Shown: one piece after another, positions 1 to 64,000 of the stretch
How the letters are laid out: each line of letters starts with the position of its first letter
Numbering within the stretch: position 1 is the first letter of the stretch
DNA from: a virus
Virus record (IMG/VR): IMGVR_UViG_3300001097_000004
Coordinates: 10,664 to 74,663 of that record
Strand: one strand, 5' to 3'
Length of the DNA stretch: 64,000 nucleotides
The notes under the pieces: generated by a model
What the model was told of the DNA's origin: nothing
Database searches by the model: none
What the model saw: the letters and a program-made list of their open reading frames with translations, nothing else
Translations under genes and position numbers: made by a program

Positions 1-724
1 CGTCCTCAGTACCGCGAGGGATGTTAGGAGATTCGGAGTTGGCTTGTCCCCACCAGCCCTCAATTCCGGTGCAAATCCAGATCACGCCATCCTCGTCGAT
101 GGTGTTGAAGATCATCTCATTGAGGATGACATCAGCGTTCAATTCTAGGCCATTGAAAATTACTGGAGAGGGCTTGGTCAGAGCCTTGTTGACAATGCGG
201 TTCTCTTCTGCTTGACCGAGATTGTCTAGGTACCCGCCTACATAGTTAGCCTGCTCGAAGAGGAGAGCGTCGAGAAGGAATTTGGCGAGCGGAGTACCAC
301 CCAGGTCTTGAGAGATCGAGAAATACGCGACAGTGGCCCCTACAGGAGCCTCCCACACTCCGGACAGTCGGACCCACTCGTTATCGTCTTCTAGGTTGTA
401 TACCAGTGTGGTTGAGATGCTTATTGGATAGTTTACTGAGTTTCGCCACTCGACTGAAAGAGAAAGCCCAGCGCCCTCACTAGCTGGGAGAGTTTTAGGT
501 AGTCGTACATAGGCTGATGCGGCGTAAGGCAGGCCAGAGACCACTGAAACAGGATCAGAGATAGTGACTCCTGATCCGTTGTCACCACTCTTGGTGACTT
601 CTAGGGCCCCGGGGCCATAGGACCCCTGAACACTGTCAACGACGATGGTTGCACCGTTCACCGGATCATAGCCAGCAGTGCCCAGTCTGAATGATGGGTT
701 ATAGAGTAAATTTACGCGTGCCAC
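1..724 (-). CDS. Minor tail / distal-tail-like protein, N-terminal carbohydrate-binding-like domain (runs off window)
   Basis: GTG start overlaps the tape measure stop (TAGTG). The frame is open to the window edge: MARVNLLYNPSF...YAASAYVR...LLDALLFEQ...GVIWICTGIEGWWG. It lies immediately downstream of the tape measure gene. Confidence 0.7.
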   Translation of the reverse strand, partial: MARVNLLYNPSFRLGTAGYDPVNGATIVVDSVQGSYGPGALEVTKSGDNGSGVTISDPVSVVSGLPYAASAYVRLPKTLPASEGAGLSLSVEWRNSVNYPISISTTLVYNLEDDNEWVRLSGVWEAPVGATVAYFSISQDLGGTPLAKFLLDALLFEQANYVGGYLDNLGQAEENRIVNKALTKPSPVIFNGLELNADVILNEMIFNTIDEDGVIWICTGIEGWWGQANSESPNIPRGTED

Positions 725-3700
725 TATGCTGAGCCCTTTCGCATCCTGAAGGAGATGATGCGCGACACTTCTTGAGCAAGCTCCTGTACATTCTGCCCTG
801 GGGCTCCGTATACGTTGATGGTCGTTCCTCCACCGTCACCACCCGCTAGGAATGTGATGAGGGCTCTGTCTCTCTTGGATAGTCCGTCTTCGTCAAGTGG
901 CTCGATACGTTCCGGCTTACCGGCTTCAGCCACATTTACAATACTACCACCTCTGGACGGGAAGACAGTTGCGCCGTCAGCTAGTCTTGGAATTGTAAAC
1001 TTAGGGATTCTTGGAATGGCAGGCACTACAGACCGGGCCCCGGCTGTGGCATCATTCACACCGCTGGTCAATCCGTTGATCAAACCAATTGCGCCGTTTA
1101 CTCCACCCTCAATGAACCCGATAATGTTGTTCCAAGCGTCCTTCACAAATCCCTCGATATTAGTCCAGATATCGCTCACTGTAGAACTTAGGCCCTCCCA
1201 GAACCCGTTCCACAGGTCCTCCACTGTGCCAAAAGCATCGGATAGGAATGTTTCAATATTCGTCCAAATGTCAGAAACTGTATCAGAAATTCTATTCCAG
1301 ACAATATCCCAACCCTTGGTGAAGTTGGAGAGAGCATCTTCGAAGAACTTCTTGATGTTGTTCCAGACATCCTTGATGCCGTCTCGAATCCCGTTCCAAA
1401 TGTCAGAAACTGTATCAGAAATTCTATTCCAGACAATATCCCAACCCTTGGTGAAGTTGGAGAGAGCATCTTCGAAGAACTTCTTGATGTTGTTCCAGAC
1501 ATCCTTGAAGAACCCTAGAATCCCGTTCCAAATGTCAGAAACTGTGTCAGAAATTCCATCCCAAGTGTCTTTCCAGAATGTCACATAAGCGATTAGAGCA
1601 TCCCAGAAGAACTTCTTGATGTTGTTCCAGATGTCCGTGAAGAATTTGAGGACATTGTTCCAGACATCGGTAACGAGCTTGAGGACGTTGTTCCAGGAGT
1701 CAACCCAAAAACCAACAAACCCTGCTAAAGCATCAGTGAAGAATGTGACAACGTTGTTCCAGACTTCTTCGAAGAATTCAAGAATTTCTCCCCAGTGCTC
1801 AACTACCCACTGAATGATGAGGCCAATAGGTCCGATGATGAGCGAGAGCAAGAGGCCCCAGTTGTCTTGCACCCACGAGATGATGTTGTCGATAGTGTCG
1901 GTGATGAAGCCCATGAATCCGGACCAAACACCGTCCCACCATTCGAGAAGCCCGTCCATGATGCCCATGAACCAGCCCACAAAACCGTCCCAAATATCAG
2001 TAACAAACTTGACCACATTGTCCCAGTTCGTGATAAGCAGTACGATAGCCGCGACGAGCGCCACAATAGCTAGGATGATGAGGCCGATGGGGTTGGCCGA
2101 GACAGCGATGTTCCAGAGCCATTGAGCTGCAGTTACAACTCCGTTTATGGCTGCAGCTGCACCTTTAGCTACTGTAGACGCGACTGTTTTTGCAGCGTCC
2201 TTGACCCACAATGCTGTGTTGATGACCATTTGCTTAGCATTAGCTACAAGACTCTTCAGGAAGCCCCAAGAGGCTAGTGCAGCTTTCTTTAATCCCCCGG
2301 CGAGAGCTAGTGCCTTCTTGGCTCCGTCTACAAGCATACCGAGATAGCCGCCGACAACTAGCTTTCCAAACATAGCGGCTTTAGTGATCGCCCCAAGAGC
2401 CAAGGCTACACCAGCAATCGGCGCTGCAAACTCAACAATTTTCTGGACCCACGGCTGTTCCATGAAGTTTTTGATCGCCGTGAATCCTAGATTCAATGTG
2501 TCAAAGAATGCCTGGGCGGTTGCTGAGTCAAGGAATAGATCAAGAATCTCAGTCAAAGTGACAATAACTTCAGCCATGTTGGGACCGGCATCAGCGAACT
2601 TATCGAGAATGTTGCCCAAATTTGGGGCACCCTCAGCTAGAATATCAAATGTCTTTCCGATAGACTTGTTCTGGCCTAGTGTGATGAATTCGTCGAGGAG
2701 AGCACCAATCGAAGACAGCATCTTCTGTGCGTTGACGGCCATCGTCTGATAATTGGCCTTCAGCTCTGCGGCCCCCTCTGTGGTGTCGTTTAATCCGTCC
2801 CACTTACCTGTGGCCCTCTCTAGCCAGTCCAGAAGGTATTGACCTCCGGTCCCAGGACCGAGGTTGGCGGTAATCATCCCCCCAAATCCTCCGAAGATGT
2901 TGTCAATAATTCTGCCCCACTGAGCGGCAGCAACTTCAGCCTTACCGAAGAACTCGCTCATGGAGTTGTTGCCCTTTATGGACTTCATCCAATTATCAAA
3001 TCTGGTCAATCTGTCAAGAAGGAAGTCGAAGTATCGTTGAGCCATCGGAGCCACGGCGTTGAGTAGCGAGAGCATGATGCCCCACACCTTGCCCAGAATT
3101 TCACCGATAGTGACCAGTAACGGAGCTGAAGTCACAAACAGCTTGTCCAGATTCGCAAGGTTTCTAGTAGTGGTTATGGCGTTAGCAAGCGCAATAGCTG
3201 CGTCCCCCATAGCTGCGCCCATAAGGCCGATGCCCTTAGCAACTACTGGGTAGGCCTTGTCCATCAGAGTTTCGATGGCTTCTTGCAGCCTAGGGAGGAA
3301 GCTGTTGGCGGCAATTTCAGATAGCGCGTCAAACTGGGGCTTCAGGCCAGAAATGAAGTCGGCAAACTTGATCTGTGCAGCGTTTAGGCCTTCATACGGG
3401 TTTTGGCCTCCACCGCCACCGCCACCGCTTTTTTTATTTTTAGCGTCCTTCAAAGCCATCTCAGCATCCGTCTGGTCTCGAAGACCATCACGAATCGCCT
3501 TGGACTTAGCGGCTTCAGCACGAGCTAGAGCATCTGTAGCTGCCATAACAGACCTGGTGCCCGCCACGCCAGTACGAGCGAGGCGGTCCTGCTCCTTGCC
3601 AAGGTCTGCAGCCCTGTCCTTTGCCTTACGGTAGTTGAGTTCAGATTCCTGGTAGGCTAGTTCAGCCTCTTGGCGTACGCGTGAGTTTGGGGGGAGGTCC

Positions 3701-4437
3701 TGGGCCCTGGCCAGAGAAATACGTGCCTTCTCCAACTCAAGAGCGGCACGCTGCTCAGCTAGGGCAGCGTCTTCGGAGTCAAATCCAAGTTGCTGAATCT
3801 CCTCGCGGCCCTCCTTGATAGCTTTGTTGAGTGCAAGCTGCGCCTTGCGGAGAGTGTTGTTCGCGTTAAGCAGACGTTCACGGTTGCGCTCGATAGTACG
3901 AGACAGAGACCGTTCTGCGGCTTCGATAGCCTGGAGCATCGCTGCAGAGCCACCGCCTCCGCCTCCGCCCTTAGGGTTGTTGAGCATGGAGACGGCTTTA
4001 CCGACCCCGCCCAGCGCAAGTTTAGCGGCAATTGCACCCGCAGCGATAGAGAACAGTGCGTTTCCGAGCACAAGAACACTGCTGGCCGCGCCCAGCGCGT
4101 TTCCACCTAAGGCACCTATAGCCCCTATCAGAGCAGAAACGCCTCCAATTAGGGTCGAAATAATGGTGGTCATCCACTGCGCAGTACGGTTCAGATCGGA
4201 GAATGCTCTGCGAGCTTTGTCGTACTCTTGGCCCAGGGATCGAATACCATTAATGAGCTTCTTGAAAATATTTCCGTGGCCCTTTTGGAATCCCTCAGAG
4301 AATGTTCTCCCCAAGTTATTTCCAGCCTTCTTTACCGTTGAGTTGGCACCCGCGAAGCCACGCTGAATATCTTTCTTGATGGGTCGTGTAATAGCGCGGA
4401 CTATAACGCGAGCCGTACCGATATTTCCTATGGCCAC
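724..4437 (-). CDS. Tape measure protein
   Basis: 1237 aa, Ala/Gly-rich helical, hydrophobic segments, ANPIGLII motif and 11-aa W-periodic repeats; follows the tail chaperones. Confidence 0.95.
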   Translation of the reverse strand: MAIGNIGTARVIVRAITRPIKKDIQRGFAGANSTVKKAGNNLGRTFSEGFQKGHGNIFKKLINGIRSLGQEYDKARRAFSDLNRTAQWMTTIISTLIGGVSALIGAIGALGGNALGAASSVLVLGNALFSIAAGAIAAKLALGGVGKAVSMLNNPKGGGGGGGSAAMLQAIEAAERSLSRTIERNRERLLNANNTLRKAQLALNKAIKEGREEIQQLGFDSEDAALAEQRAALELEKARISLARAQDLPPNSRVRQEAELAYQESELNYRKAKDRAADLGKEQDRLARTGVAGTRSVMAATDALARAEAAKSKAIRDGLRDQTDAEMALKDAKNKKSGGGGGGGQNPYEGLNAAQIKFADFISGLKPQFDALSEIAANSFLPRLQEAIETLMDKAYPVVAKGIGLMGAAMGDAAIALANAITTTRNLANLDKLFVTSAPLLVTIGEILGKVWGIMLSLLNAVAPMAQRYFDFLLDRLTRFDNWMKSIKGNNSMSEFFGKAEVAAAQWGRIIDNIFGGFGGMITANLGPGTGGQYLLDWLERATGKWDGLNDTTEGAAELKANYQTMAVNAQKMLSSIGALLDEFITLGQNKSIGKTFDILAEGAPNLGNILDKFADAGPNMAEVIVTLTEILDLFLDSATAQAFFDTLNLGFTAIKNFMEQPWVQKIVEFAAPIAGVALALGAITKAAMFGKLVVGGYLGMLVDGAKKALALAGGLKKAALASWGFLKSLVANAKQMVINTALWVKDAAKTVASTVAKGAAAAINGVVTAAQWLWNIAVSANPIGLIILAIVALVAAIVLLITNWDNVVKFVTDIWDGFVGWFMGIMDGLLEWWDGVWSGFMGFITDTIDNIISWVQDNWGLLLSLIIGPIGLIIQWVVEHWGEILEFFEEVWNNVVTFFTDALAGFVGFWVDSWNNVLKLVTDVWNNVLKFFTDIWNNIKKFFWDALIAYVTFWKDTWDGISDTVSDIWNGILGFFKDVWNNIKKFFEDALSNFTKGWDIVWNRISDTVSDIWNGIRDGIKDVWNNIKKFFEDALSNFTKGWDIVWNRISDTVSDIWTNIETFLSDAFGTVEDLWNGFWEGLSSTVSDIWTNIEGFVKDAWNNIIGFIEGGVNGAIGLINGLTSGVNDATAGARSVVPAIPRIPKFTIPRLADGATVFPSRGGSIVNVAEAGKPERIEPLDEDGLSKRDRALITFLAGGDGGGTTINVYGAPGQNVQELAQEVSRIISFRMRKGSA
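1263..1508. repeat. Identical 114-bp direct repeat (132-bp period) inside the tape measure gene
   Basis: 1263-1376 is identical to 1395-1508. Confidence 0.9.
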
Positions 4438-4465
4438 GCGAGCACCTCCTCTCCTGTAATGTTCA

Positions 4466-4819
4466 TTAGCTCATTGGCCCGTCTAGCCCAGAAAACGGTG
4501 TCTGTGCTTCAGGGTCAAAGTCGGATGTCGGAACAAACGCCTTGGTGGGCTGTTCCTTAGCTGGGTTGAATGGTTCTGGAAGATCAGATGCGCCGAGTTC
4601 CGCATCATCTACGTAGGCCCGAGAATTTGCAATCTTGCTGTCATTGAATGGATACAAATATGTAGTGCCATACATACTGGAGTAGATTGCAACCCGGATA
4701 CCGGATCGGGATTTCGCAGACTCCTCGCTAACATAGTGATTATCGTCCTCAAAGAGGTAGTGGACAACATCTAGCATGTCACTGGCCTCCATCTCTTTCA
4801 GGTTTAATCCACTCATCAA
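4466..4819 (-). CDS. Tail assembly chaperone, downstream (GT-like) ORF
   Basis: Lies between the chaperone and tape measure genes. The frame stays open upstream (LITWATELWPYINGKAL) into the -1 frame of the chaperone. Confidence 0.7.
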   Translation of the reverse strand: MMSGLNLKEMEASDMLDVVHYLFEDDNHYVSEESAKSRSGIRVAIYSSMYGTTYLYPFNDSKIANSRAYVDDAELGASDLPEPFNPAKEQPTKAFVPTSDFDPEAQTPFSGLDGPMS

Positions 4820-4863
4820 CGCCTTACCGTTGATGTAGGGCCACAGTTCTGTGGCCCAAGTTA

Positions 4864-5217
4864 TTAGCTCTCGGGTCGCTCTTCCGGGCGGTTCGTGTAC
4901 TCCTCCATGAGCCAGCCGACAATTTCGGCCAGAGTGTCAACCTCTACCACCTTGTCCGGACTGGTGATGAGCGCATCAAATCGGGTGTAGCTCTCAGGGA
5001 GTAGTACATCTTCGAAGAAGCTCAAAATCATTTCTGCAGCTGCCCCGGAGTCCTCCGAGTCGGCCTTCTTCACTAGCTCAATAAGCATCTTGCCCTGAAC
5101 CTTGGGAACGGCATCGAATGTCTCGCCGTAGAGGGCAAAACTTAGCGGAGCCGCGGGGGTATCTGAAGCCCCTCCGAAGTCCTTGAACCTTTTCTTGTTG
5201 TTAGCCATGTTGTTCAT
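4864..5217 (-). CDS. Tail assembly chaperone (G-like)
   Basis: 117-aa acidic protein two genes before the tape measure gene, ending ...WLMEEYTNRPEERPES. Confidence 0.75.
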   Translation of the reverse strand: MNNMANNKKRFKDFGGASDTPAAPLSFALYGETFDAVPKVQGKMLIELVKKADSEDSGAAAEMILSFFEDVLLPESYTRFDALITSPDKVVEVDTLAEIVGWLMEEYTNRPEERPES

Positions 5218-5282
5218 CTTTCTGTGGTGTGTATTGATTATTTGTCACTGCCAGACCAGTTGATCTGGCTTCTACTATTGTA

Positions 5283-5699
5283 CTAGACGTACGCTAGGTA
5301 GAGATTGTCGGTAAGGTACCTGTTTGGTCGGGTTCCTGGGTGGTTTACGTGGTGCGTATAGACCGTTCGACCTCTGCTGGAGAATCGAAGCATCTTTGGA
5401 CCTGCGGTTATGCTGTGGGGACGGGTTCCCTCGTGATGTAGAAGAGCAATTTTGTTTTCAGATTCGATGACCAACTCTTGGTAGGCCCCAACTCGTCTGT
5501 GAATCAGCTGAATACTATTCATCAACTGGCCAGAATCTACCCCAACCTGACGCTTAGCGGCCAAGAGAATTGGAATACCGATATTCTTTTCGATAGCCCG
5601 ACCAATCTCCCCCCGAGGAGCGTTTTTGAAGTGATCAAATTGAGGCTCATGGAAGTCAACTAGTGACATATTAAAGTCTACGTAAAAACCTATACCCAC
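5283..5699 (-). CDS. HK97 gp10-like tail/neck protein
   Basis: VDSGQLMNSI, HHEGTRPH, VNHPGTRPNRYL motifs; head-tail region. Confidence 0.65.
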   Translation of the reverse strand: MGIGFYVDFNMSLVDFHEPQFDHFKNAPRGEIGRAIEKNIGIPILLAAKRQVGVDSGQLMNSIQLIHRRVGAYQELVIESENKIALLHHEGTRPHSITAGPKMLRFSSRGRTVYTHHVNHPGTRPNRYLTDNLYLAYV

Positions 5700-5701
5700 G
5701 A

Positions 5702-6208
5702 CTACATAACCGCCAGAGTCAGTTGCATCACTACGGTTTGCATCCCACCTGAGGGTCCCCTCGGGGATACGGTTGCGATAACACCTAGCCCGGGGATACC
5801 ATCGGTCCCTGCATCAAAGTCAGCTGCGGACTGCCCGAGAATCCAAACATCGGCTGCAGAGGCCCCAGAGGCCTGGATAATATCCGACGCGGCCACAGCT
5901 TTGCCGTTTACTCCGAGAGGGTAACTACGAGTAACTGCTATCTCTAAAACTGCACTGAATGGTGCCGTCTGACATTGCTGTGGGCGGTTCGCCTGGTCGC
6001 CCGGGACACCCAAGTAAATCTGGATGAGAGACACCACGGCCTGCTCACAGTCCTCTGCAGGCTGCTGGAGCGACCAGAAGCGTCGTTCAGGCAGTGGGAC
6101 CCCTGCACGCGCATACACGCCCACAAGGGTCTCCAGGGCCCGATCCATGAACTCTTTGAGGTCTAGGACCCCATCAGAGACAGAATAGTCATTTATGTTC
6201 ATAGCCAC
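5702..6208 (-). CDS. Putative tail terminator / neck protein
   Basis: Synteny between adaptor and gp10-like gene; beta-rich C-terminus GPSGGMQTVVMQLTL. Confidence 0.5.
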   Translation of the reverse strand: MAMNINDYSVSDGVLDLKEFMDRALETLVGVYARAGVPLPERRFWSLQQPAEDCEQAVVSLIQIYLGVPGDQANRPQQCQTAPFSAVLEIAVTRSYPLGVNGKAVAASDIIQASGASAADVWILGQSAADFDAGTDGIPGLGVIATVSPRGPSGGMQTVVMQLTLAVM

Positions 6209-6227
6209 GGTGTGGCCTCAATTCGAG

Positions 6228-6470
6228 TTAGGATGCGTCAGACTTGTTTGTAGTCTCGGGGGCTTCAGTCTCAGGAGCGTCCTGCTCCTCTTCTGCAGAG
6301 TCGTCAACCGGCTCAGTCTTGGGTGCGTCCGCAACTACTTCAGCCTCTAGGGTCTCAACCGGAGCGGTCTCGGCCTTAGATTCCTTAGGAGATTTGGCCT
6401 TCTTGTCAGTCTTAGCGTCAGCCTTACTGTGGCCGGGCATGTCTGCGGCGGTGAAATTAGTCATTGCCAT
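6228..6470 (-). CDS. Small low-complexity hypothetical protein
   Basis: RBS (GAAAGGAA) and co-oriented with the structural genes; Lys-rich then acidic. Confidence 0.65.
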   Translation of the reverse strand: MAMTNFTAADMPGHSKADAKTDKKAKSPKESKAETAPVETLEAEVVADAPKTEPVDDSAEEEQDAPETEAPETTNKSDAS

Positions 6471-6527
6471 GGTGTGTTCCTTTCATTCGAGACAATTTGT
6501 CTCGTTCCATTATAGTGTATTTTTGAG

Positions 6528-7244
6528 CTATCCGAGAGGATTAGGTCTGCGACCTCTAGGAACGTCAGGAGAGAAAACTTTAGCGGGGCGTGTAGCCTTA
6601 TGCGGGTTGACTGTCTTCAAAAACAGGTCTACAGAGTAGATACCGGTGCGGAGTTCCGCAATGAAGTCTTGATTGTCCAGGAGAACCCATGACACACCCT
6701 GGCGCGTGACATTAGTGACACGATCCGGAAGGGCGCACTTATCCTCTTGGCCACCCCAGAGCATGGCGAACTGCTCTGCAAGTGTCCGTGCAGCCATACG
6801 ACCGGCTGCAGGCGCGGGGGTTCCGTAGGTGTATGTGATCTCAACTTCTTCAACTAATGCGAAGCTGAAGACCACAGTGGTGTGGTTTTCCAAGGAGTAC
6901 CGGTCGGAGGAAATCTCAAGCCCAGTGGCTACACTTGTGACGCTGTCAATAGAGCGGATGGGGCGACCCCGGAGACGCAGACGATTTGAGAAGTCTGCGG
7001 CGAAGCTAGGGAAGGCGAGACTGGCCTCACTGACGGACGCGTATAGAAGTCCCAGCTGCGCCATCCGCATTGTTACACCGGGAAAGGTGTGGCCGTAGCG
7101 TTCTGTGACGAGCTGGAGACCAGAGAACTTACGTCCGGAGAGCCCCCACAAAATAAACGATGCAGCCTCACACGCGGCCAAAGCCTCGTAGGAGGTGTCG
7201 AGCCCGTTAGGAAGATCGGAGGGTAGTACCCACAGTCCAGCCAT
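6528..7244 (-). CDS. Head-to-tail adaptor
   Basis: AASFILWGLSGRKF, YTYG..P, CALPDRVTNVTRQGVS, TGIYSVDLFL..VNP motifs typical of actinophage adaptors. Confidence 0.8.
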   Translation of the reverse strand: MAGLWVLPSDLPNGLDTSYEALAACEAASFILWGLSGRKFSGLQLVTERYGHTFPGVTMRMAQLGLLYASVSEASLAFPSFAADFSNRLRLRGRPIRSIDSVTSVATGLEISSDRYSLENHTTVVFSFALVEEVEITYTYGTPAPAAGRMAARTLAEQFAMLWGGQEDKCALPDRVTNVTRQGVSWVLLDNQDFIAELRTGIYSVDLFLKTVNPHKATRPAKVFSPDVPRGRRPNPLG

Positions 7245-7269
7245 ATTCGTATCTCTCTGTTTAGACCAA

Positions 7270-7306
7270 TAGGCGGCACTCTAGTAGAAACTAGTAGTGC
7301 CGCCTA
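7270..7306 (-). terminator. Hairpin after major tail gene
   Basis: TAGGCGGCACT...AGTGCCGCCTA inverted repeat. Confidence 0.7.
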
Positions 7307-7327
7307 CTGATATTAACTAATCACTGA

Positions 7328-8368
7328 CTAGGAGGTCGGGTCCTCGTCGGAGTTTACTACAGTGTCGGTATCTTCATCAGACACGTAGTCAACGTTACCA
7401 GGAACGTTGAAGTCATCATCAACGGTCCCATCTGGGAGTTCAGTCACTGCACGAGAGCCTGCTGGGACCGAAGTGGTCCCAGTGTCAGTAGCAGACGCGA
7501 CTGTAACTTCACTGGCGTACGTGAATGTCGTACCAGTTGGCACTCCTGTGATGACGAATGTCCCCACAAGAGTGGTGGCCGCAACTGGTGTTACGGATAC
7601 ACGGTCACCGACTTCATACTCATGTGGCAGTGAGGTGGTGATTGTGGCCATGGTTCCAGAACCTTCTACATTTTCAATGGCTCCGACTAGCTCGCCGTGC
7701 CATGTGTAGAACCCAGACAAACCTAACGGAGCCCACGCGGCGCGTGCAAATGAGTATGGACGGTTTGTTGAAATCGGCCATTCCCATCTCTCGTCAAGTC
7801 CAGTACCGAAAGCATCATTACCAAGACCGTAGCCTTCGAATGTGTTGGCCAGAAGGCCGTTCTCGATTACACGGTCACCGCTCTGACGTAGCTTCACATA
7901 CGGGAAAATCCAGTGGAAGTACGGAAGATTTGCGGCCTTCTTGCCATCCTTGATGGCTAGGGACCAGGACTCTAGAGCCACACCATTACCGGAGGGGTCG
8001 TCACCGATAGCGGGCGAGGCCCAACCGATGCTCTTAACGTTCTGGTCAGCGAATGTTCCCAGGTTCTTGCGAAGCAGAAGACCACCGGAAAGCAGGCTGG
8101 TAAGCTCGGTGTCGGGCTCGCAGATTGCTACTTCCATGGTAATGCGCTTCAGAGTGTCCGGCGACTTGTAGGTTACGCATACGGAACCGTTCGCGGACTT
8201 CTCTGTGATTTCATCGCCCTCTTCGTACTCCGGAGTGAACGAGACGCGCATAAATGCAGACGTTGTGTAGCTGTCCCCGGGTCCGTTGAGAAGGTTGCCA
8301 GTTGCGTCTAGGCGTGTTGCGCGAATTGCGACACCCTGGATGCTGGCGGCGTACTCTTGAGTTGCCAT
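7328..8368 (-). CDS. Major tail protein with C-terminal beta-rich accessory domain
   Basis: IRATRLD, F.PEYEEGDEITEKSANG.VC, YFHWIFPY motifs; C-terminal Thr/Val-rich domain. Confidence 0.85.
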   Translation of the reverse strand: MATQEYAASIQGVAIRATRLDATGNLLNGPGDSYTTSAFMRVSFTPEYEEGDEITEKSANGSVCVTYKSPDTLKRITMEVAICEPDTELTSLLSGGLLLRKNLGTFADQNVKSIGWASPAIGDDPSGNGVALESWSLAIKDGKKAANLPYFHWIFPYVKLRQSGDRVIENGLLANTFEGYGLGNDAFGTGLDERWEWPISTNRPYSFARAAWAPLGLSGFYTWHGELVGAIENVEGSGTMATITTSLPHEYEVGDRVSVTPVAATTLVGTFVITGVPTGTTFTYASEVTVASATDTGTTSVPAGSRAVTELPDGTVDDDFNVPGNVDYVSDEDTDTVVNSDEDPTS

Positions 8369-8414
8369 TTAGCTTCCTCGTTCTCTTTCTTGGTTAGGTA
8401 TCTAGTTTACAGGA

Positions 8415-9299
8415 CTAGGGCAAAGTGACCTGGGCTGTAAGCCAGATGGATGGATCGAAACGTACGGCCACCGGTCGGGAGGCCTTTACAATGGAGTCGT
8501 TGGTGGCAGGAGAGAAGCCTTGAGCAAGTGACTCGTTATCAATACGAGCCTCTCCCAGGACTACCCCGACACTGCCGGTTGCGAACATCCACTTATTTGT
8601 TGCGGTAGCGGCGGCACCGGTAGTGCCCGTGGGGCCTGATCCTGTGTATCCACTTCCGATAACGACTGAGGTGCCGAGACGTGTCACTGCATAGGCCTCA
8701 TCGTCAAGCTGACTGTCGGCCTCGTACATGAGCTTCGATCCGAGGACCGAGGCAACATCGCGGGTCATGTGGATTACTCCACGAGCCCCCGTAGGGGAGT
8801 CGGCAATGCCCTGCTCCAGCAGTGCAAGTGCCTTGTCCGGGGCTGAGCCTCCGGTAGTTACTGTGGTAGCCTTGCCAGCCTCTGTGAGGTAACCGGTACC
8901 CGCTGGGGTTAGAGCCTTGGAGGCCTGCCCCATCCACAGCTCGTATTCAGCGGCCTTCTGAGAGGCGGCTTCGAGCTGTGTAAGAATATACCCATCGAAT
9001 GGGTTGTGGTTCATGAGATTCTGGCCAGTGTTTTTGGTCTCGATCTCTACGTAAAACGGCTCGGTGCTGTAGTACGCGGGAACGGCGGAGCCATCAAAGA
9101 TGGTGCCGTTGGAGACAGCGGCATTTGAATTGGACAGAATGCGGATTGTGGGTGAAGAGTTAGTGAGTGTGTCGAATCCTCTGATCCAAGCCTCACTGTT
9201 GGGATTGTCTGTGGACGTAACCACCCCGGCCACGCTCAAGAGTCCACAGGGAGCAACCTGCAGGTCTGGGGCATCAAAGATACCTTCAAATCTTGCCAT
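8415..9299 (-). CDS. Second capsid protein (pentamer-type)
   Basis: 294 aa directly after the main capsid gene; P.GLLSVA, ALALLEQ, GVIHM, TRLGT.VVIG.GY.G.GP, WMFATG motifs as in cluster-B-like actinophages. Confidence 0.75.
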   Translation of the reverse strand: MARFEGIFDAPDLQVAPCGLLSVAGVVTSTDNPNSEAWIRGFDTLTNSSPTIRILSNSNAAVSNGTIFDGSAVPAYYSTEPFYVEIETKNTGQNLMNHNPFDGYILTQLEAASQKAAEYELWMGQASKALTPAGTGYLTEAGKATTVTTGGSAPDKALALLEQGIADSPTGARGVIHMTRDVASVLGSKLMYEADSQLDDEAYAVTRLGTSVVIGSGYTGSGPTGTTGAAATATNKWMFATGSVGVVLGEARIDNESLAQGFSPATNDSIVKASRPVAVRFDPSIWLTAQVTLP

Positions 9300-9364
9300 G
9301 TTGTTCTACTCCTGTTTTCTCTTGAGCGTAGCTCGGGGTTAGTTGGTTACGTTACCTGGGTGAC

Positions 9365-11413
9365 TTAGTAGTCAACCGAGGTGGCGAGCGCTGCAGCTGC
9401 ACCGCTGACCGTGATGGTCGAGGTGACAGCAAGCGATTCGATTCCTACGAAGGCTACGCCCTCGAAGGTCTCAATGAACATCTTGTAGTCGTTGGTGGAG
9501 ACGAGACCGGAGTCACGAACCACACCAATGTCAAGAGTTCCACCATCAAGGAACAAGAATGTTCCTTCGGAGAACAAGTACCACTCGAAGGTGTTAGCGA
9601 ACTCCTCCATGGCCCCTGTGCCCTGTGCGCCGAACACGTTCTGGTCGTAAGACTCAGTAAGTGTTACATTCAGCTTGGCGAGCATTCCGTGAATCTCAGC
9701 CTTACCTACGGACAAGTTGTCGTCCCCAGGCATGTTGAGAGTCAAGTCAGCAGCCATGGCCTCAGTTACCCACATGGGGATGATGGCCTGGAGCTGTGTA
9801 TCAGGAGCGATACGGTGACGGCTACGGTATGCAGCAGATGCACGACGAACCTGAACCAGGAAGTCACGAGCAACACCAATGGTGCTGGTCGAAGTTACCT
9901 GGGTGGAATTCGAGTCAATCTTGGCGAGAAGAGTCTGCTCAGCGAGACGAGCGTGCTGGATTAGAGCAAGTTCGTTGTGACGAGCAACTAGCTCTGGGTA
10001 GGCACGGCTCAGAAGGTTACCGATCTTGAGCTGTAGAGTGATAGCGTCAGTTGTGGCGCTAACTTCTGATGCTCCAGTGACAGTCAAGGAGTCCTTGAGC
10101 GTGTCACCAGTACCGGTGTTACCAGCTGCGGTAACATCATTTGCCGGAGTCCACACGCCAACTGCGCCTGTGTAAGCAGACAGCTGCGGTGGTGTCACGA
10201 AGCGGATACCGCCACGGTTAGCCTGGAACTTAGGCAGGGAGTCCTTTACGGGACGTGCGTCGGTTCCGAATCCGAAGATGTCGTACTGCACTGCTTCCGG
10301 GGTTCCCCATCCACCGGAAGCGACAAGTGCGCCGTTTTCCTTGGAGTGAGATACCTTACCTGAGTTCTCCTCGGCTGTACCATCTAGGGTAAGAGCCTCT
10401 GAGTATGGGCGGTTAAGCGAGGCCACAATGACCTGCTCACCATCTCCACCGTTTACACGGCGAAGACTGTGAATGCGGTCTGCCATGTAATTGGCTACCT
10501 CACTCATGGACGGGATTGCCTGACCTGCACCTACACCCGGAAGGTCGGCTCCAGCAGTGATTGCCACTACGGGGGCTTCTGGTTCCTGAGTGACAGGGCG
10601 ACGGTCAGCTGGAGCCTCTACGATAGGGGTCTCGCCTGCTGTTGCGGTCACTGTTTGTGCCTCTTCCTGAGCCACTGGCTCATCGGTTGTTGTTTCTTCT
10701 TCGGTGTTTGAAGCTTCTGCTTCAGGTGCAGCTTCGGCAGATGCCTCGGCAGCTTTCTTCTTCTTCTTTGCTACTTCTTCTTCTTCTTCTTCTTCATCCT
10801 CTTCGTCGGCCTCGGCATCGTCTGCCTTGCCCTTCTTATCGAATGGGTTTACGCCCTTGGCGGCTGCCTCGGTGTCTGTAGCGGTTTCTTCCTCTGCTAC
10901 CTCTTCTGCGGCGGCTTCAGTCTCAACGACTGTCTCCTCCTCAGCGGCTACATCTTCAGTAGCCACTTCTTCGATTGCAGCCTCAGCCTCAGCGGGTGCC
11001 TCGGTTGCGGCCTCCTCTACAGAAGCTTCGGTTTCATTGGATAGTTCCGGTGTGTCTGTCTCGTCCGAGACGGCGGTTTCCTCTACCTCAGTTGTCGCAG
11101 ATGCTTCAATGGACTCTTCGACCACTGCGTCAGCAGTAGCTTCAGGTGCTTCTTCTGCATCGCCACGTACACGGGATGAAAGCTCGGCCTTGCGGGCACT
11201 TAGCTCTTCGGCAGCAGCCTCACGGCGTGCCACCTCTCCTCGTACTGTGTCGAGTGCGTCTGCAAGCGCAGTCATTGAGTCCACGGACTGAGATGTGAGG
11301 GAATCAGCGTTGTCGAACGTATCGAACTCACTGACAATGTTGGACTCAAGCTCACCGAGTTCTTCGGATGAAAGCTCAGGCAAATTGTCTAGCTGTGAAT
11401 TGATGGTGTCCAC
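9365..11413 (-). CDS. Major capsid protein (hexamer-type) with long acidic N-terminal scaffold-like region
   Basis: ITAGADLPG, ALVASGGW, RPVKDSLPKFQANRGGIRF, FLFLDGGTLDIGVVRDS..NDY..F.ETFE motifs. Confidence 0.9.
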   Translation of the reverse strand: MDTINSQLDNLPELSSEELGELESNIVSEFDTFDNADSLTSQSVDSMTALADALDTVRGEVARREAAAEELSARKAELSSRVRGDAEEAPEATADAVVEESIEASATTEVEETAVSDETDTPELSNETEASVEEAATEAPAEAEAAIEEVATEDVAAEEETVVETEAAAEEVAEEETATDTEAAAKGVNPFDKKGKADDAEADEEDEEEEEEEVAKKKKKAAEASAEAAPEAEASNTEEETTTDEPVAQEEAQTVTATAGETPIVEAPADRRPVTQEPEAPVVAITAGADLPGVGAGQAIPSMSEVANYMADRIHSLRRVNGGDGEQVIVASLNRPYSEALTLDGTAEENSGKVSHSKENGALVASGGWGTPEAVQYDIFGFGTDARPVKDSLPKFQANRGGIRFVTPPQLSAYTGAVGVWTPANDVTAAGNTGTGDTLKDSLTVTGASEVSATTDAITLQLKIGNLLSRAYPELVARHNELALIQHARLAEQTLLAKIDSNSTQVTSTSTIGVARDFLVQVRRASAAYRSRHRIAPDTQLQAIIPMWVTEAMAADLTLNMPGDDNLSVGKAEIHGMLAKLNVTLTESYDQNVFGAQGTGAMEEFANTFEWYLFSEGTFLFLDGGTLDIGVVRDSGLVSTNDYKMFIETFEGVAFVGIESLAVTSTITVSGAAAALATSVDY

Positions 11414-11570
11414 TTGTACCTCCTCCAGGCCATAGTGACGATCAAACCATTTGGTCGTCTTAGTGGTGATTTCTGGGGTAAGGGACTTTATACGCGCTGA
11501 GGGCGTTTAGGCGCTGACCTGTTCTACTATTATGGCACATGATCTAATAGTTCATGTGTTGTACTCTAGA

Positions 11571-14500
11571 TTATGTAAGCAATCTTAAGAGTTTGTTCAT
11601 CTGGGATGAAATTTCAGACTGACTGAATAGGTCTGCACCTGTCTTGAATGCCTCTAGCTCCGCAACAGCAGGTTCAGCATCCTCCGCACCGATCTTTTTA
11701 GTGACACGAACAATGAAGTCATCAATCAGGTCCCGCAATACGGGCGGTAGGTCGGAGAAGCGGACCTTCTCGGCCTCTTCACCAAACGGTAGAGGCAGAT
11801 TGGCGAGAACCTTGCCGAGGTCGGTAGTAGCACTTCGAACATTTGCAAGAGCATCAGAGTTCAGGGCCCCGGTGTCTAGTCGATTAAGTGTTTCAATAAG
11901 GTCCAAACCGCTCTTCACGGACCCCGCGTAGTCGCCCACGCCCTCGTAGCCCTCTGTCTCCTTGAGCTTGTCGATAACGCTCTGGTTGCTAGATGTACCC
12001 AGATTGTCTTTGATACGCGCAAGAACTAGTCGAAACTGGCCCTGATCGTCCCGGGGCTGATTCTTCGGGGTATACTTCTCACGGTTCTCTTCAGCATCTG
12101 GGGTGTCCTCGGGGTCCTCAGGGGCGCTCTGCCCGCGAGCCTCTAACAGTTCACGAATCTTGCGCTCTTCGATTTCCTTGGTAGTAGAGGCAAACTCAGT
12201 TGTGCGAGCAATACGCTCACGAAGTTCGTTTACGCTGTTGGTGTCGGTTCCGTTGGCGGAGCTACGAAAGGAAGCATTGGGCAATTCTTGTCCCTCTGCT
12301 GCCGCCTCCCTACGAGACTTTGCAGAGACGTACCCGAACTCTGACATGCGGTCCAAAACTGCTTCGGTGCGTGCGGAAAGCTCTGCATCACGTGCAGCGC
12401 GAGCCCCGGTCATCCGTTCACGAGCTGCGGAGGCCTGAAGGCTTAGTTCCTTGTTAGAAAACTGCTCCAACTTCTCTAGGCGGGCCGATAGCTCGTCAAG
12501 CGGGTCTTCTTTCAACTTAGCTAGGGACATGGCACCTGCAGCAACAAGGGACATAATCTGGCCCGAGGCAACAAGTGTCCTGGCGATGGGGAAGCCGGGA
12601 ACGTTGACTTGGCAGACAGCCACAAGTTCCAGCTTGCCGCGAATCGGTCGCCAGTCTCCTGAGGGAGCTGAGGCGCGAAGTGCTCGAATCTGTTCCGGAG
12701 AGGTTCCGGGGCGCACGGCACCGGCCACCCAGATGCCGTAAGCGTCTTCTCCAGCGTGAATATCCGCGACACTTGAGGCTGTGTCGTCGTAGTGACGGGC
12801 GGCCTCCCGAGCTGAGGCTGACATTCCGGCGTGGCCTCCAGCTAGTGTCAGCTGGCCCACGGGAACGTCTTCTCCCTCTTCGGTGCGAACAACTCCTGAG
12901 TGGAAGTATGCGTAGTTACTTGGAGAGTGGGGAGGGTTGGTCTTGAACTCACGACCAATGTGGTTGCTGTCCCATGCGGCGATATGTCCGAAGACCTTGC
13001 CATCGTCTGTGACGGTGAGAGGTGTGGGAGCACTAAGACTCGGGTTGGTGAACCACTCCTGCGGAGGAGTAATTGGGATCGCGTTAGCAATGAAGGCGCA
13101 CGCGACTAGCGCTTCCTCTTCACGTGGGTCGTTGCCGTCCACGTAGATTCCATCTGGAATCATGTTGTCCTCCTGTAGTACCGCTTCCGGGACGAGTTGA
13201 ATTGTGGCTTCTTGGAATGCAGGCTTAGCTACTATTGTAACAGCCATAACGCGACTCTGACTGATTGTCATCTTGCGTTGTCTGATGGACTTAACGTCCT
13301 CTTCCTCGGCTGCAGCCTCTTCAGGCTCCTCATCAGCCTCGAAATTGTCCATATCTGCGGAGACGAAACGGAGCATCCCGTTACGGACCATGCGTTCAGC
13401 TTCTGCTCCGTACACCCCAACATCAAAGTGGCCGTAGCCGCCTCCAATTCCTAGGGGTGTGCGACCTAGACGTTCGATCAGCCCCACGACTACTGAGCCT
13501 TTATGCCCATCGTCTGTCTTGATCTGCCAGAGCAACGAGATAGGCAAGTTTCGAATCGTGGCTGCATACTTATCCACCAGACGACCGTCTCCAGAAGAGA
13601 TGCCCTCCGGGAGAGCTAGCGGGATAAAGAATGCGGCACCGAGTGGATTCAGTGAGGGAATAACGCTGGCTGCAGCCGTCAACCCCTTTGGAGTAGAAGT
13701 GTCGTAGATGTTGTATTTTGGCTCACCAGAAGCGGTAAGACCGCGCATACGCAGTCTAGCCATTTCGCCACGGGTGCGGTCCACAGATGCAGTGAGGGCT
13801 TCCTCATAGTCTAGAATCAGGTCATCAGAGAATTCTGTCTCTCCTGATAGGGCAGAGAACATCTCGCGGTGCTTCTTGTCACCGGTCCACATGCCTGTGA
13901 CCTCGTGGTGACGTAAGGAACAATATCCTTTGGCGCGAGGCCCCATATACTTGCTCAGGTTGGCAACACAACGGGTCCAGTCTCCTGGAGTCCCCCACAC
14001 AATTTTGAGAGCCCCTGGGCCTTTAGTCCAGTAGTGGCGTAGCTTTTCAGCCCCGCCTCGATTTCGGTCCAGGCCTCCGTCTGCAGTGACTGCTGCGTCC
14101 ATGATGTCTTTGCGCGGACCCCAGAGGACCATAAGCCCATGGTCGTAGGCAGAGGCGGCTACCGGCTCTTCCGGAGCCTCAACCTCTTCTGCGGGTTCGG
14201 AATCTGTGTCTCCCTCAAACCCCGGAGCTGGAGATTCACCAAGATATTGACTTTCTTTGGTCTTAGTCTTGCTCTGTTCCTGGGCGCTGTCAACCTGTAC
14301 GAGAACATCGTTGAGCGCATCATCGGTGAGCGGAATAACGGGTGGAGGTGTTGCGGAGGTCAGAGTATTCATGACTTGTTCGTCTTGGACCCACTTCCCT
14401 GAGTCACGCTTATATGCTACGGGCTGGGTGCTTGAGGCAGTAGCCGGTACAAGGCTGATGAGCTTGAGTACGGCACGGGGGTCATCTGGAGCAACTACAG

Positions 14501-16214
14501 CAAGGTAGACAGGTTCAACATCAGAGGACTGAGGGGTGAGAGACCCGTCTGTGCCTTCCTCTGCGGGAGCGCTCTCAGAGTCAACAGCATCCATCGGAGC
14601 AGCCTGTACAGCATCCTCTACTTCATCACTTGCGGCGGTGATCGGCTGATACCAGAGCTTGTTGGATTGGTTTCCCTTTGAGTTCTTTCTCTTCAGCCAC
14701 TCGCTAATTAGGGAGTTGCTGTAGGCATCGGTAGTAAGCGTCTTACCTACAGTGTTCTCAAGCGCTCGTCCGGATGCCCCCTTATCGAGACTATCCTTCT
14801 TGAGGACTCCTCGGGCTCCTGGAGACGCTGCAGGCTTGAAACTCTCTCGCTGGGCCTTAACCCACGCGGGGAAGTTGTTGATAACACCGTGCAAGTCTTT
14901 GGCAGTCATCTGAGGGAGAGTGCCCGGAATCTGGGCCACGTCTCTGTTGACTGGGGTGCGCGGCTCTGCAAGAATTCCGCTGAAGTCTACGCGAGGAATA
15001 TCTTCGGTCTCGCCTGGAATCTGGGCCACAAATTGAGGTGATACTCCCGTAATCTGGTTCCCCAGAATAGTCTGAACACCGCCGCTGTCCATACGGACAT
15101 CAATAGTTCCGTTCTGGTTTACGCGGTCGATCTTACCGGCCTGGGATGGGTCATCGTTGACGATGACTCGCCCACCCTGCTTGGCAAACAGGCCCTTAGA
15201 GTCTCGCACCTGTTTGGAGGCATTAGCGGAGCGCTCGTCCTCAGTGTAGACCCCATCTCCAGGTGTCCCGGCTGTAGCGACCACAGAGTCAACGAGTTCC
15301 CAGTCCTCAGACTGGATAGCTCCGCGAACAAGGCGAGACTCCCCTAGGTCTAGGTCGTCGGCCCATACGGGATCAAACGGATTAACGACAAGCAGCTCTG
15401 CGATTTGAATAGCAGACTCAGCATCTACGACGAGGTGACTGTAGCCGGAAGTGCTGGAGGCCGGGCCGTCTAGGGCGTTGTCGATGCTCCAAATGGTGGG
15501 GGTCTGCAGATTGAGGGAAGTCCAGAGAGTGTCATCCCAGACGTAAGTACTGTGGTCAATATCGATCTTGTAGAGGCGGTCGATTGCGCCATCCTCTAGG
15601 TCAAGACGGATAATGAATTCGGGTGAGGCCTCAGGATTCTCCTCTAGAATCTCACTGACCTCCTGCCAATCCGGGGCGTGCTGGACAATGCTGGCGGGCT
15701 CGCGGTCCACGATTGTGGTGGCCCAGCGGCGTGCTGCATCTCCACCGTATAGGCGCTGTGCAACCTCACCACTTGTAGGGGAGCCATCGGCGGTTAGTCC
15801 CACCTTGTCGTCAGCGTGACGTTTGAAGAAGTCTACAATGTTGCTTAGATGTGCAAAGTCAATCTGGGCCTCAGTAGCCAGAGTTCTCGCAGTCAGGAGT
15901 GCAACGGAAGAGCCACCAACGGGGCGAGCCGCGAAGCTCTCTAGACCTAGTCGTGCAGCGTTGCGAACCCCACGAGGAATTGTATACATACGAGGGGTCG
16001 CCTGGGGCTCAGCGAATGCGAATGCGGACAGACCTGCCTCAGCAGAAACCTCGTCCGTTTGAGTAAACTCACCAGCTTCCCAGGTACGTGACGCTTCTAG
16101 CGTTGATGATGTGCCCGAGGCCACTACTACGGATACTCGGGAATCTACGACCACACCGCTATCGCCTTCTGTAAACAAAAGATGATAGCCAGATCGTCCA
16201 ATGAAACTAGCCAT
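11571..16214 (-). CDS. Capsid maturation protease, large multi-domain fusion
   Basis: EG..SGDGR, GH.GSVVVG.I, AVTIVAKPAFQEA, TPLTVTDDGKVFGHIAAW, SGDWR..LEL motifs; upstream of the capsid gene. Confidence 0.85.
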   Translation of the reverse strand: MASFIGRSGYHLLFTEGDSGVVVDSRVSVVVASGTSSTLEASRTWEAGEFTQTDEVSAEAGLSAFAFAEPQATPRMYTIPRGVRNAARLGLESFAARPVGGSSVALLTARTLATEAQIDFAHLSNIVDFFKRHADDKVGLTADGSPTSGEVAQRLYGGDAARRWATTIVDREPASIVQHAPDWQEVSEILEENPEASPEFIIRLDLEDGAIDRLYKIDIDHSTYVWDDTLWTSLNLQTPTIWSIDNALDGPASSTSGYSHLVVDAESAIQIAELLVVNPFDPVWADDLDLGESRLVRGAIQSEDWELVDSVVATAGTPGDGVYTEDERSANASKQVRDSKGLFAKQGGRVIVNDDPSQAGKIDRVNQNGTIDVRMDSGGVQTILGNQITGVSPQFVAQIPGETEDIPRVDFSGILAEPRTPVNRDVAQIPGTLPQMTAKDLHGVINNFPAWVKAQRESFKPAASPGARGVLKKDSLDKGASGRALENTVGKTLTTDAYSNSLISEWLKRKNSKGNQSNKLWYQPITAASDEVEDAVQAAPMDAVDSESAPAEEGTDGSLTPQSSDVEPVYLAVVAPDDPRAVLKLISLVPATASSTQPVAYKRDSGKWVQDEQVMNTLTSATPPPVIPLTDDALNDVLVQVDSAQEQSKTKTKESQYLGESPAPGFEGDTDSEPAEEVEAPEEPVAASAYDHGLMVLWGPRKDIMDAAVTADGGLDRNRGGAEKLRHYWTKGPGALKIVWGTPGDWTRCVANLSKYMGPRAKGYCSLRHHEVTGMWTGDKKHREMFSALSGETEFSDDLILDYEEALTASVDRTRGEMARLRMRGLTASGEPKYNIYDTSTPKGLTAAASVIPSLNPLGAAFFIPLALPEGISSGDGRLVDKYAATIRNLPISLLWQIKTDDGHKGSVVVGLIERLGRTPLGIGGGYGHFDVGVYGAEAERMVRNGMLRFVSADMDNFEADEEPEEAAAEEEDVKSIRQRKMTISQSRVMAVTIVAKPAFQEATIQLVPEAVLQEDNMIPDGIYVDGNDPREEEALVACAFIANAIPITPPQEWFTNPSLSAPTPLTVTDDGKVFGHIAAWDSNHIGREFKTNPPHSPSNYAYFHSGVVRTEEGEDVPVGQLTLAGGHAGMSASAREAARHYDDTASSVADIHAGEDAYGIWVAGAVRPGTSPEQIRALRASAPSGDWRPIRGKLELVAVCQVNVPGFPIARTLVASGQIMSLVAAGAMSLAKLKEDPLDELSARLEKLEQFSNKELSLQASAARERMTGARAARDAELSARTEAVLDRMSEFGYVSAKSRREAAAEGQELPNASFRSSANGTDTNSVNELRERIARTTEFASTTKEIEERKIRELLEARGQSAPEDPEDTPDAEENREKYTPKNQPRDDQGQFRLVLARIKDNLGTSSNQSVIDKLKETEGYEGVGDYAGSVKSGLDLIETLNRLDTGALNSDALANVRSATTDLGKVLANLPLPFGEEAEKVRFSDLPPVLRDLIDDFIVRVTKKIGAEDAEPAVAELEAFKTGADLFSQSEISSQMNKLLRLLT

Positions 16215-16226
16215 TAAGTTGTTACT

Positions 16227-16841
16227 CTATTCGTCGGAATTGTTGTCTGACTCGGAGTCTTCCGTGTCAGGCTCAGCGGACTCGTACTGCTCTGCATCTG
16301 ATACTGTGACAAAATTCTTGTCGTACTGCTCGATAAAGGCTTGGGCCTTCTCGGGGTCGATAAAGATTGCTTCCATGTCTTGGTGAGTCTCATCAGTTGG
16401 GGAGAGGCCAACCCAGTCTCCATCGGTACGGACATAACGTCCGGAGTCGTTGGCGTAGACAAGTCCTACGATGTAAGCTGAGTCTCCCAGCGCGTAAGCC
16501 ACAAGGCTCTCGGGGTGATTAATTTTGTCTCCTTCTTTTGCAAGGCTTCGTAGGGCTTCTACTGGCAAGTCAGTTTTGAATGACGACAACCAGAGTCCGT
16601 CAGGCTCCCGAAAAAGGCGAACCCTGTAGGTGGTGTCTGCGGACTTAAACTCTAGTCTAGCAGTTTTTTGGTCTACTGTTATATCATGAGCCTTAAATGA
16701 CTCGTCTGGGCCGGTCACCGCACTGACGGTCACCGAGGTCTTCCCGACGAGCGTCACCTTCAAGGTTACTACAGGTTGGGCCCCTTCGGAGGTTAAGACC
16801 CCTAGTCCTGTGAACAGGGGGTACGTGTTAGCTTTTACCAT
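16227..16841 (-). CDS. Hypothetical head-region protein
   Basis: 204-aa ORF overlapping the end of the giant ORF, co-oriented. Confidence 0.75.
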   Translation of the reverse strand: MVKANTYPLFTGLGVLTSEGAQPVVTLKVTLVGKTSVTVSAVTGPDESFKAHDITVDQKTARLEFKSADTTYRVRLFREPDGLWLSSFKTDLPVEALRSLAKEGDKINHPESLVAYALGDSAYIVGLVYANDSGRYVRTDGDWVGLSPTDETHQDMEAIFIDPEKAQAFIEQYDKNFVTVSDAEQYESAEPDTEDSESDNNSDE

Positions 16842-19800
16842 AGTCCTGGCTCCTCGTCATCATCTTCTAGCAACTCGTTCGAGTCAATGACCTGTGGCCC
16901 CTTGTTTACAGAGTTGATAAGACCGTTTAGTCTGAACATAATAGTACCATACCAAGCGGTCTGATCCATGTCCACAAAGTCTGGGAACACTGCCTGCAGC
17001 TTGCCTTTGACCATCAGTAGCTCGGCAGAGGTCATGTTGCCCCTGCCTGCACGAAGGTCGGCTAAGAGCCGGTCCGTGTACGGCGACTGCCAGACATTTT
17101 TCTGGAATTCCGGCTCAAGAGATAGAAGTCCGTGATCGATAGGTACGTGCTTGCCTTCGGGGGTGATCATCATGTTTCCAAGGTTCTGGTCGCGGTCTGG
17201 GTTTCCAATGAGGAAGTCCAATAGACCAATCTTTGGCATGTTCTCATGTCCGGGTTCCCAGAAGCTCTTATCGATATCCTTGTACCACAAACTAATGCTG
17301 GCACCCTCGTCAGCATCGCGGTTGCCGGTCCGGGGGACACTGTAGTGCTGGGCTGCAGCCTTTCCGGGGATTGTTGTGCTAGCAACAGTCACACCATCGG
17401 GAAGCATAGACATGGTCACATCGTCAATGCCTACGGCACGCATGACACGGTTGGCGGCAAGTTCTGCCTGCCCCATACCAACCTTGCTGGCACCTCTGGC
17501 ACGCTTGACGAACAGCTTCTGGCCGTCCGCAGTCTTCACGAAGGCCCCAAGTTCGTGGAGTGCACCCTGCTCAGGCGCGGGACCATCGGGGGTGCTGCCT
17601 TCAAGAAGACTGGCGATCTGAGCAGCAGATTCGGATTTGATGTTCTCGTAGAAGTGTGGCTCATCAGCCACCAGGGTAGGCGAGTCATCGCCACCTCGGT
17701 GCCTACGACGAGCATTAGCCTCAACCTGTGCACGACTTGGGGTCGCTGCAAAGTAGGTCTCATTGGCCTTGGAAGGCACAATGACATTGAACTGCTGATC
17801 CTTGTCCGGAGAGTAGTCGAAGATTTCTCCTGTGTTCCGGAGAACCCCGTCAACAGAGATTGGAGCACCGTAGGGGTCTTCTGCGTCCAAGAGACGTACC
17901 CTTATGGTTCCATCATCCTTGCGGCCTAGAGTTTGGAGGTATCCAAGCCCACGCAGAGGAATGATATCCCCGACTTCCATGTCACGGACGAGCTTGTATC
18001 GACGTTCGAACTGGTCGGTACTACGACCGATCTTTTCAAGCTTGTTGACCTCAGCAATGTCCGGGAAAGATACAGCTTCCCCACCATAATCCACACCGCT
18101 ACGTAGGTCTGCAAGGTCCTGCTCGGAGCGACCCTCCACTAGGTTCAATGTTTCAGTAGAGATACCGAACTGAGCGAAGAGGGCAGCTAGCGGAGACTCA
18201 TTCTCTCTAGTCTGTGCCTCCTCTTCGATGTCAGAGATTGTCCTGATCATATCTTCAACGTCGGCCTGGGTGGCATCCAGATCACCCAACACACCTTGAG
18301 CCATGTCAAAGTCTGCACGAGTGAGACGCTTGTCGTCTAGTAGACGACGCAGAGTATCAATCTGGGCGTTAGTGGCCGGAGCCGCCGGGTCAATAACATC
18401 ATCGAACTCGGAGAGGTCCATGTCCTCGAATGCTGTGAGGGTTTCTGGTCCAAGGTCGCGCTCTTTGATTGTCTGGGAGCCATCCTCTCCGGCGCTGGCG
18501 GTCGTGACCTGAGTGCGGTCGTTGTCCTTACGCTGGATTCGGATTACAGTCTCGTACTGAACGTTGTTGCCTTTGTCTAGCGTGGTGATGTGGTCCCCGG
18601 GAGCTAGCTCAGAAGCTCTTGCAGACTTCGGCTCAGCGTTCTCAACACGAATGGCAGCATCACGGCTATCGGACGGAACGTTGGCCCCTTCAAATCCTTC
18701 GATTTCAGTCTTGCCCGTTGCAGGATTCAACTCAGCCTTAGCCTTCGTAGGTGCGGCCTTCTTCGGACGAGCAACAGTCTTGTCGCCAGTCTCCGGAACA
18801 CCGAATCCGTTAGCCTCCATGAGATCATGGTCGATCACACGGGTGGGCGGGAAGAACGGCTCAGACTCAGGAGCGTCCGGTCCACTGACCTTCTGCAGAC
18901 CGGAGCCTACGTGAGGAATCGAGCGTGACTCAGGGTTTCTAAGTCCGTTCTCGGTGTTCTTCTCGATGAAGGTGGAAAGCGTGGTGTCACCATAACCATA
19001 TCCGGCAGGGTTCAGAGCCTCATAGAGCAAGTGGTCAACCTGGCCACGATATACGCGTCCGTAGTTCGGGTTAGGCTCGGTCACAACTTTAGGCTTGCCT
19101 GTAGTCACGTTATAGACAAGGTTTCCGTCTTCATCCCGTAGAGGAATGTTGTTTCCATCTGCATCCTTAACCGGGCGAGTCTTGCTGTTGTCAGTCCAAT
19201 CAACCCAGTCTCCGGCGTGCAACTTTGTACCGTCGAAAGAGATGTGAGAAGGCTTATCGGCCTTACCGGGGTTGAGCTTGTAGTTAGCTTCTGCCTTCTG
19301 TCGGCGCTTAACTGCAGAGAAAACCTTCGCAATCATCTTGGGGTCGAGGCTGCTCTTGGCACCGATAGCCTTGAGAGCCTTGAGATTTGTTACCTCAGGG
19401 TTGTCCATGAGCATCTGAACAATGGCTCCGATAGCCTGTGAGTCAGCCTCGTGAACGGACTTCGGAAGGTCTGTCCCAGAAATCAGCTCATCAGCGGCGC
19501 TGTCCGGAAGGACCCCATCCGTGCCTAGATAGTCCTTCTTGACGTAACGCTGCTTCTTGAAGAACGCTTCGGGGTCTCCGATGCCGGACATGCCCTTCTT
19601 GATGTAGTTCAAGGACTTGAATACTGCCTTGGGGGAGTGCTGACCATTCTCACGCAGACGTGTAGCGGTCACCTCTCCAGTCTTGAGGTCCGTGGCAGTT
19701 ATGTAGGTGAAGAACTGATTGCTGCTGGTACGACGAATGGTCGTATCGTAGCGCTTTTCACCGAATTCACGGGACTGAACAATCATATCACCATTATCCT

Positions 19801-22800
19801 TACGGATGAAGTTCGGGTGAGCGAACTCCAGCTGATCAGAAACTGAGTCAGCATTGGTGTAGTTGTTCGGGTTGTCGTCCGCAGCCATAAGCCCGGGGTC
19901 GGTAGGCGTGAAATTCTCAGCCAAGTCCTCTGAAGGTCGAGGTGTGGTCTTGATGTCGGCACGGTCAGGTGCGCTGGAGACCTCCTGCATGATCTCTGCA
20001 GACTCAGCGGGGGTCACACCCTCGTTGATGCGATCCTTGATCTCCTGCTTGCGCTCTGGAGTAATATCCTTGGCCTCAATAAGAGTCTCAACGACCTTTT
20101 CACGGTTCCCAGAAGCTACATGCTCCTCGGATGTGAATGTAGGGGCCTCTGGTGCCTCGTCAGGTGCAGGAATAGTATCATCGGGGTCAGCGTCGCCTCC
20201 GGAGTCCAGAGTCTCGTACTTCTCGTAAATCTTGTCGAGCTGCTTCTGGAGAATCTTCTTACGAATCGGATTGGTCTCGTTCGACTTCTCGATCTCAAGA
20301 CGACCGGCTAGGTCCTCTAGCTCGTCCGTGGTGTCCGGCATTCCGTCACCGACAGGCTCATCCTCAAGGGCAGCATCGGGCTCCGGAGTCTCGTCCGGTG
20401 TCGGCTCAGGCTCTGGAGTATCACGAACGGCTCGGGCAGCATCGCGCTCACGGCGGTCCTTCTCCATACGCAAATCATCTTCGCGCTCAAGATCGGTGAT
20501 GGAACGATCCTCTTCAGGTGTGTCGGTGCGTAGATCAATTTCTGCGTCGATTTCCTCGACCGACATATCCCTCGGCTTGGTCTCTACAGGCTGATCGGCC
20601 TTGATTTGCTCACGGCGTTCAAGTTCCTTACGAACATCCGCCATTTCCTTGGGGGAAGAGTTGCCGTTGTTTAGGACATCGTTGGCGTGGTTATCGAGGT
20701 CACCGTCAGACATGGTCTCTAGCGGAACTTCAACTTCAGAGTCTCCTGGAGCGACAACTTCTGCCGCAGCAGGGGCCTCAGGAGCTTCGGGAGCCTCTTC
20801 AGCTTCTGGAAGTGTGGCTGTGTCGTAGTTTTCGGTGCCAGGAATACCTCGTGAAGGGGTGTCTGGGTTCTCGTCAGACTCGTCGGTATAGTCGAAAGCC
20901 CATGCAAGGGAGCCTGGATCAAGGGCTTCCTGAGCGCGGGTAACGGCCACGTAGGCTAGACGCATCTCTTCGGGCTCTGGCCACGTCATTTCAGACTCCC
21001 CGGTCCTCTCGTTGACCTCTTCCTGAGGCCCACGGAAGTCCGCAGCGATCTTGACTCGGTTCCACTCAAGACCCTTAGCCTTGTGCGCGGTGGAGACTAC
21101 AACATCAATCGGAGCTTCATCGCTGTTCTGCATCGCAGTGATGCCATCAGCCATGCTGTCTGGTCTGCCGGTCTTGTCCCACGACTTGCTGTCACGGTTC
21201 CACTTGAACCCCATGGCTCGGAACTTGTCCCCAATCGGGAACGTGTTTCCGGACACCTTGAAGGTTACGTCTCCGCCACCAGCATCCTCAACATCATACA
21301 TGGCGGGCTTCATGCCACCGAACTTGTTGGGCACGTCTACGAGCACACCGCGTGCGCCCGGAGTCCACTTGACGGCCTCTCCAGCACCGAAGCCAGCACC
21401 ATCGGTCTCTCGGATGCTACCTACGGCCTGTTTGATCTGGTCCATACCCATCGTGTTCACGATGTTGTACAGCATGGACACCTTTGCGGAGGCCTTGCCA
21501 TTGGCTACGTCATCAGCAACTTCGTCCCATGTGGTGTAGCCCTGGAGGTCTTCGTGGTTGACTCTACCGTTGCCGTAGCGCAGTGTGTTCACGCTTTGGA
21601 CAAGGTTCTGCATGTCCTGCTTGAACTTCTTGGAAGTACCGACAACGCGGCCCTTCTCTAGCTCTTCGAGGATTGAGGTCAGTGCCCCAGCATTAGAGCG
21701 TGTGAGAATTGCATCCGGGTCGTTCATGGAGCCGGGCTCCATAACTTCACCCTTCTTACCTCCACCAATAACCTTCAGTGGGGAGTTGAGGAGCGAGAGG
21801 AACCGGTTCCCGAACCCAGCAATCTCGGGGCCGAAGCGCCAGGACTGTGTGAGGGGAAGATCGATATCAACCTCTACGTTGTCCATCTCGTTGATGGCAC
21901 CGCGGAAGGAGTAGATGGATTGTCGAGCGTCACCAACGTAGACCTTCTGGATGGTCTGATCACGGACGATCTTGGCCATAACCGGGTTGATGTCCTGGGC
22001 CTCATCGAAGAAGATTACGTCAGCCTTACCTGGTCCCTTGCCCGGAACGGACTGGGAGAGGTCTGGCTTGCTGAGAGCCCAAATCTTGAAGTTGTGGTTG
22101 AAGGTGTATTTGATCTTGCCAGTCGGGCTGTTTAGGTCGGCCCAATACTCTTCGGCCCACGCCTGTGTCTGCTCGTTGTGTGGGATGTCGAGACCCTCAA
22201 AGTGCTGAGGACCGATCTTGTCGTCAGCGCTAATGGAGAACTTGTCAATGGCCTCGCCTAGGGCGCGTGCAATCTCCGTGTCCTCGTGCTCTTCGCCGTC
22301 AAGCTTGGTGTTCTTGATATCGAGGTGCTGTGCAACCTTCTTAGGCAGCACTAGGGACTCTCGGTCACTGAGCTTCTTGGTGAGCTTCTTGTCTACACCA
22401 GCATACGCCAGTGAGTCGCCGGTACGTGAGTGCACGTTCTTCGGCATACGACCATCGGCCTCAAGCTGAGTAGTCTTGTTGAAGGCCACGTAAAGGATGT
22501 CCTTGTCCGGATCATTCTTCTGCAGCTGGCGAGCCATTAGCTCAAGTGTGGAGGTCTTACCGGTTCCGGCCAGAGCCTGCACAATGGCAGACATTCCGGA
22601 CATGACGGCGCGGATAATGTTGCGCTGTTCCTTGGTCGGCATGAACTTCTCGTCAGCGTAGTCCTCATCGGAGTCCTGGTAGGGAATTTCCGTCTGGGCT
22701 GCATCTCGGAGCTTCTGGCCTTCCTGGCTCTGCTGAAGAATCTCTTCGCTACGGGTCAACCCGCTACGCTCAGATGAAGCAATGTAATCATCCAGCGGGG

Positions 22801-25800
22801 TGTCCTCCGGAATATCAATGCTGTCTGCAGTACCAGAAGAGGACGGGATGCGATCTACATCTAGACGGTCGTCCGTGTCTCCACTAGGCTCGGCAATTTC
22901 ATAGATGGCAGAAGAGTTTGTAGGCTCGCCGTCGTTGTTGAGGTTGAGGGGCTTGTTGGTGTCCTGCAGTCCTGGGAAGTCCTGTCGGGACTTGCGCTCT
23001 GCAAGCGAGCCCTCAGAGTTGGGTCCAGCATCTACCTCATCTAGAGTAATGCTTTCGCCATTGACTACATCGAAGATAGCGTCTTGGTTTCGTTCCTTGC
23101 CGATACGGACAGCATCATCTCGGTCATCAACCTTCTCGGACACGTCCAGAGCGTACTCGTTGCCGTCTTCGGTCTTCCATACGCCAAGGTTGTTGCCGGG
23201 CTTGTCCAGCTCTTCACGGTTCTCGTCCACGTAGTTATTGACAGTGTCTAGGCCCTTCTCAGGGTTGTCGATATCATCCAGAGGGACACGGAACTCGTGA
23301 TCCTCAAGGGAAACAATGAACCCATCCTCGGGTCGTTCGCCAGTGTTGACATCAACAGTGATGCCACCATCCGTACGGATGTCGTCTAGCGTGGCCTCAT
23401 CGACCATGAATACACCCACACGACGTGCGTCAGGAACGTCAGTCTCGGTGCCAATAAGGTCAGCGCCCCATAGACTCTCGTCTACAGGTCCAGCCTTCTG
23501 ATCAGCGAACGGACGGTCGGGGATTGGCAGACTGCCGTTGTCTCCGAAGTAATTAGTCCAAGTGTTCTGACCACGAGTCTCAAGCCACAGGGCCTGCCAA
23601 GAATCTTTGGGCAAAGTGCGACGGTGGGTTCTCCATGCCTCCCATTCGCCCTTGGGGCCGAAGCCTACAGTGGCTCCACGCTCCTTGGACTTGACGTGAC
23701 CGAAGTAGTCGTGAACGGCACGGAAGAGGTCATTGACAACAAAGTCCTTGCGATCAATCGTGACGACATTCTTCATTGGGTGGCCCACAGGTAGAGTGGC
23801 TCCACCGTCTGCGAACACCTTCAACGTACCGTTGTTTTCCACGTCAGCAAGCATCTCTGCAGAGCTACCATACGGGTCGTCCTGGCCGAACTGAATTTCA
23901 ACTCCGTCAGCCTTCATCTCAAGGTACTGTGCAGCAATCGCATCGGTAAGCTTGAAGTAGGACTCGCGCACTTCGGGGGTTAGGTCCATATCTGGCAGGG
24001 CATCATAGGCCTCTGCCGCAGTGGGTCCCGAGGCATCCCAGGGGGTGACCTCTGGTTCGTCGGGGGCAGCGTCCATATCAGCGAGACGCTTCTCTTCAAT
24101 ACGTAGGTCAGCGTCGAGGTCATCAGCATACTCGCCGTTAGCAGTCTTGAGACGTTCCTTAAGGTCTGCAATACGTGACTCAACCTTGGCACGTTCGGGG
24201 CTTGAGGCCTCAGGAGCGTCCGGCTCCGGCAGAGTATCATCAACTACGGGGCGGTCGGGAAGAGTGTTGATGGCCTTGAGGGTCTTCTCCATCTCGGCCC
24301 AGCGGTCCTTCTGGTCCTGGCTGCGGAGGTCTACCTGCCAGCTGTCGTTGAAGTCCTCTAGACGTGCGGCCCAGGAGGCATCCTTTTGAAGTTCATCCAG
24401 AACCTCCTGCTTGGAGGCCCCATTCTCGATCATCTCAGCGATGTGGCCGTCAGAGTCGAAGTCCTTGATGAGGTCGGCGGCGAGGTCCGGCTTGGGCGCA
24501 GCGAGCCGCTCCTTCTCAGCGGCTCGTTCGGCCTTGACGGTGTCCGTATAGTCAACGTGCTCCTGGACTGAGTTCCACGAGTACGCGGTACCACCAGGCA
24601 TCTGGCCGTCCTTGTGCTTGATAACAAAGCGCGGAGAGAGCTGACCGTTTCCCCCCTTGATGGAGAGAAGTGTGGCTTCGATGTTACCGTCTGGAGAAGT
24701 CCAAACTTCACTGCCGTTAGCGTCAGTGCTCTTGGTCCAACCCTCTAGAGGGGTATTACCAAAGCGGTCAAGGTTGGTGTCTTCAGGAATGTCCAGCTCT
24801 GCGGGGTCGGCGGGGGTGTCCGCTTCTGGCGCAGGGGTAGTACGTGCATCACTGTCGGATACAATCAACTTCCCACGATTGACAACTATGTAATAGTTGG
24901 AGCCATCATCCTGCTTGGCGACAATCGCGTCATACCCCAACTCGGAGGCCAAAGCACCAATACCCTGCCCCATCTGAGCAGACATGGCACGGTCTATCTG
25001 AATGTCTCTAGACTTCCAGTTTACCTCGGGTCGTTCATCCAGTGGGATACTTTCAAACGCCCGGAAAGTCTCCATACGAGCGAGCGCTAAAGTTCTAAGC
25101 TCGTCCATGTCAATGATTTTTGCATCCCTAGGGAGTGCGGCAGCTACGGCATAATCATTACCGTCCATATCGGAGTAGTCACTAACAACCCCTTCATAGT
25201 TATCTCCAAAGTAGATTCCGAGACCGAAATCTCCAGGCTTGAATGGGGCAATCTCGGAGGTTCGTAGAGCGTCTGCACGCCCCTCGGGAGTGTCAGGAGT
25301 TCCCGTCTCGCCGTCCTCGTCGTCATCATCGGATGACCCGTTCCAGCTCAGCCCCTCCATGCGATAGATCGGTGTGGCACCGGCATCAACGGCATCTTTT
25401 AGCTCTTCGGCAGTAACAACCTGGGGCAGACCGCTACCATTCTCTGCGACAACAAAGTCAGAACTGAGGTTAAGACCGTACTGGTAGTTATACTTCCCGA
25501 ACATGTCTGGACCGAGATCAGTAGGAGACTCCTCACTAGTGTATGGAGAAGACTCTTTTGACGTGCCGTCAGGCGCGTCTAGTGCATCGAGCTTGGCCTG
25601 CGTGTCCGCAATGTCCTGCTCGATCTGATCTAGCTGCTCGGGCTTGGCGTTGTCTAGTCTTTTGTTATTCCGAGCGAGGGTACGTTCGAGGGCTCTTCGG
25701 TCGGAGTCGTCTCCGCTGTCGGCTGGGGCTGCTGTGGGCTTGTCTCCTCCGGAGTCTCCACTATCCCCTCCTCGGGAGTCGGGCTCGGCTGGGCTCCCTG

Positions 25801-27508
25801 TGTCAGCTTCTGGCTGATCTGGGTCGTCCACTGCCTTAGCTGTTCCGGGGTCATCTGTCCCAGATTTTCCGGAATCGGAATCACTGTCTTTGGCATCGGG
25901 TGCCTCCTTCTTTTCGGTTTCCTTAGGATCGCCAGCCAGCTCCTTCTTGAGGTCGTCAACAGACTTCTCCAGGTCAGCAAGACGCTTGTCCTCTTTGGCT
26001 TTGTCGTTCTTCTGCTGCTCCTTGAGACCGGCTCGGGCCGTGTCGGCTTCTTCCATGTCTCCGGAGTCGGCGTTCTCACCCTTGTCGTCTAGGTTCTTCT
26101 GGGCTCTTGTGTCAGCGTCAATGATCTGCTCACGCGCTAGAGCGTCAGCCTCTTCACGCGCCTTCTCGTAGGCATCCCAACCGGCACGCTCTTCTTCGGT
26201 CATGTCGTCTACGGGCTCGATCTTCTTCGAGGGTGCGTCCGTCTCCGGAGCCTCCCCCTCAGGCGCATCAGCCTCGGCTTCAGGAGCCTCATCTAGGGCT
26301 GCAATCTTCTCTTCAGTCTCAACGATCTGCTTCTCAAGACGTTCGAACTGCTTGCCATCTGCATTGGCTTGCTGATCGTTCAGCTTGGCTAGGCGGGTCT
26401 CCAGAGCTTCGCGCTCTTCAGGCTTGACCTGACTGGCAGGCTCGCCAGCCACACGTCCCTTGTCGTTGGGGATGGTCTCTCCGGTGGAGAGGTCGTGGAA
26501 CTCGGGGGCACCGATGCCACCAGCCTGGGCCTTAGCGTTGTCTAGGGTGTCAGCGGAGGTGTAAATCTCAACAGAACCGGAATCCGAGTCTACAACGAGG
26601 CGCTTTCCGGAGCCCTCCTTGAGGTAGTCACTATTCGCTTCAACGAACTGGGCCAGACCTTCAGGAGAGGTGTCCTGGCCGGACTTGCCGGTAGGAATAA
26701 GGAAGCCCTCACGTGCAACACCGAAGGTGTCAAGGTCGAGTTCACCCTCACCAAGGTCACTCTCGGACTGCGCGTCAGCAATGTCCTGAGGCTGAACGTC
26801 AGCGCCCTCGGGCAGACGTTCCTTGGTATCAAGAGTGTCCTCCTCAGGACCGAAAGAGTCTAGCTCGTTGACCTGCTTGAGCGCGAAGCCCACGCCACGC
26901 CAGTTCTTGACGGTGCCCGGGTTGTTGTTGACATTTTCAACGCCCCATGTCTCTGTCGGGGAGCCGTCCACTTCGGTGGTGCTGTGGTAGAGGTTATAGT
27001 CGTTGTCCTCTGTGGACCACATCTCCGCACCGCCCCTAGCGGGCTTGTGGTTCCAGCCGATGGGTGAGTCTGAGAACGGAATCTTGTCAACGTCAGGAAT
27101 CTTTTCGGAGAGACGTTCCTTGACGAGGGTGCCGTTAGCGTCTAGACCGAGCTTGATACCCCGGTCGGAGAGTTGCTTGGCGGAAAGCTGGCCAACGAAC
27201 TCCTGCACGTTGGAACTCTTTACATCATAGAACCCGGTCCTAAGTCCGGAAGGGTCCTCGGAGACGTAGACCTGAGCGGTCTGCGGATCACGAGCACCTA
27301 CGAATGATCCGAGCACGGAACGAACGGTTCCATCACTGAAGCGAACCTTGAACTTGAGCAACCCACGACCCATGAAAATGAATCGTCCGTAACGGTCACG
27401 CAGCTGGAGCTTGGCTCGTGCTGAACGTGCGGCCTTGCTATTTCCACCAGCGGCAACAAGTGCGGCCAGTTCCTCATCAAAGTCAGGAAACTCAGGAAAA
27501 TCGAGCAC
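16835..27508 (-). CDS. Giant polyvalent protein (ART-like, HDxxGH, SF1 helicase and HipA/PI3K-like kinase domains)
   Basis: 3557 aa. Helicase motifs: ALAGTGKTST, FDEAQD, VGDARQSIYSFRGA, LTQSWRFG, STAHKAKGLEW, RLAYVAVTRA. Kinase motifs: LFVK, AELAA, DFLIGNPDR..GN, IDHG. ART-like motifs: YR.EG, GLGIYF, GYDAI. Confidence 0.85.
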   Translation of the reverse strand: MLDFPEFPDFDEELAALVAAGGNSKAARSARAKLQLRDRYGRFIFMGRGLLKFKVRFSDGTVRSVLGSFVGARDPQTAQVYVSEDPSGLRTGFYDVKSSNVQEFVGQLSAKQLSDRGIKLGLDANGTLVKERLSEKIPDVDKIPFSDSPIGWNHKPARGGAEMWSTEDNDYNLYHSTTEVDGSPTETWGVENVNNNPGTVKNWRGVGFALKQVNELDSFGPEEDTLDTKERLPEGADVQPQDIADAQSESDLGEGELDLDTFGVAREGFLIPTGKSGQDTSPEGLAQFVEANSDYLKEGSGKRLVVDSDSGSVEIYTSADTLDNAKAQAGGIGAPEFHDLSTGETIPNDKGRVAGEPASQVKPEEREALETRLAKLNDQQANADGKQFERLEKQIVETEEKIAALDEAPEAEADAPEGEAPETDAPSKKIEPVDDMTEEERAGWDAYEKAREEADALAREQIIDADTRAQKNLDDKGENADSGDMEEADTARAGLKEQQKNDKAKEDKRLADLEKSVDDLKKELAGDPKETEKKEAPDAKDSDSDSGKSGTDDPGTAKAVDDPDQPEADTGSPAEPDSRGGDSGDSGGDKPTAAPADSGDDSDRRALERTLARNNKRLDNAKPEQLDQIEQDIADTQAKLDALDAPDGTSKESSPYTSEESPTDLGPDMFGKYNYQYGLNLSSDFVVAENGSGLPQVVTAEELKDAVDAGATPIYRMEGLSWNGSSDDDDEDGETGTPDTPEGRADALRTSEIAPFKPGDFGLGIYFGDNYEGVVSDYSDMDGNDYAVAAALPRDAKIIDMDELRTLALARMETFRAFESIPLDERPEVNWKSRDIQIDRAMSAQMGQGIGALASELGYDAIVAKQDDGSNYYIVVNRGKLIVSDSDARTTPAPEADTPADPAELDIPEDTNLDRFGNTPLEGWTKSTDANGSEVWTSPDGNIEATLLSIKGGNGQLSPRFVIKHKDGQMPGGTAYSWNSVQEHVDYTDTVKAERAAEKERLAAPKPDLAADLIKDFDSDGHIAEMIENGASKQEVLDELQKDASWAARLEDFNDSWQVDLRSQDQKDRWAEMEKTLKAINTLPDRPVVDDTLPEPDAPEASSPERAKVESRIADLKERLKTANGEYADDLDADLRIEEKRLADMDAAPDEPEVTPWDASGPTAAEAYDALPDMDLTPEVRESYFKLTDAIAAQYLEMKADGVEIQFGQDDPYGSSAEMLADVENNGTLKVFADGGATLPVGHPMKNVVTIDRKDFVVNDLFRAVHDYFGHVKSKERGATVGFGPKGEWEAWRTHRRTLPKDSWQALWLETRGQNTWTNYFGDNGSLPIPDRPFADQKAGPVDESLWGADLIGTETDVPDARRVGVFMVDEATLDDIRTDGGITVDVNTGERPEDGFIVSLEDHEFRVPLDDIDNPEKGLDTVNNYVDENREELDKPGNNLGVWKTEDGNEYALDVSEKVDDRDDAVRIGKERNQDAIFDVVNGESITLDEVDAGPNSEGSLAERKSRQDFPGLQDTNKPLNLNNDGEPTNSSAIYEIAEPSGDTDDRLDVDRIPSSSGTADSIDIPEDTPLDDYIASSERSGLTRSEEILQQSQEGQKLRDAAQTEIPYQDSDEDYADEKFMPTKEQRNIIRAVMSGMSAIVQALAGTGKTSTLELMARQLQKNDPDKDILYVAFNKTTQLEADGRMPKNVHSRTGDSLAYAGVDKKLTKKLSDRESLVLPKKVAQHLDIKNTKLDGEEHEDTEIARALGEAIDKFSISADDKIGPQHFEGLDIPHNEQTQAWAEEYWADLNSPTGKIKYTFNHNFKIWALSKPDLSQSVPGKGPGKADVIFFDEAQDINPVMAKIVRDQTIQKVYVGDARQSIYSFRGAINEMDNVEVDIDLPLTQSWRFGPEIAGFGNRFLSLLNSPLKVIGGGKKGEVMEPGSMNDPDAILTRSNAGALTSILEELEKGRVVGTSKKFKQDMQNLVQSVNTLRYGNGRVNHEDLQGYTTWDEVADDVANGKASAKVSMLYNIVNTMGMDQIKQAVGSIRETDGAGFGAGEAVKWTPGARGVLVDVPNKFGGMKPAMYDVEDAGGGDVTFKVSGNTFPIGDKFRAMGFKWNRDSKSWDKTGRPDSMADGITAMQNSDEAPIDVVVSTAHKAKGLEWNRVKIAADFRGPQEEVNERTGESEMTWPEPEEMRLAYVAVTRAQEALDPGSLAWAFDYTDESDENPDTPSRGIPGTENYDTATLPEAEEAPEAPEAPAAAEVVAPGDSEVEVPLETMSDGDLDNHANDVLNNGNSSPKEMADVRKELERREQIKADQPVETKPRDMSVEEIDAEIDLRTDTPEEDRSITDLEREDDLRMEKDRRERDAARAVRDTPEPEPTPDETPEPDAALEDEPVGDGMPDTTDELEDLAGRLEIEKSNETNPIRKKILQKQLDKIYEKYETLDSGGDADPDDTIPAPDEAPEAPTFTSEEHVASGNREKVVETLIEAKDITPERKQEIKDRINEGVTPAESAEIMQEVSSAPDRADIKTTPRPSEDLAENFTPTDPGLMAADDNPNNYTNADSVSDQLEFAHPNFIRKDNGDMIVQSREFGEKRYDTTIRRTSSNQFFTYITATDLKTGEVTATRLRENGQHSPKAVFKSLNYIKKGMSGIGDPEAFFKKQRYVKKDYLGTDGVLPDSAADELISGTDLPKSVHEADSQAIGAIVQMLMDNPEVTNLKALKAIGAKSSLDPKMIAKVFSAVKRRQKAEANYKLNPGKADKPSHISFDGTKLHAGDWVDWTDNSKTRPVKDADGNNIPLRDEDGNLVYNVTTGKPKVVTEPNPNYGRVYRGQVDHLLYEALNPAGYGYGDTTLSTFIEKNTENGLRNPESRSIPHVGSGLQKVSGPDAPESEPFFPPTRVIDHDLMEANGFGVPETGDKTVARPKKAAPTKAKAELNPATGKTEIEGFEGANVPSDSRDAAIRVENAEPKSARASELAPGDHITTLDKGNNVQYETVIRIQRKDNDRTQVTTASAGEDGSQTIKERDLGPETLTAFEDMDLSEFDDVIDPAAPATNAQIDTLRRLLDDKRLTRADFDMAQGVLGDLDATQADVEDMIRTISDIEEEAQTRENESPLAALFAQFGISTETLNLVEGRSEQDLADLRSGVDYGGEAVSFPDIAEVNKLEKIGRSTDQFERRYKLVRDMEVGDIIPLRGLGYLQTLGRKDDGTIRVRLLDAEDPYGAPISVDGVLRNTGEIFDYSPDKDQQFNVIVPSKANETYFAATPSRAQVEANARRRHRGGDDSPTLVADEPHFYENIKSESAAQIASLLEGSTPDGPAPEQGALHELGAFVKTADGQKLFVKRARGASKVGMGQAELAANRVMRAVGIDDVTMSMLPDGVTVASTTIPGKAAAQHYSVPRTGNRDADEGASISLWYKDIDKSFWEPGHENMPKIGLLDFLIGNPDRDQNLGNMMITPEGKHVPIDHGLLSLEPEFQKNVWQSPYTDRLLADLRAGRGNMTSAELLMVKGKLQAVFPDFVDMDQTAWYGTIMFRLNGLINSVNKGPQVIDSNELLEDDDEEPGLW

Positions 27509-27574
27509 AGAAAAGTCCTCTACGTAGGGTGCGAATGGTACTACCCCATCGTAGCAGAAAAATCTAGCTTTATA

Positions 27575-27790
27575 TCAACTTTCCAGCGGAGTGATCGACA
27601 GATACCCGTTAGACCACCCAGAAATCTTCAAGAGCAGAGCATCACCACGAACACCAGGCTTCTCAAACCCCTTCAGAGTGTTCGTTGCCGTAGATGTGGT
27701 GGTGCTGAATGTTTGGGTTTCGTGGTCGTAGACGATCTGACCAAGAATCTTGTTGAATCGGTCAGTCACGTTGAGGGTTGTAGTTTCCAT
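27575..27790 (-). CDS. Small hypothetical protein
   Basis: 71 aa between portal and giant gene; TAGGAT -10 box 6 nt before the ATG. Confidence 0.65.
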   Translation of the reverse strand: METTTLNVTDRFNKILGQIVYDHETQTFSTTTSTATNTLKGFEKPGVRGDALLLKISGWSNGYLSITPLES

Positions 27791-27808
27791 GTCCCTATCC
27801 TATCAGGT

Positions 27809-29497
27809 CTACTGCGGTTCCGCAAGGTCAATTGGGGGAGCATTAGCGCCCGGGGCGACATCAGGTCCGTCCGACACAGGCTCCGCACCCGGCTCAGCTC
27901 CAGGGTCAGCGGACCCGGCGTTCGGGTCTCCCGGAGAGCCGCCCTTGAGAATGTCGTTGACATCACCGGGGATCGGAGCCGCGTTGGTGGCCTGACTTGC
28001 GGCACGGGCGGCATCCATAAGCTCAGGGGAGATAACCTTCAACAGGCTCTCGGTCAGCTCAGGAGTGAATGTGGCGCGGTCCATGAGAAGACGCAAAGCC
28101 AGCTCCGTGGGGTCCGGAGCATCCGAATCCGAGAAGCCGTGCTGTCTACGCCATGTCTGGGCGGAGACGGCCATCTTCTCGTACCCCACGTTGGCATCTT
28201 CAGCGCGGTCGTTGCGGGTAGCAACAGAGGAGGGATCGTACCAGACAACGAGACGGTCAACCTCAGCCTGATCCCAGCCCTCAGCCATGAGGTAGGGACG
28301 CAAGTAGACAATGGTGATTGCGTCAGAGATCAGGAGAAGCATCGGCTCAATGTGGGCCTTGTAAAGTGCTTCGTCAATTTGTATTGCGTTGCTGTACTTC
28401 ACGTTGGCCAGGCCTGTAACAACATCCTTCGGAACGTCAAGTCCCTGGAGGATTCTCTCCAGCACGCGGTCAGAGCGGGCGATCATCGTCTGGTCGTACT
28501 CACGCGTGAATGTGATGTGACGGATTTCTTTTCCCAACTCTGTGGGGCCACGCACTAGGAGAGGCACAACCGCAGACGCGGAGTCCTCTTCAGAGATGGG
28601 TGTGGTCATAGCTTCGACCAGCTCGTTCTCGAACGAGTCCGCGATCTCTTCGGGCGTGGGTTCCTTGTCGGCATCCTCTCCATCCTCTAGATAGAGGTCT
28701 GGGTCGGGCATAGCGGCGTTGGAGAGGCCGTCCGGAACGAACAGCAGACCGGCGTTCAACCTAGAGCGTTCGACGGAGCGGAAGGATCGGTTAAGGAGTA
28801 GAAGTTCAGCGCAGAGGTCGAGGAGGCCCTTCAGGCTGGAGTCGGGGTCCTCAGAGAAGCGCGGGTGGGCACGCCACATACGACCCACGAACGCGGTGTC
28901 GGGGAGCATAATGCTGCCCTGCTTGGTTCCACTACCACCAACTAGATCAGATCGGGGTGCGAGGTAGTAGCTATTTTTTCCGGCCATCTGAAGCTCGTCA
29001 ACGGATCGGACATCCCATGACTCGCGGGTGCCGGTTCCAATACGCTCAGGAAGCTGAACTAGATAGCACTCGCCAGCAACACTGAGGTTGAGAGCTGCAT
29101 CGCGCAAGAGGCCCGCCTGTCCACCGTAGGCAGAGTCTAGACGGGTGACGGCACGAACGGCAGCGTCCGCGAGATCGGGGTCAAGAGTGTCGGAGTCTCT
29201 AACAGAAATAGGAACCTCTGCCGGATTTTCAATAACAGCCGGGTAGAGACGAATTCGGGAGACCACGGAGGCCACCAAGTTGAAGGCGTACTTGATCTCA
29301 CCGATAGAGTCGTAGTACTCCCAGGCCTCAGTCTGCCACTGCTTTGTATTGGAGCCTTGACGGCGCTTGAAGGCTGCGGCCTCGTTCTTGTCCTTAAGGT
29401 TGATTCGAGATGCAGCAGCAGTTAGGGGGCGCGGTGCGTTGTAGACCGTAGCCTCGGCTGAAGAGGCATCGGGGTCACGGAGGAACGGGGAAGCCAT
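27809..29497 (-). CDS. Portal protein
   Basis: WQTEAWEYYD.IGEIKYA, LNLSVAGECYL, W.AHPR..PDS, GLDVPK.VVTG, VWYD.S motifs. The start MASPF has an AAGGA RBS. Confidence 0.9.
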   Translation of the reverse strand: MASPFLRDPDASSAEATVYNAPRPLTAAASRINLKDKNEAAAFKRRQGSNTKQWQTEAWEYYDSIGEIKYAFNLVASVVSRIRLYPAVIENPAEVPISVRDSDTLDPDLADAAVRAVTRLDSAYGGQAGLLRDAALNLSVAGECYLVQLPERIGTGTRESWDVRSVDELQMAGKNSYYLAPRSDLVGGSGTKQGSIMLPDTAFVGRMWRAHPRFSEDPDSSLKGLLDLCAELLLLNRSFRSVERSRLNAGLLFVPDGLSNAAMPDPDLYLEDGEDADKEPTPEEIADSFENELVEAMTTPISEEDSASAVVPLLVRGPTELGKEIRHITFTREYDQTMIARSDRVLERILQGLDVPKDVVTGLANVKYSNAIQIDEALYKAHIEPMLLLISDAITIVYLRPYLMAEGWDQAEVDRLVVWYDPSSVATRNDRAEDANVGYEKMAVSAQTWRRQHGFSDSDAPDPTELALRLLMDRATFTPELTESLLKVISPELMDAARAASQATNAAPIPGDVNDILKGGSPGDPNAGSADPGAEPGAEPVSDGPDVAPGANAPPIDLAEPQ

Positions 29498-29507
29498 GTA
29501 TAGGTCC

Positions 29508-29813
29508 TTAGTTGCTGAGTTTTTGGTCGAGGATTCCGACCATAGTGGATAATGCAAGAAGTGTGCATCCGATAAGGGTGGGCACGGGTACCAGCAAGTA
29601 CAATACTAGCACAACTGCGGCGATCCAGAAGCCCAAACACCAGTAGCAGGTGAGCAGATAGCCTATGCGTGTGCTCTCCGGGGGGAATTTGTTCCAAAAA
29701 CGGGCTCTGAGACCGGAAAACAAGGTATCTTCTATGGCCAAACGACAGAGTCTGTAGATGGCCAGGGCCAGAATAATGAGGTAGACAGGGTTGAAATAGG
29801 GGGTAAAATCCAT
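29508..29813 (-). CDS. DUF1360-like membrane protein
   Basis: LA.YRL.RL..ED, YLLTCYWCLGFW; hydrophobic helices. Confidence 0.75.
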   Translation of the reverse strand: MDFTPYFNPVYLIILALAIYRLCRLAIEDTLFSGLRARFWNKFPPESTRIGYLLTCYWCLGFWIAAVVLVLYLLVPVPTLIGCTLLALSTMVGILDQKLSN

Positions 29814-29841
29814 GTTTTTTGGTCCTTTTGCTCTTTTAGGT

Positions 29842-30216
29842 CTAACTTGGGTCTTTTATGCTGGAAACACCACTGCCATAGGGGTTCCAAGAGCGCAAAC
29901 GGCTCCCACAACCACACGCGGAGTCCTTTTTGAAGGCGATCTTCTTACCGGAGAGGGTTTGAACGAAGGAATCACGGTCTTTGTCGGGATTCTTGTAGTA
30001 AGTCAGAGGATCAATCCCCTCGGAGAATACCACCTGAGGTCCGTTGCCGCTGTCTTGGGCAATAATGATGCGATTGTTCATGATTACGACCCGCGCAATG
30101 GTAATCGGGTAGCTTCCGTGGGTCGGAGGGGCACTTCTAAGGTTAAACGGCTCAATATCTGAGCCTGTAGGGGCAATGGAGACCGTTGCAGGGACTACAT
30201 CAGCACGAGCATTCAT
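29842..30216 (-). CDS. Hypothetical protein (CGCG motif)
   Basis: 124 aa, coupled to the upstream gene; C-terminal CGCGSRLRSWNP. Confidence 0.7.
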   Translation of the reverse strand: MNARADVVPATVSIAPTGSDIEPFNLRSAPPTHGSYPITIARVVIMNNRIIIAQDSGNGPQVVFSEGIDPLTYYKNPDKDRDSFVQTLSGKKIAFKKDSACGCGSRLRSWNPYGSGVSSIKDPS

Positions 30217-30719
30217 TATTTGTCCAATCTTTTGGCCATAGCACGATAGGTGACCTCAGATGCCGCGGCCAACTCTCTTATTGTAACGTCTTTGGAGCGA
30301 AAATCCTTGCAAATACTCGTCAGCTGGTTATTGGCGAGAGCGGCAGCATGTTGGGGGGACATTCCGGAGCGATATTTCCTCGCAACCAGAGAAAGTTTGA
30401 GAATGTGGGACTGATCGTAGGGGGAAATTCCGGGAGAGACGGGGTTGGTGGGCTCAGGCCGGGGTGGAGGCTCGGGGAGGGGGGCATCAACCAGGTGCTC
30501 AGAGACTACAGTGTCTGTGGCCCGGTCAATCCACGATTTGACAGTGGATCGGGGCTTAGGCGGAATGAACGCCTCACCGATAGCTCGAAGAGTCCAACCG
30601 TTGGTGTAGAGGGTAAGAGCGCGAGCGTCCCGATAGAGGGGCGTAAGAGTGGTAAGGAGTATAGACTCGCTCTCCGGGAGAGTTTGTCCTCGGGCGGGCC
30701 GTCTAATGTTTGTGGGCAT
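30216..30719 (-). CDS. Double helix-turn-helix DNA-binding protein
   Basis: GWTLRAIGEAF..PRSTVKSW and VTIRELAAASEVTYRAMAKRL; leaderless TAGACT -10 box. Confidence 0.75.
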   Translation of the reverse strand: MPTNIRRPARGQTLPESESILLTTLTPLYRDARALTLYTNGWTLRAIGEAFIPPKPRSTVKSWIDRATDTVVSEHLVDAPLPEPPPRPEPTNPVSPGISPYDQSHILKLSLVARKYRSGMSPQHAAALANNQLTSICKDFRSKDVTIRELAAASEVTYRAMAKRLDK

Positions 30720-30842
30720 GTAGAGAGTCTACCAGACTTGTACTGAGGGGAGTTTTGTGGTACCTTGTGTCCATGACACATCTACACTGCACGGATCAAG
30801 CCGCTATGCTTGGTTTGGCCGAAGTAAGCTTGGAAGCTTGAC

Positions 30843-31526
30843 ATGGGCGTGAAGTACTTTTTGGATCGGGAGGGGTCCCTCTGGGCGCAAAAGACTGAGG
30901 AGACCTATACATGTGTCACCGAACCCTATAAGGAGACTTCTGAGGCGTGGGGGCCTCTAACGGAACTTGTGCCTAAGGGCTCAGAGGATGTGGACTCTGA
31001 GGAGCCGTCAAGCGTGGTAACCGAACGGGATGTGGACGGAACTGTCGTAGTCACTAAGACATACACGTCCGGAAGCGCATCCCCGGTCATTGGAGGGGTA
31101 TTAGTGTCGTACACAGCCTCAGGGTATCCTACTGGGGTTGTAGGTGATCCCGGAGCTACAGGTGTTGCTGGTGTGGAGTCTACGTGGCCGTTCCCGCCTC
31201 CGGAGGTGGGCCCGGTATATCCGGAGCCGAAGAGCAAAATGAGAAAGAAAAATAACACATCCTTCCGCCAGATTCGCAAAGCTGAGCAAGATAGACGCAA
31301 GCAAGCCGAGGGCCGAATTCAGAGACCTTTGATAGGGTTTGACCCGGCAGGCCCTGCGGAATCAGCCGTTGTGATGTTGCCCGACGGACGAATCACTCCT
31401 GTATCGGAGGGATTTAAGTGGGACGGGTCTAAGCCCGGAGCTAGCGAACTCGGAACGTACCGAGCCCTGGACGTGGACGGCGTGCGGTCGGGTCCATCTG
31501 GATACGGCGAGACGCAACGGACTTAG
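30843..31526 (+). CDS. Hypothetical protein, antisense to the structural operon
   Basis: 227 aa; N-terminal D.EG..W...WGPLTEL motif recalled from small actinophage proteins; overlaps the terminase 3' end. Confidence 0.55.
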   Translation: MGVKYFLDREGSLWAQKTEETYTCVTEPYKETSEAWGPLTELVPKGSEDVDSEEPSSVVTERDVDGTVVVTKTYTSGSASPVIGGVLVSYTASGYPTGVVGDPGATGVAGVESTWPFPPPEVGPVYPEPKSKMRKKNNTSFRQIRKAEQDRRKQAEGRIQRPLIGFDPAGPAESAVVMLPDGRITPVSEGFKWDGSKPGASELGTYRALDVDGVRSGPSGYGETQRT

Positions 31527-34056
31527 CCTGGATGGAACCTCCAGTGAAGCCCTTCGGTGGCTTAATGAGGAGGGCGGTTAGGGCGTGCACGAGTGCGTCC
31601 ACGCGGTCAGGGGATTTGGATGAAAGCTCGGGCATCCACGTAGTCATCTGGGTCTCCAGGTCACCGAGGACGTTGAGGTGGTGGACACGCCTCTGGGTGT
31701 AGGCCAGCGTAATCGGCTCGGCGCGGAGCTTCTTACCCTGCTTGGAGAAGACCTCTAGGACTGTGATGGAGGGGTCGATCTGGTGGATAGCGTTGCGCAC
31801 GAGGGCACCACCTTGGTTGACCTCTGCCACAACGGGGCACTGCCAGCGGCGGGCCGCATCTACAACGACCTGCGCCCACGCGGTTGGTGAGCCCTTGATA
31901 GAGAGGTCTTCGATAACCCACGCGTTACGGCGGTAGAGGTCCGGCTCGTTCGTGGAGCCAACGACAACAATTCCGCACTCGTCCTTGGGGTTCTCCGCAA
32001 CGGAGGGGTCAACCCCAACCAGACGTAGTGGTGTGAACGGGGGCTTCAAGGACATGTAGCGAGCATCCGTAATCATCTCGTCCGTCCAAAGGGCCCCATC
32101 GATGGCATCCAACATCTCTCCGAAGAGTTCTTGGCGAGCCTGTTGGGAGCCGTGCCCGAACTGAGCTTCTAGAGAGTTTAGATAGGCGGCACCAAGGTTT
32201 CCGGCGTTGTCGTACGTGGAACCACGGCGTAAGAGTACGCGTCCGGTCTTCTTCTCCTCCTCTAGAAGATCAAAGAGAACAGGGACACGCTTGGGAGTCG
32301 TAGTAGCAATGATCTGCGGGTTCTTGCCTAGACGGGTGGCTACTCGGAGATTTTGCCATGCGGTCATACCTGCCTTATCCGGGGTCAGTCGCCAGGCTGC
32401 GATCTCATCGGCCCAGCTGTAGGAATTAGCTGTGGGAATAAGGCCCTCACCGGCGAGGAAAAGATGGTTTGGAGAGTCTACAGTAATGCAGCGAACATCT
32501 CGCGCAGGAATCAGATCGACAGACCTAATAGTTCGAGTAAAATTAGCCCGAGAGTTTCTAGGCACAAACCTCTCAACCTTTCGAGGTAGGGTGACCAGAG
32601 AGACATCCGAGTATACGTGCACATACCATGATGGCTTCGTGGGAACATCATATCTGTAGTTGTCTGGCTTAGAGTACACACGAGGGATAAGACCAAGACT
32701 TCTGCAGAGACGGACATAGCCATCAACAAGGCTCTTGTTGGTGTTGAAGAAACGAAATGCACCGTCATCCTCTACACCGCCGTCTGAGTCGGTAAGCCCC
32801 TGAACTAGCGCCAACCTATCTTCGTAGGAGGACATAAAGAACTCCTCGGGGATGAACTTCGCTGTGTCCCACACCTTAGTGATACCTAGGGCAGCAATCT
32901 TATGGTTTTTACGTTCTCTGGCTGGATAACCCAGTTCTGTGAGCTTTTCTACTGTAAAATCGATGTCCTCTGCGTTGGAGGCAATAGTGCCGGGTTGTCG
33001 TGTGGCTCCATCTCCTAGAACGAGACCCAGCACCCAAGGATGTAGAGGAAGTTTTAGGGCGTAGGGCTCTGATGGGATATTTAAGGCCGGAGACGCTGGA
33101 ATCTGATGACGACTGGATATTGTTTTAGCAATCTCAGATGTAGTTTTTACCGTAGAGGGGTATCCCGGTACTGTGCCAGTTTTGAACTTGTTTCTCCAGT
33201 ACTTAACCTGCTTGATAGAGACACGAGCCGTCTGCATAATTTTCGTTTTAGTGTCCCCTTGAGCGGTCATCTCATAGATGAGTCGTTGTTGTGCTGGAAT
33301 TATTGAATCTTTACGAGTGAATGTGGGCTCATAGCTGGCCCATGTGGGAACAATGATCTGCCTACCATGGATGCGATCTAGCCGAGATGTGTCCACAGCA
33401 GTTAGCGTGGGCCAGAGGTGGTTACCGTCTGCGTCAATATATGTGCCGTCTGAGAAGGAGATTCGATAGAGAGATTCGGCCCGCTGGATAGGGTGAATTC
33501 TAGTTACGCGGGATGGGAGGCCTCTCTCATCAAAGACATAATCCTCCGTGGTGGTGTCACGCATAGTTGTCCACCCTCTGGTAGTGAGAATGGGGGTATC
33601 AAGAGCAAGCGGAGCCTGTGGGCCACGGAGTGAGTCCGGCTCGTCAGCGGTAGTGATAAAGGCCGAGTTGCCGTTCGGCCAGATCAGCTCACGGATAGAG
33701 GGCTTATACTCTGGTCGCTCAGAGGGTGGGGAGACCGCGAGGATTCCACTTTCTCCCGAAACCATAACCTGACGCGCATCGGCTGCGGTACGGGCAACGA
33801 GAAGGAAGCGTAGACGACCCTCATTGGTCTTCTTGGCCTTCTCTCTGATCCACTCAGCCGCTGCGCGGGTCTTGCCCGATCCTCTTCCAGCCAAGTATAC
33901 ACCTATATCGAAAGACTCGTCGTCAGGGAACTGCTGCTCAGGGCGACCGAAGAAGCTCCAGTCCCAGACTAGGGCTTCAGGATCGAGACCTCGGAGGGCT
34001 TCATCCCGCTCATCGGGGGGCAGGAGCGCAACCTGCTCTGCTAGTGAAAGGGCCAT
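31441..34056 (-). CDS. terL: Terminase large subunit (intein-containing)
   Basis: Walker A AGRGSGKT, LRGPQ..W.DE Walker B, TTTPK, nuclease VGVDP..DECGIVV, SPDRVDAL. Confidence 0.95.
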   Translation of the reverse strand: MALSLAEQVALLPPDERDEALRGLDPEALVWDWSFFGRPEQQFPDDESFDIGVYLAGRGSGKTRAAAEWIREKAKKTNEGRLRFLLVARTAADARQVMVSGESGILAVSPPSERPEYKPSIRELIWPNGNSAFITTADEPDSLRGPQAPLALDTPILTTRGWTTMRDTTTEDYVFDERGLPSRVTRIHPIQRAESLYRISFSDGTYIDADGNHLWPTLTAVDTSRLDRIHGRQIIVPTWASYEPTFTRKDSIIPAQQRLIYEMTAQGDTKTKIMQTARVSIKQVKYWRNKFKTGTVPGYPSTVKTTSEIAKTISSRHQIPASPALNIPSEPYALKLPLHPWVLGLVLGDGATRQPGTIASNAEDIDFTVEKLTELGYPARERKNHKIAALGITKVWDTAKFIPEEFFMSSYEDRLALVQGLTDSDGGVEDDGAFRFFNTNKSLVDGYVRLCRSLGLIPRVYSKPDNYRYDVPTKPSWYVHVYSDVSLVTLPRKVERFVPRNSRANFTRTIRSVDLIPARDVRCITVDSPNHLFLAGEGLIPTANSYSWADEIAAWRLTPDKAGMTAWQNLRVATRLGKNPQIIATTTPKRVPVLFDLLEEEKKTGRVLLRRGSTYDNAGNLGAAYLNSLEAQFGHGSQQARQELFGEMLDAIDGALWTDEMITDARYMSLKPPFTPLRLVGVDPSVAENPKDECGIVVVGSTNEPDLYRRNAWVIEDLSIKGSPTAWAQVVVDAARRWQCPVVAEVNQGGALVRNAIHQIDPSITVLEVFSKQGKKLRAEPITLAYTQRRVHHLNVLGDLETQMTTWMPELSSKSPDRVDALVHALTALLIKPPKGFTGGSIQAKSVASRRIQMDPTARRPRPGLGTFRVR
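32425..33612 (-). mobile_element. Class 3 intein with LAGLIDADG homing endonuclease (396 aa)
   Basis: Starts PLALDTPILT; block B HLW, block F VRCITV, block G PTAN|S; LAGLIDADG-like VLGLVLGDG and LVQGLTDSDG. Removal restores LRGPQASYSWADE. Confidence 0.9.
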
Positions 34057-34339
34057 TTGGTTATTATAGCATTGAAAAGGAACGAGTTGTTGTTCGTACT
34101 GAGTGGGTGGGATGGTACCTTAACCTTAATTTTGTTACCGGGTGGGGGCGCGGAATAGGCAGCGGCAGAAGAGGGGTGGGTATACTTCGTACTGAGGGGG
34201 GAAATCGGCCCATTAACGTCAAAGTGCGTTTGACGGGTGAGACGGGAACCCTTATATGCGCCTCGGCTGCAAAATCGTTTCCTGAATTTTTCTCATGCCG
34301 ACCGGCCAGAAATTCCAAGTCCCACCCCCTCCCTCCCAA

Positions 34340-34790
34340 GTAGTGCATTATATCATCATTTCTCGTGTTTGTCAACATAATTGACAATATATTCCTCACA
34401 AAAATATGTGAGAGACATTCATGTACATTTCTATGAAATAATCTCACTATCTCAATGATGAGTTTCATTCATGACTATTATTGATAGACATTCATCATTC
34501 AATTAGCCTAGCTAATGTATATGCTTAGCTAGCTAATGTATATGCTTAGCTAGGCTAATGATAATCAATGAGCAATAATCATCAATGATGTGTTGACACT
34601 GGGCTGATAGTGTGCTAGGGTAGGCCTAGGATGTGTGTACAGCCCAGGTGTGAGCACTACTCACGTGCATAGGTGCGCCTGCCTGCCTGCTGCCTGCCTG
34701 AAGATAGCAGTGAGGCAAACTCCTCAGACCCCCCTCAGACCCCCCTCAGACCCCCCCCTCTACAGGCAAAAAATACCCCCCCCCTGTAGG
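34340..34790. repeat. AT-rich non-coding block with direct and inverted repeats
   Basis: TAGCTAATGTATATGCTTAGC x2 flanked by TAGCCTAGC/GCTAGGCTA; CCTCAGACCCC x3; GCCT runs. Confidence 0.8.
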
Positions 34791-34803
34791 CTATAATTGA
34801 GAT

Positions 34804-34902
34804 ATGAAGAAATGCTCAAAATGTGGAGACACGTATCCGACATCCCAGTTCGAGCGAGACTCAACAAAAAGAGACGGCCACAAATATCAATGTGAAATTT
34901 GA
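34804..34902 (+). pseudogene. Truncated zinc-finger ORF (HNH/EndoVII-type N-terminal finger)
   Basis: TATAAT-N6-ATG; MKKCSKCGDTYPTSQF...DGHKYQCEI* with TGA where the fourth Cys is expected. Confidence 0.5.
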
Positions 34903-35368
34903 GCTAGGCAACTATCGGCATCACGGTTGGCACCGGGCCTAAGGGTTATCGGCATGTAGCTACGCTCTACAGATATTGATCGTAGCGTGAACTATAGGTG
35001 AGCTTCACCGCATCGACTGGGTTACGCGTGAAAGTCTCAACGTCACCCGTTGACGTGTTGCCAAGGATGCCAACCATTCTCACGGCAGTAAACACTACGT
35101 CACCGCATGAGTCCGCGACCGCCGAGCTACGCGCCAACCATCGCTGTGAGCCTGTAAGAAATTCATCATCTTCAATGATGTCCGCATACTCTACTGTGTG
35201 TGCCACGGTGTCTCCCGACTTGATCCCCATCTGGTGGAGGTAGTTCCTACTATACATGACCCGCGACACGATTGCAACTCTTGTACCGCGACACGCCCGA
35301 GATTCGTGAGAGTTGACTCTCACCCCCTAAGCATGTAAGCTAAAGCTAACCGATTGAAAGGGGACACA

Positions 35369-35593
35369 ATGTCTCACACAAACACTGTAAGCCACGAGCT
35401 AGCCGAGTGGACTACTGCCGAGTTGCAACTCCGCTATGACGTGCTCACCGAGTTAGGCGCACCATACGGCCCCGGGGACATTGACAGCTACCTGCGCCGA
35501 CTGGATACAGCGATGTGTGGCTGTGGGGACGAGTACCCCTGCGAGGTTGATAGCTCACGCGCCATTGATATCGAGCTAGGCTCACGCGCCTAA
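35369..35593 (+). CDS. Hypothetical early protein
   Basis: TTGACT-N17-TAAGCT promoter (35313-35341), RBS GAAAGGGG, downstream hairpin. Confidence 0.8.
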   Translation: MSHTNTVSHELAEWTTAELQLRYDVLTELGAPYGPGDIDSYLRRLDTAMCGCGDEYPCEVDSSRAIDIELGSRA

Positions 35594-35799
35594 GGCCTAA
35601 GACATGCGCCCCGGGGTAGTTGACCGGGGCGTTAGTCTTGCCCGGGGTACTCTCACGCGCCAACACGCGCCTAAGCCCTTAGACGGCCACACAGCGAACG
35701 ACACGCCCGGGATTCACGAGAGTTGACACGACACTCGCAATACGATAGTCTTACATTGTAAGCAGTTGATAACTCCACACAGACAGAAATGAGACTCTC

Positions 35800-36021
35800 A
35801 TGACGACAGCGACCATCGTAGGCATCACCGGTCAGGCAGACAACCTCTTCGCAACTGGAACTAAGTCCGGGGGCATCAAGGTGAAGACCAGCGATAAAGG
35901 TCTCGCCCGTAACATCGCTCCTAGCACAGTCCAGAATAAAGGTGGATTCCTCGCAACACTCGACAACATCTACCTCAACGGCCAGAACGGCACCTATTAC
36001 CACTCGATCATTCTCAACTAA
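35800..36021 (+). CDS. Hypothetical early protein
   Basis: TTGACA-N17-TAGTCT promoter (35723-35751), downstream hairpin. Confidence 0.8.
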   Translation: MTTATIVGITGQADNLFATGTKSGGIKVKTSDKGLARNIAPSTVQNKGGFLATLDNIYLNGQNGTYYHSIILN

Positions 36022-36216
36022 ACTCAATGCCCCTCAGCTTTCACAGTGTGGGGCGTTAGTTGTTTCCAGGGGCAACTCCACGCCGAGCACTCCTAAGCCG
36101 TTAGCGAGACACACAGCACCACAGGACACGCTGAGAGTCAAGGGTTGACATGCACGCGCCTACCATGTACACTTTAACTATAGCCCCAAGGTGGGGCAGA
36201 TTGAGAGACAACCACC

Positions 36217-36450
36217 ATGGCTCACGTCAACACGCGCCCATCGCGCACGAGCACCTATGCGCTCCCATACCCGGGGCAGGTGGAGTCAGACCCGGCCCTA
36301 GGCGATATCGTAAAGGTTCTGTCCGGCGATCTCCGGGGAGACTTCGGGATAGTCCAGAATTACGTGTTAGGTTCTGTCAAACCCTATGAAATTCTAGTAG
36401 GCCACACCTCGCACTACTTTAGCGCACCGCAACTCTTGCCGGTTATCTAG
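36217..36450 (+). CDS. Hypothetical early protein (KOW/SH3-like)
   Basis: TTGACA-N17-TACACT promoter (36145-36173); GDIVKVLSG..RG..G.V pattern. Confidence 0.7.
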   Translation: MAHVNTRPSRTSTYALPYPGQVESDPALGDIVKVLSGDLRGDFGIVQNYVLGSVKPYEILVGHTSHYFSAPQLLPVI

Positions 36451-36541
36451 ACCAGCACGACACGCGCCCCGGCTCACACGAGCGCGGGGCGTTAGTCGTT
36501 CCCCAGGCGATCTGCCCGGACACTGAGAATTTCCGAGTCCC

Positions 36542-37102
36542 TTACGCGGTCGCCCGGTTCCCGGACTTGATAGGTGTGTAGACTTTAGACTCTCCTGTAG
36601 CCGGGGACTTAAGCCCGTATCTGGCAAGTCTGAACCTTAACGCGCCGTGAGTGACACCTAGTCTTTTAGCTAGTCTATACATTGGTACCCCATCTGTCAA
36701 GTGCACGTCTGCCACCAGATTAGTGTACTCCTCAGCTTCTTCACGATACAGTGGCGAATTAGCTCGCACTTGCTGCGCCAGTGGTTGCAGCTCCAGCATG
36801 CGCTCAAGCTTCACCGGGTCAGGCTCCACGAACACGCGGGGCGACTTCACTGGCTTAGCCGGGGGCATGGGCAGCGGGAACTCCGCTAGGCTCACTGTAG
36901 AGTCCACGAATGTAGAGTCTGCCACGATCTGCCGGATACGCTCGCGCGTTACGCCTGCCGAGTTGGAGATAGACTGTAGTGTCCAGCCCTGCGCACGTAA
37001 CGCAGTAGCGTAATCGTCACGCGCATCATTGTCAAGTTCTGAGAATTTCTCATCCACCTCGACCGGTAGGGTCAGGCGAGTCTTACGATATTCAATATCC
37101 AT
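36542..37102 (-). CDS. Double helix-turn-helix DNA-binding protein (sigma70 region-4-like)
   Basis: GWTLQSISNSAGVTRERIRQI and GVPMYRLAKRLGVTHGALRFRL. Confidence 0.8.
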   Translation of the reverse strand: MDIEYRKTRLTLPVEVDEKFSELDNDARDDYATALRAQGWTLQSISNSAGVTRERIRQIVADSTFVDSTVSLAEFPLPMPPAKPVKSPRVFVEPDPVKLERMLELQPLAQQVRANSPLYREEAEEYTNLVADVHLTDGVPMYRLAKRLGVTHGALRFRLARYGLKSPATGESKVYTPIKSGNRATA

Positions 37103-37216
37103 GTTAGTTTGTCCTTGTACGTGTCCCGCACAACTCTACTCTAACACAATATACTTCAACCCGCAAGCCCAGACAGAAATACCCCAGACCAATTAGCCCG
37201 GGGCACTTCTATAATC

Positions 37217-37570
37217 CTATGAGCCGGACATCGCGACCGGGGCCATATTCTCCAGCAGCGTGTGCACGTACTCTGTCAGCCCGAGAGTTTCGCCCTCTAA
37301 GTCAACGCCACCGGTCAGCAGCACGTCACCCTCAATGGTGCCTGTGCCTTGTCCATAGACCATCGACCACAAATGTGTCGCCACTGTGTTGTGGTCAAGC
37401 CCGATCAGCTTGCCCTCTTCGTTGACGTACATGTCAAGGTCACGACTCAGTGAGACACACTCAATGTATCCACCTACCGCATCTTGCATGACGTTCAGTG
37501 AGGAATCCCCACTGTCAAGATCAACTACGACCTGCTCGCCCGAGACCTTAATCTGTAGTGCTTTACGCAT
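37217..37570 (-). CDS. DUF3846-like protein
   Basis: MQDAVGGYIE..L...MYVNEEGK..L..N..AT...I.GDVLLTG; start MRKAL with AAGGAG RBS. Confidence 0.8.
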   Translation of the reverse strand: MRKALQIKVSGEQVVVDLDSGDSSLNVMQDAVGGYIECVSLSRDLDMYVNEEGKLIGLDHNTVATHLWSMVYGQGTGTIEGDVLLTGGVDLEGETLGLTEYVHTLLENMAPVAMSGS

Positions 37571-37630
37571 CTTGCGCTCCTTCGTTGTTGGTATTACCAG
37601 AGTACCAGCAGCTAGCGCGTATGTCAAACT

Positions 37631-38092
37631 CTAAGGAACAATATTAACATTCGGGTCGCCCTCGAACATCTTTTCAATCTGCTCTAGCGTAAAGTCGCCC
37701 GAGTAGTTGTTAGCATTTTGCCACTTCTTGGTAGCATTAGCCGTAAGTGCTCCGAACTTCCCGCCATGGTCGGAAGCAGCCTCAGAGAAACCAGCGTCAG
37801 CTAGTGCACGTTGCAGGTGCAGCACAGATAGTGACTTGCGCCTAGCGTCCCGCTTGTTCAACTGCGAGATCAGCACGTCGTCCGTGAACTTGCCCGAGAC
37901 TACGAACTCCTTGCGGATACGGGGGCGCGACTTCTGTGCTGCGGGCGCGGGCGTGGGAGCGGTAGCAGTCTCGACCTTCTCAGTCTCGACTTCCACAGTC
38001 TTCTTGCTCTCCTTCGCGGGAGCAGCAGGGGACTTGGAATTTTTCTTGTCCTCCGGGGCCTCAGCAGCCGGGGCGTTCTTGTTCTCATCCAT
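37631..38092 (-). CDS. Peptidoglycan-binding-domain-like protein
   Basis: VLHLQRALADAGF...GKFGALTANATKKWQ after a disordered N-terminus. Confidence 0.6.
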   Translation of the reverse strand: MDENKNAPAAEAPEDKKNSKSPAAPAKESKKTVEVETEKVETATAPTPAPAAQKSRPRIRKEFVVSGKFTDDVLISQLNKRDARRKSLSVLHLQRALADAGFSEAASDHGGKFGALTANATKKWQNANNYSGDFTLEQIEKMFEGDPNVNIVP

Positions 38093-38136
38093 AGCAATAT
38101 CTTACCACAGCTTCGCAGGGGGTAGTGCCCGTATGG

Positions 38137-38505
38137 TTAGTCTATCATGTGCGCGACCAGTTTGTCAAATGTGATTGTCTCCACCCGTAGCACGTGTCGC
38201 ATGTCGTACGTGGCTTGATTCTTTCCGATTCGTGTCTCTGAGCGGGGCACAGCGACCAATGCCACGACGTAGCCTAGCTTTTCAAGCATGGACATGATAG
38301 CGGGCTGTCCGAACCAGCGCAATAGCGCACCCGGGGACTCGAACGCGAATCGGTCACTCCAGCCAACCATGGGGATGCCATCATCGTATGGGGCTGGGTG
38401 AATGTCCTTGTGTGTACGATACGTGCCAACCATAGCAGCCTCCTTATAGGGGCCTAGACCAGAGTCACAGTGTTGTACTCGGTAGAGCAGAATAGGGTTA
38501 TCCAT
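38137..38505 (-). CDS. Hypothetical protein
   Basis: Leaderless promoter TTGACA-N17-TAGACT-N6-ATG. Confidence 0.8.
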   Translation of the reverse strand: MDNPILLYRVQHCDSGLGPYKEAAMVGTYRTHKDIHPAPYDDGIPMVGWSDRFAFESPGALLRWFGQPAIMSMLEKLGYVVALVAVPRSETRIGKNQATYDMRHVLRVETITFDKLVAHMID

Positions 38506-38528
38506 AGCCCTAGTCTACAGCATATGAG

Positions 38529-38699
38529 CTACGGTGTCAAGTTCAGCAGCGCGATAGTCCCAGCACCGACTACCAGCACACCCGCAAGCGCGAGCAGGCT
38601 ACCAGACAGCACCGCAAGCACGATACCAGTCACGACCATAGCGAGCGCAAGCACAGCGAGCCAGTTAACCGAGCGCGTAAACATGAGGATTCTATTCAT
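38529..38699 (-). CDS. Small two-helix membrane protein (56 aa)
   Basis: MNRILMF...WLAVLALAMVVTGIVLAVLSGSLLALAGVLVVGAGTIALL; AAGGA RBS, ATGA overlap with the upstream gene. Confidence 0.7.
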   Translation of the reverse strand: MNRILMFTRSVNWLAVLALAMVVTGIVLAVLSGSLLALAGVLVVGAGTIALLNLTP

Positions 38700-38848
38700 T
38701 TCTTGTCCTTAGGTGGTGAGACTACCCCTAGCAGCGGTTCCAGCTTACGCGCACGCCTACGGGATAGGTACTCTAGCAGGGCGATGTACGCAGCGAATGC
38801 CGTAGCGAGCCCAGCGATTACCAGCAGCACGGCGAGGATAGGATTCAT
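38696..38848 (-). CDS. Small single-helix membrane protein (50 aa)
   Basis: MNPILAVLLVIAGLATAFAAYIALL..RRRARK; TAGACT-N6-ATG. Confidence 0.7.
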   Translation of the reverse strand: MNPILAVLLVIAGLATAFAAYIALLEYLSRRRARKLEPLLGVVSPPKDKK

Positions 38849-38912
38849 GCCCCGAGTCTAACACAGAAACGGCCTACCCGCAAGGGGCAAGCCGTATCCT
38901 GTTCAGCCGGGG

Positions 38913-39248
38913 TTAGCCGTTGACAAATACCTCCGAGTGTGCTACGCCTTGACGCGTCAGGAACGACTTGATCGGTGTGTACAGCTTGCGCAGCTCCGCG
39001 CTCGATATGTCAGTCTCCGGGCGACTGCGCTCAGGGTAGCTCATGTAGCACACCCGCACAGTCTCCTGTAGGCGCGTTGACGCGTTGCTAGGCTTGCGCC
39101 AATATGCCCAGCCGTCACTAATGCTATTCGACCAGTCCATAAGTCGCCACAGCGTCATAACGGCAGCTTGCAGGTTAGGGCGGTGAAAGTCCTCGCACGC
39201 GTCACGCGCAGCGTTCTCTATCTCGCACTCGTTCAGGATGAATGCCAT
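38913..39248 (-). CDS. Hypothetical protein
   Basis: Start MAFILN with GAAAGGAG RBS; W...SDGWAYW.KP motif; PafBC-like promoter upstream. Confidence 0.8.
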   Translation of the reverse strand: MAFILNECEIENAARDACEDFHRPNLQAAVMTLWRLMDWSNSISDGWAYWRKPSNASTRLQETVRVCYMSYPERSRPETDISSAELRKLYTPIKSFLTRQGVAHSEVFVNG

Positions 39249-39351
39249 GGGGCACTCCTTTCTGTGGTTGTTAGTTCTAGTGTAGCACACTCTACCGACA
39301 AACACAAACGGCCTACCCCGTAGGGTAAGCCGTCAGCGTTGATCTAAGGGG

Positions 39352-39591
39352 TTAGAGTGGGCCATTCACCCAGTCATAGACGGAACGATCTAAATGACGC
39401 GGCTCTCGCACGCGCCCCTTGCCAGCAGGGTGGTTAGCCTTGCTACGCAGCAGGTCGGCGTACGCAGCACGCGCAGCGACTTTCTCCCGGTGAGTCTTCA
39501 ATGCCGACGCGACCAGCAGCAGCACGATTCCGAGTGCAAACACGTAGGCGAGCAGTGTGGTTCCCGGTGTGGTGGCGATGAGTTCAAGCAT
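39352..39591 (-). CDS. Small membrane protein
   Basis: GAAGGA RBS; one TM helix then a basic tail; own promoter. Confidence 0.75.
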   Translation of the reverse strand: MLELIATTPGTTLLAYVFALGIVLLLVASALKTHREKVAARAAYADLLRSKANHPAGKGRVREPRHLDRSVYDWVNGPL

Positions 39592-39631
39592 GTTGTCCTT
39601 CTCTCTGGTTGGTGGTTCCAACTCTAGCAGG

Positions 39632-39751
39632 TCATTCCGTTCCTGTCAAGCGGGTTATGAGTGCAGCGACTGCCCAGATAACCGGCAGCACTACAATGAA
39701 TCCGCTCGCACCGTAGGCGGTGAACGCTACGATGGTGGTGAGGATGGTCAT
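39632..39751 (-). CDS. Small hydrophobic protein (39 aa)
   Basis: MTILTTIVAFTAYGASGFIVVLPVIWAVAALITRL; AGGGAG RBS; own promoter. Confidence 0.65.
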   Translation of the reverse strand: MTILTTIVAFTAYGASGFIVVLPVIWAVAALITRLTGTE

Positions 39752-39806
39752 GGTGTCTCCCTTGCTTGTTACTGCAAGCTTACCATGATACCCGCAACCT
39801 GTCAAG

Positions 39807-39950
39807 TCACTCTTTGAATGTCGGCACTTTCTTCTTCGGGGGCTCTATCTTGACTGTTCTCTTATATTCTTTGCGGGGGTTTTCTGTCGGACTCTTAAAC
39901 AAAATTAGCCCGACGATGAAGATACACATTGCGATATAGGCGATACTCAT
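39807..39950 (-). CDS. Small membrane protein (47 aa)
   Basis: MSIAYIAMCIFIVGLILF then a Lys-rich tail; TTGACA-N17-TAGACT-N6-ATG. Confidence 0.7.
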   Translation of the reverse strand: MSIAYIAMCIFIVGLILFKSPTENPRKEYKRTVKIEPPKKKVPTFKE

Positions 39951-39997
39951 CCCTATAGTCTATCAGCTCGACACCTTGATGTCAAGTCTCTAACGGC

Positions 39998-40118
39998 GAA
40001 TGCCCCGACACAGTTCACGATGTCGGGGCACTCTCAACCGAGAGTAGCAGGGGAGTCAGGTTTCGCCGGGGTCTTACGCCCTTGTTAGAGCTACCCAATC
40101 AGGCCAACTTCCCTACTA
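39998..40118 (-). ncRNA. Candidate structured small RNA
   Basis: Promoter TTGACA-N17-CAGAAT, no ORF; 15-bp closing stem 40104-40118 with 40045-40059, internal hairpins, terminal GC hairpin. Confidence 0.55.
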
Positions 40119-40180
40119 ACTACTATTCTGCCACCTATCCGCTCGCTTGTCAAGTCCTAAGATTCCCGGGCGTGTCGGAA

Positions 40181-40399
40181 CTACCCCACAAACTGCACCA
40201 GCTCGTCATACAGCTCATCAGTACGCTCCCGCGATAGCTTTGCGATCTCCAGCATGGCGGTATACATCTCCGCAGCGAGTGCTCCTGTAGTGGCTCCCAG
40301 TACCGGATGATTGCGTATCACAGTGTCCAATACTGCCATATCCGCACCGAGCAGGGCATCCATATCCGCACCGAGCGGGGCATCTTGTAAAGGTTCCAT
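40181..40399 (-). CDS. Hypothetical protein
   Basis: Leaderless promoter; internal LGADM duplication. Confidence 0.7.
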   Translation of the reverse strand: MEPLQDAPLGADMDALLGADMAVLDTVIRNHPVLGATTGALAAEMYTAMLEIAKLSRERTDELYDELVQFVG

Positions 40400-40542
40400 G
40401 CCTACAGCCTATACTCTATATGCTCGATTGTCAAGTCGGCGGGCGCAGTACCGGGGACTTGGAATTTCTGCCCCGGGGGATAAAAAAATCACCGAATAAG
40501 GGAGACTATACGTCATCCCTTATCCGGGTGGTGTTTGGTACG

Positions 40543-40713
40543 CTATGCAGCGTAACGGGCGATCTCTGCCCGCTTAACCGCTTGGCGCGATCTCTCGCGC
40601 TTGGGGCGATTGTCCCATGGCGTGGCCGCTCCAGACCGGCGACGTTCCCGGTCAGCTTGTGCAAGCTCCGGGTTCTCGTGACGGTGGCGCTTGGTGTTCT
40701 CCTTGTTGGTCAT
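40543..40713 (-). CDS. Small basic protein
   Basis: MTNKEN...RRRSGAATPWDNRPKRERSR; TACACT-N6-ATG. Confidence 0.75.
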   Translation of the reverse strand: MTNKENTKRHRHENPELAQADRERRRSGAATPWDNRPKRERSRQAVKRAEIARYAA

Positions 40714-40752
40714 GATACTAGTGTAGCACACCGCTCGCCCGGTGTCTACTCT

Positions 40753-40986
40753 CTAGAAGAAAATATCCTTGGAATAGTCCCGGTCGCATCCGGGGCATAT
40801 CCACGCGAACGTGGCGCACGCATGGTCACCGTAGAGTTCTCCCTCTACGTCTCCACCAGAGAATGTGCAGCTATCCCGTAAGTAGTCGCACGCGTCAACG
40901 TGGCGCGTCTCGTCTCGCTCGTAGTCGTCTCCCGCGATCTGTGTCTCATTACCACTCACGCCAGGGGGAAAATTTGAAAGTGTCAT
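40753..40986 (-). CDS. Small Cys-rich protein
   Basis: SNFPPGVSG.E..IAG N-terminus, WICPGC; GAAGGA RBS. Confidence 0.75.
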   Translation of the reverse strand: MTLSNFPPGVSGNETQIAGDDYERDETRHVDACDYLRDSCTFSGGDVEGELYGDHACATFAWICPGCDRDYSKDIFF

Positions 40987-41082
40987 GCTGTCCTTCTTTC
41001 TGGTTGATGCTCTAAGCCTACACCATACCCCAGACAAACACAATACCCCCGGCAAACTATCTACCGGGGGCGTGTCTCGCGT

Positions 41083-41334
41083 CTAGAGAAACACGTGCAG
41101 GTGTAGTTGACTGATTGCGTCCTCCGCAGACACTACGCGCCCATTAGGCAGCTCCAGCGACGCGTCCCAGTCCTCCTGTTGAGCTAGTCGGATAGCCTCG
41201 ACCGCGAACGGGTGGAAGTCCGAATGAACCGGGGGATAGCAGTTCGTGAGCAGGTGTGCAGATACCGCCGTGGCAAGTGAGATTGCCCCATCCTGAGCCG
41301 ACTCCGCGTATGCTTGTGCAGTTGAGAAACCCAT
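41083..41334 (-). CDS. Hypothetical protein
   Basis: MGFSTA..., HL..NCYPPV motif; GAAAGGA RBS; own promoter. Confidence 0.8.
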   Translation of the reverse strand: MGFSTAQAYAESAQDGAISLATAVSAHLLTNCYPPVHSDFHPFAVEAIRLAQQEDWDASLELPNGRVVSAEDAISQLHLHVFL

Positions 41335-41553
41335 GTGAGTTTGTCCTTTCTGGTTGATAGTTCCTATCCTACACTGTATCCGGCAGGATGTCAAATCCGA
41401 ATATGAGACTCCGAGTGTGGTCGCGCTTGTCGTCACGCAAGTCCGGGAGGCCGGGCGCAAGGGACTTGGAATTTCTGTTTGGGCCGACAAAAACGCCCCA
41501 ATAGACTAGAGTGTCTACCGGGGCGTTTCGCCTAGCACCTTTCTATTAGATTA

Positions 41554-41739
41554 TCAACTCAGAGCGTAAATCTTTTCAGCCAGTTCAGGGTAGCCGTAGC
41601 CGTCTAGCGTGTCCGCGAACGTGTCTTTGTCCATGCCATAGCTTTCAATACCGGAAGTTATTGCTGACGCGTCATACGGGTCAATGGCAAAATCTTGTAC
41701 CCAGCCCTTGAGCCTTTTGATGATCGCTGTTCTGGTCAT
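41554..41739 (-). CDS. Hypothetical protein
   Basis: 61 aa; CAACCAGAAAGG leader. Confidence 0.75.
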   Translation of the reverse strand: MTRTAIIKRLKGWVQDFAIDPYDASAITSGIESYGMDKDTFADTLDGYGYPELAEKIYALS

Positions 41740-41964
41740 GATGTCCTGCCTTTCTGGTTGATAGTATCAACGATACACTATCCCCGGCGATAGTGCAAGG
41801 GGCAGTTTAGAGCTTGTGTGCCTCGTAGAGAGCTTGACACTACGCCCGGCAATTGGTACCCCGGAATGAGCCACGCGCCCCGTAGAGCGCATCCTGTCGC
41901 GTGCATGCGTATAGGGCACAGAAAGCGAGGCATCCCGTAGGATGCCCCGCGATCTTGATATGCC

Positions 41965-42312
41965 CTAGAGCACCTTGATGAATGAGTAGGGAGTTGACGT
42001 AAACGTTGCAGCGTACGCTTCTGGCCATGCAGCAGCAAGAGTCTTTGAGTCCACCTTGCCATTGCTTGAATGCTGAACCTTGACGGCCTTGATGCCACGA
42101 ATTACGGCCTCTTCTGCCCCGTTCAACTCTTCCAGTAGGATAGGCGCAACGATTGTCTTGCGACGAGCAGCAGCTTCTACCCCGGCTTTCTCGATGGCCT
42201 TGAGTTCCTTGAGTTCCGCAAGGGCTTCCAGAGCGCGAGCGTTCTTCGACCAGTTGATTACGCCGTCCTTGACGGGCGAAACTTGACCGGCGGTGAGAGT
42301 GGAGATTGACAT
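41965..42312 (-). CDS. Coiled-coil protein resembling phage exonuclease-associated C-terminal domains
   Basis: ALAELKELKA.EK..., VDSKTLAAAWPEAY; GAAAGG RBS; RecA-NDp-like promoter. Confidence 0.65.
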   Translation of the reverse strand: MSISTLTAGQVSPVKDGVINWSKNARALEALAELKELKAIEKAGVEAAARRKTIVAPILLEELNGAEEAVIRGIKAVKVQHSSNGKVDSKTLAAAWPEAYAATFTSTPYSFIKVL

Positions 42313-42613
42313 AATGTGTAGCCTTTCAGTAGTTTGTCTCTGGCGTATTGCCTCGACTAAGAACAACCATACGCATACCCACTGACAAATGCAAATTAGC
42401 GTGTTTCCCGGGCGTGTCGGAATTGCGTCCTCTCTCCACGCACGCACCCGCACGCACCCGCACGCGATTATCCCAGACCGCATGCGTTCTGTCAAGTCCC
42501 AATTCGGGGGGTAGCTCGGCAGGGCGTGCCACAATTTCCAAGTCCCTGGCGGGGGACAAAAAAATACCCCCGCTAGTGGATACCAGCGGGGGCGTTCCCT
42601 TTGACCTTTCTCG

Positions 42614-42823
42614 TTATTTGATGTAAACGACTTTGGTGAGCCGGGCGTATCGTAACATGACGGATGCTCCAGTCCTGTCCGCGTCCTGCTTGTTTATGTA
42701 TCTACCCATATCAGGGCCGAATGTGGCGATCACGAAATCCTTGCCAGCGTTCCACGCGTCACGTACAGACTTGACTGTTGTATAATCCTGCCCGTAGGCC
42801 GGTGTGCACTCTAACGTGTCCAC
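42614..42823 (-). CDS. Hypothetical protein
   Basis: PAYGQDY...W..GKDF...GRYINKQD; own promoter. Confidence 0.75.
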   Translation of the reverse strand: MDTLECTPAYGQDYTTVKSVRDAWNAGKDFVIATFGPDMGRYINKQDADRTGASVMLRYARLTKVVYIK

Positions 42824-42899
42824 TTGATTCTCACTTTCTGTTTGGTTGATATCTCTATCCTAAACTCTAAGGTCGCAGCGTGTCAAATCCTGTTTGATG

Positions 42900-43067
42900 T
42901 TACTTAGCCCACCCGCATTTTGAGCAAACTCCCGAAACAATGCTACCCTCACGACGCTTACCAGTAACTGATGAAAAAGTCAAGCAAGGGTCAATATCGG
43001 CGTGTTCTGAGCACAACATTGTTGTTACCGAGCCGTCTTGGTGTTTGGCACATGCACAATTACGCAT
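42900..43067 (-). CDS. Small Cys-rich protein
   Basis: GGAGG RBS; CAC..C..C..CSKCGW. Confidence 0.65.
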   Translation of the reverse strand: MRNCACAKHQDGSVTTMLCSEHADIDPCLTFSSVTGKRREGSIVSGVCSKCGWAK

Positions 43068-43167
43068 TTTGGGCCTCCATAAGTTTGTGGTGTGTGTGTG
43101 TTGTAAGTCAATTATAAGCATACACTGCCCGGGAAGTCAAATCTTGTGTTTCCCGGGCGTGTCACGC

Positions 43168-43647
43168 CTAGTTGCTGCGTACCCACTCGAACGCATATCG
43201 TGAGTCAAACACGCCCGAATTGTACATCCTACAGCATGCCCCGCATGCTATGGAGTGCGATGGTCGTCGTGCTTTGTGGGCGGTTGTTTTGCATATCTGG
43301 CACGTTGCAGTCCATGGCATCGGTGGCTGTATAACGTTACCCCCGTATGTACGCTTTCCGTCGCACCCGATATCCTTGGCGACTCTCTGCCACTCGCGCC
43401 CGTGTCCTGTACCCGGCGTGAGCGCGTGAGCTATCTCGTGTAGGATTGTGTCCTGAGTATTCATCCACGGATTGACTGCCGTGAGCTTACGGCTGATCGT
43501 GATTGTCTTGTCATGGTGGCGACATTGCCCGTAACGCCTGACTGCGTTGTCGTATCCGATACCCCAGTCTTGCAGTCCGTGAGAGTTCATCAACTCACGC
43601 GCCTTAGCCAGCGTGTCGCGTAGCAGAGTGTCGGTATCGTTTAGCAT
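43168..43647 (-). CDS. SprT-like zinc metalloprotease
   Basis: G.C, DTILHEIAHAL, HG..W, two CxxC pairs. Confidence 0.9.
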   Translation of the reverse strand: MLNDTDTLLRDTLAKARELMNSHGLQDWGIGYDNAVRRYGQCRHHDKTITISRKLTAVNPWMNTQDTILHEIAHALTPGTGHGREWQRVAKDIGCDGKRTYGGNVIQPPMPWTATCQICKTTAHKARRPSHSIACGACCRMYNSGVFDSRYAFEWVRSN

Positions 43648-43767
43648 TGTGGTTGTCCTGTCTGGTTATGGTGTACATCCATTATACACACACCAGAGAT
43701 TATTTGTCAAGTGTGTTCTTGCCGTCAAATATTGTGTTTCCCGGGCGTATCGGAACTGTACCCTCGG

Positions 43768-43908
43768 CTACTCGCAATCTGTGAGTACCTGCTCCAACAG
43801 CGCAAGGGCAGATATCGCCCGACTCAAATCAGCGGGGTCAACTTTCCCCTGTGTGGCTTGCAGTTCGGCATTAGCTTGCAACTCTTCGATGTTCTTCATA
43901 ATGTCCAT
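43768..43908 (-). CDS. Small hypothetical protein (46 aa)
   Basis: TTGCGC-N17-TACACT-N6-ATG; MDIMKNIEELQA... Confidence 0.6.
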   Translation of the reverse strand: MDIMKNIEELQANAELQATQGKVDPADLSRAISALALLEQVLTDCE

Positions 43909-44020
43909 GTATTTAGTGTAGCATATGCACGCAGAGAGCGCAAATCACAGGGGACTTAGAGTTTCTGCATCGCGCCCGAAAGAAAATCCCGGCGAACCGG
44001 GAATTCCTCACCTTTCGGGT

Positions 44021-44140
44021 CTAGTCCTCGTAGTCGTAGTCAAACGGGTCTACGGGGTCATCGTCCATATAGTCGCCCGCGTATGGATCGAAACCTAGGT
44101 CACTAGGATCGCTGTCGTAGTCTTCCTCGTAATCTTCCAT
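44021..44140 (-). CDS. Very acidic 39-aa peptide
   Basis: MEDYEEDYDSDPSDLGFDPYAGDYMDDDPVDPFDYDYED; TTGACA-N17-TAAACT-N6-ATG. Confidence 0.7.
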   Translation of the reverse strand: MEDYEEDYDSDPSDLGFDPYAGDYMDDDPVDPFDYDYED

Positions 44141-44171
44141 GACTTTAGTTTACACGCGCCCGCGCCCGGTG

Positions 44172-44792
44172 TCAAACCGACACGTCGTGATTGTCCCACG
44201 CGCCCACTGCCCAGTAGCGTCCGCGCCATGTTGTCCATGTTACCGCTTGTGTTTGCCCCGCTGTAAATGTCTGCCCGTATTCCTTGGATAGAATTGTGGC
44301 AGCACGCTCATACATGGCTGTAATCGTGGCGTAGAGTCCTTTAGAGATGCCGGGGCGTGTCGCGTCGGTGTGGCGCGTGTTCACTGCGATATCGTACGCA
44401 TGACGGTCTACCGTGAGCCCAAACTCCCCGCGAGTAAGGATGGAGAGGTAAAAGTTCTTCACTTTCTGCCCCCCGATAACCGCATCCGGGGACTCCCCCA
44501 GAATCAAGCGATTGGCTTTAGCAATGTTGGCGGGGAGTCCACCCGTAGTTAGGGTACCCTTGCCTTCGATCACGCGTGCGCTCAAATTGATATTGTTCCC
44601 CCACGCATTCATGGGAGACAGTACAGCAATGACTGCCACTACAGTGTCCACCCGCAAGCCATGCTTGACTGCCAGAGCGTCAGCAATGGCGTACGCGTCA
44701 GAGTACCATTGACCAGCAGTAGCTATCTGGTACGCGTCAGCGGTGCGGAATACTCTAGTTATATTCCTAACTGAGGGGATGTGGTTGGTCAT
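44172..44792 (-). CDS. Helix-hairpin-helix / DNA-glycosylase-like phage protein
   Basis: G.WY, AVIAVLSP...W..N, G.KV.NF, TVDRHA, QAVTW motifs. Confidence 0.65.
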   Translation of the reverse strand: MTNHIPSVRNITRVFRTADAYQIATAGQWYSDAYAIADALAVKHGLRVDTVVAVIAVLSPMNAWGNNINLSARVIEGKGTLTTGGLPANIAKANRLILGESPDAVIGGQKVKNFYLSILTRGEFGLTVDRHAYDIAVNTRHTDATRPGISKGLYATITAMYERAATILSKEYGQTFTAGQTQAVTWTTWRGRYWAVGAWDNHDVSV

Positions 44793-44970
44793 AATCTAAT
44801 ACTAAAGCATGCCACCCGCAATGTCAAATCTATTTTGCTATTGACTTCTCCCGCAACCTGTGCTAAAATCCCGCGCACGCGTTTCGGTAACGCGCAGAAA
44901 TTTCCAAGTCCCTCCCGGCAAACAGAAACGCCCCGGACAATTTGCTATCCGGGGCGATCTGTGCTAGGGG

Positions 44971-45186
44971 CTAGGGGGTACGCCCAGAAATCTTGATTGC
45001 GAGCAACACACTGGCAACAGAGATGTTTGCGTCCGCAAGGTGCTCCTTCCAAAGTCCGCCCCAAAGGTTGGTGGCGATCTTCTCGGCACGCGCATCCTGC
45101 TCGGCAGTTACACGATCAGCTTCTGCGATATGTGCAAGCGTTTCCGGTGTCATGGACTTGTCCCACCGGTTCTTGTATTCTTTCAT
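44971..45186 (-). CDS. Hypothetical protein
   Basis: Own promoter and AGGA RBS. Confidence 0.75.
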   Translation of the reverse strand: MKEYKNRWDKSMTPETLAHIAEADRVTAEQDARAEKIATNLWGGLWKEHLADANISVASVLLAIKISGRTP

Positions 45187-45247
45187 GCTGTCCTGCCTCT
45201 CTGATTGATTAGTTCTAATCTACACCATATCCGGGCGTATGTCAAGT

Positions 45248-45460
45248 CTAGTCTTCTCCGCCCGGCTCACGCGTGACACCCGCGTATCCTTGCAGTGTCA
45301 TATCCGCGTCACACTCGTTGCAGATAAGCGTTCCGCAGTCCACGATATCCGTGAGTGGCTGGTCGGCAAACACTTCGCTGTTGCTGGCGTGTTCTTCCTC
45401 GTTCCCGCACACGTAGTACAGGTTTATTTTGTCGGTCGGTACGAGCTTCTGGTTGGTCAT
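45248..45460 (-). CDS. Small Zn-binding-like protein
   Basis: GTLICNECD; leaderless promoter. Confidence 0.75.
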   Translation of the reverse strand: MTNQKLVPTDKINLYYVCGNEEEHASNSEVFADQPLTDIVDCGTLICNECDADMTLQGYAGVTREPGGED

Positions 45461-45469
45461 GATTCTAGT

Positions 45470-45664
45470 CTACACCTTATCTGTATTTTTGTCAAGCAGA
45501 TGCACAATCTCGCGTGCCTCTGCGAGAGTTTCGTTGGATGCGTCCCAGCCGTCCGCACGTCCTTCTGGAGTCTGTATCCAGTCCAGCCAGTCTAGAGATT
45601 CTTGAATCGGGATATTCGGGCTGTCGAAAGTCAAGTACGAGATCAGGGGGTTTGTGGTTGTCAT
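45470..45664 (-). CDS. Hypothetical protein
   Basis: Leaderless promoter. Confidence 0.75.
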   Translation of the reverse strand: MTTTNPLISYLTFDSPNIPIQESLDWLDWIQTPEGRADGWDASNETLAEAREIVHLLDKNTDKV

Positions 45665-45763
45665 AAGTAAAGACTACACCTTATCCGCATGCGTGTCAAG
45701 TCCCGGCGAAACAGAAACACTCCCCGACGACTGACCAGAATCGCGGGGAGTGTTAGTCTGTAG

Positions 45764-46132
45764 TTATTTGCGCGGCAGCTTGTCCAACCATCCCGAACCG
45801 ATGGAGATTAGCGCAGACTGGCACGTCGCGTCAAACTCATCCCAGTATTCCTCTAGGGCGATCTCTGAGAACCAGACTCCATTGCTGTAGGGGTCAACCG
45901 AGTTCGGCAAGAACTCTAGCTCAGAATCGGAGTGCACGCCTAGGGCATCGATGCAACCGCCCTCGGCATCCACGGTATCGGTGTCCGGCATGTCGTAGTC
46001 CGGGTGCGTGTATACGGTGGTCTCCTGTAGAGTCACCGAGTCTTTCTTGATGTAGTAGGATGCGAACCCGATCTCCTTGCCACCGTGTTGCGTGATCTTG
46101 ATATCGTAGAAAGGTGTAAGTATTCTGGTCAT
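45764..46132 (-). CDS. Acidic hypothetical protein
   Basis: Leaderless promoter; terminator 45716-45754. Confidence 0.8.
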   Translation of the reverse strand: MTRILTPFYDIKITQHGGKEIGFASYYIKKDSVTLQETTVYTHPDYDMPDTDTVDAEGGCIDALGVHSDSELEFLPNSVDPYSNGVWFSEIALEEYWDEFDATCQSALISIGSGWLDKLPRK

Positions 46133-46141
46133 GATTCTATC

Positions 46142-46324
46142 CTAACGTACGGCGCTCATCGTGTCAAGCTCGGCCTGTAGAATGTACCCCGAACTCAGGG
46201 CTCCATCCGGGGACATATCGTTGACCCATGTCTCAGGGCAGCGCGTGCAGCTCCACACGATCATTCCGGAATTGATTGCGAACGGCAGCGAGCCTTGGTC
46301 GTGTCGGCAGGCATTAAATGGCAA
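46142..46324 (-). CDS. Small Cys-containing protein
   Basis: AGGAG RBS; C.H...CTRC. Confidence 0.65.
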   Translation of the reverse strand: MPFNACRHDQGSLPFAINSGMIVWSCTRCPETWVNDMSPDGALSSGYILQAELDTMSAVR

Positions 46325-46379
46325 GTGATCTCCTAGGTTGTGGTTGGTTGTTGCTTCTAGTGTAGCAGGTTAGGCGTTG

Positions 46380-46769
46380 TTAAAACTCTTCAGGCTCAGG
46401 GTACATAAGCGCAGCCGTACGTGGTACGATCTTCATCGAAAACCCAAACGGCACGTGTCCTTCACCAAGATAGAACACGTCTTTACTGCTGGTTGTGGCC
46501 TTGTCCACGCCCCAAGAGATACGCTCCCACGGCGACATGGTGAGTTCTCCACCCCCGAATAGACTCGTCACGAACCCGTACCCGGGAACCTGCCACGCCT
46601 TACGCAAGTACGGGCCTCCCACTTCTTCAGTACCGGGGTCGGCATTCGCCCACGTGTCTACAATGAGCTTGGCATCCTTGGATGAGATAACGACGGCACT
46701 CTTGGAGTGTACCGTGGCAACGACGAGCACTCTACTTTCGAGTATTTCTACTTCTATCATTTCTTGCAT
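46380..46769 (-). CDS. Hypothetical protein
   Basis: Perfect TTGACA-N17-TATAAT-N6-ATG. Confidence 0.8.
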   Translation of the reverse strand: MQEMIEVEILESRVLVVATVHSKSAVVISSKDAKLIVDTWANADPGTEEVGGPYLRKAWQVPGYGFVTSLFGGGELTMSPWERISWGVDKATTSSKDVFYLGEGHVPFGFSMKIVPRTAALMYPEPEEF

Positions 46770-46810
46770 GATTATATTATACCCTTCTGGTCGGTGGTTG
46801 TCAAATCGGG

Positions 46811-46927
46811 TCAGACTTCGACCGCAGTCACAGTCAGGCGCGTGTTGGTCGGCAGCATGTTTAGCATGGCTTGCAGAGCCTCCGTAAGTTCGGGGGCTTC
46901 CCCATCTATTTCAATGTTTATCATCAT
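46811..46927 (-). CDS. Small hypothetical protein (38 aa)
   Basis: TTGACA-N18-TAGGAT-N6-ATG; MMINIEIDGEAPELTEAL... Confidence 0.55.
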   Translation of the reverse strand: MMINIEIDGEAPELTEALQAMLNMLPTNTRLTVTAVEV

Positions 46928-47108
46928 GCTTCTATCCTATACCCCCCGGCATCCGAATGTCAAGTGTCAAACCGTACAGGGATGTATCAGATTCAGTATC
47001 TTTCCTGTATATTTTGACACCCGGGACTTGGAATTTCCACCCGCACACAAAAAGGTGAGCCGAACTCACACCATCTTTAGTGTGAGTTCGGCTCGTCTCC
47101 CTTTCTCT

Positions 47109-47453
47109 CTATCGTGCGTAGAGTTGACCTCCGTGGCGTTGTGCCTCGGCAGTGGCCTTATCGAATCCTGCTGGCGTGCTTAGGTCGTAGCGTGAGGCTA
47201 CAGAGCCGTCAGAGTAGTACGCGGGACTCTTCCATCCCGCAGCCTTGATGAGCTTGCCTGTGGCACGCTCCACGAACGCGTAGACGAATGTCTGCGTCCC
47301 GTTGGTGTAGGCGATCTTGTCGAACCTGCGCCCCGGCTTGACCGAGAACAGGTAGGGTACGCGGTATTTCGCGTACTCTCCGGTATCGAGTGCATCCTCG
47401 TGCGCGAACTCGACTTCAATTCGCTTGGCGAATCGTGTTGCAAAGTTGTCCAT
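47109..47453 (-). CDS. Conserved phage hypothetical protein
   Basis: GRRFDKI...AFVE..TG.LIKAAGWKSPA...RY motif; own promoter. Confidence 0.8.
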   Translation of the reverse strand: MDNFATRFAKRIEVEFAHEDALDTGEYAKYRVPYLFSVKPGRRFDKIAYTNGTQTFVYAFVERATGKLIKAAGWKSPAYYSDGSVASRYDLSTPAGFDKATAEAQRHGGQLYAR

Positions 47454-47517
47454 GATGAGCCTTTCTGGTTGGTGGCTGATGTATTTAGTCTACACCAACC
47501 ACCAACCGGTGTCAAGT

Positions 47518-47667
47518 CTAGTAGTCGTCCATGTCATACTGCTCGTCATAGTCCGGCGCGTTCATCCGGCGAACCACGTCCGCCTTGATGGACTCGTCAG
47601 AGCCGTAGAGCTGTCCTTCGCAGTCGTTCATCTCGTGACCACACGCGGGCCAGTCCTCACATGCCAT
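47518..47667 (-). CDS. Small acidic Cys-containing protein
   Basis: MACEDWPACGH..C...YDEQYDMDDY; GAAAGG RBS; own promoter. Confidence 0.75.
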   Translation of the reverse strand: MACEDWPACGHEMNDCEGQLYGSDESIKADVVRRMNAPDYDEQYDMDDY

Positions 47668-47810
47668 TGGGTACCTTTCTGGTCGATTGGTTGTTAGTAC
47701 AAGACTACACCCGTACAAGCTCCCTGTCAAGTCCCGGCGCAAACTAATTTCCAAGTCCCTCCCGCAAACGAAAACGGGGGTACGTTTCCGCGCCCCCGTA
47801 TCCGTACGTG

Positions 47811-48224
47811 TCAGTTCTCCACGAACGTCATGACTCCTTCCAGCGTACCTTTCGGTGTCCACTTCCAGAATGAGCCATCCTCCCCGTGCCAGATGATGTA
47901 CGCGTCAGGGTTGACAAACGGCGCGATAGCGTCTAGGAACTGGGATTCGTCCCCAATCTTGTTGTCGTAGTCGGTGATCGCCAGATCGCCCTCTCCGGTA
48001 AGGTCGGTGTAGAAACCAAGCTCCGTGAGAATCTGGTCGGCAGTACTGCATTTCTTGTCGTAGTCGGCCTCCATCCACGAGAACCATTTCTCGCCAGTGG
48101 ATGAACCGCCACCCTTCTGGGCTTTCGGGTCATGGTTGAGAGCACACATGGCCTTGAACGCAGCGTCAAGGTGCTCTTTCAAGATATAAGTATCGCTCTC
48201 GTTGATGGTTACATAGAATCCCAT
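47811..48224 (-). CDS. Hypothetical protein
   Basis: MGFYV..., FL.AIAPFV..YI.W.GEDG.FW; GAAAGGG RBS. Confidence 0.8.
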   Translation of the reverse strand: MGFYVTINESDTYILKEHLDAAFKAMCALNHDPKAQKGGGSSTGEKWFSWMEADYDKKCSTADQILTELGFYTDLTGEGDLAITDYDNKIGDESQFLDAIAPFVNPDAYIIWHGEDGSFWKWTPKGTLEGVMTFVEN

Positions 48225-48295
48225 GGGGTTCCCTTTCTGGTTGGTGGTTGGTTGATATCTAAATAGCCTATACCATACCCGCATGTCTGTCAAGT

Positions 48296-48658
48296 CTAGC
48301 TCCCATACGCGTCGTCGGGGTGGGCGAGGATGTACTTGAACGAGCTGAGTGCAGCTCCCCACGTCTCTCCACGATCTTGATCTCTCTGTGCTTCGCGTGC
48401 TGCGAGGCTCAAACTGCTCGGCGCGTCATAGTAGAGGGTGAACAAGTCGAAAATGTTTATGTTGACCTCCGGCATCGGGATACCAAGGTTCCAAAGCGCA
48501 TGCCCCAACAGACAGGACGGCTCGCCATCAATCTCGTACTGGCACATATCGTACGGGTACGACACGTAGACAAAACCCTCACCCATGAGAGTTACGGCAT
48601 CCTCCAATGCCTTAGTGAATTCCTCGGTTGTGATCTTGATCTTCTTGGTTGTGGTCAT
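48296..48658 (-). CDS. Hypothetical protein, paralog of the domains in 57149-57925
   Basis: C.Y...G.PSCLLG.AL..LG, AQ..QD.G.TWG.AL. Confidence 0.8.
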   Translation of the reverse strand: MTTTKKIKITTEEFTKALEDAVTLMGEGFVYVSYPYDMCQYEIDGEPSCLLGHALWNLGIPMPEVNINIFDLFTLYYDAPSSLSLAAREAQRDQDRGETWGAALSSFKYILAHPDDAYGS

Positions 48659-48786
48659 ATACCTATTCTAAGCCACTCGACACCCAATGTCAAGTCTGGA
48701 ACCGGCACAAAATTCCAAGTCCCTCGGCACGCAAGAACCCCCGCACAGTGACCAGAATGTGCGGGGGCGGTCTCTTGAGTTTTGGG

Positions 48787-49149
48787 TTAGCGGTTCCTGT
48801 AGAACTCCGAAATGTTGATGGGCGGTTCGCCTACGTCCTCGGGGGAGACACCATCCGGTAAGGCCTCCAGGCCCATTTCATCGGCAGCAGTCTCCACGGC
48901 ATTCTGAACGTAAGTCCAGTCGGTTTCGGTGCAGTCTTCGAGCATGCCCCACGAATGAGTAACCTGTGCAGACTCGCGCAGTGCCTCGCGGTGCTCTGCG
49001 GGGTACCAGACAACATACTCGTCCAGATCGGCAGGCGACCAAATCTTGACTGGGATGTCGAACTCGCTGGCAATCCCGCGCAGTAGGTCATATGGTGATA
49101 TACCTTCCGGCACCCTGATCGGCGTGCCGTTTATGTGAATGATGTTCAT
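48787..49149 (-). CDS. Acidic hypothetical protein
   Basis: GAAGGAG RBS; own promoter. Confidence 0.8.
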   Translation of the reverse strand: MNIIHINGTPIRVPEGISPYDLLRGIASEFDIPVKIWSPADLDEYVVWYPAEHREALRESAQVTHSWGMLEDCTETDWTYVQNAVETAADEMGLEALPDGVSPEDVGEPPINISEFYRNR

Positions 49150-49212
49150 GTGGCTCCTTCGTGGTTGTTGTTGTTCTAATCCTACGCGAACAAGTCGCTC
49201 GTGTCAAGTCCT

Positions 49213-49500
49213 CTACAAAACAACTTTCCCGCATTCGCAGGTCGTTTCTGCGGGGGCGTACGCGTCCCGCATATCTTGTCTGTTCGATTCTGAGAGCTTA
49301 GTGAAAAGCTCGTTCCGCATTCCGTAGAACGTCCTGAGTCCGGGGCGCGAGACGATGTCTCCGTGCAGGGTCATACCCGCGCACCGTGTGTCAGCACAGA
49401 CCAGTCGGTCATACCCGAGGAATACTTCTCCGGGGTATGCAGCCTCATAGGCCGCGTCCCGCGCTCGGTACTCGTCAATGGTCTTCTCCGTGGTTGTCAT
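49213..49500 (-). CDS. Hypothetical protein
   Basis: Leaderless promoter; C....CAG, CECG. Confidence 0.8.
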   Translation of the reverse strand: MTTTEKTIDEYRARDAAYEAAYPGEVFLGYDRLVCADTRCAGMTLHGDIVSRPGLRTFYGMRNELFTKLSESNRQDMRDAYAPAETTCECGKVVL

Positions 49501-49539
49501 ACCTAAAGACTACACCTCGGAGAATCCAATGTCAAGGGG

Positions 49540-49746
49540 TTAGCCTACATCCTCGCTGCGTTGGATTGGGTTATCGTACCAGTAGCAACCGATGCCGTTT
49601 GGCGAGTATCCGAAGTGGGTCATGTCCCACTTCGGGTCGTACACATCATAGCTCTGGTTGGCCTTGAGACCGCCCTCGTAGTCTGCGAGTTCACGCAGGC
49701 GATCAAAGTTGTCGGCGGTGATCTTGATTACTTGTGTGTTGGTCAT
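49540..49746 (-). CDS. Hypothetical protein
   Basis: Leaderless promoter. Confidence 0.75.
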   Translation of the reverse strand: MTNTQVIKITADNFDRLRELADYEGGLKANQSYDVYDPKWDMTHFGYSPNGIGCYWYDNPIQRSEDVG

Positions 49747-49784
49747 AAGTAAAGATTACCAGTTGGCGGGCGAGCTGTCAAGTC

Positions 49785-50195
49785 CTACCACACCCAGTCA
49801 TGTGTTGAGTCCTCGTCAGTCCACGGCTTGGTGCTCATGACGTACCCAACGCGATTGACGCTGTGCCAGCCGGTGGCGATGTATAGAATGCCGTCACAGT
49901 CAAGCACAGTCCACAGGTGGGACTCGTCCTTTGGGCGGTAGAAGAACTGGGGAGACACAGTGTCAGTGGTGTCTGGCCACGGCTCGGCAACAAAATGGTC
50001 GTCCCAGTCTGGAAGACTTGCACGCTCCCGCGCACCTTCCACGGCAGCCTCAATCAGGTTGGCAACGTCATGGGCGAGTCCATCTAAAATCTGGTCATAC
50101 CCACCCTCGTCAAAGTCTGGGCCTGTAAAGAGAGGGGCCAGTAGGTCGTTGAGTTCGTAGCGGTCAATTTCAAACTTCGGTGTGGTTGTGGTCAT
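49785..50195 (-). CDS. Hypothetical protein
   Basis: HLWTVLDCDG.LYI..GWH.VNR.GY motif; leaderless promoter. Confidence 0.8.
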   Translation of the reverse strand: MTTTTPKFEIDRYELNDLLAPLFTGPDFDEGGYDQILDGLAHDVANLIEAAVEGARERASLPDWDDHFVAEPWPDTTDTVSPQFFYRPKDESHLWTVLDCDGILYIATGWHSVNRVGYVMSTKPWTDEDSTHDWVW

Positions 50196-50216
50196 GTCTC
50201 TACTCTACCCTCCGGG

Positions 50217-50627
50217 TTAGTCGTTGTCAAGTGTTCCGGTGGACTCGCGCCAGAGTGCAGCCTCGAACAGGTCACGTCCCGCGCCCCACTCGTCTGCCGC
50301 ATCCCATTCTCCATCGCTGGCAATCTTAAAGTCCGGGCTGTCCTCTTTGATGCGGAGGAGTGTAGCGCAGACCACGGGGTCGTAGAGCTTGCGAGCTGTC
50401 TTGCAGCATCCGAATCCGTCTTCGACAGTGGAGATGTACAGCGTCTCGTACGCGTCGTCTCCGACTCCGTTGAACGAGATCAGGTCGTCGGTAAGTATAG
50501 GCTCCGTACCCTCGACTCCGTACGCCCCTGTGATAGGGATTCCGGAAGTCTCGATGATGGTCTTGATGTCTGCGAGAGCGGCATCCGTGATGACTCGCTG
50601 TCCTCGCCAGTAGTGTGTAAAGCCCAA
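50217..50627 (-). CDS. Conserved hypothetical protein
   Basis: GFTHYW, I.FNG, ETL, CKTARK.YD.VV, SDG motifs. Confidence 0.8.
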   Translation of the reverse strand: MGFTHYWRGQRVITDAALADIKTIIETSGIPITGAYGVEGTEPILTDDLISFNGVGDDAYETLYISTVEDGFGCCKTARKLYDPVVCATLLRIKEDSPDFKIASDGEWDAADEWGAGRDLFEAALWRESTGTLDND

Positions 50628-50686
50628 TTTGAATCCTTTCGTCGGTGGTTGATGTACTTCTACTTTACAGGGCTAGCGCCCGTTTG

Positions 50687-50959
50687 TCAAGCCTTCTGGC
50701 CAAACCAGATTCCCTCGGAACGCAGGGCACGCAGCACTTCCTCACCGAGGAATTCGTACACGCTACCCGCGCAGTCCCCGGAGATGTCCGTGCCATCGGT
50801 ATCGAACAGATACAAGCCCATCGCAAGGATGTGGCCATCTTCCAGAATCTCGGTAACTCGGAAAGGGGCCTGCTCGTCTCCGTCGGAGATGCGGAACTTG
50901 CGTCCCACGAGCAGGTTATCGAGCTGGTTATCGAGCTTGGTCTTCTGTGTGTTGGTCAT
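50687..50959 (-). CDS. Hypothetical protein
   Basis: TTGACT-N17-TATTAT-N6-ATG (MTNTQK). Confidence 0.75.
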   Translation of the reverse strand: MTNTQKTKLDNQLDNLLVGRKFRISDGDEQAPFRVTEILEDGHILAMGLYLFDTDGTDISGDCAGSVYEFLGEEVLRALRSEGIWFGQKA

Positions 50960-51038
50960 ACTTCTATAATACACGGCATATTCTGGGAAGTCAAGCGTTG
51001 TTGCGGGACAGGCTTCAGAGGCCTGACCTCCCAGAAAT

Positions 51039-52826
51039 CTATTGGCTGGCGTTAGCCAGAGCTTTCACGCACGCCGCGCCGATTATGTACGCGGCATCGG
51101 TAACTTTCGCCCCCTGCATCTCGACAAGGGTGGCACCGTACTCAGTGCAGAACTTGGCCGCTTCGTGTGACCCACGGAAATCCAACCAGACCACCGCTAC
51201 CCCCTTCACACGGCACGCCTGCAAATGCTTTCGAACCGCAATGATCTGCTCCGGGCGGTACTGGCCATCCGAGCAGATGATTAGGAGACGAGCACCCTCG
51301 CCCGCCAGCAGTTTGAGACCGCCGTTGAGGGCTCGGAAACCTTTGTCAAATTCTTCGTAGTTGTCGTTGGCCGAGTACGCGGTGACCTGCTTTAGGACCT
51401 CGCCGGGCTTGAGCGCACTGAACGTAGACGCTCCGTAGTAGACAGCAGCCGACTTTCCGCGTATACGCGCAACCGCGTTGGAGAGGGCCCAAACCGCCAC
51501 CGCAATCGGGTTAACCGCTTGGTGCATCGAACCGCTCACGTCACTCATGATCCCCACCGTCAGCTCAGGGTCTTCCACGTGTATTCTCGACATCTTTCTC
51601 CACGGGTTATACCGTTCACGCTCTGACCGTCCAGTCATACTCCTGGCCGCACTGGCCTGCATCGCCGCTCGGGGTCGCAACCGTCCTGGCGGGTCTGACC
51701 GGTTGGTCTCCACCTTGATGTGGTCCCGGTACTTTGCTTTCCGTAGCTTGTCCGCGATCTGACTGGCCGCAAGAATCTCTTCCGCTGTGGGGTCCCTCTG
51801 GCCGATCCGTCTGGATTTGCTCTTACCGGGGGCACCGTTATGGATGTCAAACACCTCGTGAGCTGTCCCCGAGTCCGCATCCTCGCGGGCCGACTCTTTC
51901 GCGTCAGCTTTCGCTTGCCGTTCCGTCCGCTCACGGGCCTGCATCTCGTCGGCCACATCCGTGGCAGCAAACTCTGTCGCCTTACGGTCGGCATTCATCG
52001 CATCAAAGAGCGCCTGCAGCAGCTCCATGAGGGGTTTAGTCCCTCTGCTCGTTCCGCTCGCCGTTTCTTCTTTTTTGATGAGCTTGTCAAAGTCCCGTGC
52101 GATCTGATACATACGTGCGCGTTCAGAGCTAGCCCGTCCGTCTCCTTTGATCTTCAGGAACTCACACCACAGGGCTCGCATCCCGTCTCGACACCCCTCC
52201 GACAGGCCGCTCTTCAGTTGCTTGGAGATGTTCTTAACATCTCGCCGTTTCAGCGATCCGGCATCCACTCGCCCCTCGGCTAGGATGGCCACCTGAGCTA
52301 GAGCTGAGACCGAGGTCTCCGGTTTCGTCCGTGTCAGGTCACCCTCCAGAACTACTTCCAGAGCACAGGCCCGCAGAAAAACTTGGTGATCCGGGTAGGA
52401 CCGCAGAATCCGGTACTCGATCCGCAGCTCCTCCATGTTGATCATCCACCGTAACTCGCGCTCCGTTAGAGCCTGCCCGCCTTCTGTGATCATCTCGACC
52501 GGTGAGTGTGCAGCGTGTGCCGCTTCATGCAGAATCATGCCTGCCGCCTTTGGCCACTCCAGGTGAGTGTCGCGCTCGCGGAAGTCTCCGACCGTTTCAG
52601 GCCGCACACGCGTACCGAACGCAATGTCGGTGTTCACATCGATCTCGCCACCGTGAAAGTCGTAGAGCGCTGGAGCTTCACCGTCCCCACCGTCAGGCCC
52701 TAAATACACCTGAAGGTCTCGCCGGTTGGCCCACGTGTTGACTTGTGCAGTGACCTGACTGTTCAGCTCTCGCCACTCGGGCTTGATCTTCCGGAAGGTC
52801 CTCCGGTGTACGGTAAAGGCAGACAT
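51039..52826 (-). CDS. vWA (MIDAS) domain protein with N-terminal HExxH region, CobT-like
   Basis: HEAAH, NMEE.RIE, GRL, DVSGSM, LLIICSDG. Confidence 0.85.
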   Translation of the reverse strand: MSAFTVHRRTFRKIKPEWRELNSQVTAQVNTWANRRDLQVYLGPDGGDGEAPALYDFHGGEIDVNTDIAFGTRVRPETVGDFRERDTHLEWPKAAGMILHEAAHAAHSPVEMITEGGQALTERELRWMINMEELRIEYRILRSYPDHQVFLRACALEVVLEGDLTRTKPETSVSALAQVAILAEGRVDAGSLKRRDVKNISKQLKSGLSEGCRDGMRALWCEFLKIKGDGRASSERARMYQIARDFDKLIKKEETASGTSRGTKPLMELLQALFDAMNADRKATEFAATDVADEMQARERTERQAKADAKESAREDADSGTAHEVFDIHNGAPGKSKSRRIGQRDPTAEEILAASQIADKLRKAKYRDHIKVETNRSDPPGRLRPRAAMQASAARSMTGRSERERYNPWRKMSRIHVEDPELTVGIMSDVSGSMHQAVNPIAVAVWALSNAVARIRGKSAAVYYGASTFSALKPGEVLKQVTAYSANDNYEEFDKGFRALNGGLKLLAGEGARLLIICSDGQYRPEQIIAVRKHLQACRVKGVAVVWLDFRGSHEAAKFCTEYGATLVEMQGAKVTDAAYIIGAACVKALANASQ

Positions 52827-52853
52827 ATTATCTCTATCCTACCACAGACTTCA

Positions 52854-54455
52854 TCAAAGTGCAAGTGTTGGCGGGTCTTCCGCATTCTTGCCGATCCGGG
52901 CTGGAAGGTGGTCTCCCGTGTATACACGCCCCACGCGTTCAAGGACCACCGTTCGATCCTCCGGGGGACATGAGGCCAGCAGGTTGGCTAGCGCAAACTT
53001 CTCACCGTAGATGGCCGCTAGGTTTTTATACGTCAATAACTCTCGGAGCTGGGGTGCCCAACTGATCTTACCGTTGAACATCATCTTGGACAGTCCTTGA
53101 GCAATTCCTGCAATCTTCTCTGGGACTCCTAGTCTGGTTACGGCCAACTCCCAGTCCGTGTGCACCTCAACGTGGAGGTTGAACCGTGACATCAGTGCTT
53201 CAGACATCTGCACGCCGGGGGCATCCGGGTTGGTGGCACCGAGGAGGAAGAATCCGTCCGTTACGGAAATCACGCCACGGTCTGGGTTGGAGGTTACCTG
53301 AAGTTCACGCCGACCGTCCATGAGTGGGTAGACCACCGATAGCATCTTCGGGTCTCCCAGACCGATCTCGTCCAAAAGGATGGGCCGTCCCTCAAGGGCC
53401 GCACGAACTAATGGACCGTCAACCCAGATGTACTCGCCCTCACCTTTCTCACCGTGCTTCGGATTCGGGATGAACTGGCCAACAAGGTCAGAAACCTCGG
53501 TATCGCCGGTAATCATCACCGTGATCAAGTCCGTACCGTACGTAGCTTCTGCGAGCGCCGTCTTGCCCGTCCCTGGAGGGCCGTAGAGCAGCGGGAACTG
53601 ACTGTGCTCCCTCGCCGTCTTCAGTACCTCGACATCCTCAATACCCGTCCAGTTGCGTGAGTAGTACATCTCGCCGTTCGGTCGGGTGTATTCGTTCACG
53701 GTAGGTAGTAGGCTTTCTGTGCGGCTTGGGGGGCGGTCTTCCAGGGCGGGCGTTTGGATGCGGCCCATAGGTGGGACCGCTCTCTCAAGCATATCAAATG
53801 CGAGGCTCACGTATGAGGCCGCAACCATTTTAGAGGCCTGGCTCATGATGATCGGCCTCTGATTAGAGTTGGGCAGGAACGTGACCGCCCTGGCGAGCCA
53901 TCCGTTGAGGGTGTTCTCCTCAGCCCCTTTGTAACTGTACTCTGTGAGCGCTCCGGGGTCTGACCACATCACCGCTTGGTAGTGCTTCTTCGCACGGGAC
54001 AGCATTTTGTAGGGGGTTTTCGCTCCGTAGTCCGTGTGTGATCCCCAGTTCATCTCTAGGAATTCGGTGGCCGTCACTTGGATGAAGCCCATTGCAGGCT
54101 TGTCCGCTGTCCACGGGACCGTTTTCACCGTTCCACCGAAGTCGGAGAAGACCTCACCGATCACGGTCAAGTAGTTAACGAAATGGTCTTCACGTCTGGG
54201 TTCTGTGGATGTGTTGATCCTACCACCACGGGCCGGATCACTGGTCAAGCCCGCAAAGGATGGTACTCCCACTACTTCCCAGTGACCGTTAGATTCGGGG
54301 GTACAGAGCCGAGACACAATCGCTCCATGGCCGTTGGGGACTGTAGGGGTCGGGCCGACGAACATTACGTCTCGGGTGTTGCCGGTCTCCAGAAGCAGCT
54401 CGAAGTAGAGGGCGTGGGTCACCGTCTTAGTTTGGGAGATAGGCGCATCAGTCAT
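52854..54455 (-). CDS. MoxR-family AAA+ ATPase (CobS/CbbQ-like)
   Basis: GPPGTGKT, W.DGPL, ILLDEI, ATNP, SEAL.SRF. Confidence 0.9.
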   Translation of the reverse strand: MTDAPISQTKTVTHALYFELLLETGNTRDVMFVGPTPTVPNGHGAIVSRLCTPESNGHWEVVGVPSFAGLTSDPARGGRINTSTEPRREDHFVNYLTVIGEVFSDFGGTVKTVPWTADKPAMGFIQVTATEFLEMNWGSHTDYGAKTPYKMLSRAKKHYQAVMWSDPGALTEYSYKGAEENTLNGWLARAVTFLPNSNQRPIIMSQASKMVAASYVSLAFDMLERAVPPMGRIQTPALEDRPPSRTESLLPTVNEYTRPNGEMYYSRNWTGIEDVEVLKTAREHSQFPLLYGPPGTGKTALAEATYGTDLITVMITGDTEVSDLVGQFIPNPKHGEKGEGEYIWVDGPLVRAALEGRPILLDEIGLGDPKMLSVVYPLMDGRRELQVTSNPDRGVISVTDGFFLLGATNPDAPGVQMSEALMSRFNLHVEVHTDWELAVTRLGVPEKIAGIAQGLSKMMFNGKISWAPQLRELLTYKNLAAIYGEKFALANLLASCPPEDRTVVLERVGRVYTGDHLPARIGKNAEDPPTLAL

Positions 54456-54486
54456 AGCTCTACATTAGCACGCCGCTCCGTTAATG

Positions 54487-54756
54487 TCAAGCCTTAGGTG
54501 CGCACACCGGAGCTGAGCATGAGAGGCACAGAAGGTGTCCGTCATCATCCTCGCCTAAGACTATCGTCAGCGGAATGAATTTGATTGCCAGGGCCGGAGC
54601 CCGCCCAATCGCACTCTCGCAGTTGAAGCACTCGGTCAGGTCGTAGGGGACTTCAGGGAGACCGGCCAAAAGGGCCAAGTCGGCTTCCAAAGAGTTCGTG
54701 ATCAGATGGACCTCGAAGTGTTTGGTTATCGTGTTTTCCACGGTTACGTTTATCAT
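54487..54756 (-). CDS. Small Zn-finger-like protein
   Basis: CFNC ... CLSC. Confidence 0.7.
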   Translation of the reverse strand: MINVTVENTITKHFEVHLITNSLEADLALLAGLPEVPYDLTECFNCESAIGRAPALAIKFIPLTIVLGEDDDGHLLCLSCSAPVCAPKA

Positions 54757-54790
54757 ATCTGAAACCTACCACACATCCCGCGAACGTGTA

Positions 54791-55555
54791 CTACTGCACG
54801 GGCGCGGTTAGGAACACATTCTGAGAATCAAAAGCCAACCGTTGCAAAGTCTGCACCGTTGGAGTCCCAGTAGCCTCACTCGCCGTGTACCCGATTCGAA
54901 GTTGGTACCGTCTCATCGCACTCACCGTTGCATCATCGAACAGGCCCCGAGTCATACCGCCAGCGCCCACCGTCAGATGGAGAGCCTGCTGCATGCGTAG
55001 AACCTGACCGTTACGTTTTCCAGGCTGAAGCATGTGGACCTGACCCGTCACAACCTTACCGTTGTCCCCTCGGGCCTTCTTAGCTTTCGCGCCGTACCGT
55101 GGACGAACGAACACGAGAACATCCGTCTCATGCCTCAATCGTTCATACACACCGTCATCCTCCTGCGGTCCTCGCTTCAGGCCGCTCGCCGTCTGTCCTT
55201 CGACCGCTGAGAAGACGCGCTTGCGTTTCCAGTCACGGGTATCTGTTACCAGGCCGACATGCGGCTGAGCGAAGTCACCGTCCGTTGAGAAAGCATAGAA
55301 CACCAAATCACCCGGTAGGGGACTTGGAAATATGCGTCCCGCACGCGTGTACTCGGCAAGAGCACTCACCGTTGAAATAAGTGACGGTTGAGTGAACTCG
55401 CCTGCGTTACGGAGTACGGAATCCATGAAACTACCCGCCCACGCCTGCCCCGGATGACCGGACAGCGCCGCGTACGAGTTGTTTTTGTTCGGTTGGGATC
55501 GGGCCCCAACGTTGAGACGCGCCACCTCGATGACGGCCTGGACTTTAGCCTTCAT
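54791..55555 (-). CDS. CHAP-like domain plus peptidoglycan-binding domain (endolysin-like, catalytic Cys absent)
   Basis: AWAGSF (normally WC..F), P.PGDLVFY, HVGLV, VEGQT; C-terminal VLRMQQAL...G.FD..T..A.RRYQ. Confidence 0.75.
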   Translation of the reverse strand: MKAKVQAVIEVARLNVGARSQPNKNNSYAALSGHPGQAWAGSFMDSVLRNAGEFTQPSLISTVSALAEYTRAGRIFPSPLPGDLVFYAFSTDGDFAQPHVGLVTDTRDWKRKRVFSAVEGQTASGLKRGPQEDDGVYERLRHETDVLVFVRPRYGAKAKKARGDNGKVVTGQVHMLQPGKRNGQVLRMQQALHLTVGAGGMTRGLFDDATVSAMRRYQLRIGYTASEATGTPTVQTLQRLAFDSQNVFLTAPVQ

Positions 55556-55558
55556 GGG

Positions 55559-55744
55559 CTACTCTCCAAGTACTGACCGGTACAAAAGAATGAGAAGTGG
55601 GATACCCGCAACAGTGACTGAGGCCAAGACAAAAGCAACCACCGCTGTAGTGATCCGCTTAATGAACTTGTCCATATGTAGATCACGGGCCAGCTGGGCC
55701 TTATGCAGGTTGTATCGATCTGCGTCCATTTGTTCTGTGGTCAT
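55559..55744 (-). CDS. Small membrane protein
   Basis: One TM helix; coupled to neighbours. Confidence 0.7.
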   Translation of the reverse strand: MTTEQMDADRYNLHKAQLARDLHMDKFIKRITTAVVAFVLASVTVAGIPLLILLYRSVLGE

Positions 55745-55896
55745 TACACACCAAAAGCCCATCTATACAGGCCGATGAAGAAAGGGACCACGGCAGCAAC
55801 AACTCCGGTGATGATTACATAAGCCACGACCGTCGTAATTTTGACACTCGCCGCCGATGCTTCTTTTGATGGGGTCTTCTTAGGTGTGTTAGACAT
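55744..55896 (-). CDS. Small membrane protein (50 aa)
   Basis: MSNTPKK...VVAYVIITGVVAAVVPFFIGLYRWAFGV; TAATG coupling to the next gene. Confidence 0.65.
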   Translation of the reverse strand: MSNTPKKTPSKEASAASVKITTVVAYVIITGVVAAVVPFFIGLYRWAFGV

Positions 55897-55908
55897 GTCT
55901 TTACCCTA

Positions 55909-56097
55909 TCACACTTCCGGCTCAAGTGCAATATCCAAGGCGGCAACAACCCTGGAGGCCTCCTCGGCAAGCTGGGAGAGGCGCAGATGCTCGCCACGAG
56001 TAGCAGCATTCACCAAATCTTTCACCGCTGAGTTCACATGCTCAACCGCAAGGTCTCGGGCCGCTTCAATTACTGCACGGTCAGTCTCACACATCAT
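55909..56097 (-). CDS. Small hypothetical protein
   Basis: ATGA overlap with the upstream gene. Confidence 0.65.
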   Translation of the reverse strand: MMCETDRAVIEAARDLAVEHVNSAVKDLVNAATRGEHLRLSQLAEEASRVVAALDIALEPEV

Positions 56098-57032
56098 TTG
56101 TCCTTGTCCTTGTCCTTGTTCTTTTTCACTTCTACAATTACAGGCTCTTCTTCAACAACTTCGGCATCAACCACATCTTCATCCTCCGTGGAGTGCCCCA
56201 TCATTCGAGACTCAATCTCGGCACGGTCAGTGTGCCCCTGCTTCAGCTGGTCCAATCTGTTCTTCAATAGCTCAGCAGCAGGGAGCATCACCGTTACGTT
56301 AGTATCGATCTCCACACCACCACGGATACCGGCACGGTCAAGAAGCTCTCTCGCCGCTCCGAGACGTACGGGTTCGGAGGTCGCGTTGCTTAGGAGGTCT
56401 TCGAGTTCTTCAACCGCTGAACTCGCCGCGCTCTGAATTCTGTTACGCGCACGCGCCAGGTGTCCGGCCTGTTCGTCCTCGCCATACTGACGGTTGGACT
56501 GGTGGACACGACAGAAGGTTCCATAGTCGGCAGTACCGTTGAACCAATTCTCGCAACGGTGCTTGTCAATGCGCTTAGCCGTGCACCGTCCGGGCGCGGA
56601 CTTGATAGCAGGCCGGAAGTTGGGGTTGCCTCGCTTCTGACGTTCCTCCTGGACTACGAGCCAGTGGTTCGTGGCTGCGATCACCCAAGCAGGGACCAAA
56701 AGGTCTGAGGCAGGCTCAACTAGGAGAGCCACGCCGGTCAGCCAGTCGGAGTCGATGTTCCGGTCGTCGGATAGGATCGCGGACTTGTTTTGGGCGAGAG
56801 CGTGAGTACGCATCTCAGAAGTGATGACCTGAATGTAGGGGGTGATACGGCCCGAGTTGTCGTAGACCGGGAGGTAACGTGCGGCAAACTCACGGATGAT
56901 TCGGCGGTTCTCGGCAGAGTCAACACAGGTGCCTTTCTCGACTTCTTCGATCCCCCACTCCGAAAGATTCGGTAGCAGGGAGAGCGGGGCATCAATCGAA
57001 AGGGCCGTCTCTGTGTCTGTAGTGTTCTCCAT
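56094..57032 (-). CDS. Terminase-small-subunit-like protein
   Basis: RC.A.....RC......C..H finger followed by A..AV..L..LL..A.SE.VRL.AA.ELLDRAG and an acidic VDAEVVE tail. Confidence 0.5.
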   Translation of the reverse strand: MENTTDTETALSIDAPLSLLPNLSEWGIEEVEKGTCVDSAENRRIIREFAARYLPVYDNSGRITPYIQVITSEMRTHALAQNKSAILSDDRNIDSDWLTGVALLVEPASDLLVPAWVIAATNHWLVVQEERQKRGNPNFRPAIKSAPGRCTAKRIDKHRCENWFNGTADYGTFCRVHQSNRQYGEDEQAGHLARARNRIQSAASSAVEELEDLLSNATSEPVRLGAARELLDRAGIRGGVEIDTNVTVMLPAAELLKNRLDQLKQGHTDRAEIESRMMGHSTEDEDVVDAEVVEEEPVIVEVKKNKDKDKDK

Positions 57033-57148
57033 TCGTACACTGTCTCACACTATGAACCGTGTGCTCAGGAGCCGCGAAACGAGGTAGGTGTCAACTTCTC
57101 TATTCTAGGCCTTGATTTCCCGGGGTTTTTCTAGTTGAACTAGAACAA

Positions 57149-57925
57149 CTAAAAAGTGACCGGAAGTAGTGCTTCGATACGGGCCTCATTCTTGGTGTCA
57201 CCGGACTCGTGGTATCGAATAATTACCTCTTCGAGATACCGGTTCAATGCCACGCCCCAAGTCAATCCGAAGTCTTGTGATTGTTGTCCTTTATGTGCTG
57301 CATAGGCCAACCACTCTGGTGCGTTGTATGGAGAGTCCGAGAGAAGTAGATCAGCTGATTTGTAGTTCTTGTCCGAATTGTGCTCAGGTAACGGGAACCC
57401 AGCAATCTCCAGTGCCGCTCCGATGAGGCACGAACCGCTGCCGTCTTCGTCTGTGTATCGGCAGTCCCGGATTACATGTTCGGTGCCTCTCCACTTGACC
57501 GCTTTGATGATCGCCTCTGTGAGGGCTTGTTCTGTAAGCTTGCTCATCTTAGACTCCCCCCAAAGCAAATTCTTTCTTATTGTGGTGAATGCCTCTTCGT
57601 ATCTGATCAGAGCTTCGCCCCAAGTACCGCCAGAATCCTGTACGCTTTGTGCCACTCCGGCAGCAGTGTGAACCCCGGGGTCGAACTTCACGTCTCCGGA
57701 GTCTTCGAGGGATACGATGTACGTGCTAATCGTCTTCCCCTCTGTGGGGAGCCCCAAACCAAGAATCTCGAACGTCACGCCCATGATGCAGGAGCCTACC
57801 TCACCGTCAAGGCTGTAGAAAACTCCTCCGGCTGCCGCTTCCTTATCATATCGGTAGTCCGCACCTCTACTCTCCACGGCCTGTCGTAGGGCGGCTGTGA
57901 ATTCGTCTTCTGTGATTTCTCTCAT
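57149..57925 (-). CDS. Tandem-duplicated-domain protein
   Basis: Two copies of Y...G..SC..G..L...G / Q..QD.G.TWG.AL. Confidence 0.8.
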   Translation of the reverse strand: MREITEDEFTAALRQAVESRGADYRYDKEAAAGGVFYSLDGEVGSCIMGVTFEILGLGLPTEGKTISTYIVSLEDSGDVKFDPGVHTAAGVAQSVQDSGGTWGEALIRYEEAFTTIRKNLLWGESKMSKLTEQALTEAIIKAVKWRGTEHVIRDCRYTDEDGSGSCLIGAALEIAGFPLPEHNSDKNYKSADLLLSDSPYNAPEWLAYAAHKGQQSQDFGLTWGVALNRYLEEVIIRYHESGDTKNEARIEALLPVTF

Positions 57926-57928
57926 GTC

Positions 57929-58273
57929 TTAGTTCTCCTCACCGCTCATAGCCCATGCCCATGCCTCGGCAGCACGGATGATTTTGTATGCCCCATCACG
58001 AACATCTCTGTCTGTGCCTTGGTAGCCGTCAGGGAAGTCAATGTAGTACCGCAGACCACCGAACTTCGACTTGATCTGGGCGATGTTGTACCCCGGGACC
58101 GCCTTCTCCAGTTCTGCATTCGTGAGGACCAGAATCGGATACCAAAGATCGCCCGCCCACTGCTCGATGTAGTACGCGTTGTTCTTCGGATTGTTCTTAA
58201 CAAATCCTGAGGTTGCCCGATACCCACTCTCTTCGGGGAACGGAGCTTCTGTATCTTCGTCGTTGTTGTTCAT
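57929..58273 (-). CDS. Conserved phage protein (QIKxKFGGLRYY motif)
   Basis: W..I...N..L, YNIAQIKSKFGGLRYY. Confidence 0.8.
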   Translation of the reverse strand: MNNNDEDTEAPFPEESGYRATSGFVKNNPKNNAYYIEQWAGDLWYPILVLTNAELEKAVPGYNIAQIKSKFGGLRYYIDFPDGYQGTDRDVRDGAYKIIRAAEAWAWAMSGEEN

Positions 58274-58282
58274 GTCTCTACT

Positions 58283-58681
58283 CTAGTACTTTTCTTTCTC
58301 GGTGTCAATAGTGTGCACTCCCATGAGTTGTGAGCGTTTGAATTTGGGGAGCCACAGAGCCAGAAGATCAAAAGCAATCTCGGCAACGTTTTCTTCTGTC
58401 CACATTGGTGTGCCGGGCGATACCGCGTGACGGTAGAGCCACGTACCGTGAATCTCAAATCCACTCCCCCTGCGCATGATCTGTGGAGTCACACAGTGAT
58501 CTCTCTTCTTGAGTACGTCCAGACGCGCCCTCGACTCCTCGTCAGTGAGGCCGCGGTTAGTATCTCCGGAGAGCGGCGTTTCCATGGTTGGCTTCACAAT
58601 CTCAATCGCTTCTGACGTGAGCAGCCACAGGAATCCTTCGGGCAGCTTAGGCAAGCTCGCAAACATTTCGTTTCTGTGCAT
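58283..58681 (-). CDS. Hypothetical protein, paralog of 58683-59189
   Basis: LPKLPEGFLW...LMG. Confidence 0.75.
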   Translation of the reverse strand: MHRNEMFASLPKLPEGFLWLLTSEAIEIVKPTMETPLSGDTNRGLTDEESRARLDVLKKRDHCVTPQIMRRGSGFEIHGTWLYRHAVSPGTPMWTEENVAEIAFDLLALWLPKFKRSQLMGVHTIDTEKEKY

Positions 58682-58682
58682 C

Positions 58683-59189
58683 TCAATCGTCCTCTGGGCC
58701 GTGCAGTACGTTCGGCGGATATAGGCCCATCAAATCCAAGGTTTCACGAGTCTGTGTGAACGCCTTGTAGGTCTTCTCTGCACGTTTAATAATGTTGGTC
58801 CGCGAGATCATCTCTGCGTGATCGTTTCTGCCGTAGGCCTCATGGCCGTGCGCGTCATAAACAACATCACCGTTCGGGTCGTTGAAGATCAATCTATCTT
58901 GGAGATATACCACTTTGAATTGCTCAACGACTGAACTCTTGAATAACAAAAAGCCGTAGCCTGGGATCGTCACTGGCAGGACTCGGGCTTCATAGCCTTC
59001 GGACTCTATCACACGCTTGTACTCGTCAGCTTTGTCCCTCGTGTCTACTGATCCACGAAACTGTGCGGCCCTCTTCCAGTCCGTGTTCATTTCACTGATA
59101 TGGATAGAGTACTTGTTGACTCTCCATCGAAAGTTCTCTGGGAGTTCCGGGAGTCCGGTAGTCGGGTTCAGATGTGTGTCGTTTGTCAT
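58683..59189 (-). CDS. Hypothetical protein
   Basis: LPELPENFRW...LMGLYPP; leaderless promoter. Confidence 0.8.
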   Translation of the reverse strand: MTNDTHLNPTTGLPELPENFRWRVNKYSIHISEMNTDWKRAAQFRGSVDTRDKADEYKRVIESEGYEARVLPVTIPGYGFLLFKSSVVEQFKVVYLQDRLIFNDPNGDVVYDAHGHEAYGRNDHAEMISRTNIIKRAEKTYKAFTQTRETLDLMGLYPPNVLHGPEDD

Positions 59190-59213
59190 ACCTTCAGTTT
59201 AGACTCTCAAAGT

Positions 59214-59858
59214 CTATTTGTCAAGCATCCAATCCCAGTCCCCGGCATTGACGTGTGCGTTCAGCCAGGAGAGCGGGTTCACTGCCCTACCGTTGATGTG
59301 CACTTCAAAGTGTAGGTGTGCCCCTGTAGACTTACCCGTTGATCCGACTCGTCCTAGATGGGTGCCCAGTGCAATCTCTTGCCCGGCTGATACCGCCACC
59401 GACCCCGCAATCATATGCGCATAGACCGTGCGTACTGTTGCACCGTTGATGGTGTGCCCCATTGTGACCGCGTAACCATACGATCCGTCCACCCCCGCCT
59501 TCAGCACTACGCCTTTAGCTGCCGAGGCTACAGATGTCCCGGCCCCCGGTAAGAAGTCGATACCTCTGTGCGTTCCTCCTCGTGCACCGAAACCGTCCGA
59601 CTGCTTTCTACTGTTGCCGTAAGTCGGCCACCCAACTGCGGAGACCTGCTCCACCGTATACGTAGCCCTCACCAATGGTTCAGCTGTGTAGGACACAACT
59701 TCTAGTCTTTGGAGTTGGGCTTGTTCTGCAACACGCTCCACACCCCCTTGTGCCTCAGCCCCGAGAGCCGACCACACCGGCACTGAGCCGAATGTTAGTG
59801 CGACTCCGATGACCATAAATGATCGCAGAGTTTTGCTGCGTTGTGAACGTAGTGCCAT
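59214..59858 (-). CDS. Secreted M23 family peptidase
   Basis: Signal-peptide-like N-terminus; HRGIDF, YAHM, G.TG.STGAHLHFEV, VNP. Confidence 0.9.
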   Translation of the reverse strand: MALRSQRSKTLRSFMVIGVALTFGSVPVWSALGAEAQGGVERVAEQAQLQRLEVVSYTAEPLVRATYTVEQVSAVGWPTYGNSRKQSDGFGARGGTHRGIDFLPGAGTSVASAAKGVVLKAGVDGSYGYAVTMGHTINGATVRTVYAHMIAGSVAVSAGQEIALGTHLGRVGSTGKSTGAHLHFEVHINGRAVNPLSWLNAHVNAGDWDWMLDK

Positions 59859-59868
59859 CGGTCTGAAC

Positions 59869-60210
59869 CTACTTCTCTCCGGCGAAGATGTCTACCGCCG
59901 TGTCTCTACGTCGCATAGCTTTGAAGTCGCCTACGGCAATGAAGTTCAACAGGACGGCTCGGAATGAGAGTACGAATCCGAATGAGGTGGCCAGAATTAC
60001 GGGCATCACCAGCATTGATCCGTTGCCGAAGAATACGGCCCAGACCCAGGTTCCGGTAAACACAGACGTAAACGCCACAGCCAACCATGCTCCAACTCGA
60101 TGCTGTCTGATCATCTCAGATGCGTCCGGAAACTCGGGCTTTATGGGTGCCGGAGCACTTTTTTCAGGTACTGTAACTTCTACCTCAATGTTGGTATCTG
60201 ATTTGCTCAT
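59869..60210 (-). CDS. Two-TM membrane protein
   Basis: Two hydrophobic helices; TAGAGT-N6-ATG. Confidence 0.75.
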   Translation of the reverse strand: MSKSDTNIEVEVTVPEKSAPAPIKPEFPDASEMIRQHRVGAWLAVAFTSVFTGTWVWAVFFGNGSMLVMPVILATSFGFVLSFRAVLLNFIAVGDFKAMRRRDTAVDIFAGEK

Positions 60211-60242
60211 CTAAATACTCTAACACAGCCCGGTAAAAACAA

Positions 60243-60339
60243 CAAGAAGGCCCTGAGGAGTTCCCAACCACAAGAACTCAACTCAGGGCCTACCCATTAG
60301 GAGATCAAGGGGAGCCTATCAGGTCTCCCCCGTCATGCA
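60243..60339 (-). ncRNA. Candidate small RNA with two hairpins
   Basis: Promoter TTGCAG-N17-TAGAGT (60346-60374); only a 5-codon ORF; hairpins 60309-60330 and 60248-60291 followed by a U-rich tail. Confidence 0.5.
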
Positions 60340-60380
60340 AGTACTACTCTATCAGACCCGAACAGGAACTGCAAGCCTTT

Positions 60381-60638
60381 TCAGGAATCTTTTTCGTGGT
60401 TCCTTTTTCCGGGGTTGTCCTTGTTGATTTTGAAGCGTTCCCAGTGATTTCGTCTGCTGCGCCGACACTTGCTGCATCGACAGTCGGGGTACATATCCGC
60501 TTTTCCGCTGTTGCATGGTCGGCAACTGGGGATTCTGTTTTCTCGGGAATCGATACCCCCAAGAGCACGAGGCACGATATGGTCAATTGTTCGTGTCACT
60601 ACAGACAAGCTACAAAGGCAGCAAGCTAGTAGTGGCAC
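60381..60638 (-). CDS. HNH endonuclease
   Basis: C.LC, TIDHIVPRALGG.D..N...CRPCN..K. Confidence 0.85.
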   Translation of the reverse strand: MPLLACCLCSLSVVTRTIDHIVPRALGGIDSRENRIPSCRPCNSGKADMYPDCRCSKCRRSRRNHWERFKINKDNPGKRNHEKDS

Positions 60639-60751
60639 TCCCAGTCTCCGGTAACTAAACTACCGTTCGCCGTTCCTACTGTGTGTGCCACTTAATTCCT
60701 CCAATCCATCTGTCTCAGGTAGGCCTACCTCTGAGTCCGCTCGACAGGGGT

Positions 60752-61231
60752 CTAGAGACCATCCGTGCCGTACGCATCGCCGTTCTTTTTTAGGTCGTTC
60801 AGCATCTGCTTGAGCTTGTCTACGGACTCATGCTCTGGGCCCTCAATTGCGTCCGCGCCTTGCATCTCCGCTAAAGTCTCCATGTGCCTCGTCTGCGAGG
60901 TCATAACCCACATCTCAACTGTGGAAACCAGATCGATGTACGACATAGAGTTCACAGTTTGTGCATCCAACGGGCTTAGCATCGCCAGCTCTAACATCTG
61001 CTTCGAGATGATCATGGCCAAATTAGGCGGCACCAACCCCACGCGCAGGATCACATCGGCAGGAAACTCAAAGTACGAGATCGCCGGTCCCGAGAACTCG
61101 CCCATCTTCACGTCCACCTTCAGCGTTGAGTCGAGCAAGATCGAATCGATCTCACTGGCGCGATCCGATGATACACCTTCTTCAGAAGAAGAGGAAGATG
61201 AAGAGGAGCTATCGTTCTCTGAGTTATTCAT
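60752..61231 (-). CDS. Hypothetical protein
   Basis: 159 aa, Ser-rich N-terminus; -10 box 6 nt upstream. Confidence 0.75.
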   Translation of the reverse strand: MNNSENDSSSSSSSSSEEGVSSDRASEIDSILLDSTLKVDVKMGEFSGPAISYFEFPADVILRVGLVPPNLAMIISKQMLELAMLSPLDAQTVNSMSYIDLVSTVEMWVMTSQTRHMETLAEMQGADAIEGPEHESVDKLKQMLNDLKKNGDAYGTDGL

Positions 61232-61243
61232 ATCTATAGAGTA

Positions 61244-61783
61244 TCACGCCTCAGGTGTAGTGTCAACCTCAGCAGGAGCAACCCACAGAACTGAGCGATC
61301 CAGCTTAGCAATACAGTCCCCACAAAGTAGTTTGTTGATTTTTGCTGGCTTGTCGTCCTGTCGTCCGTCTTCTCGAAGAGGTACCGGAACAACACTCACG
61401 TCCTCACGCTTACACGCGAAGCATGACCAGTCCCCAGCTGGTGAGACCTCGATGTCCCGAGCCCTAGCTGTCACAATGCCTTGAAACAGTGCGTGCTTAG
61501 GACCTCGACCTGAGGTCTTGAACCTGAAGAGTCGTACGTCCGCGCACACCGCAGCCAACTCGAATCCCACACACGGGCACTCCTGTCGTCCCGGTCTGCA
61601 CCTATCAGTCCCTCGCTGTTCCCAGAGGACCGCGTTCGCACTGCCCGGCTTAGCCTTGGACGAGTGTGATCCCGCATTGTGTCCACACACGCAGACTTCA
61701 CGTACTGGCACTCTCTGCGACTTCTTCTTCTTGATTTCGGCTAGTACGTCTTCCGTATCAACATCGATGTTAAATTCTTTCAT
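61244..61783 (-). CDS. Cys-rich putative Zn-binding protein
   Basis: CVCGH...H, C....CPC..F, CFAC, CGDC. Confidence 0.75.
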   Translation of the reverse strand: MKEFNIDVDTEDVLAEIKKKKSQRVPVREVCVCGHNAGSHSSKAKPGSANAVLWEQRGTDRCRPGRQECPCVGFELAAVCADVRLFRFKTSGRGPKHALFQGIVTARARDIEVSPAGDWSCFACKREDVSVVPVPLREDGRQDDKPAKINKLLCGDCIAKLDRSVLWVAPAEVDTTPEA

Positions 61784-61834
61784 AACCTTATCCTATCATC
61801 TTTCCCCCCCAGAGCAACCCAAAACCAGAGAAAG

Positions 61835-62169
61835 TTATCCACAGGTAAACATAATAGTCTATGTATCTAGAATAGTGATTCAATTCCCCAGAGCTTCTAG
61901 AAAACCTTAACGTGAAATGTCAGCCTCGTTGCATAGTTAATTACTATTCTAGATATAAGAGTGTATACCACACTTTTTGGCCTCTTTACAAGTACCATAC
62001 AATACTCTAGAAGCTAGAAGCAATCTACCATACACCGTCCACACCGAACACACAAAGACAGTCACTTTCATAGCATTCATAGCGATCCGGTCCAGCCCTC
62101 ATTCATCACTATTATAATCGCCTTCCCAAGAACATTCATCACTATCATAACCGCAAAAAGTTATCCACA
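61835..62169 (+). promoter_or_regulatory. Two perfect DnaA boxes flanking an AT-rich spacer
   Basis: TTATCCACA at 61835-61843 and 62161-62169, both within AAAGTTATCCACAGG. Confidence 0.7.
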
Positions 62170-62218
62170 GGCAGATGGGTCGAAATTACCACTGTTAAGA
62201 GCCTGATCTGAACAAGAA

Positions 62219-62587
62219 TTAAAGCCCCGTCTCACTTACGACCGGGCTCGGATTTCGGATTTCGGATACCGGATACCGTAGAGAGTCCCCAGAGCGTCCC
62301 GCGAACAGCTTAAGGGTCCGTCCCTGGTCCTGAACAGACATCGATGCACCTGCGTCCACGTAGTGCTGCACGAATGCGCGACCGTCCGCGTCAATAACCT
62401 CAATCCGGGTTACGAGTGGCAGAAACTCTTGAGCACTAAGCGTGTCTGAGGTCTCAAGCCCTGCCCAGAAGGCTCCCACGATGAACGCGTCCCGCTTAGC
62501 GGAGACCACCGAGTTCGGAACGCCATCCTCCCAAGGATATTTCAGCTCCGCCTCAATGCTTACTGATTTGTTTGTATTTGATTTCAT
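62219..62587 (-). CDS. Hypothetical protein
   Basis: VTRIEVID..GRAFV...S.QD.GRTLKLF motif; leaderless promoter. Confidence 0.8.
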   Translation of the reverse strand: MKSNTNKSVSIEAELKYPWEDGVPNSVVSAKRDAFIVGAFWAGLETSDTLSAQEFLPLVTRIEVIDADGRAFVQHYVDAGASMSVQDQGRTLKLFAGRSGDSLRYPVSEIRNPSPVVSETGL

Positions 62588-62774
62588 GTCCCCAGTCTAC
62601 AGGGTATGATTCAAGATGTCAAGAGGAAGTTAAATGCCAGCGCGTACGTGGGGCTTAGACCACATTGTACGGACTCATTTACGCCATATCCTCTGAAGCA
62701 GCCGGAACGTCATAGCCACACGACTGAAGTTCTTTGAAGAACCCCTCCTTGACCGCGTGTCGGATGCCAGCTAC

Positions 62775-63296
62775 TTACTTACTTAGGTCAATAGAGAACT
62801 CTTGCAGTATAGTTCCAGGCGGCACGTGGAAGTCTAGCGCCTGCATGCGTAGGGACACCCACGGCCAAGGCGCGAGCCACCACGCAGAGGTAACTATTGA
62901 CCCTGTGTGCAGGGCCGGACCTGTGTCGTCCTCGAAGATACGCACGTTTGTAGGGCTGGCTGACGATAGGATATATCCCCCGTCCGGGTCCTGAGCAATA
63001 TAGTTGATCTGAACCTCTTCTCCCACTTGACCATAGATTAGAAAGAACGATCCGCTCACGGATGTATGGTTGGCCATAGCTTTCAAAGGCTCCACTTTGT
63101 CGTACGAGTGGTCTATCGGCGCACCGGTAGCGGCCACCGCGAGGATGAACCCTCCTAGAAGAGAGCCGAACACTGCTACAATCAGCAGTGCTCCCGGGTA
63201 CCACCCCCAAGAGTAATTACAAGAGTCATTCCACAGGTAAAACCACCATCCGAGTGTTGACAGTATCAGCACGGCCACAATTATCCAGAATATCAT
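62775..63296 (-). CDS. Membrane-anchored protein
   Basis: Two N-terminal TM helices, GSFFL..G; TTGACT-N17-TAGGCT-N6-ATG. Confidence 0.8.
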   Translation of the reverse strand: MIFWIIVAVLILSTLGWWFYLWNDSCNYSWGWYPGALLIVAVFGSLLGGFILAVAATGAPIDHSYDKVEPLKAMANHTSVSGSFFLIYGQVGEEVQINYIAQDPDGGYILSSASPTNVRIFEDDTGPALHTGSIVTSAWWLAPWPWVSLRMQALDFHVPPGTILQEFSIDLSK

Positions 63297-63533
63297 GTCT
63301 ACAGCCTACTCTACTAAACTCACTAAGTCAAGCGGGAGCGGCCCCACGCAGAGAAGGCAGAACTACAGCACATCCAAAACACTTCTCAGAACCCGTTCTG
63401 AGCTGAGCACGCCCACACAGGACGGCACCACCCAACACCTTGAGCACCACACCGCACGACCTCGCATTGCTAGACCTGTTCGATGACAGCAACGGAGAAA
63501 CCTACCTCCGCTACGTTGCCACCGGGGCACCGA

Positions 63534-64000
63534 TCAGGCACGAGCTTTTCGGTTCTTGAGCAGCAAAGAGAGACCCCCAAGCAACATCCCGGCACCCAGC
63601 AGTAAGAGCCCTATCCCTGCAATTAACCATCCAAGGCCGCCGAACAGGTGCGGTACAGAAACTCCTGTAACAAGTTTTTCCGGGGCAACCGTCGGGGGTG
63701 CGGTGGCAGAACCTTGCGTACTGGTGGTACCGTTCTGGCCGTCTCCGCCATCGTTGTTGGCTGCACCGTTCTGGGTGGCAGTCCCGTTCGTGCTGTTCTT
63801 ATCACTCTGACCTGCGGTCCCGGTTACACCGTTGGTCCCGTCAGAACCTTGCGTGCCGGTAGAGCCCGTGGCCCCGTCTGTGCCACCAAGCCCGTCCGCA
63901 CCGTCTTGGCCGGTCTTTCCGGTGGCCCCCTTCGCACCGTCTACACCGTCCTGTCCAGTGGCTCCGGTCGCTCCATCAGCGCCGTCTTCACCGTCAGTAC
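63534..64000 (-). CDS. Collagen-like protein with C-terminal cell-wall sorting-like signal (5' end outside window)
   Basis: About 20 Gly-X-Y triplets, then PEKLVTG, hydrophobic helix, KNRKARA*. Confidence 0.75.
   Translation of the reverse strand, partial: TDGEDGADGATGATGQDGVDGAKGATGKTGQDGADGLGGTDGATGSTGTQGSDGTNGVTGTAGQSDKNSTNGTATQNGAANNDGGDGQNGTTSTQGSATAPPTVAPEKLVTGVSVPHLFGGLGWLIAGIGLLLLGAGMLLGGLSLLLKNRKARA

Follow-up and report, generated by a model that had tools for sequence, protein, structure and literature searches.

The terminator-type hairpin at the predicted 3' end of a leaderless early mRNA, encoded by an uncultured phage of actinobacteria, carries an apical 10-nt motif that is the exact complement of nucleotides 2-11 of that same message, and the identical motif forms the loop of a second hairpin elsewhere in the early region. 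We read this match tentatively, and at somewhat short of an even chance, as an icaR/hok-like 5'-3' RNA pairing that would mask the start of the gene at 45764-46132, referred to below as the target gene. The window analysed is a stretch of 64,000 nucleotides from a viral contig of 74,663 bp; coordinates are those of the window, and the hairpins (H1 and H2), their motif and its targets are listed in Table 1.

Table 1. Positions of the two hairpins, the apical motif, its targets and the associated genes and 5' words.
Feature	Coordinates	Strand	Basis
H1, 3'-end stem-loop of intrinsic-terminator type	45716..45754	-	sequence, RNA fold
H1 apical motif AUUCUGGUCA	45732..45741	-	sequence, fold
H2, 3'-end stem-loop after gene 48787-49149	48738..48768	-	sequence, RNA fold
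H2 apical motif AUUCUGGUCA	48749..48758	-	sequence, fold
Target gene, 122 aa, acidic	45764..46132	-	ORF
Perfect target UGACCAGAAU at nt 2-11 of the leaderless mRNA (AUG ACC AGA AUA)	46122..46131	-	sequence
Promoter TTGACA-N17-TAGGAT, then exactly 6 nt, then ATG	46139..46167	-	sequence
Gene of 120 aa, transcript predicted to end at H2	48787..49149	-	
Second-best target UGACCAGAAC, 9/10, at start codon of gene 41554-41739	41729..41738	-	
ACCAGAA(AGG) leader/Shine-Dalgarno (SD) copy	48235..48241	-	
Other ACCAGAA copies	47677-47683, 47463-47469, 46785-46791, 41752-41758, 41348-41354, 40998-41004		
ACCAGAA copy within codons 2-5	45447-45453		

Two terminator-type hairpins share an apical loop

H1 and H2 are both G+C-rich stem-loops that follow a stop codon on the transcribed strand, and both fold strongly as minus-strand RNA (-30.3 kcal/mol with a z-score of -4.66, and -27.4 kcal/mol with a z-score of -3.49, respectively). 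They are probably the 3' hairpins, of intrinsic-terminator type, of early phage messages, and the RNAs would end there. H1 starts 9 nt after the stop codon of the target gene and lies 17 nt ahead of the -35 element of the next promoter; an outer ACAGA/UCUGU extension takes it to 45711-45761, its tail reads UUUCUGUUUCG, and its U-tract (UUUCUGUUU) resembles those of the neighbouring terminators. H2 starts 18 nt past the stop codon, ahead of the next promoter, and closes a multi-promoter block between about 51.0 and 48.8 kb. With 4 U in 10 (UUCUUGCGUG), the U-tract of H2 is poor and falls below the threshold of at least 5 T in 10 nt; downstream of it come the usual GGGACTTGGAATTT box and then the promoter. 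Rfam covariance models run against positions 34000-64000 on both strands gave no match at E≤1.

The original prediction, which had placed two hairpins here with one loop on unrelated stems, was right about the hairpins and about the loop, which is identical over its 10 bases, and only partly right about the stems. Their inner and outer parts do differ, but they cannot be called unrelated because they have a CCCCG/CGGGG core in common, and this core is also found in other terminators of the region. The flanks of H1 are similar to those of the terminator at 44914-44968, yet its loop is that of H2. At 6-10 nt, the loops of H1 and H2 compare with 3-6 nt in the other 15 terminators.

In its minimum-energy fold H1 presents the hexaloop CUGGUC, closed by three weak extra pairs (A-U, U-G and U-A), so that three of the 10 motif bases are paired in the ground state; the opening cost is 4.5 kcal/mol for all 10 nt and 0.8 kcal/mol for CUGGUCA. 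H2 has a 10-nt loop, UUCUGGUCAC, in which 9 of the 10 motif bases are unpaired, and opening it costs 0.2-1.4 kcal/mol. We take the CUGG in both loops to be a YUNR U-turn motif, which is typical of fast antisense loops, and count it as weak evidence.

The loop mirrors the start of the message predicted to end at H1

The target gene is predicted to be transcribed from the promoter in Table 1 as a monocistronic, leaderless mRNA of roughly 420 nt that ends at H1. All 10 nt of the H1 apex are complementary to nucleotides 2-11 of this predicted transcript, and the start of the gene and the H1 loop bracket it as a 10-nt inverted repeat that spans 400 bp end to end. When the whole 433-nt mRNA is folded, its 5' 19 nt are unpaired and opening them costs 0.28 kcal/mol, and the duplex between the loop and nucleotides 2-11 is predicted at -14.9 to -15.4 kcal/mol, in an energy model that ignores the strain of the 10-nt loop. 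A full 10-bp helix cannot be formed from a 10-nt loop without strain. The arrangement is that of known 5'-3' end pairings, with a 3' motif complementary to the message's own initiation region, partners that are predicted to be accessible and a predicted energy that is favourable. Two of the first four codons, AGA and AUA, are minor ones (used for 13% of Arg and 8-13% of Ile, respectively), a pattern that a constraint on the nucleotides and not on the residues would produce.

The product of the target gene belongs to no Pfam family, found only itself in a search of 5.8 billion proteins, has no homologue in GenBank phages and gave no usable match in the ESM Atlas; the identical 122-aa protein is encoded on other contigs too.

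To set the match against background, we compared the 29,991 ten-mers of the early sense strand with the 17-nt 5' windows of 41 predicted transcripts. A perfect complement in any 5' window was found for eight ten-mers (2.7e-4), and two of these eight form the apices of H1 and H2. There are about 41 promoters and about 17 terminators in this region; among the 17 terminators, only H1 and H2 have a 10-nt apical complement to a 5' end, one other reaches 9 nt and the rest at most 7 nt. The motif occurs three times exactly, as TGACCAGAAT, in the 74,663-bp contig, the two plus-strand copies being the H1 and H2 loops and the minus-strand copy overlapping the ATG of the target gene. This number of copies is not unusual (by our own estimate about 250 ten-mers are expected to have three copies in a contig of this size), and the 13 matches to TGACCAGAAT with at most one mismatch, which lie mostly within genes and show no clear enrichment, rank no higher than the 96.6th percentile when compared with ten-mers drawn from the window. 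It is the location of the copies that is beyond chance, and the claimed complementarity between the loop and the start of the gene that H1 is predicted to terminate holds exactly, over 10 nt. Two hairpins and one perfect target are not much of a "system".

Other possible targets and the words at early 5' ends

The second-best target lies at the start codon of the gene at 41554-41739, where the 9-nt match (TGACCAGAAC) is real, as had been noted originally; the duplex of the H2 loop with this start is predicted at -13.6 kcal/mol, and a ACCAGAAAGG leader lies 22 nt upstream of the start. The 10-mer targeted by the loop spans ATGACCA and ACCAGAA, which both belong to the four 7-mers with the strongest enrichment at 5' ends and are the two commonest 5' words, AUGACCA as a leaderless-start word and ACCAGAA as a leader and SD word. 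UGACCA alone, six of the 10 target bases, is common to 7-8 starts. ATGACCA has 8 of its 12 copies within the 5' windows. For the sense-strand copies of ACCAGAA in the early region the count is 6 of 10 in the computed 5' windows, and 10 of 10 in leaders, at starts or in a promoter spacer when leaders of non-canonical promoters and one promoter spacer are added by inspection.

Partial complementarity to the ACCAGAA leaders had also been proposed, and the 7-nt matches exist, with duplexes predicted at -9.4 to -13.4 kcal/mol. Elsewhere on the early sense strand the anti-motif TTCTGGT and its kin show no depletion; we therefore count the 7-nt matches as weak evidence and regard such short complementarities as probably inert. 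The further proposal of a tagged gene class gives way to a plainer reading of the sequence, in which ACCAGAA(AGG) would combine a C/A-rich leader with a Shine-Dalgarno sequence that fits the 16S 3' tail of actinobacteria, and AUGACCA would be the common Met-Thr start of leaderless genes. Mimicry of 16S rRNA by the loop itself was rejected, as just UUCU is common to the 3' tail.

Genome context and search for relatives

The early region is served by host-type promoters (TTGACA-N17-TAnnnT) and the structural arm encodes siphovirus-type tail and head genes. The contig also has an ORF of 3557 aa, which raised the idea that the hairpins are N4-like promoters for a virion RNA polymerase; this was rejected because of the siphovirus-type tail and head genes and the host-type early promoters.

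The neighbouring ATPase has its best relative at 54% identity, and no closer relative was found by protein (~54%). The nearest cultured relatives display the same promoter and terminator architecture but lack shared long terminator loops mirroring starts. Searches of viral contigs with the target gene, the DUF7178 gene and the portal gene recovered no related loci, and neither did the related-locus search of metagenome contigs; megablast of 45000-49500 against GenBank phages gave no match, and tblastn with the hairpin-adjacent genes gave none or only matches of ~35% identity. The gene at 48787-49149 has no Pfam family and no phage homologue. No relative with homologous DNA between the genes was recovered. 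Among sequencing runs, one DNA run, a hypersaline-lake metagenome that is probably the source, contains this sequence, and no RNA run does; in the contigs of the metagenome run we found one identical contig and no variants. Pattern searches fared similarly: TGACCAGAAT-N1-2-GCGGGG gave 14 chance matches in viral contigs, 0 of them in a hairpin; CCCCG-N2-8-TGACCAGAAT-N1-6-CGGGG gave 84 matches in metagenome contigs, which is about the chance level, most of them coding and none related by tblastn; and a scan for the leaderless promoter-start pattern returned one unrelated contig of 39% GC.

Alternative explanations for the shared loop

H1 and H2 could be plain terminators whose likeness stems from a duplicated cassette or gene conversion, the match to the start being a coincidence helped by biased 5' composition. 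Both are indeed part of the same repeated cassette (hairpin, U-rich tail, GCCGGGA(GG)GACTTG box and promoter) as other terminators, with which they have the stem core in common; the copy number and the neighbourhood count of the 10-mer are as unexceptional as given above, the UGACCA part of the target is widespread at starts, and the relatives do without such loops. Coincidence would nevertheless have to bring a complement that occurs at a rate of 2.7e-4 per 10-mer onto H1's own transcript, when 14 other terminators reach at most 7 nt. The loops of duplicated hairpins should also drift faster than the stems, and the reverse is seen for H1 and H2; a copied H1 would moreover have to combine flanks like those of the terminator at 44914-44968 with the loop of H2. 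We consider this explanation unlikely. A conserved loop on varying stems is a classic signature of hairpins that are recognised by proteins, and H1 and H2, which can both present the U-A-closed hexaloop U[CUGGUC]A, could accordingly be sites for a phage or host RNA-binding protein (for instance a stabilising factor, an antiterminator or a processing nuclease), in which case the match to the start would be incidental. Modulated read-through would be useful to a region with so many terminators and promoters, but the exact complement at nucleotides 2-11 of H1's transcript is left unexplained, there are two sites only, Rfam gave no match and no candidate RNA-binding protein was identified, which makes this reading quite improbable.

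The least probable of the readings, and in our judgement a very unlikely one, is that TGACCAGAAT acts as double-stranded DNA, either as a stoperator-like operator or roadblock or as a short inverted repeat for recombination. Three exact copies with sharp 10-bp edges, unrelated flanks and both orientations would suit a DNA site, as would the copy that covers +2 to +11 of a promoter, where operators are typically found, and the inverted pair around the target gene; actinophages use short asymmetric sites, the stoperators, according to work cited in PMC3203893. A DNA site, however, has no reason to turn up twice between the arms of a terminator, in the 10-nt spacer, its distances to the next transcription start differ (about -72 and -95), and sites with one mismatch are not clearly enriched. 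Stoperators come as many intergenic copies in one orientation, and here there are three exact copies in both. For recombination, inversion of the segment would yield just a 10-codon frame, no recombinase could be linked and homology to MPME-type elements is absent; the idea of an invertible or MPME-like mini-element with the 10-bp repeat at its ends was rejected on the same grounds, its inverted product being meaningless. Other candidates were also discarded: a role of the loop as -35 box for the promoter that follows, which is seen in two Big4 terminators (here spacing and hexamers do not suit); a plus-strand promoter common to both hairpins (a TGTTAGTCT-like element is present in H1 only); and co-transcriptional antitermination by the 5' end (time window too short).

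A model for 5'-3' closure of the leaderless message

In the pairing model, the exposed apex AUUCUGGUCA would serve as an "anti-start" sequence, and the H1 loop would fold back onto nucleotides 2-11 (UGACCAGAAU), closing the mRNA from 5' to 3'. A leaderless mRNA is recognised via its free 5' AUG, and therefore the pairing should block re-initiation on the finished transcript; output would be limited to a burst during synthesis, and closure may also shield both mRNA ends from exonucleases. H2 places its loop at the 3' end of the upstream block, from where it could act in trans, both on the start of the target gene and on that of the gene at 41554-41739 (9 bp). Weak effects would be possible on AUGACCA starts, with 6 bp, and on ACCAGAA leaders, where 7-8 bp would overlap the SD. 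That the pairing forms in the cell, and the direction of its effect, we infer from sequence and predicted folds. The wider reading, that the terminator loop is a built-in anti-start element for leaderless mRNAs, with translation confined to synthesis and H2 silencing in trans, is possible but on the doubtful side. The original suggestion of 5'-3' end pairing keeps its footing in the terminator-type hairpins, the non-chance complementarity, the partners predicted to be single-stranded and the favourable energy, and overstated its case with unrelated stems and a tagged class.

Leaderless mRNAs lack the 5'UTR in which riboswitches, sRNAs and anti-SD elements normally act. They are common in actinobacteria (PMC4633059) and in the phages of these bacteria. 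Their post-transcriptional control is poorly known. If the model is true, pairing of a terminator loop with the 5' AUG would be a minimal form of control at zero extra sequence, would add a phage example to the few proven bacterial 5'-3' mRNA pairings as the first known 5'-3' closure of a leaderless mRNA, and would provide a compact, portable element with which leaderless expression could be tuned in actinobacteria.

Comparison with known systems

The protein-recognition reading has parallels in the binding of lambda N to boxB and of phage coat proteins to their operators, where identical loops likewise sit on differing stems. Those hairpins do not act as terminators, and the 5' end of the message that carries them has no complement in their loops. 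Fold-back is known from the hok mRNA of plasmid R1, in which fbi/tac pairing holds until the extreme 3' end is removed by processing to give the active mRNA. In the hbs mRNA of Bacillus subtilis, the 5' and 3' UTRs pair over 14 bp, and this duplex protects an RNase Y site (PMC5737220). As the phage mRNA would, hbs and hok combine long-range pairing of both ends of one short mRNA with coupled stability and translation, but a terminator loop and a leaderless start are part of neither. Long-range anti-SD folding also has a precedent (PMC12697547).

In the icaR mRNA of Staphylococcus aureus, the motif UCCCCUG of a 390-nt 3'UTR pairs with and masks the SD region in a long 5'UTR, in cis or in trans, blocking ribosome loading and affecting decay (PMC3868564). 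For icaR as for the H1 message, a short motif near the untranslated 3' end is the complement of the region where translation of that mRNA begins; the predicted phage pairing differs in that it would target a leaderless 5' AUG region and has its motif in the terminator loop. The Start-Associated Sequences of Cluster K mycobacteriophages (13 bp, GGGATAGGAGCCC) are a private asymmetric word that includes the ribosome-binding site, reaches further than 16S rRNA can pair and recurs before many non-structural genes, and ACCAGAAAGG behaves likewise; no complementary loop was described for them, and for the inverted repeats that go with them the authors preferred an explanation by protein binding (PMC3203893). 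The 6C sRNA of Mycobacterium, an example of loop-mediated antisense RNAs in Gram-positive bacteria that lack Hfq, has exposed loops that pair with mRNAs without a chaperone (PMC6486639). It has in common with the phage loops the use of exposed hairpin loops as seeds and the host phylum, but 6C is a free-standing sRNA whose C-rich loops meet G-rich sites, whereas the phage loop sits on the 3' end of an mRNA and would bring a G/U-rich sequence to a C/A-rich start.

Early region of the phage

The contig (74,663 bp in IMG/VR, CheckV completeness 42%; the window, bases 10664-74663, has a G+C content of 54%) carries head, portal, terminase and tape-measure genes that place the phage among the large siphoviruses of Actinobacteria, and in the major capsid protein it shares 63% identity with Actinomycetia phage DSL-LC01 and with Microbacterium phages of the Pumpernickel/Big4 group. 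A 3557-aa ORF lies in the structural arm between the portal and head genes. The only public run containing DNA of the contig is a hypersaline-lake metagenome, probably the source of the phage, from which one contig, identical to the phage DNA, was recovered.

Small genes on the minus strand occupy approximately 34.4 to 63.3 kb, with about 41 host-type promoters (TTGACA-N17/18-TAnnnT, window 34400-63350) on that strand. At around two dozen of these exactly 6 nt separate the -10 box from the ATG, so that the mRNAs are predicted to be leaderless, an arrangement also found in the cultured relative Microbacterium phage Big4; leaderless mRNAs are common in actinobacteria (PMC4633059). Many of the predicted leaderless mRNAs open with AUGACC(A), seven of them with AUGACCA. 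The remaining early genes have C/A-rich leaders with ACCAGAAAGG at the end, the AGAAAGG part of which matches the 16S rRNA 3' tail of actinobacteria. Since the ACC extension of ACCAGAAAGG cannot pair with the rRNA, the word resembles the Start-Associated Sequences of Cluster K mycobacteriophages (PMC3203893).

Strong hairpins with U-rich tails, about 17 in all, split the region into short units; behind most of them a GCCGGGA(GG)GACTTGGAAWTT box precedes the promoter of the following unit. The box GGGACTTGGAAWTT lies 10-15 nt after most terminators, ahead of the next promoter, and a shortened form, GGGACTTGACA, merges with the -35 box, for example downstream of H1, the hairpin predicted to end the mRNA of gene 45764-46132. 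Elsewhere, a 17-bp hairpin (-28 kcal/mol) contains the -10 box TAGACT of the predicted promoter P47515, its G/U-rich promoter spacer pairing with the CAUCAGCCACCAACC leader immediately upstream of ACCAGAAAGG. A good plus-strand promoter match (TTGACT-N17-TAAAAT with TG) opposes terminator 44929-44956 and might yield a short antisense RNA, and an in-frame internal ATGACCAGATT (Met33) in gene 49785-50195, with one mismatch to the start motif, may serve as an alternative start or be there by chance.

Features of the early region and related elements (window positions except for Big4), with the possible pairings of the loop
Feature	Position	Strand	Remark
H1	45716-45754	minus	begins 9 nt past stop of gene 45764-46132; tail UUUCUGUUU
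H2	48738-48768	minus	begins 18 nt past stop of gene 48787-49149; tail poorer than H1
GGGACTTGGAAWTT box	44911, 47758, 48722, 42545	minus	among others
GGGACTTGGAAWTT box	40455, 41462, 47024	plus	among others
TGTTAGTCT element	45751-45759	plus	overlaps H1 right arm
Promoter match	44841-44869	plus	
17-bp hairpin	47467-47507	minus	
Met33 codon	50097-50099	minus	
3557-aa ORF	16835-27508	minus	
Big4 terminators	6321-6347, 15386-15420		loop GGGTTTGAC
Possible loop pairing			gene 45764-46132, 10 bp
Possible loop pairing			gene 41554-41739, 9 bp
Possible loop pairing			ACCAGAA leaders, 7-8 bp, SD overlapped
Possible loop pairing			seven AUGACCA leaderless starts, 6 bp

Two terminator-type hairpins with one loop

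Folded as minus-strand RNA, H1 and H2 reach -30.3 and -27.4 kcal/mol, respectively, both well under shuffled controls, and, as the original prediction held, they present the same apical motif, AUUCUGGUCA; a common 10-nt loop is found in these two of the approximately 17 terminators. Nine of the ten motif bases lie inside the 10-nt loop of H2, and in H1 a hexaloop, CUGGUC, can be enclosed by three weak pairs. The stems, described as different, do differ in their inner and outer parts, but a CCCCG/CGGGG core is common to both; the flanks of H1 are like those of terminator 44914-44968 and unlike those of H2. Under neutral drift of a duplicated hairpin the loop changes first, whereas here it is kept and the stems differ. 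Rfam returned no match in the region. The extended -10-like element TGTTAGTCT at H1, which might start RNA antisense to gene 45764-46132, has no counterpart at H2.

Complementarity to mRNA starts

The whole contig contains exactly three copies of TGACCAGAAT, two in the loops and an inverted one at 46122-46131; the inverted copy makes up nt 2-11 of the leaderless transcript predicted to end at H1, which bears out the proposed complementarity to the start of the gene that H1 terminates. The flanks of the three copies are unrelated and the common word is therefore exactly 10 nt. The proposed match at the start of gene 41554-41739 is also present, at 9 of 10 positions. The 7-mers most enriched in the 5' windows (17 nt each, 41 predicted transcripts) are ATGACCA, CAACCAC, ACAACCA and ACCAGAA; the target, U-G-ACCA-GAA-U, covers ATGACCA (minus its A) and ACCAGAA, overlapping at ACCA, and thus the loop is able to pair with several 5' ends. 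Every one of the ten ACCAGAA copies on the early sense strand belongs to a leader, a start or a single promoter spacer. Codons 3 and 4 of gene 45764-46132, AGA and AUA, are minor codons, which fits a constraint on nucleotides and not on protein.

By our own arithmetic about 250 ten-mers are expected at three copies in a contig of this size, so that three copies are not unusual, and the near-matches of the motif (n = 13) stand only at the 96.6th percentile of ten-mers sampled from the window. It is the position of the copies, not their number, that is unusual. Only 8 of 29,991 early sense-strand ten-mers have a perfect complement in the 5' windows, and the apices of H1 and H2 are two of the eight. 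Measured against all 5' ends, the longest apical complement reaches 10 nt in both H1 and H2, 9 nt in hairpin 60244-60295 and at most 7 nt in the others of the 17 terminators, and the H1 apex complements the start of the same transcript that it terminates. The loop/start observation is statistically non-trivial. The partial match proposed for the ACCAGAA leaders can be formed, but the rest of the early sense strand shows no depletion of TTCTGGT, TGGTCA and related anti-motifs, so that 6-7 nt matches probably have no effect unless a loop displays them.

Hairpin 60244-60295 (minus strand) is itself terminator-type, at -30 kcal/mol with a U-rich tail, and its apical UUGUGGUUGG is a 9-nt complement to CAACCACAA-type (CCAACCACAA-type) 5' regions, which represent the other two top 5' 7-mers; UUGUGGUUGG is mostly stem-paired in the minimum-energy fold, with only UGGU looped.

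The computed loop-target duplexes range from -15.4 to -8.3 kcal/mol. When the whole 433-nt message of gene 45764-46132 is folded, its first 19 nt stay unpaired, and 0.28 kcal/mol suffices to open nt 2-11; opening the motif costs 0.2-1.4 kcal/mol in H2 and 4.5 kcal/mol in H1 (0.8 for CUGGUCA alone). The net pairing, approximately -10 to -13 kcal/mol, ignores the strain of pairing within the loop, so the first contact between loop and start perhaps comprises 6-8 pairs.

Comparison with related phages

Searches of viral contigs, metagenome contigs and GenBank phages returned no close relative of the phage, and the 122-aa protein of gene 45764-46132 had no homologue besides itself in protein, GenBank phage and ESM Atlas searches; the best relative of the adjoining ATPase is 54% identical. 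Pattern scans for the loop-hairpin in viral and metagenome contigs, and a separate scan for the leaderless promoter-start, gave chance matches only. The terminators of Big4 and DSL-LC01 are mostly small-loop and have no common start-mirroring loops, so that across the wider group the feature is not apparent. In Big4 the only terminator loops in common are those of two terminators whose loop contains the -35 box of the promoter that follows; this box is why the loop is the same, and terminator and promoter therefore overlap.

Possible basis of the conserved loop

The best reading, which we hold tentatively and at somewhat under an even chance, is RNA-RNA pairing, the only one to cover three facts: that the loops are identical, that a complement exists, and that this complement lies on the transcript ended by H1. 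Plain terminators related by descent, with a coincidental start match, would be in keeping with the common cassette and core and with the biased composition of the 5' ends; we consider this unlikely, as the loop is conserved on diverged stems and the match falls on the transcript of H1 itself. Recognition of the hexaloop by a protein accounts for the loop identity and leaves the complement at the start unaccounted for, and appears improbable. Copies in both orientations could also reflect a site on double-stranded DNA or an inverted repeat flanking gene 45764-46132, but this is very improbable: a DNA site gives no reason for two copies to lie in the spacer that separates the arms of a terminator, inversion yields a meaningless 10-codon frame, and the gene is without similarity to known mini-elements.

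Under RNA pairing, the loop would target the 5' AUG region, which has to be free if the ribosome is to recognise a leaderless message. The H1 loop would pair with the start of its own message, closing the finished mRNA and stopping re-initiation, and both mRNA ends might be protected; H2, on the abundant 3' ends that the upstream block produces, would present this loop in trans. Whether pairing would repress or stabilise the message is a matter of inference. The interpretation given in the original prediction is partly supported; the pairing mechanism is plausible, specific and testable, in one genome only.

Pairing of this kind would be that of icaR, hbs or hok. In the icaR mRNA a 3'UTR motif and the SD region pair in cis or trans, by which ribosome loading is blocked and decay promoted (PMC3868564), and the hbs mRNA forms a 14-bp 5'/3' duplex (PMC5737220). 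Anti-SD-like words hundreds of nt downstream can repress a gene via long-range folding (PMC12697547), and actinobacteria are without Hfq, their sRNAs pairing via exposed loops (PMC6486639).

Follow-up and report, generated by a model that had tools for sequence, protein, structure and literature searches.

A probable phage transcription terminator that may double as a two-part antisense RNA on a distant leader

What does the 153-nt stretch downstream of an HNH endonuclease gene (60380-60228, minus strand) do in a viral contig from a hypersaline-lake metagenome? The window, that is, the whole 64,000-nt stretch of DNA analysed here, covers most of this 74.7-kb contig, whose completeness is 42% by CheckV estimate. 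A sequence-only reading had taken the locus for a separate small RNA gene of about 100 nt with its own promoter, whose hairpin loop would shut off the early genes as a single regulon. Here, we arrive at a different answer. The main hairpin is very probably an intrinsic terminator, and we see about an even chance that this terminator, as a 3' UTR, doubles as a specific bipartite antisense RNA acting on the leader in front of a 60-aa ORF (TTG 46324).

The AAA ATPase of the phage shows its closest likeness to the versions found in large phages of Microbacterium, Gordonia and 'Actinomycetia', and the host is therefore probably an actinobacterium. Genes between 36 and 64 kb of the window lie on the minus strand, where a scan for TTGACA-16/18-TANNNT returned 42 promoters. 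In 22 of these 42, exactly 6 nt separate the end of the -10 box from an ATG. This spacing indicates leaderless mRNAs and implies that the early transcriptome (36000-64000, minus strand) would be largely leaderless. Examples of such leaderless-spaced ATGs on the minus strand of the window are 44792, 45460, 46132, 46769, 48658, 50195, 58273, 59189, 61231 and 62587, and many of the leaderless mRNAs start with AUGAC(C/A)AAC/ACC, reading Met-Thr-Asn or Met-Thr-Thr. CA-rich early 5' ends occur in both the leaderless and the leadered class, for example AUGACCAACCAC and AACAACCACGAAGGAG. Leaderless mRNAs are common in actinobacteria (PMC3898074). The AAA ATPase of Microbacterium phage Pumpernickel, a distant relative with a different gene layout, is 56% identical over half its length. 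Five exact TTGACA-17-TANNNT-6nt-ATG sites were found on one strand of Pumpernickel (1218, 94160, 162267, 164335, 167350) and none with the reversed-pattern control, so leaderless-type promoters appear to be present in this distant cultured relative too.

Several other sequence elements were observed in the same region. The extended -10 word TGCTACACT, without TTGACA at -35, has three copies on the minus strand (46367-46359, 43923-43915 and 39287-39279), each 6 nt ahead of a CA-rich leader or a leaderless ATG, and it may mark a second promoter class. One gene has a promoter spacer, GGUUGGUGGUUGG, that is predicted to fold with its own leader, CCACCAACC, into a hairpin of -28 kcal/mol (47507-47467, minus strand) with the -10 box at the apex. 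Such a hairpin would be possible only in transcripts reading through from upstream, where it would sequester the leader just before the Shine-Dalgarno sequence. Exact antisense matches of 14-15 nt also link 34355-34420 with 40434-40502 (minus strand); the second region follows the 40.5-kb terminator, and the matches probably belong to a dispersed GGGACTTGGAAATTTCTG-type repeat that is found after several terminators.

Table 1 Coordinates of the features at the locus and of the sites that pair with it.
Feature	Position in window	Strand	Remark
159-aa gene	61231-60752	minus	first gene of the unit from leaderless promoter 61266-61238 (promoter list)
HNH endonuclease gene, 85 aa	60638-60381	minus	last gene of the 159-aa unit; Pfam HNH E=5e-8, PHROG HNH families
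Weak promoter-like site TTGCAG-17-TAGAGT	60374-60346	minus	PWM 3.9 bits
Second weak promoter-like site	-35 at 60341, -10 TAGGCT 60318-60313	minus	overlaps hairpin 2; PWM 3.2 bits
Hairpin 2, GGGGAG..CUCCCC	60331-60308	minus	predicted -15 kcal/mol; no U tail after it
Linker UGAUCUCCUA, single-stranded in prediction	60307-60298	minus	holds anti-Shine-Dalgarno CUCCU; unpaired probabilities mostly 0.5-0.96
Hairpin 1, Watson-Crick core	60290-60249	minus	predicted fold; 9 bp + UU bulge (2 nt) + 6 bp, apex UUGUGGUUGG
Apical loop UUGUGGUUGG	60273-60264	minus	exact sequence; 10 nt, all G/U
U-rich tail UUCUUGUUGUUUUU	60230-60248	minus	11 U in 14 nt; overlaps weak -35 of the next promoter
TAGAGT, 6 nt, ATG	60208-60222	minus	leaderless-type start of 113-aa gene (60210-59869); spacing as at 22 other promoters
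Loop complement, 10 nt	46347-46338	minus	exact match
Loop complement, 9 nt	43655-43647	minus	exact match
Loop complement, 9 nt	44788-44780	minus	exact match
Loop complement, 9 nt	45660-45652	minus	exact match
Loop complement, 8 nt	39263 region	minus	exact match
Loop complement, 8 nt	50181 region	minus	exact match
Proposed main target region	46325-46367	minus	extended -10 TGCTACACT at 46367-46359; predicted 28-nt leader 46352-46325
Twin apex AUUCUGGUCA	45741-45730 and 48758-48747	minus	perfect complement of 46131-46122

The layout of the locus is given in Table 1. ORFs within it are limited to frames of 5 and 28 codons, both without ribosome sites, which agrees with the earlier statement that no meaningful ORF is present; the two hairpins described at that time are likewise found in the predicted fold. 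The five-codon frame, AUGACGGGGGAGACCUGA (60336-60319, minus strand), begins 9 nt after the weak TAGAGT, opens with AUGAC like the leaderless genes and runs into hairpin 2, and it may be a decayed gene start. Further upstream, a 21-codon frame (60692-60627, minus strand) starts at a GTG with a good Shine-Dalgarno, GGAGG, and ends just inside the start of the HNH ORF in a different frame, which could represent either an alternative, true HNH start or a frameshift. On the downstream side, an M23 peptidase gene (Pfam M23) follows the 113-aa gene. A gene on the plus strand, behind a leader-like sequence there, was also considered and rejected, since no start codon follows and the region overlaps the HNH gene.

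The whole linker between hairpin 2 and hairpin 1 reads UUGAUCUCCUAAUGGGU. Hairpin 1 with its basal extension (60299-60240) has a predicted energy of -33 kcal/mol. In the minimum-energy fold, three G-U pairs close within its apex and leave UGGU open; opening the loop is predicted to cost 1.3-3.6 kcal/mol (3.6 for all 10 nt), compared with -14.6 kcal/mol for a perfect duplex. The folding model thus suggests a seed that is accessible in the loop, together with a mostly unpaired linker.

The features of hairpin 1 are those of an intrinsic terminator: a stable G+C-rich stem, a U tract directly 3' of it and a position at the end of a unit. It ranks among the three most stable hairpins in 34-64 kb, and its interrupted-U tail has the same style as those of the 14 other terminators of the phage. 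It lies about 90 nt past the HNH stop (60381), directly ahead of the next promoter-like start, where the co-directional unit ends. We consider that this terminator separates the unit driven from 61266 from the leaderless start of the 113-aa gene. Insulation is needed at a start of this kind, as transcription running through it would place the AUG inside a longer message with no Shine-Dalgarno sequence to mark it. A separate gene of about 100 nt is not needed as an explanation, since stem, tail and position are already those of ordinary terminators.

The promoter that had been assigned to this RNA turned out to be marginal. We built a position weight matrix (PWM) from 30 clear promoters, whose own scores were all at least 16.9 bits. 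With this matrix, the site at 60374-60346 scored 3.9 bits, compared with at least 14 for clear phage promoters, and Markov simulations predicted about 22 sites of at least 3.9 bits per strand by chance. The two weak sites of 3.9 and 3.2 bits are thus at a chance-level frequency genome-wide, yet only about 4% of 130-nt stretches would hold one. Equally weak TTGC-type -35 sites with good -10 boxes stand at some real gene starts (e.g. 52864, 37166 and 41043), and a weak internal promoter at the locus is therefore possible.

For the loop, complementarity to early 5' ends is real. The matches of 10, 9, 9, 9, 8 and 8 nt listed in the sequence-only reading were all recovered (Table 1), all on the minus strand just downstream of promoter-like sites, and antisense complementarity to the CA-rich tag is present at many predicted early 5' ends. 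With at most one mismatch, the loop-complement word has 14 copies against 4.0 +/- 2.2 expected, and nine of these form a cluster at 43.6-51.4 kb of the minus strand. The loop falls in the top 0.05% of minus-strand 10-mers for matching the 42 promoter-defined 5' ends, and complements of at least 7 nt are found at 13 of these ends compared with a mean of 3.2 for permutations. It outdoes 95-99% of 252 same-letter permutations, so the enrichment survives the shuffled-loop control that had been named beforehand. The mean energy of loop-only pairing at the 42 ends was -8.95 kcal/mol against -7.13 kcal/mol for the background (p=7e-5). When all accessible segments of the RNA were scored, the same 42 ends were no better than background (Mann-Whitney p=0.33). 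A preference for the early 5' ends is thus seen with the loop taken by itself and not with the whole accessible RNA, and targeting on a regulon-wide scale is no more than faintly suggested. As for the claimed shut-off, we found no support, and nothing points to delayed expression. Pairing of the loop with the 5' end of its own unit (61231) was examined as well and discarded, as it amounts to a trivial 7-mer.

A second seed, missed by the earlier reading, suggests a single specific target and not a regulon at large. The leader at 46324 consists, in order, of CCAACCACAA (46347-46338), CC and UAGGAGAUCA (46335-46326), which contains the Shine-Dalgarno AGGAG 5 nt upstream of the TTG 46324 that opens the 60-aa ORF. 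Because it follows TGCTACACT, a word that also stands ahead of two other gene starts, this leader is probably a true 5' UTR behind a predicted promoter. The linker is a perfect 10-nt complement of 46335-46326, including the Shine-Dalgarno sequence. The loop and linker matches are collinear, lie 2 nt apart on the target and have the correct antiparallel order, and the U tail can pair, using G-U pairs, with AGAAGCAACAA upstream of the loop target. For the 60-aa ORF itself, an ORFan, neither Pfam nor PHROG gave a family and the Atlas had no usable match.

A collinear 10+10 match of this quality came up in 2 of 3000 within-segment shuffles; among 9128 real minus-strand windows bearing the identical mask the figure was 8, and several of those were self-hairpins. 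The two nulls (shuffles and real windows) both give a rate of about 1 in 1000, and these p values are post hoc, as the second seed was spotted after looking. A cofold scan of 2792 windows, run without loop kissing, placed the 46324 leader first (ddG -21, z -5.7), with pairing that involves the linker. In a stem-masked energy scan, the leader site scored -38.5 with about 35 consecutive leader bases paired, against -31.1 for the next best site. None of 44 within-segment shuffles reached -38.5, and the margin was small (best shuffle -37.6); a loop rich in G/U, or a U tail, will pair with CA-rich leaders through composition alone. The top targets of the accessible RNA included no early 5' end other than 46347. 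Among 15 terminators with uniform, automatic segment definitions, a significant two-part match was found at only this one (7 of 500 shuffles). Judged from these comparisons, the complementarity to the translation-initiation region at 46324 appears to go beyond chance.

We propose the following mechanism. The stretch would form the 3' end of the unit holding the 159-aa and HNH genes, and hairpin 1 with its U tail would terminate transcription and insulate the leaderless promoter of the next gene. The antisense RNA would be released as the 3' UTR, or as an RNA of about 75-110 nt from either of the two weak internal promoters. On the 46324 leader, the linker would cover the Shine-Dalgarno sequence, the apical loop would cover the CA-rich tag just upstream of it, and the U tail would add G-U-rich pairing further upstream. 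With the ribosome-binding site blocked in this way, the 60-aa ORF would be translated less. The weaker fit of the loop to CA-rich tags at other early 5' ends may have slight side effects at most. A helix of about 17 bp stands between loop and linker, one at each end, and their target sites are just 2 nt apart, so both could pair in full at the same time only if the 7-nt AAUGGGU supplied slack or the helix melted in part. Target and RNA would share one promoter class, and no timing logic is evident. Structures, position, complementarity and statistics are the part that was computed directly; a stable RNA, pairing in vivo and a drop in translation are what we infer.

The apexes of the other terminators were compared in the same manner. 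One apex, AUUCUGGUCA, is common to the terminators at 45761-45711 and 48774-48733, and its perfect complement (46131-46122) is the 5' end of the leaderless mRNA (ATG 46132) of a 122-aa gene adjoining the 60-aa ORF. The two apex-targeted genes are thus neighbours, and the 122-aa gene is likewise an ORFan, with the same negative outcome in Pfam, PHROG and the Atlas. When the apex 12-mers of all 15 terminators were compared uniformly with 45 predicted 5' regions (null rate 0.0037 each), 3 of the 15 apexes had perfect 10-nt complements there, for P=2e-5, or 1.2e-3 if the twin loops count as one. No sense-orientation match was longer than 8 nt. A random-target-set control provides no independent null, as random windows re-sample the same true sites. 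We mention, as a tentative and rather unlikely extension, that terminator apexes may form a distributed antisense layer, in which the 3' ends of accumulating transcripts would titrate selected leadered and leaderless 5' ends. In such a layer, the 60.27-kb apex would mirror the 46347 leader, the 48.75- and 45.74-kb apexes would mirror the 46131 5' end, and a fourth anti-tag in the promoter spacer 47507-47491 could, according to the predicted fold, sequester the leader of its own gene in read-through transcripts.

The main competitor of the dual role is a plain intrinsic terminator of the HNH unit, with the next leaderless gene transcribed from its own promoter only and the complementarities being coincidental; we give it a substantial chance, short of even. 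The full terminator anatomy and the position speak for it, and coincidence would come more easily where the loop is rich in G/U and every early 5' end of the phage is CA-rich. Matches of 10 nt taken singly are frequent, with 17 for the 153-nt stretch against the 64 kb, and TGGTTGG is not rare, with 11 minus-strand copies. The absence of a preference of the whole accessible RNA for early 5' ends and the energies reached by same-composition shuffles fit this explanation as well. What it does not readily explain is a collinear match beside and over the Shine-Dalgarno sequence at the low rate seen in the nulls, its occurrence at a single terminator, and the three apexes with perfect 10-mers in 5' regions. 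In addition, a 10-nt apex made up entirely of G and U is itself unusual, as the loops of the other terminators are mostly 3-8 nt.

An independent RNA of about 100 nt with its own promoter, whose G/U loop silences CA-rich-tagged early mRNAs in the manner of GcvB and thereby shuts off early expression, appears improbable to us. The loop-only energies and the excess of complements of at least 7 nt speak for it, as do the weak TTGC-type sites at real gene starts and the GcvB precedent, in which a GU-rich seed silences many mRNAs through CA-rich translation enhancers (PMC3879156). Against these stand the chance-level promoter, the ranking of accessible-RNA targets, in which 46347 is the only early 5' end near the top, and a loop partly closed by G-U pairs with most of its matches at 7-9 nt. 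The promoter would also belong to the same sigma-A-type class as those of the targets and would provide no temporal switch. Highly improbable, in our view, is an origin at the level of DNA or history, with CAACCAC as a protein-binding word near promoters (an inverted copy lies upstream of the 113-aa promoter), or with the locus as a functionless, decayed inverted duplication of the 46.3-kb leader. CAACCAC does occur at fixed positions just past predicted start sites, the locus, read on its plus strand, resembles a leader (an A/C tag, then TTAGGAGATCA) interrupted by two hairpin arms, and the short collinear blocks CCCTGAG and GAGTT recur upstream of the target too. But the tag is strongly strand-specific, with 9 minus-strand copies and 1 plus-strand copy in 43-51 kb, the second seed over the Shine-Dalgarno sequence is an RNA-level signal, and the Shine-Dalgarno-like word on the plus strand has no start codon after it. 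Nor would one expect a neutral remnant to have its mirrored blocks precisely where the RNA is unpaired and the stem arms between them.

For comparative evidence, we searched widely. Megablast and blastn found no relatives in phage records. With tblastn, the M23 peptidase returned distant lysins only and the 159-aa protein had no match. Related loci sought in viral and metagenome contigs with the 113-aa, M23, AAA, HNH and 159-aa proteins gave no relatives, nor did scans with hairpin and gene-start patterns, and a collection of 5.8 billion proteins returned only the query protein itself. Among sequencing runs holding this DNA, one DNA run and no RNA run was listed. Population variants were represented by one near-identical contig from one DNA run, with no differences at the terminator or the leader locus. 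In Rfam, nothing reached the gathering score in the window, where the C4 antisense RNA covariance model and the gcvB model had no match, and 60100-60500 gave only noise at E up to 10.

If the dual role is true, a two-seed antisense terminator would offer a phage post-transcriptional control without extra coding space, and, with the twin terminator loops nearby, it would support the view that phage regulators commonly hide in terminator apexes. Should the match be a coincidence, what remains is an ordinary terminator. We know of no base-pairing regulatory RNA described as controlling the early genes of its own actinobacteriophage. Actinobacterial hosts translate many leaderless mRNAs and, to our knowledge, lack Hfq.

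Known systems share separate features with the proposed RNA. 3'UTR-derived sRNAs of the CpxQ, SroC and DapZ type have their seeds in 5' parts that are single-stranded, and the known examples come from enterobacteria that possess Hfq or ProQ. They resemble our case in that the terminator is common to the regulator and the upstream mRNA, and that the RNA may arise by processing or from an internal promoter in or after the last gene. The c4 RNA pairs through two sites, a' and b'. This antisense RNA of phages P1 and P7 controls the phage's own icd/ant operon, as summarised in PMC8201110 (citing Citron & Schuster 1990). It is the closest system in biology, being a phage antisense RNA that uses short, separate complementary stretches to block expression at a ribosome-binding region. 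Processing releases c4 from the transcript that also carries its target, and c4 forms a defined Rfam family, whereas the proposed target here lies 14 kb away in another unit, the seed-bearing hairpin is a terminator and no Rfam family matches.

For the regulon-wide idea and for the CA-rich 5' tag, the closest analogue is GcvB, whose GU-rich R1 seed, as described in PMC3879156 and in Sharma et al. 2007 cited there, targets CA-rich elements that lie within ribosome-binding sites or just upstream of them and double as translation enhancers. The GcvB seed lacks structure, depends on Hfq, is conserved and has been proven on many targets, whereas the GU stretch of the phage locus is the 10-nt apex of a hairpin with one target clearly above background. 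Closest in mechanism, and also in a Gram-positive setting, is the action of Staphylococcus aureus RNAIII on coa mRNA, where one structured RNA makes a two-part antisense contact, a duplex that covers the Shine-Dalgarno plus a hairpin-loop contact, and blocks initiation without Hfq (PMC2837412). RNAIII is a 514-nt bacterial effector of quorum sensing with many targets, and its loop contact lies in the coding region. In contrast, the RNA proposed here would be the 3' end of a phage transcript, its loop the apex of a terminator, and both of its contact sites would fall within a 28-nt leader.
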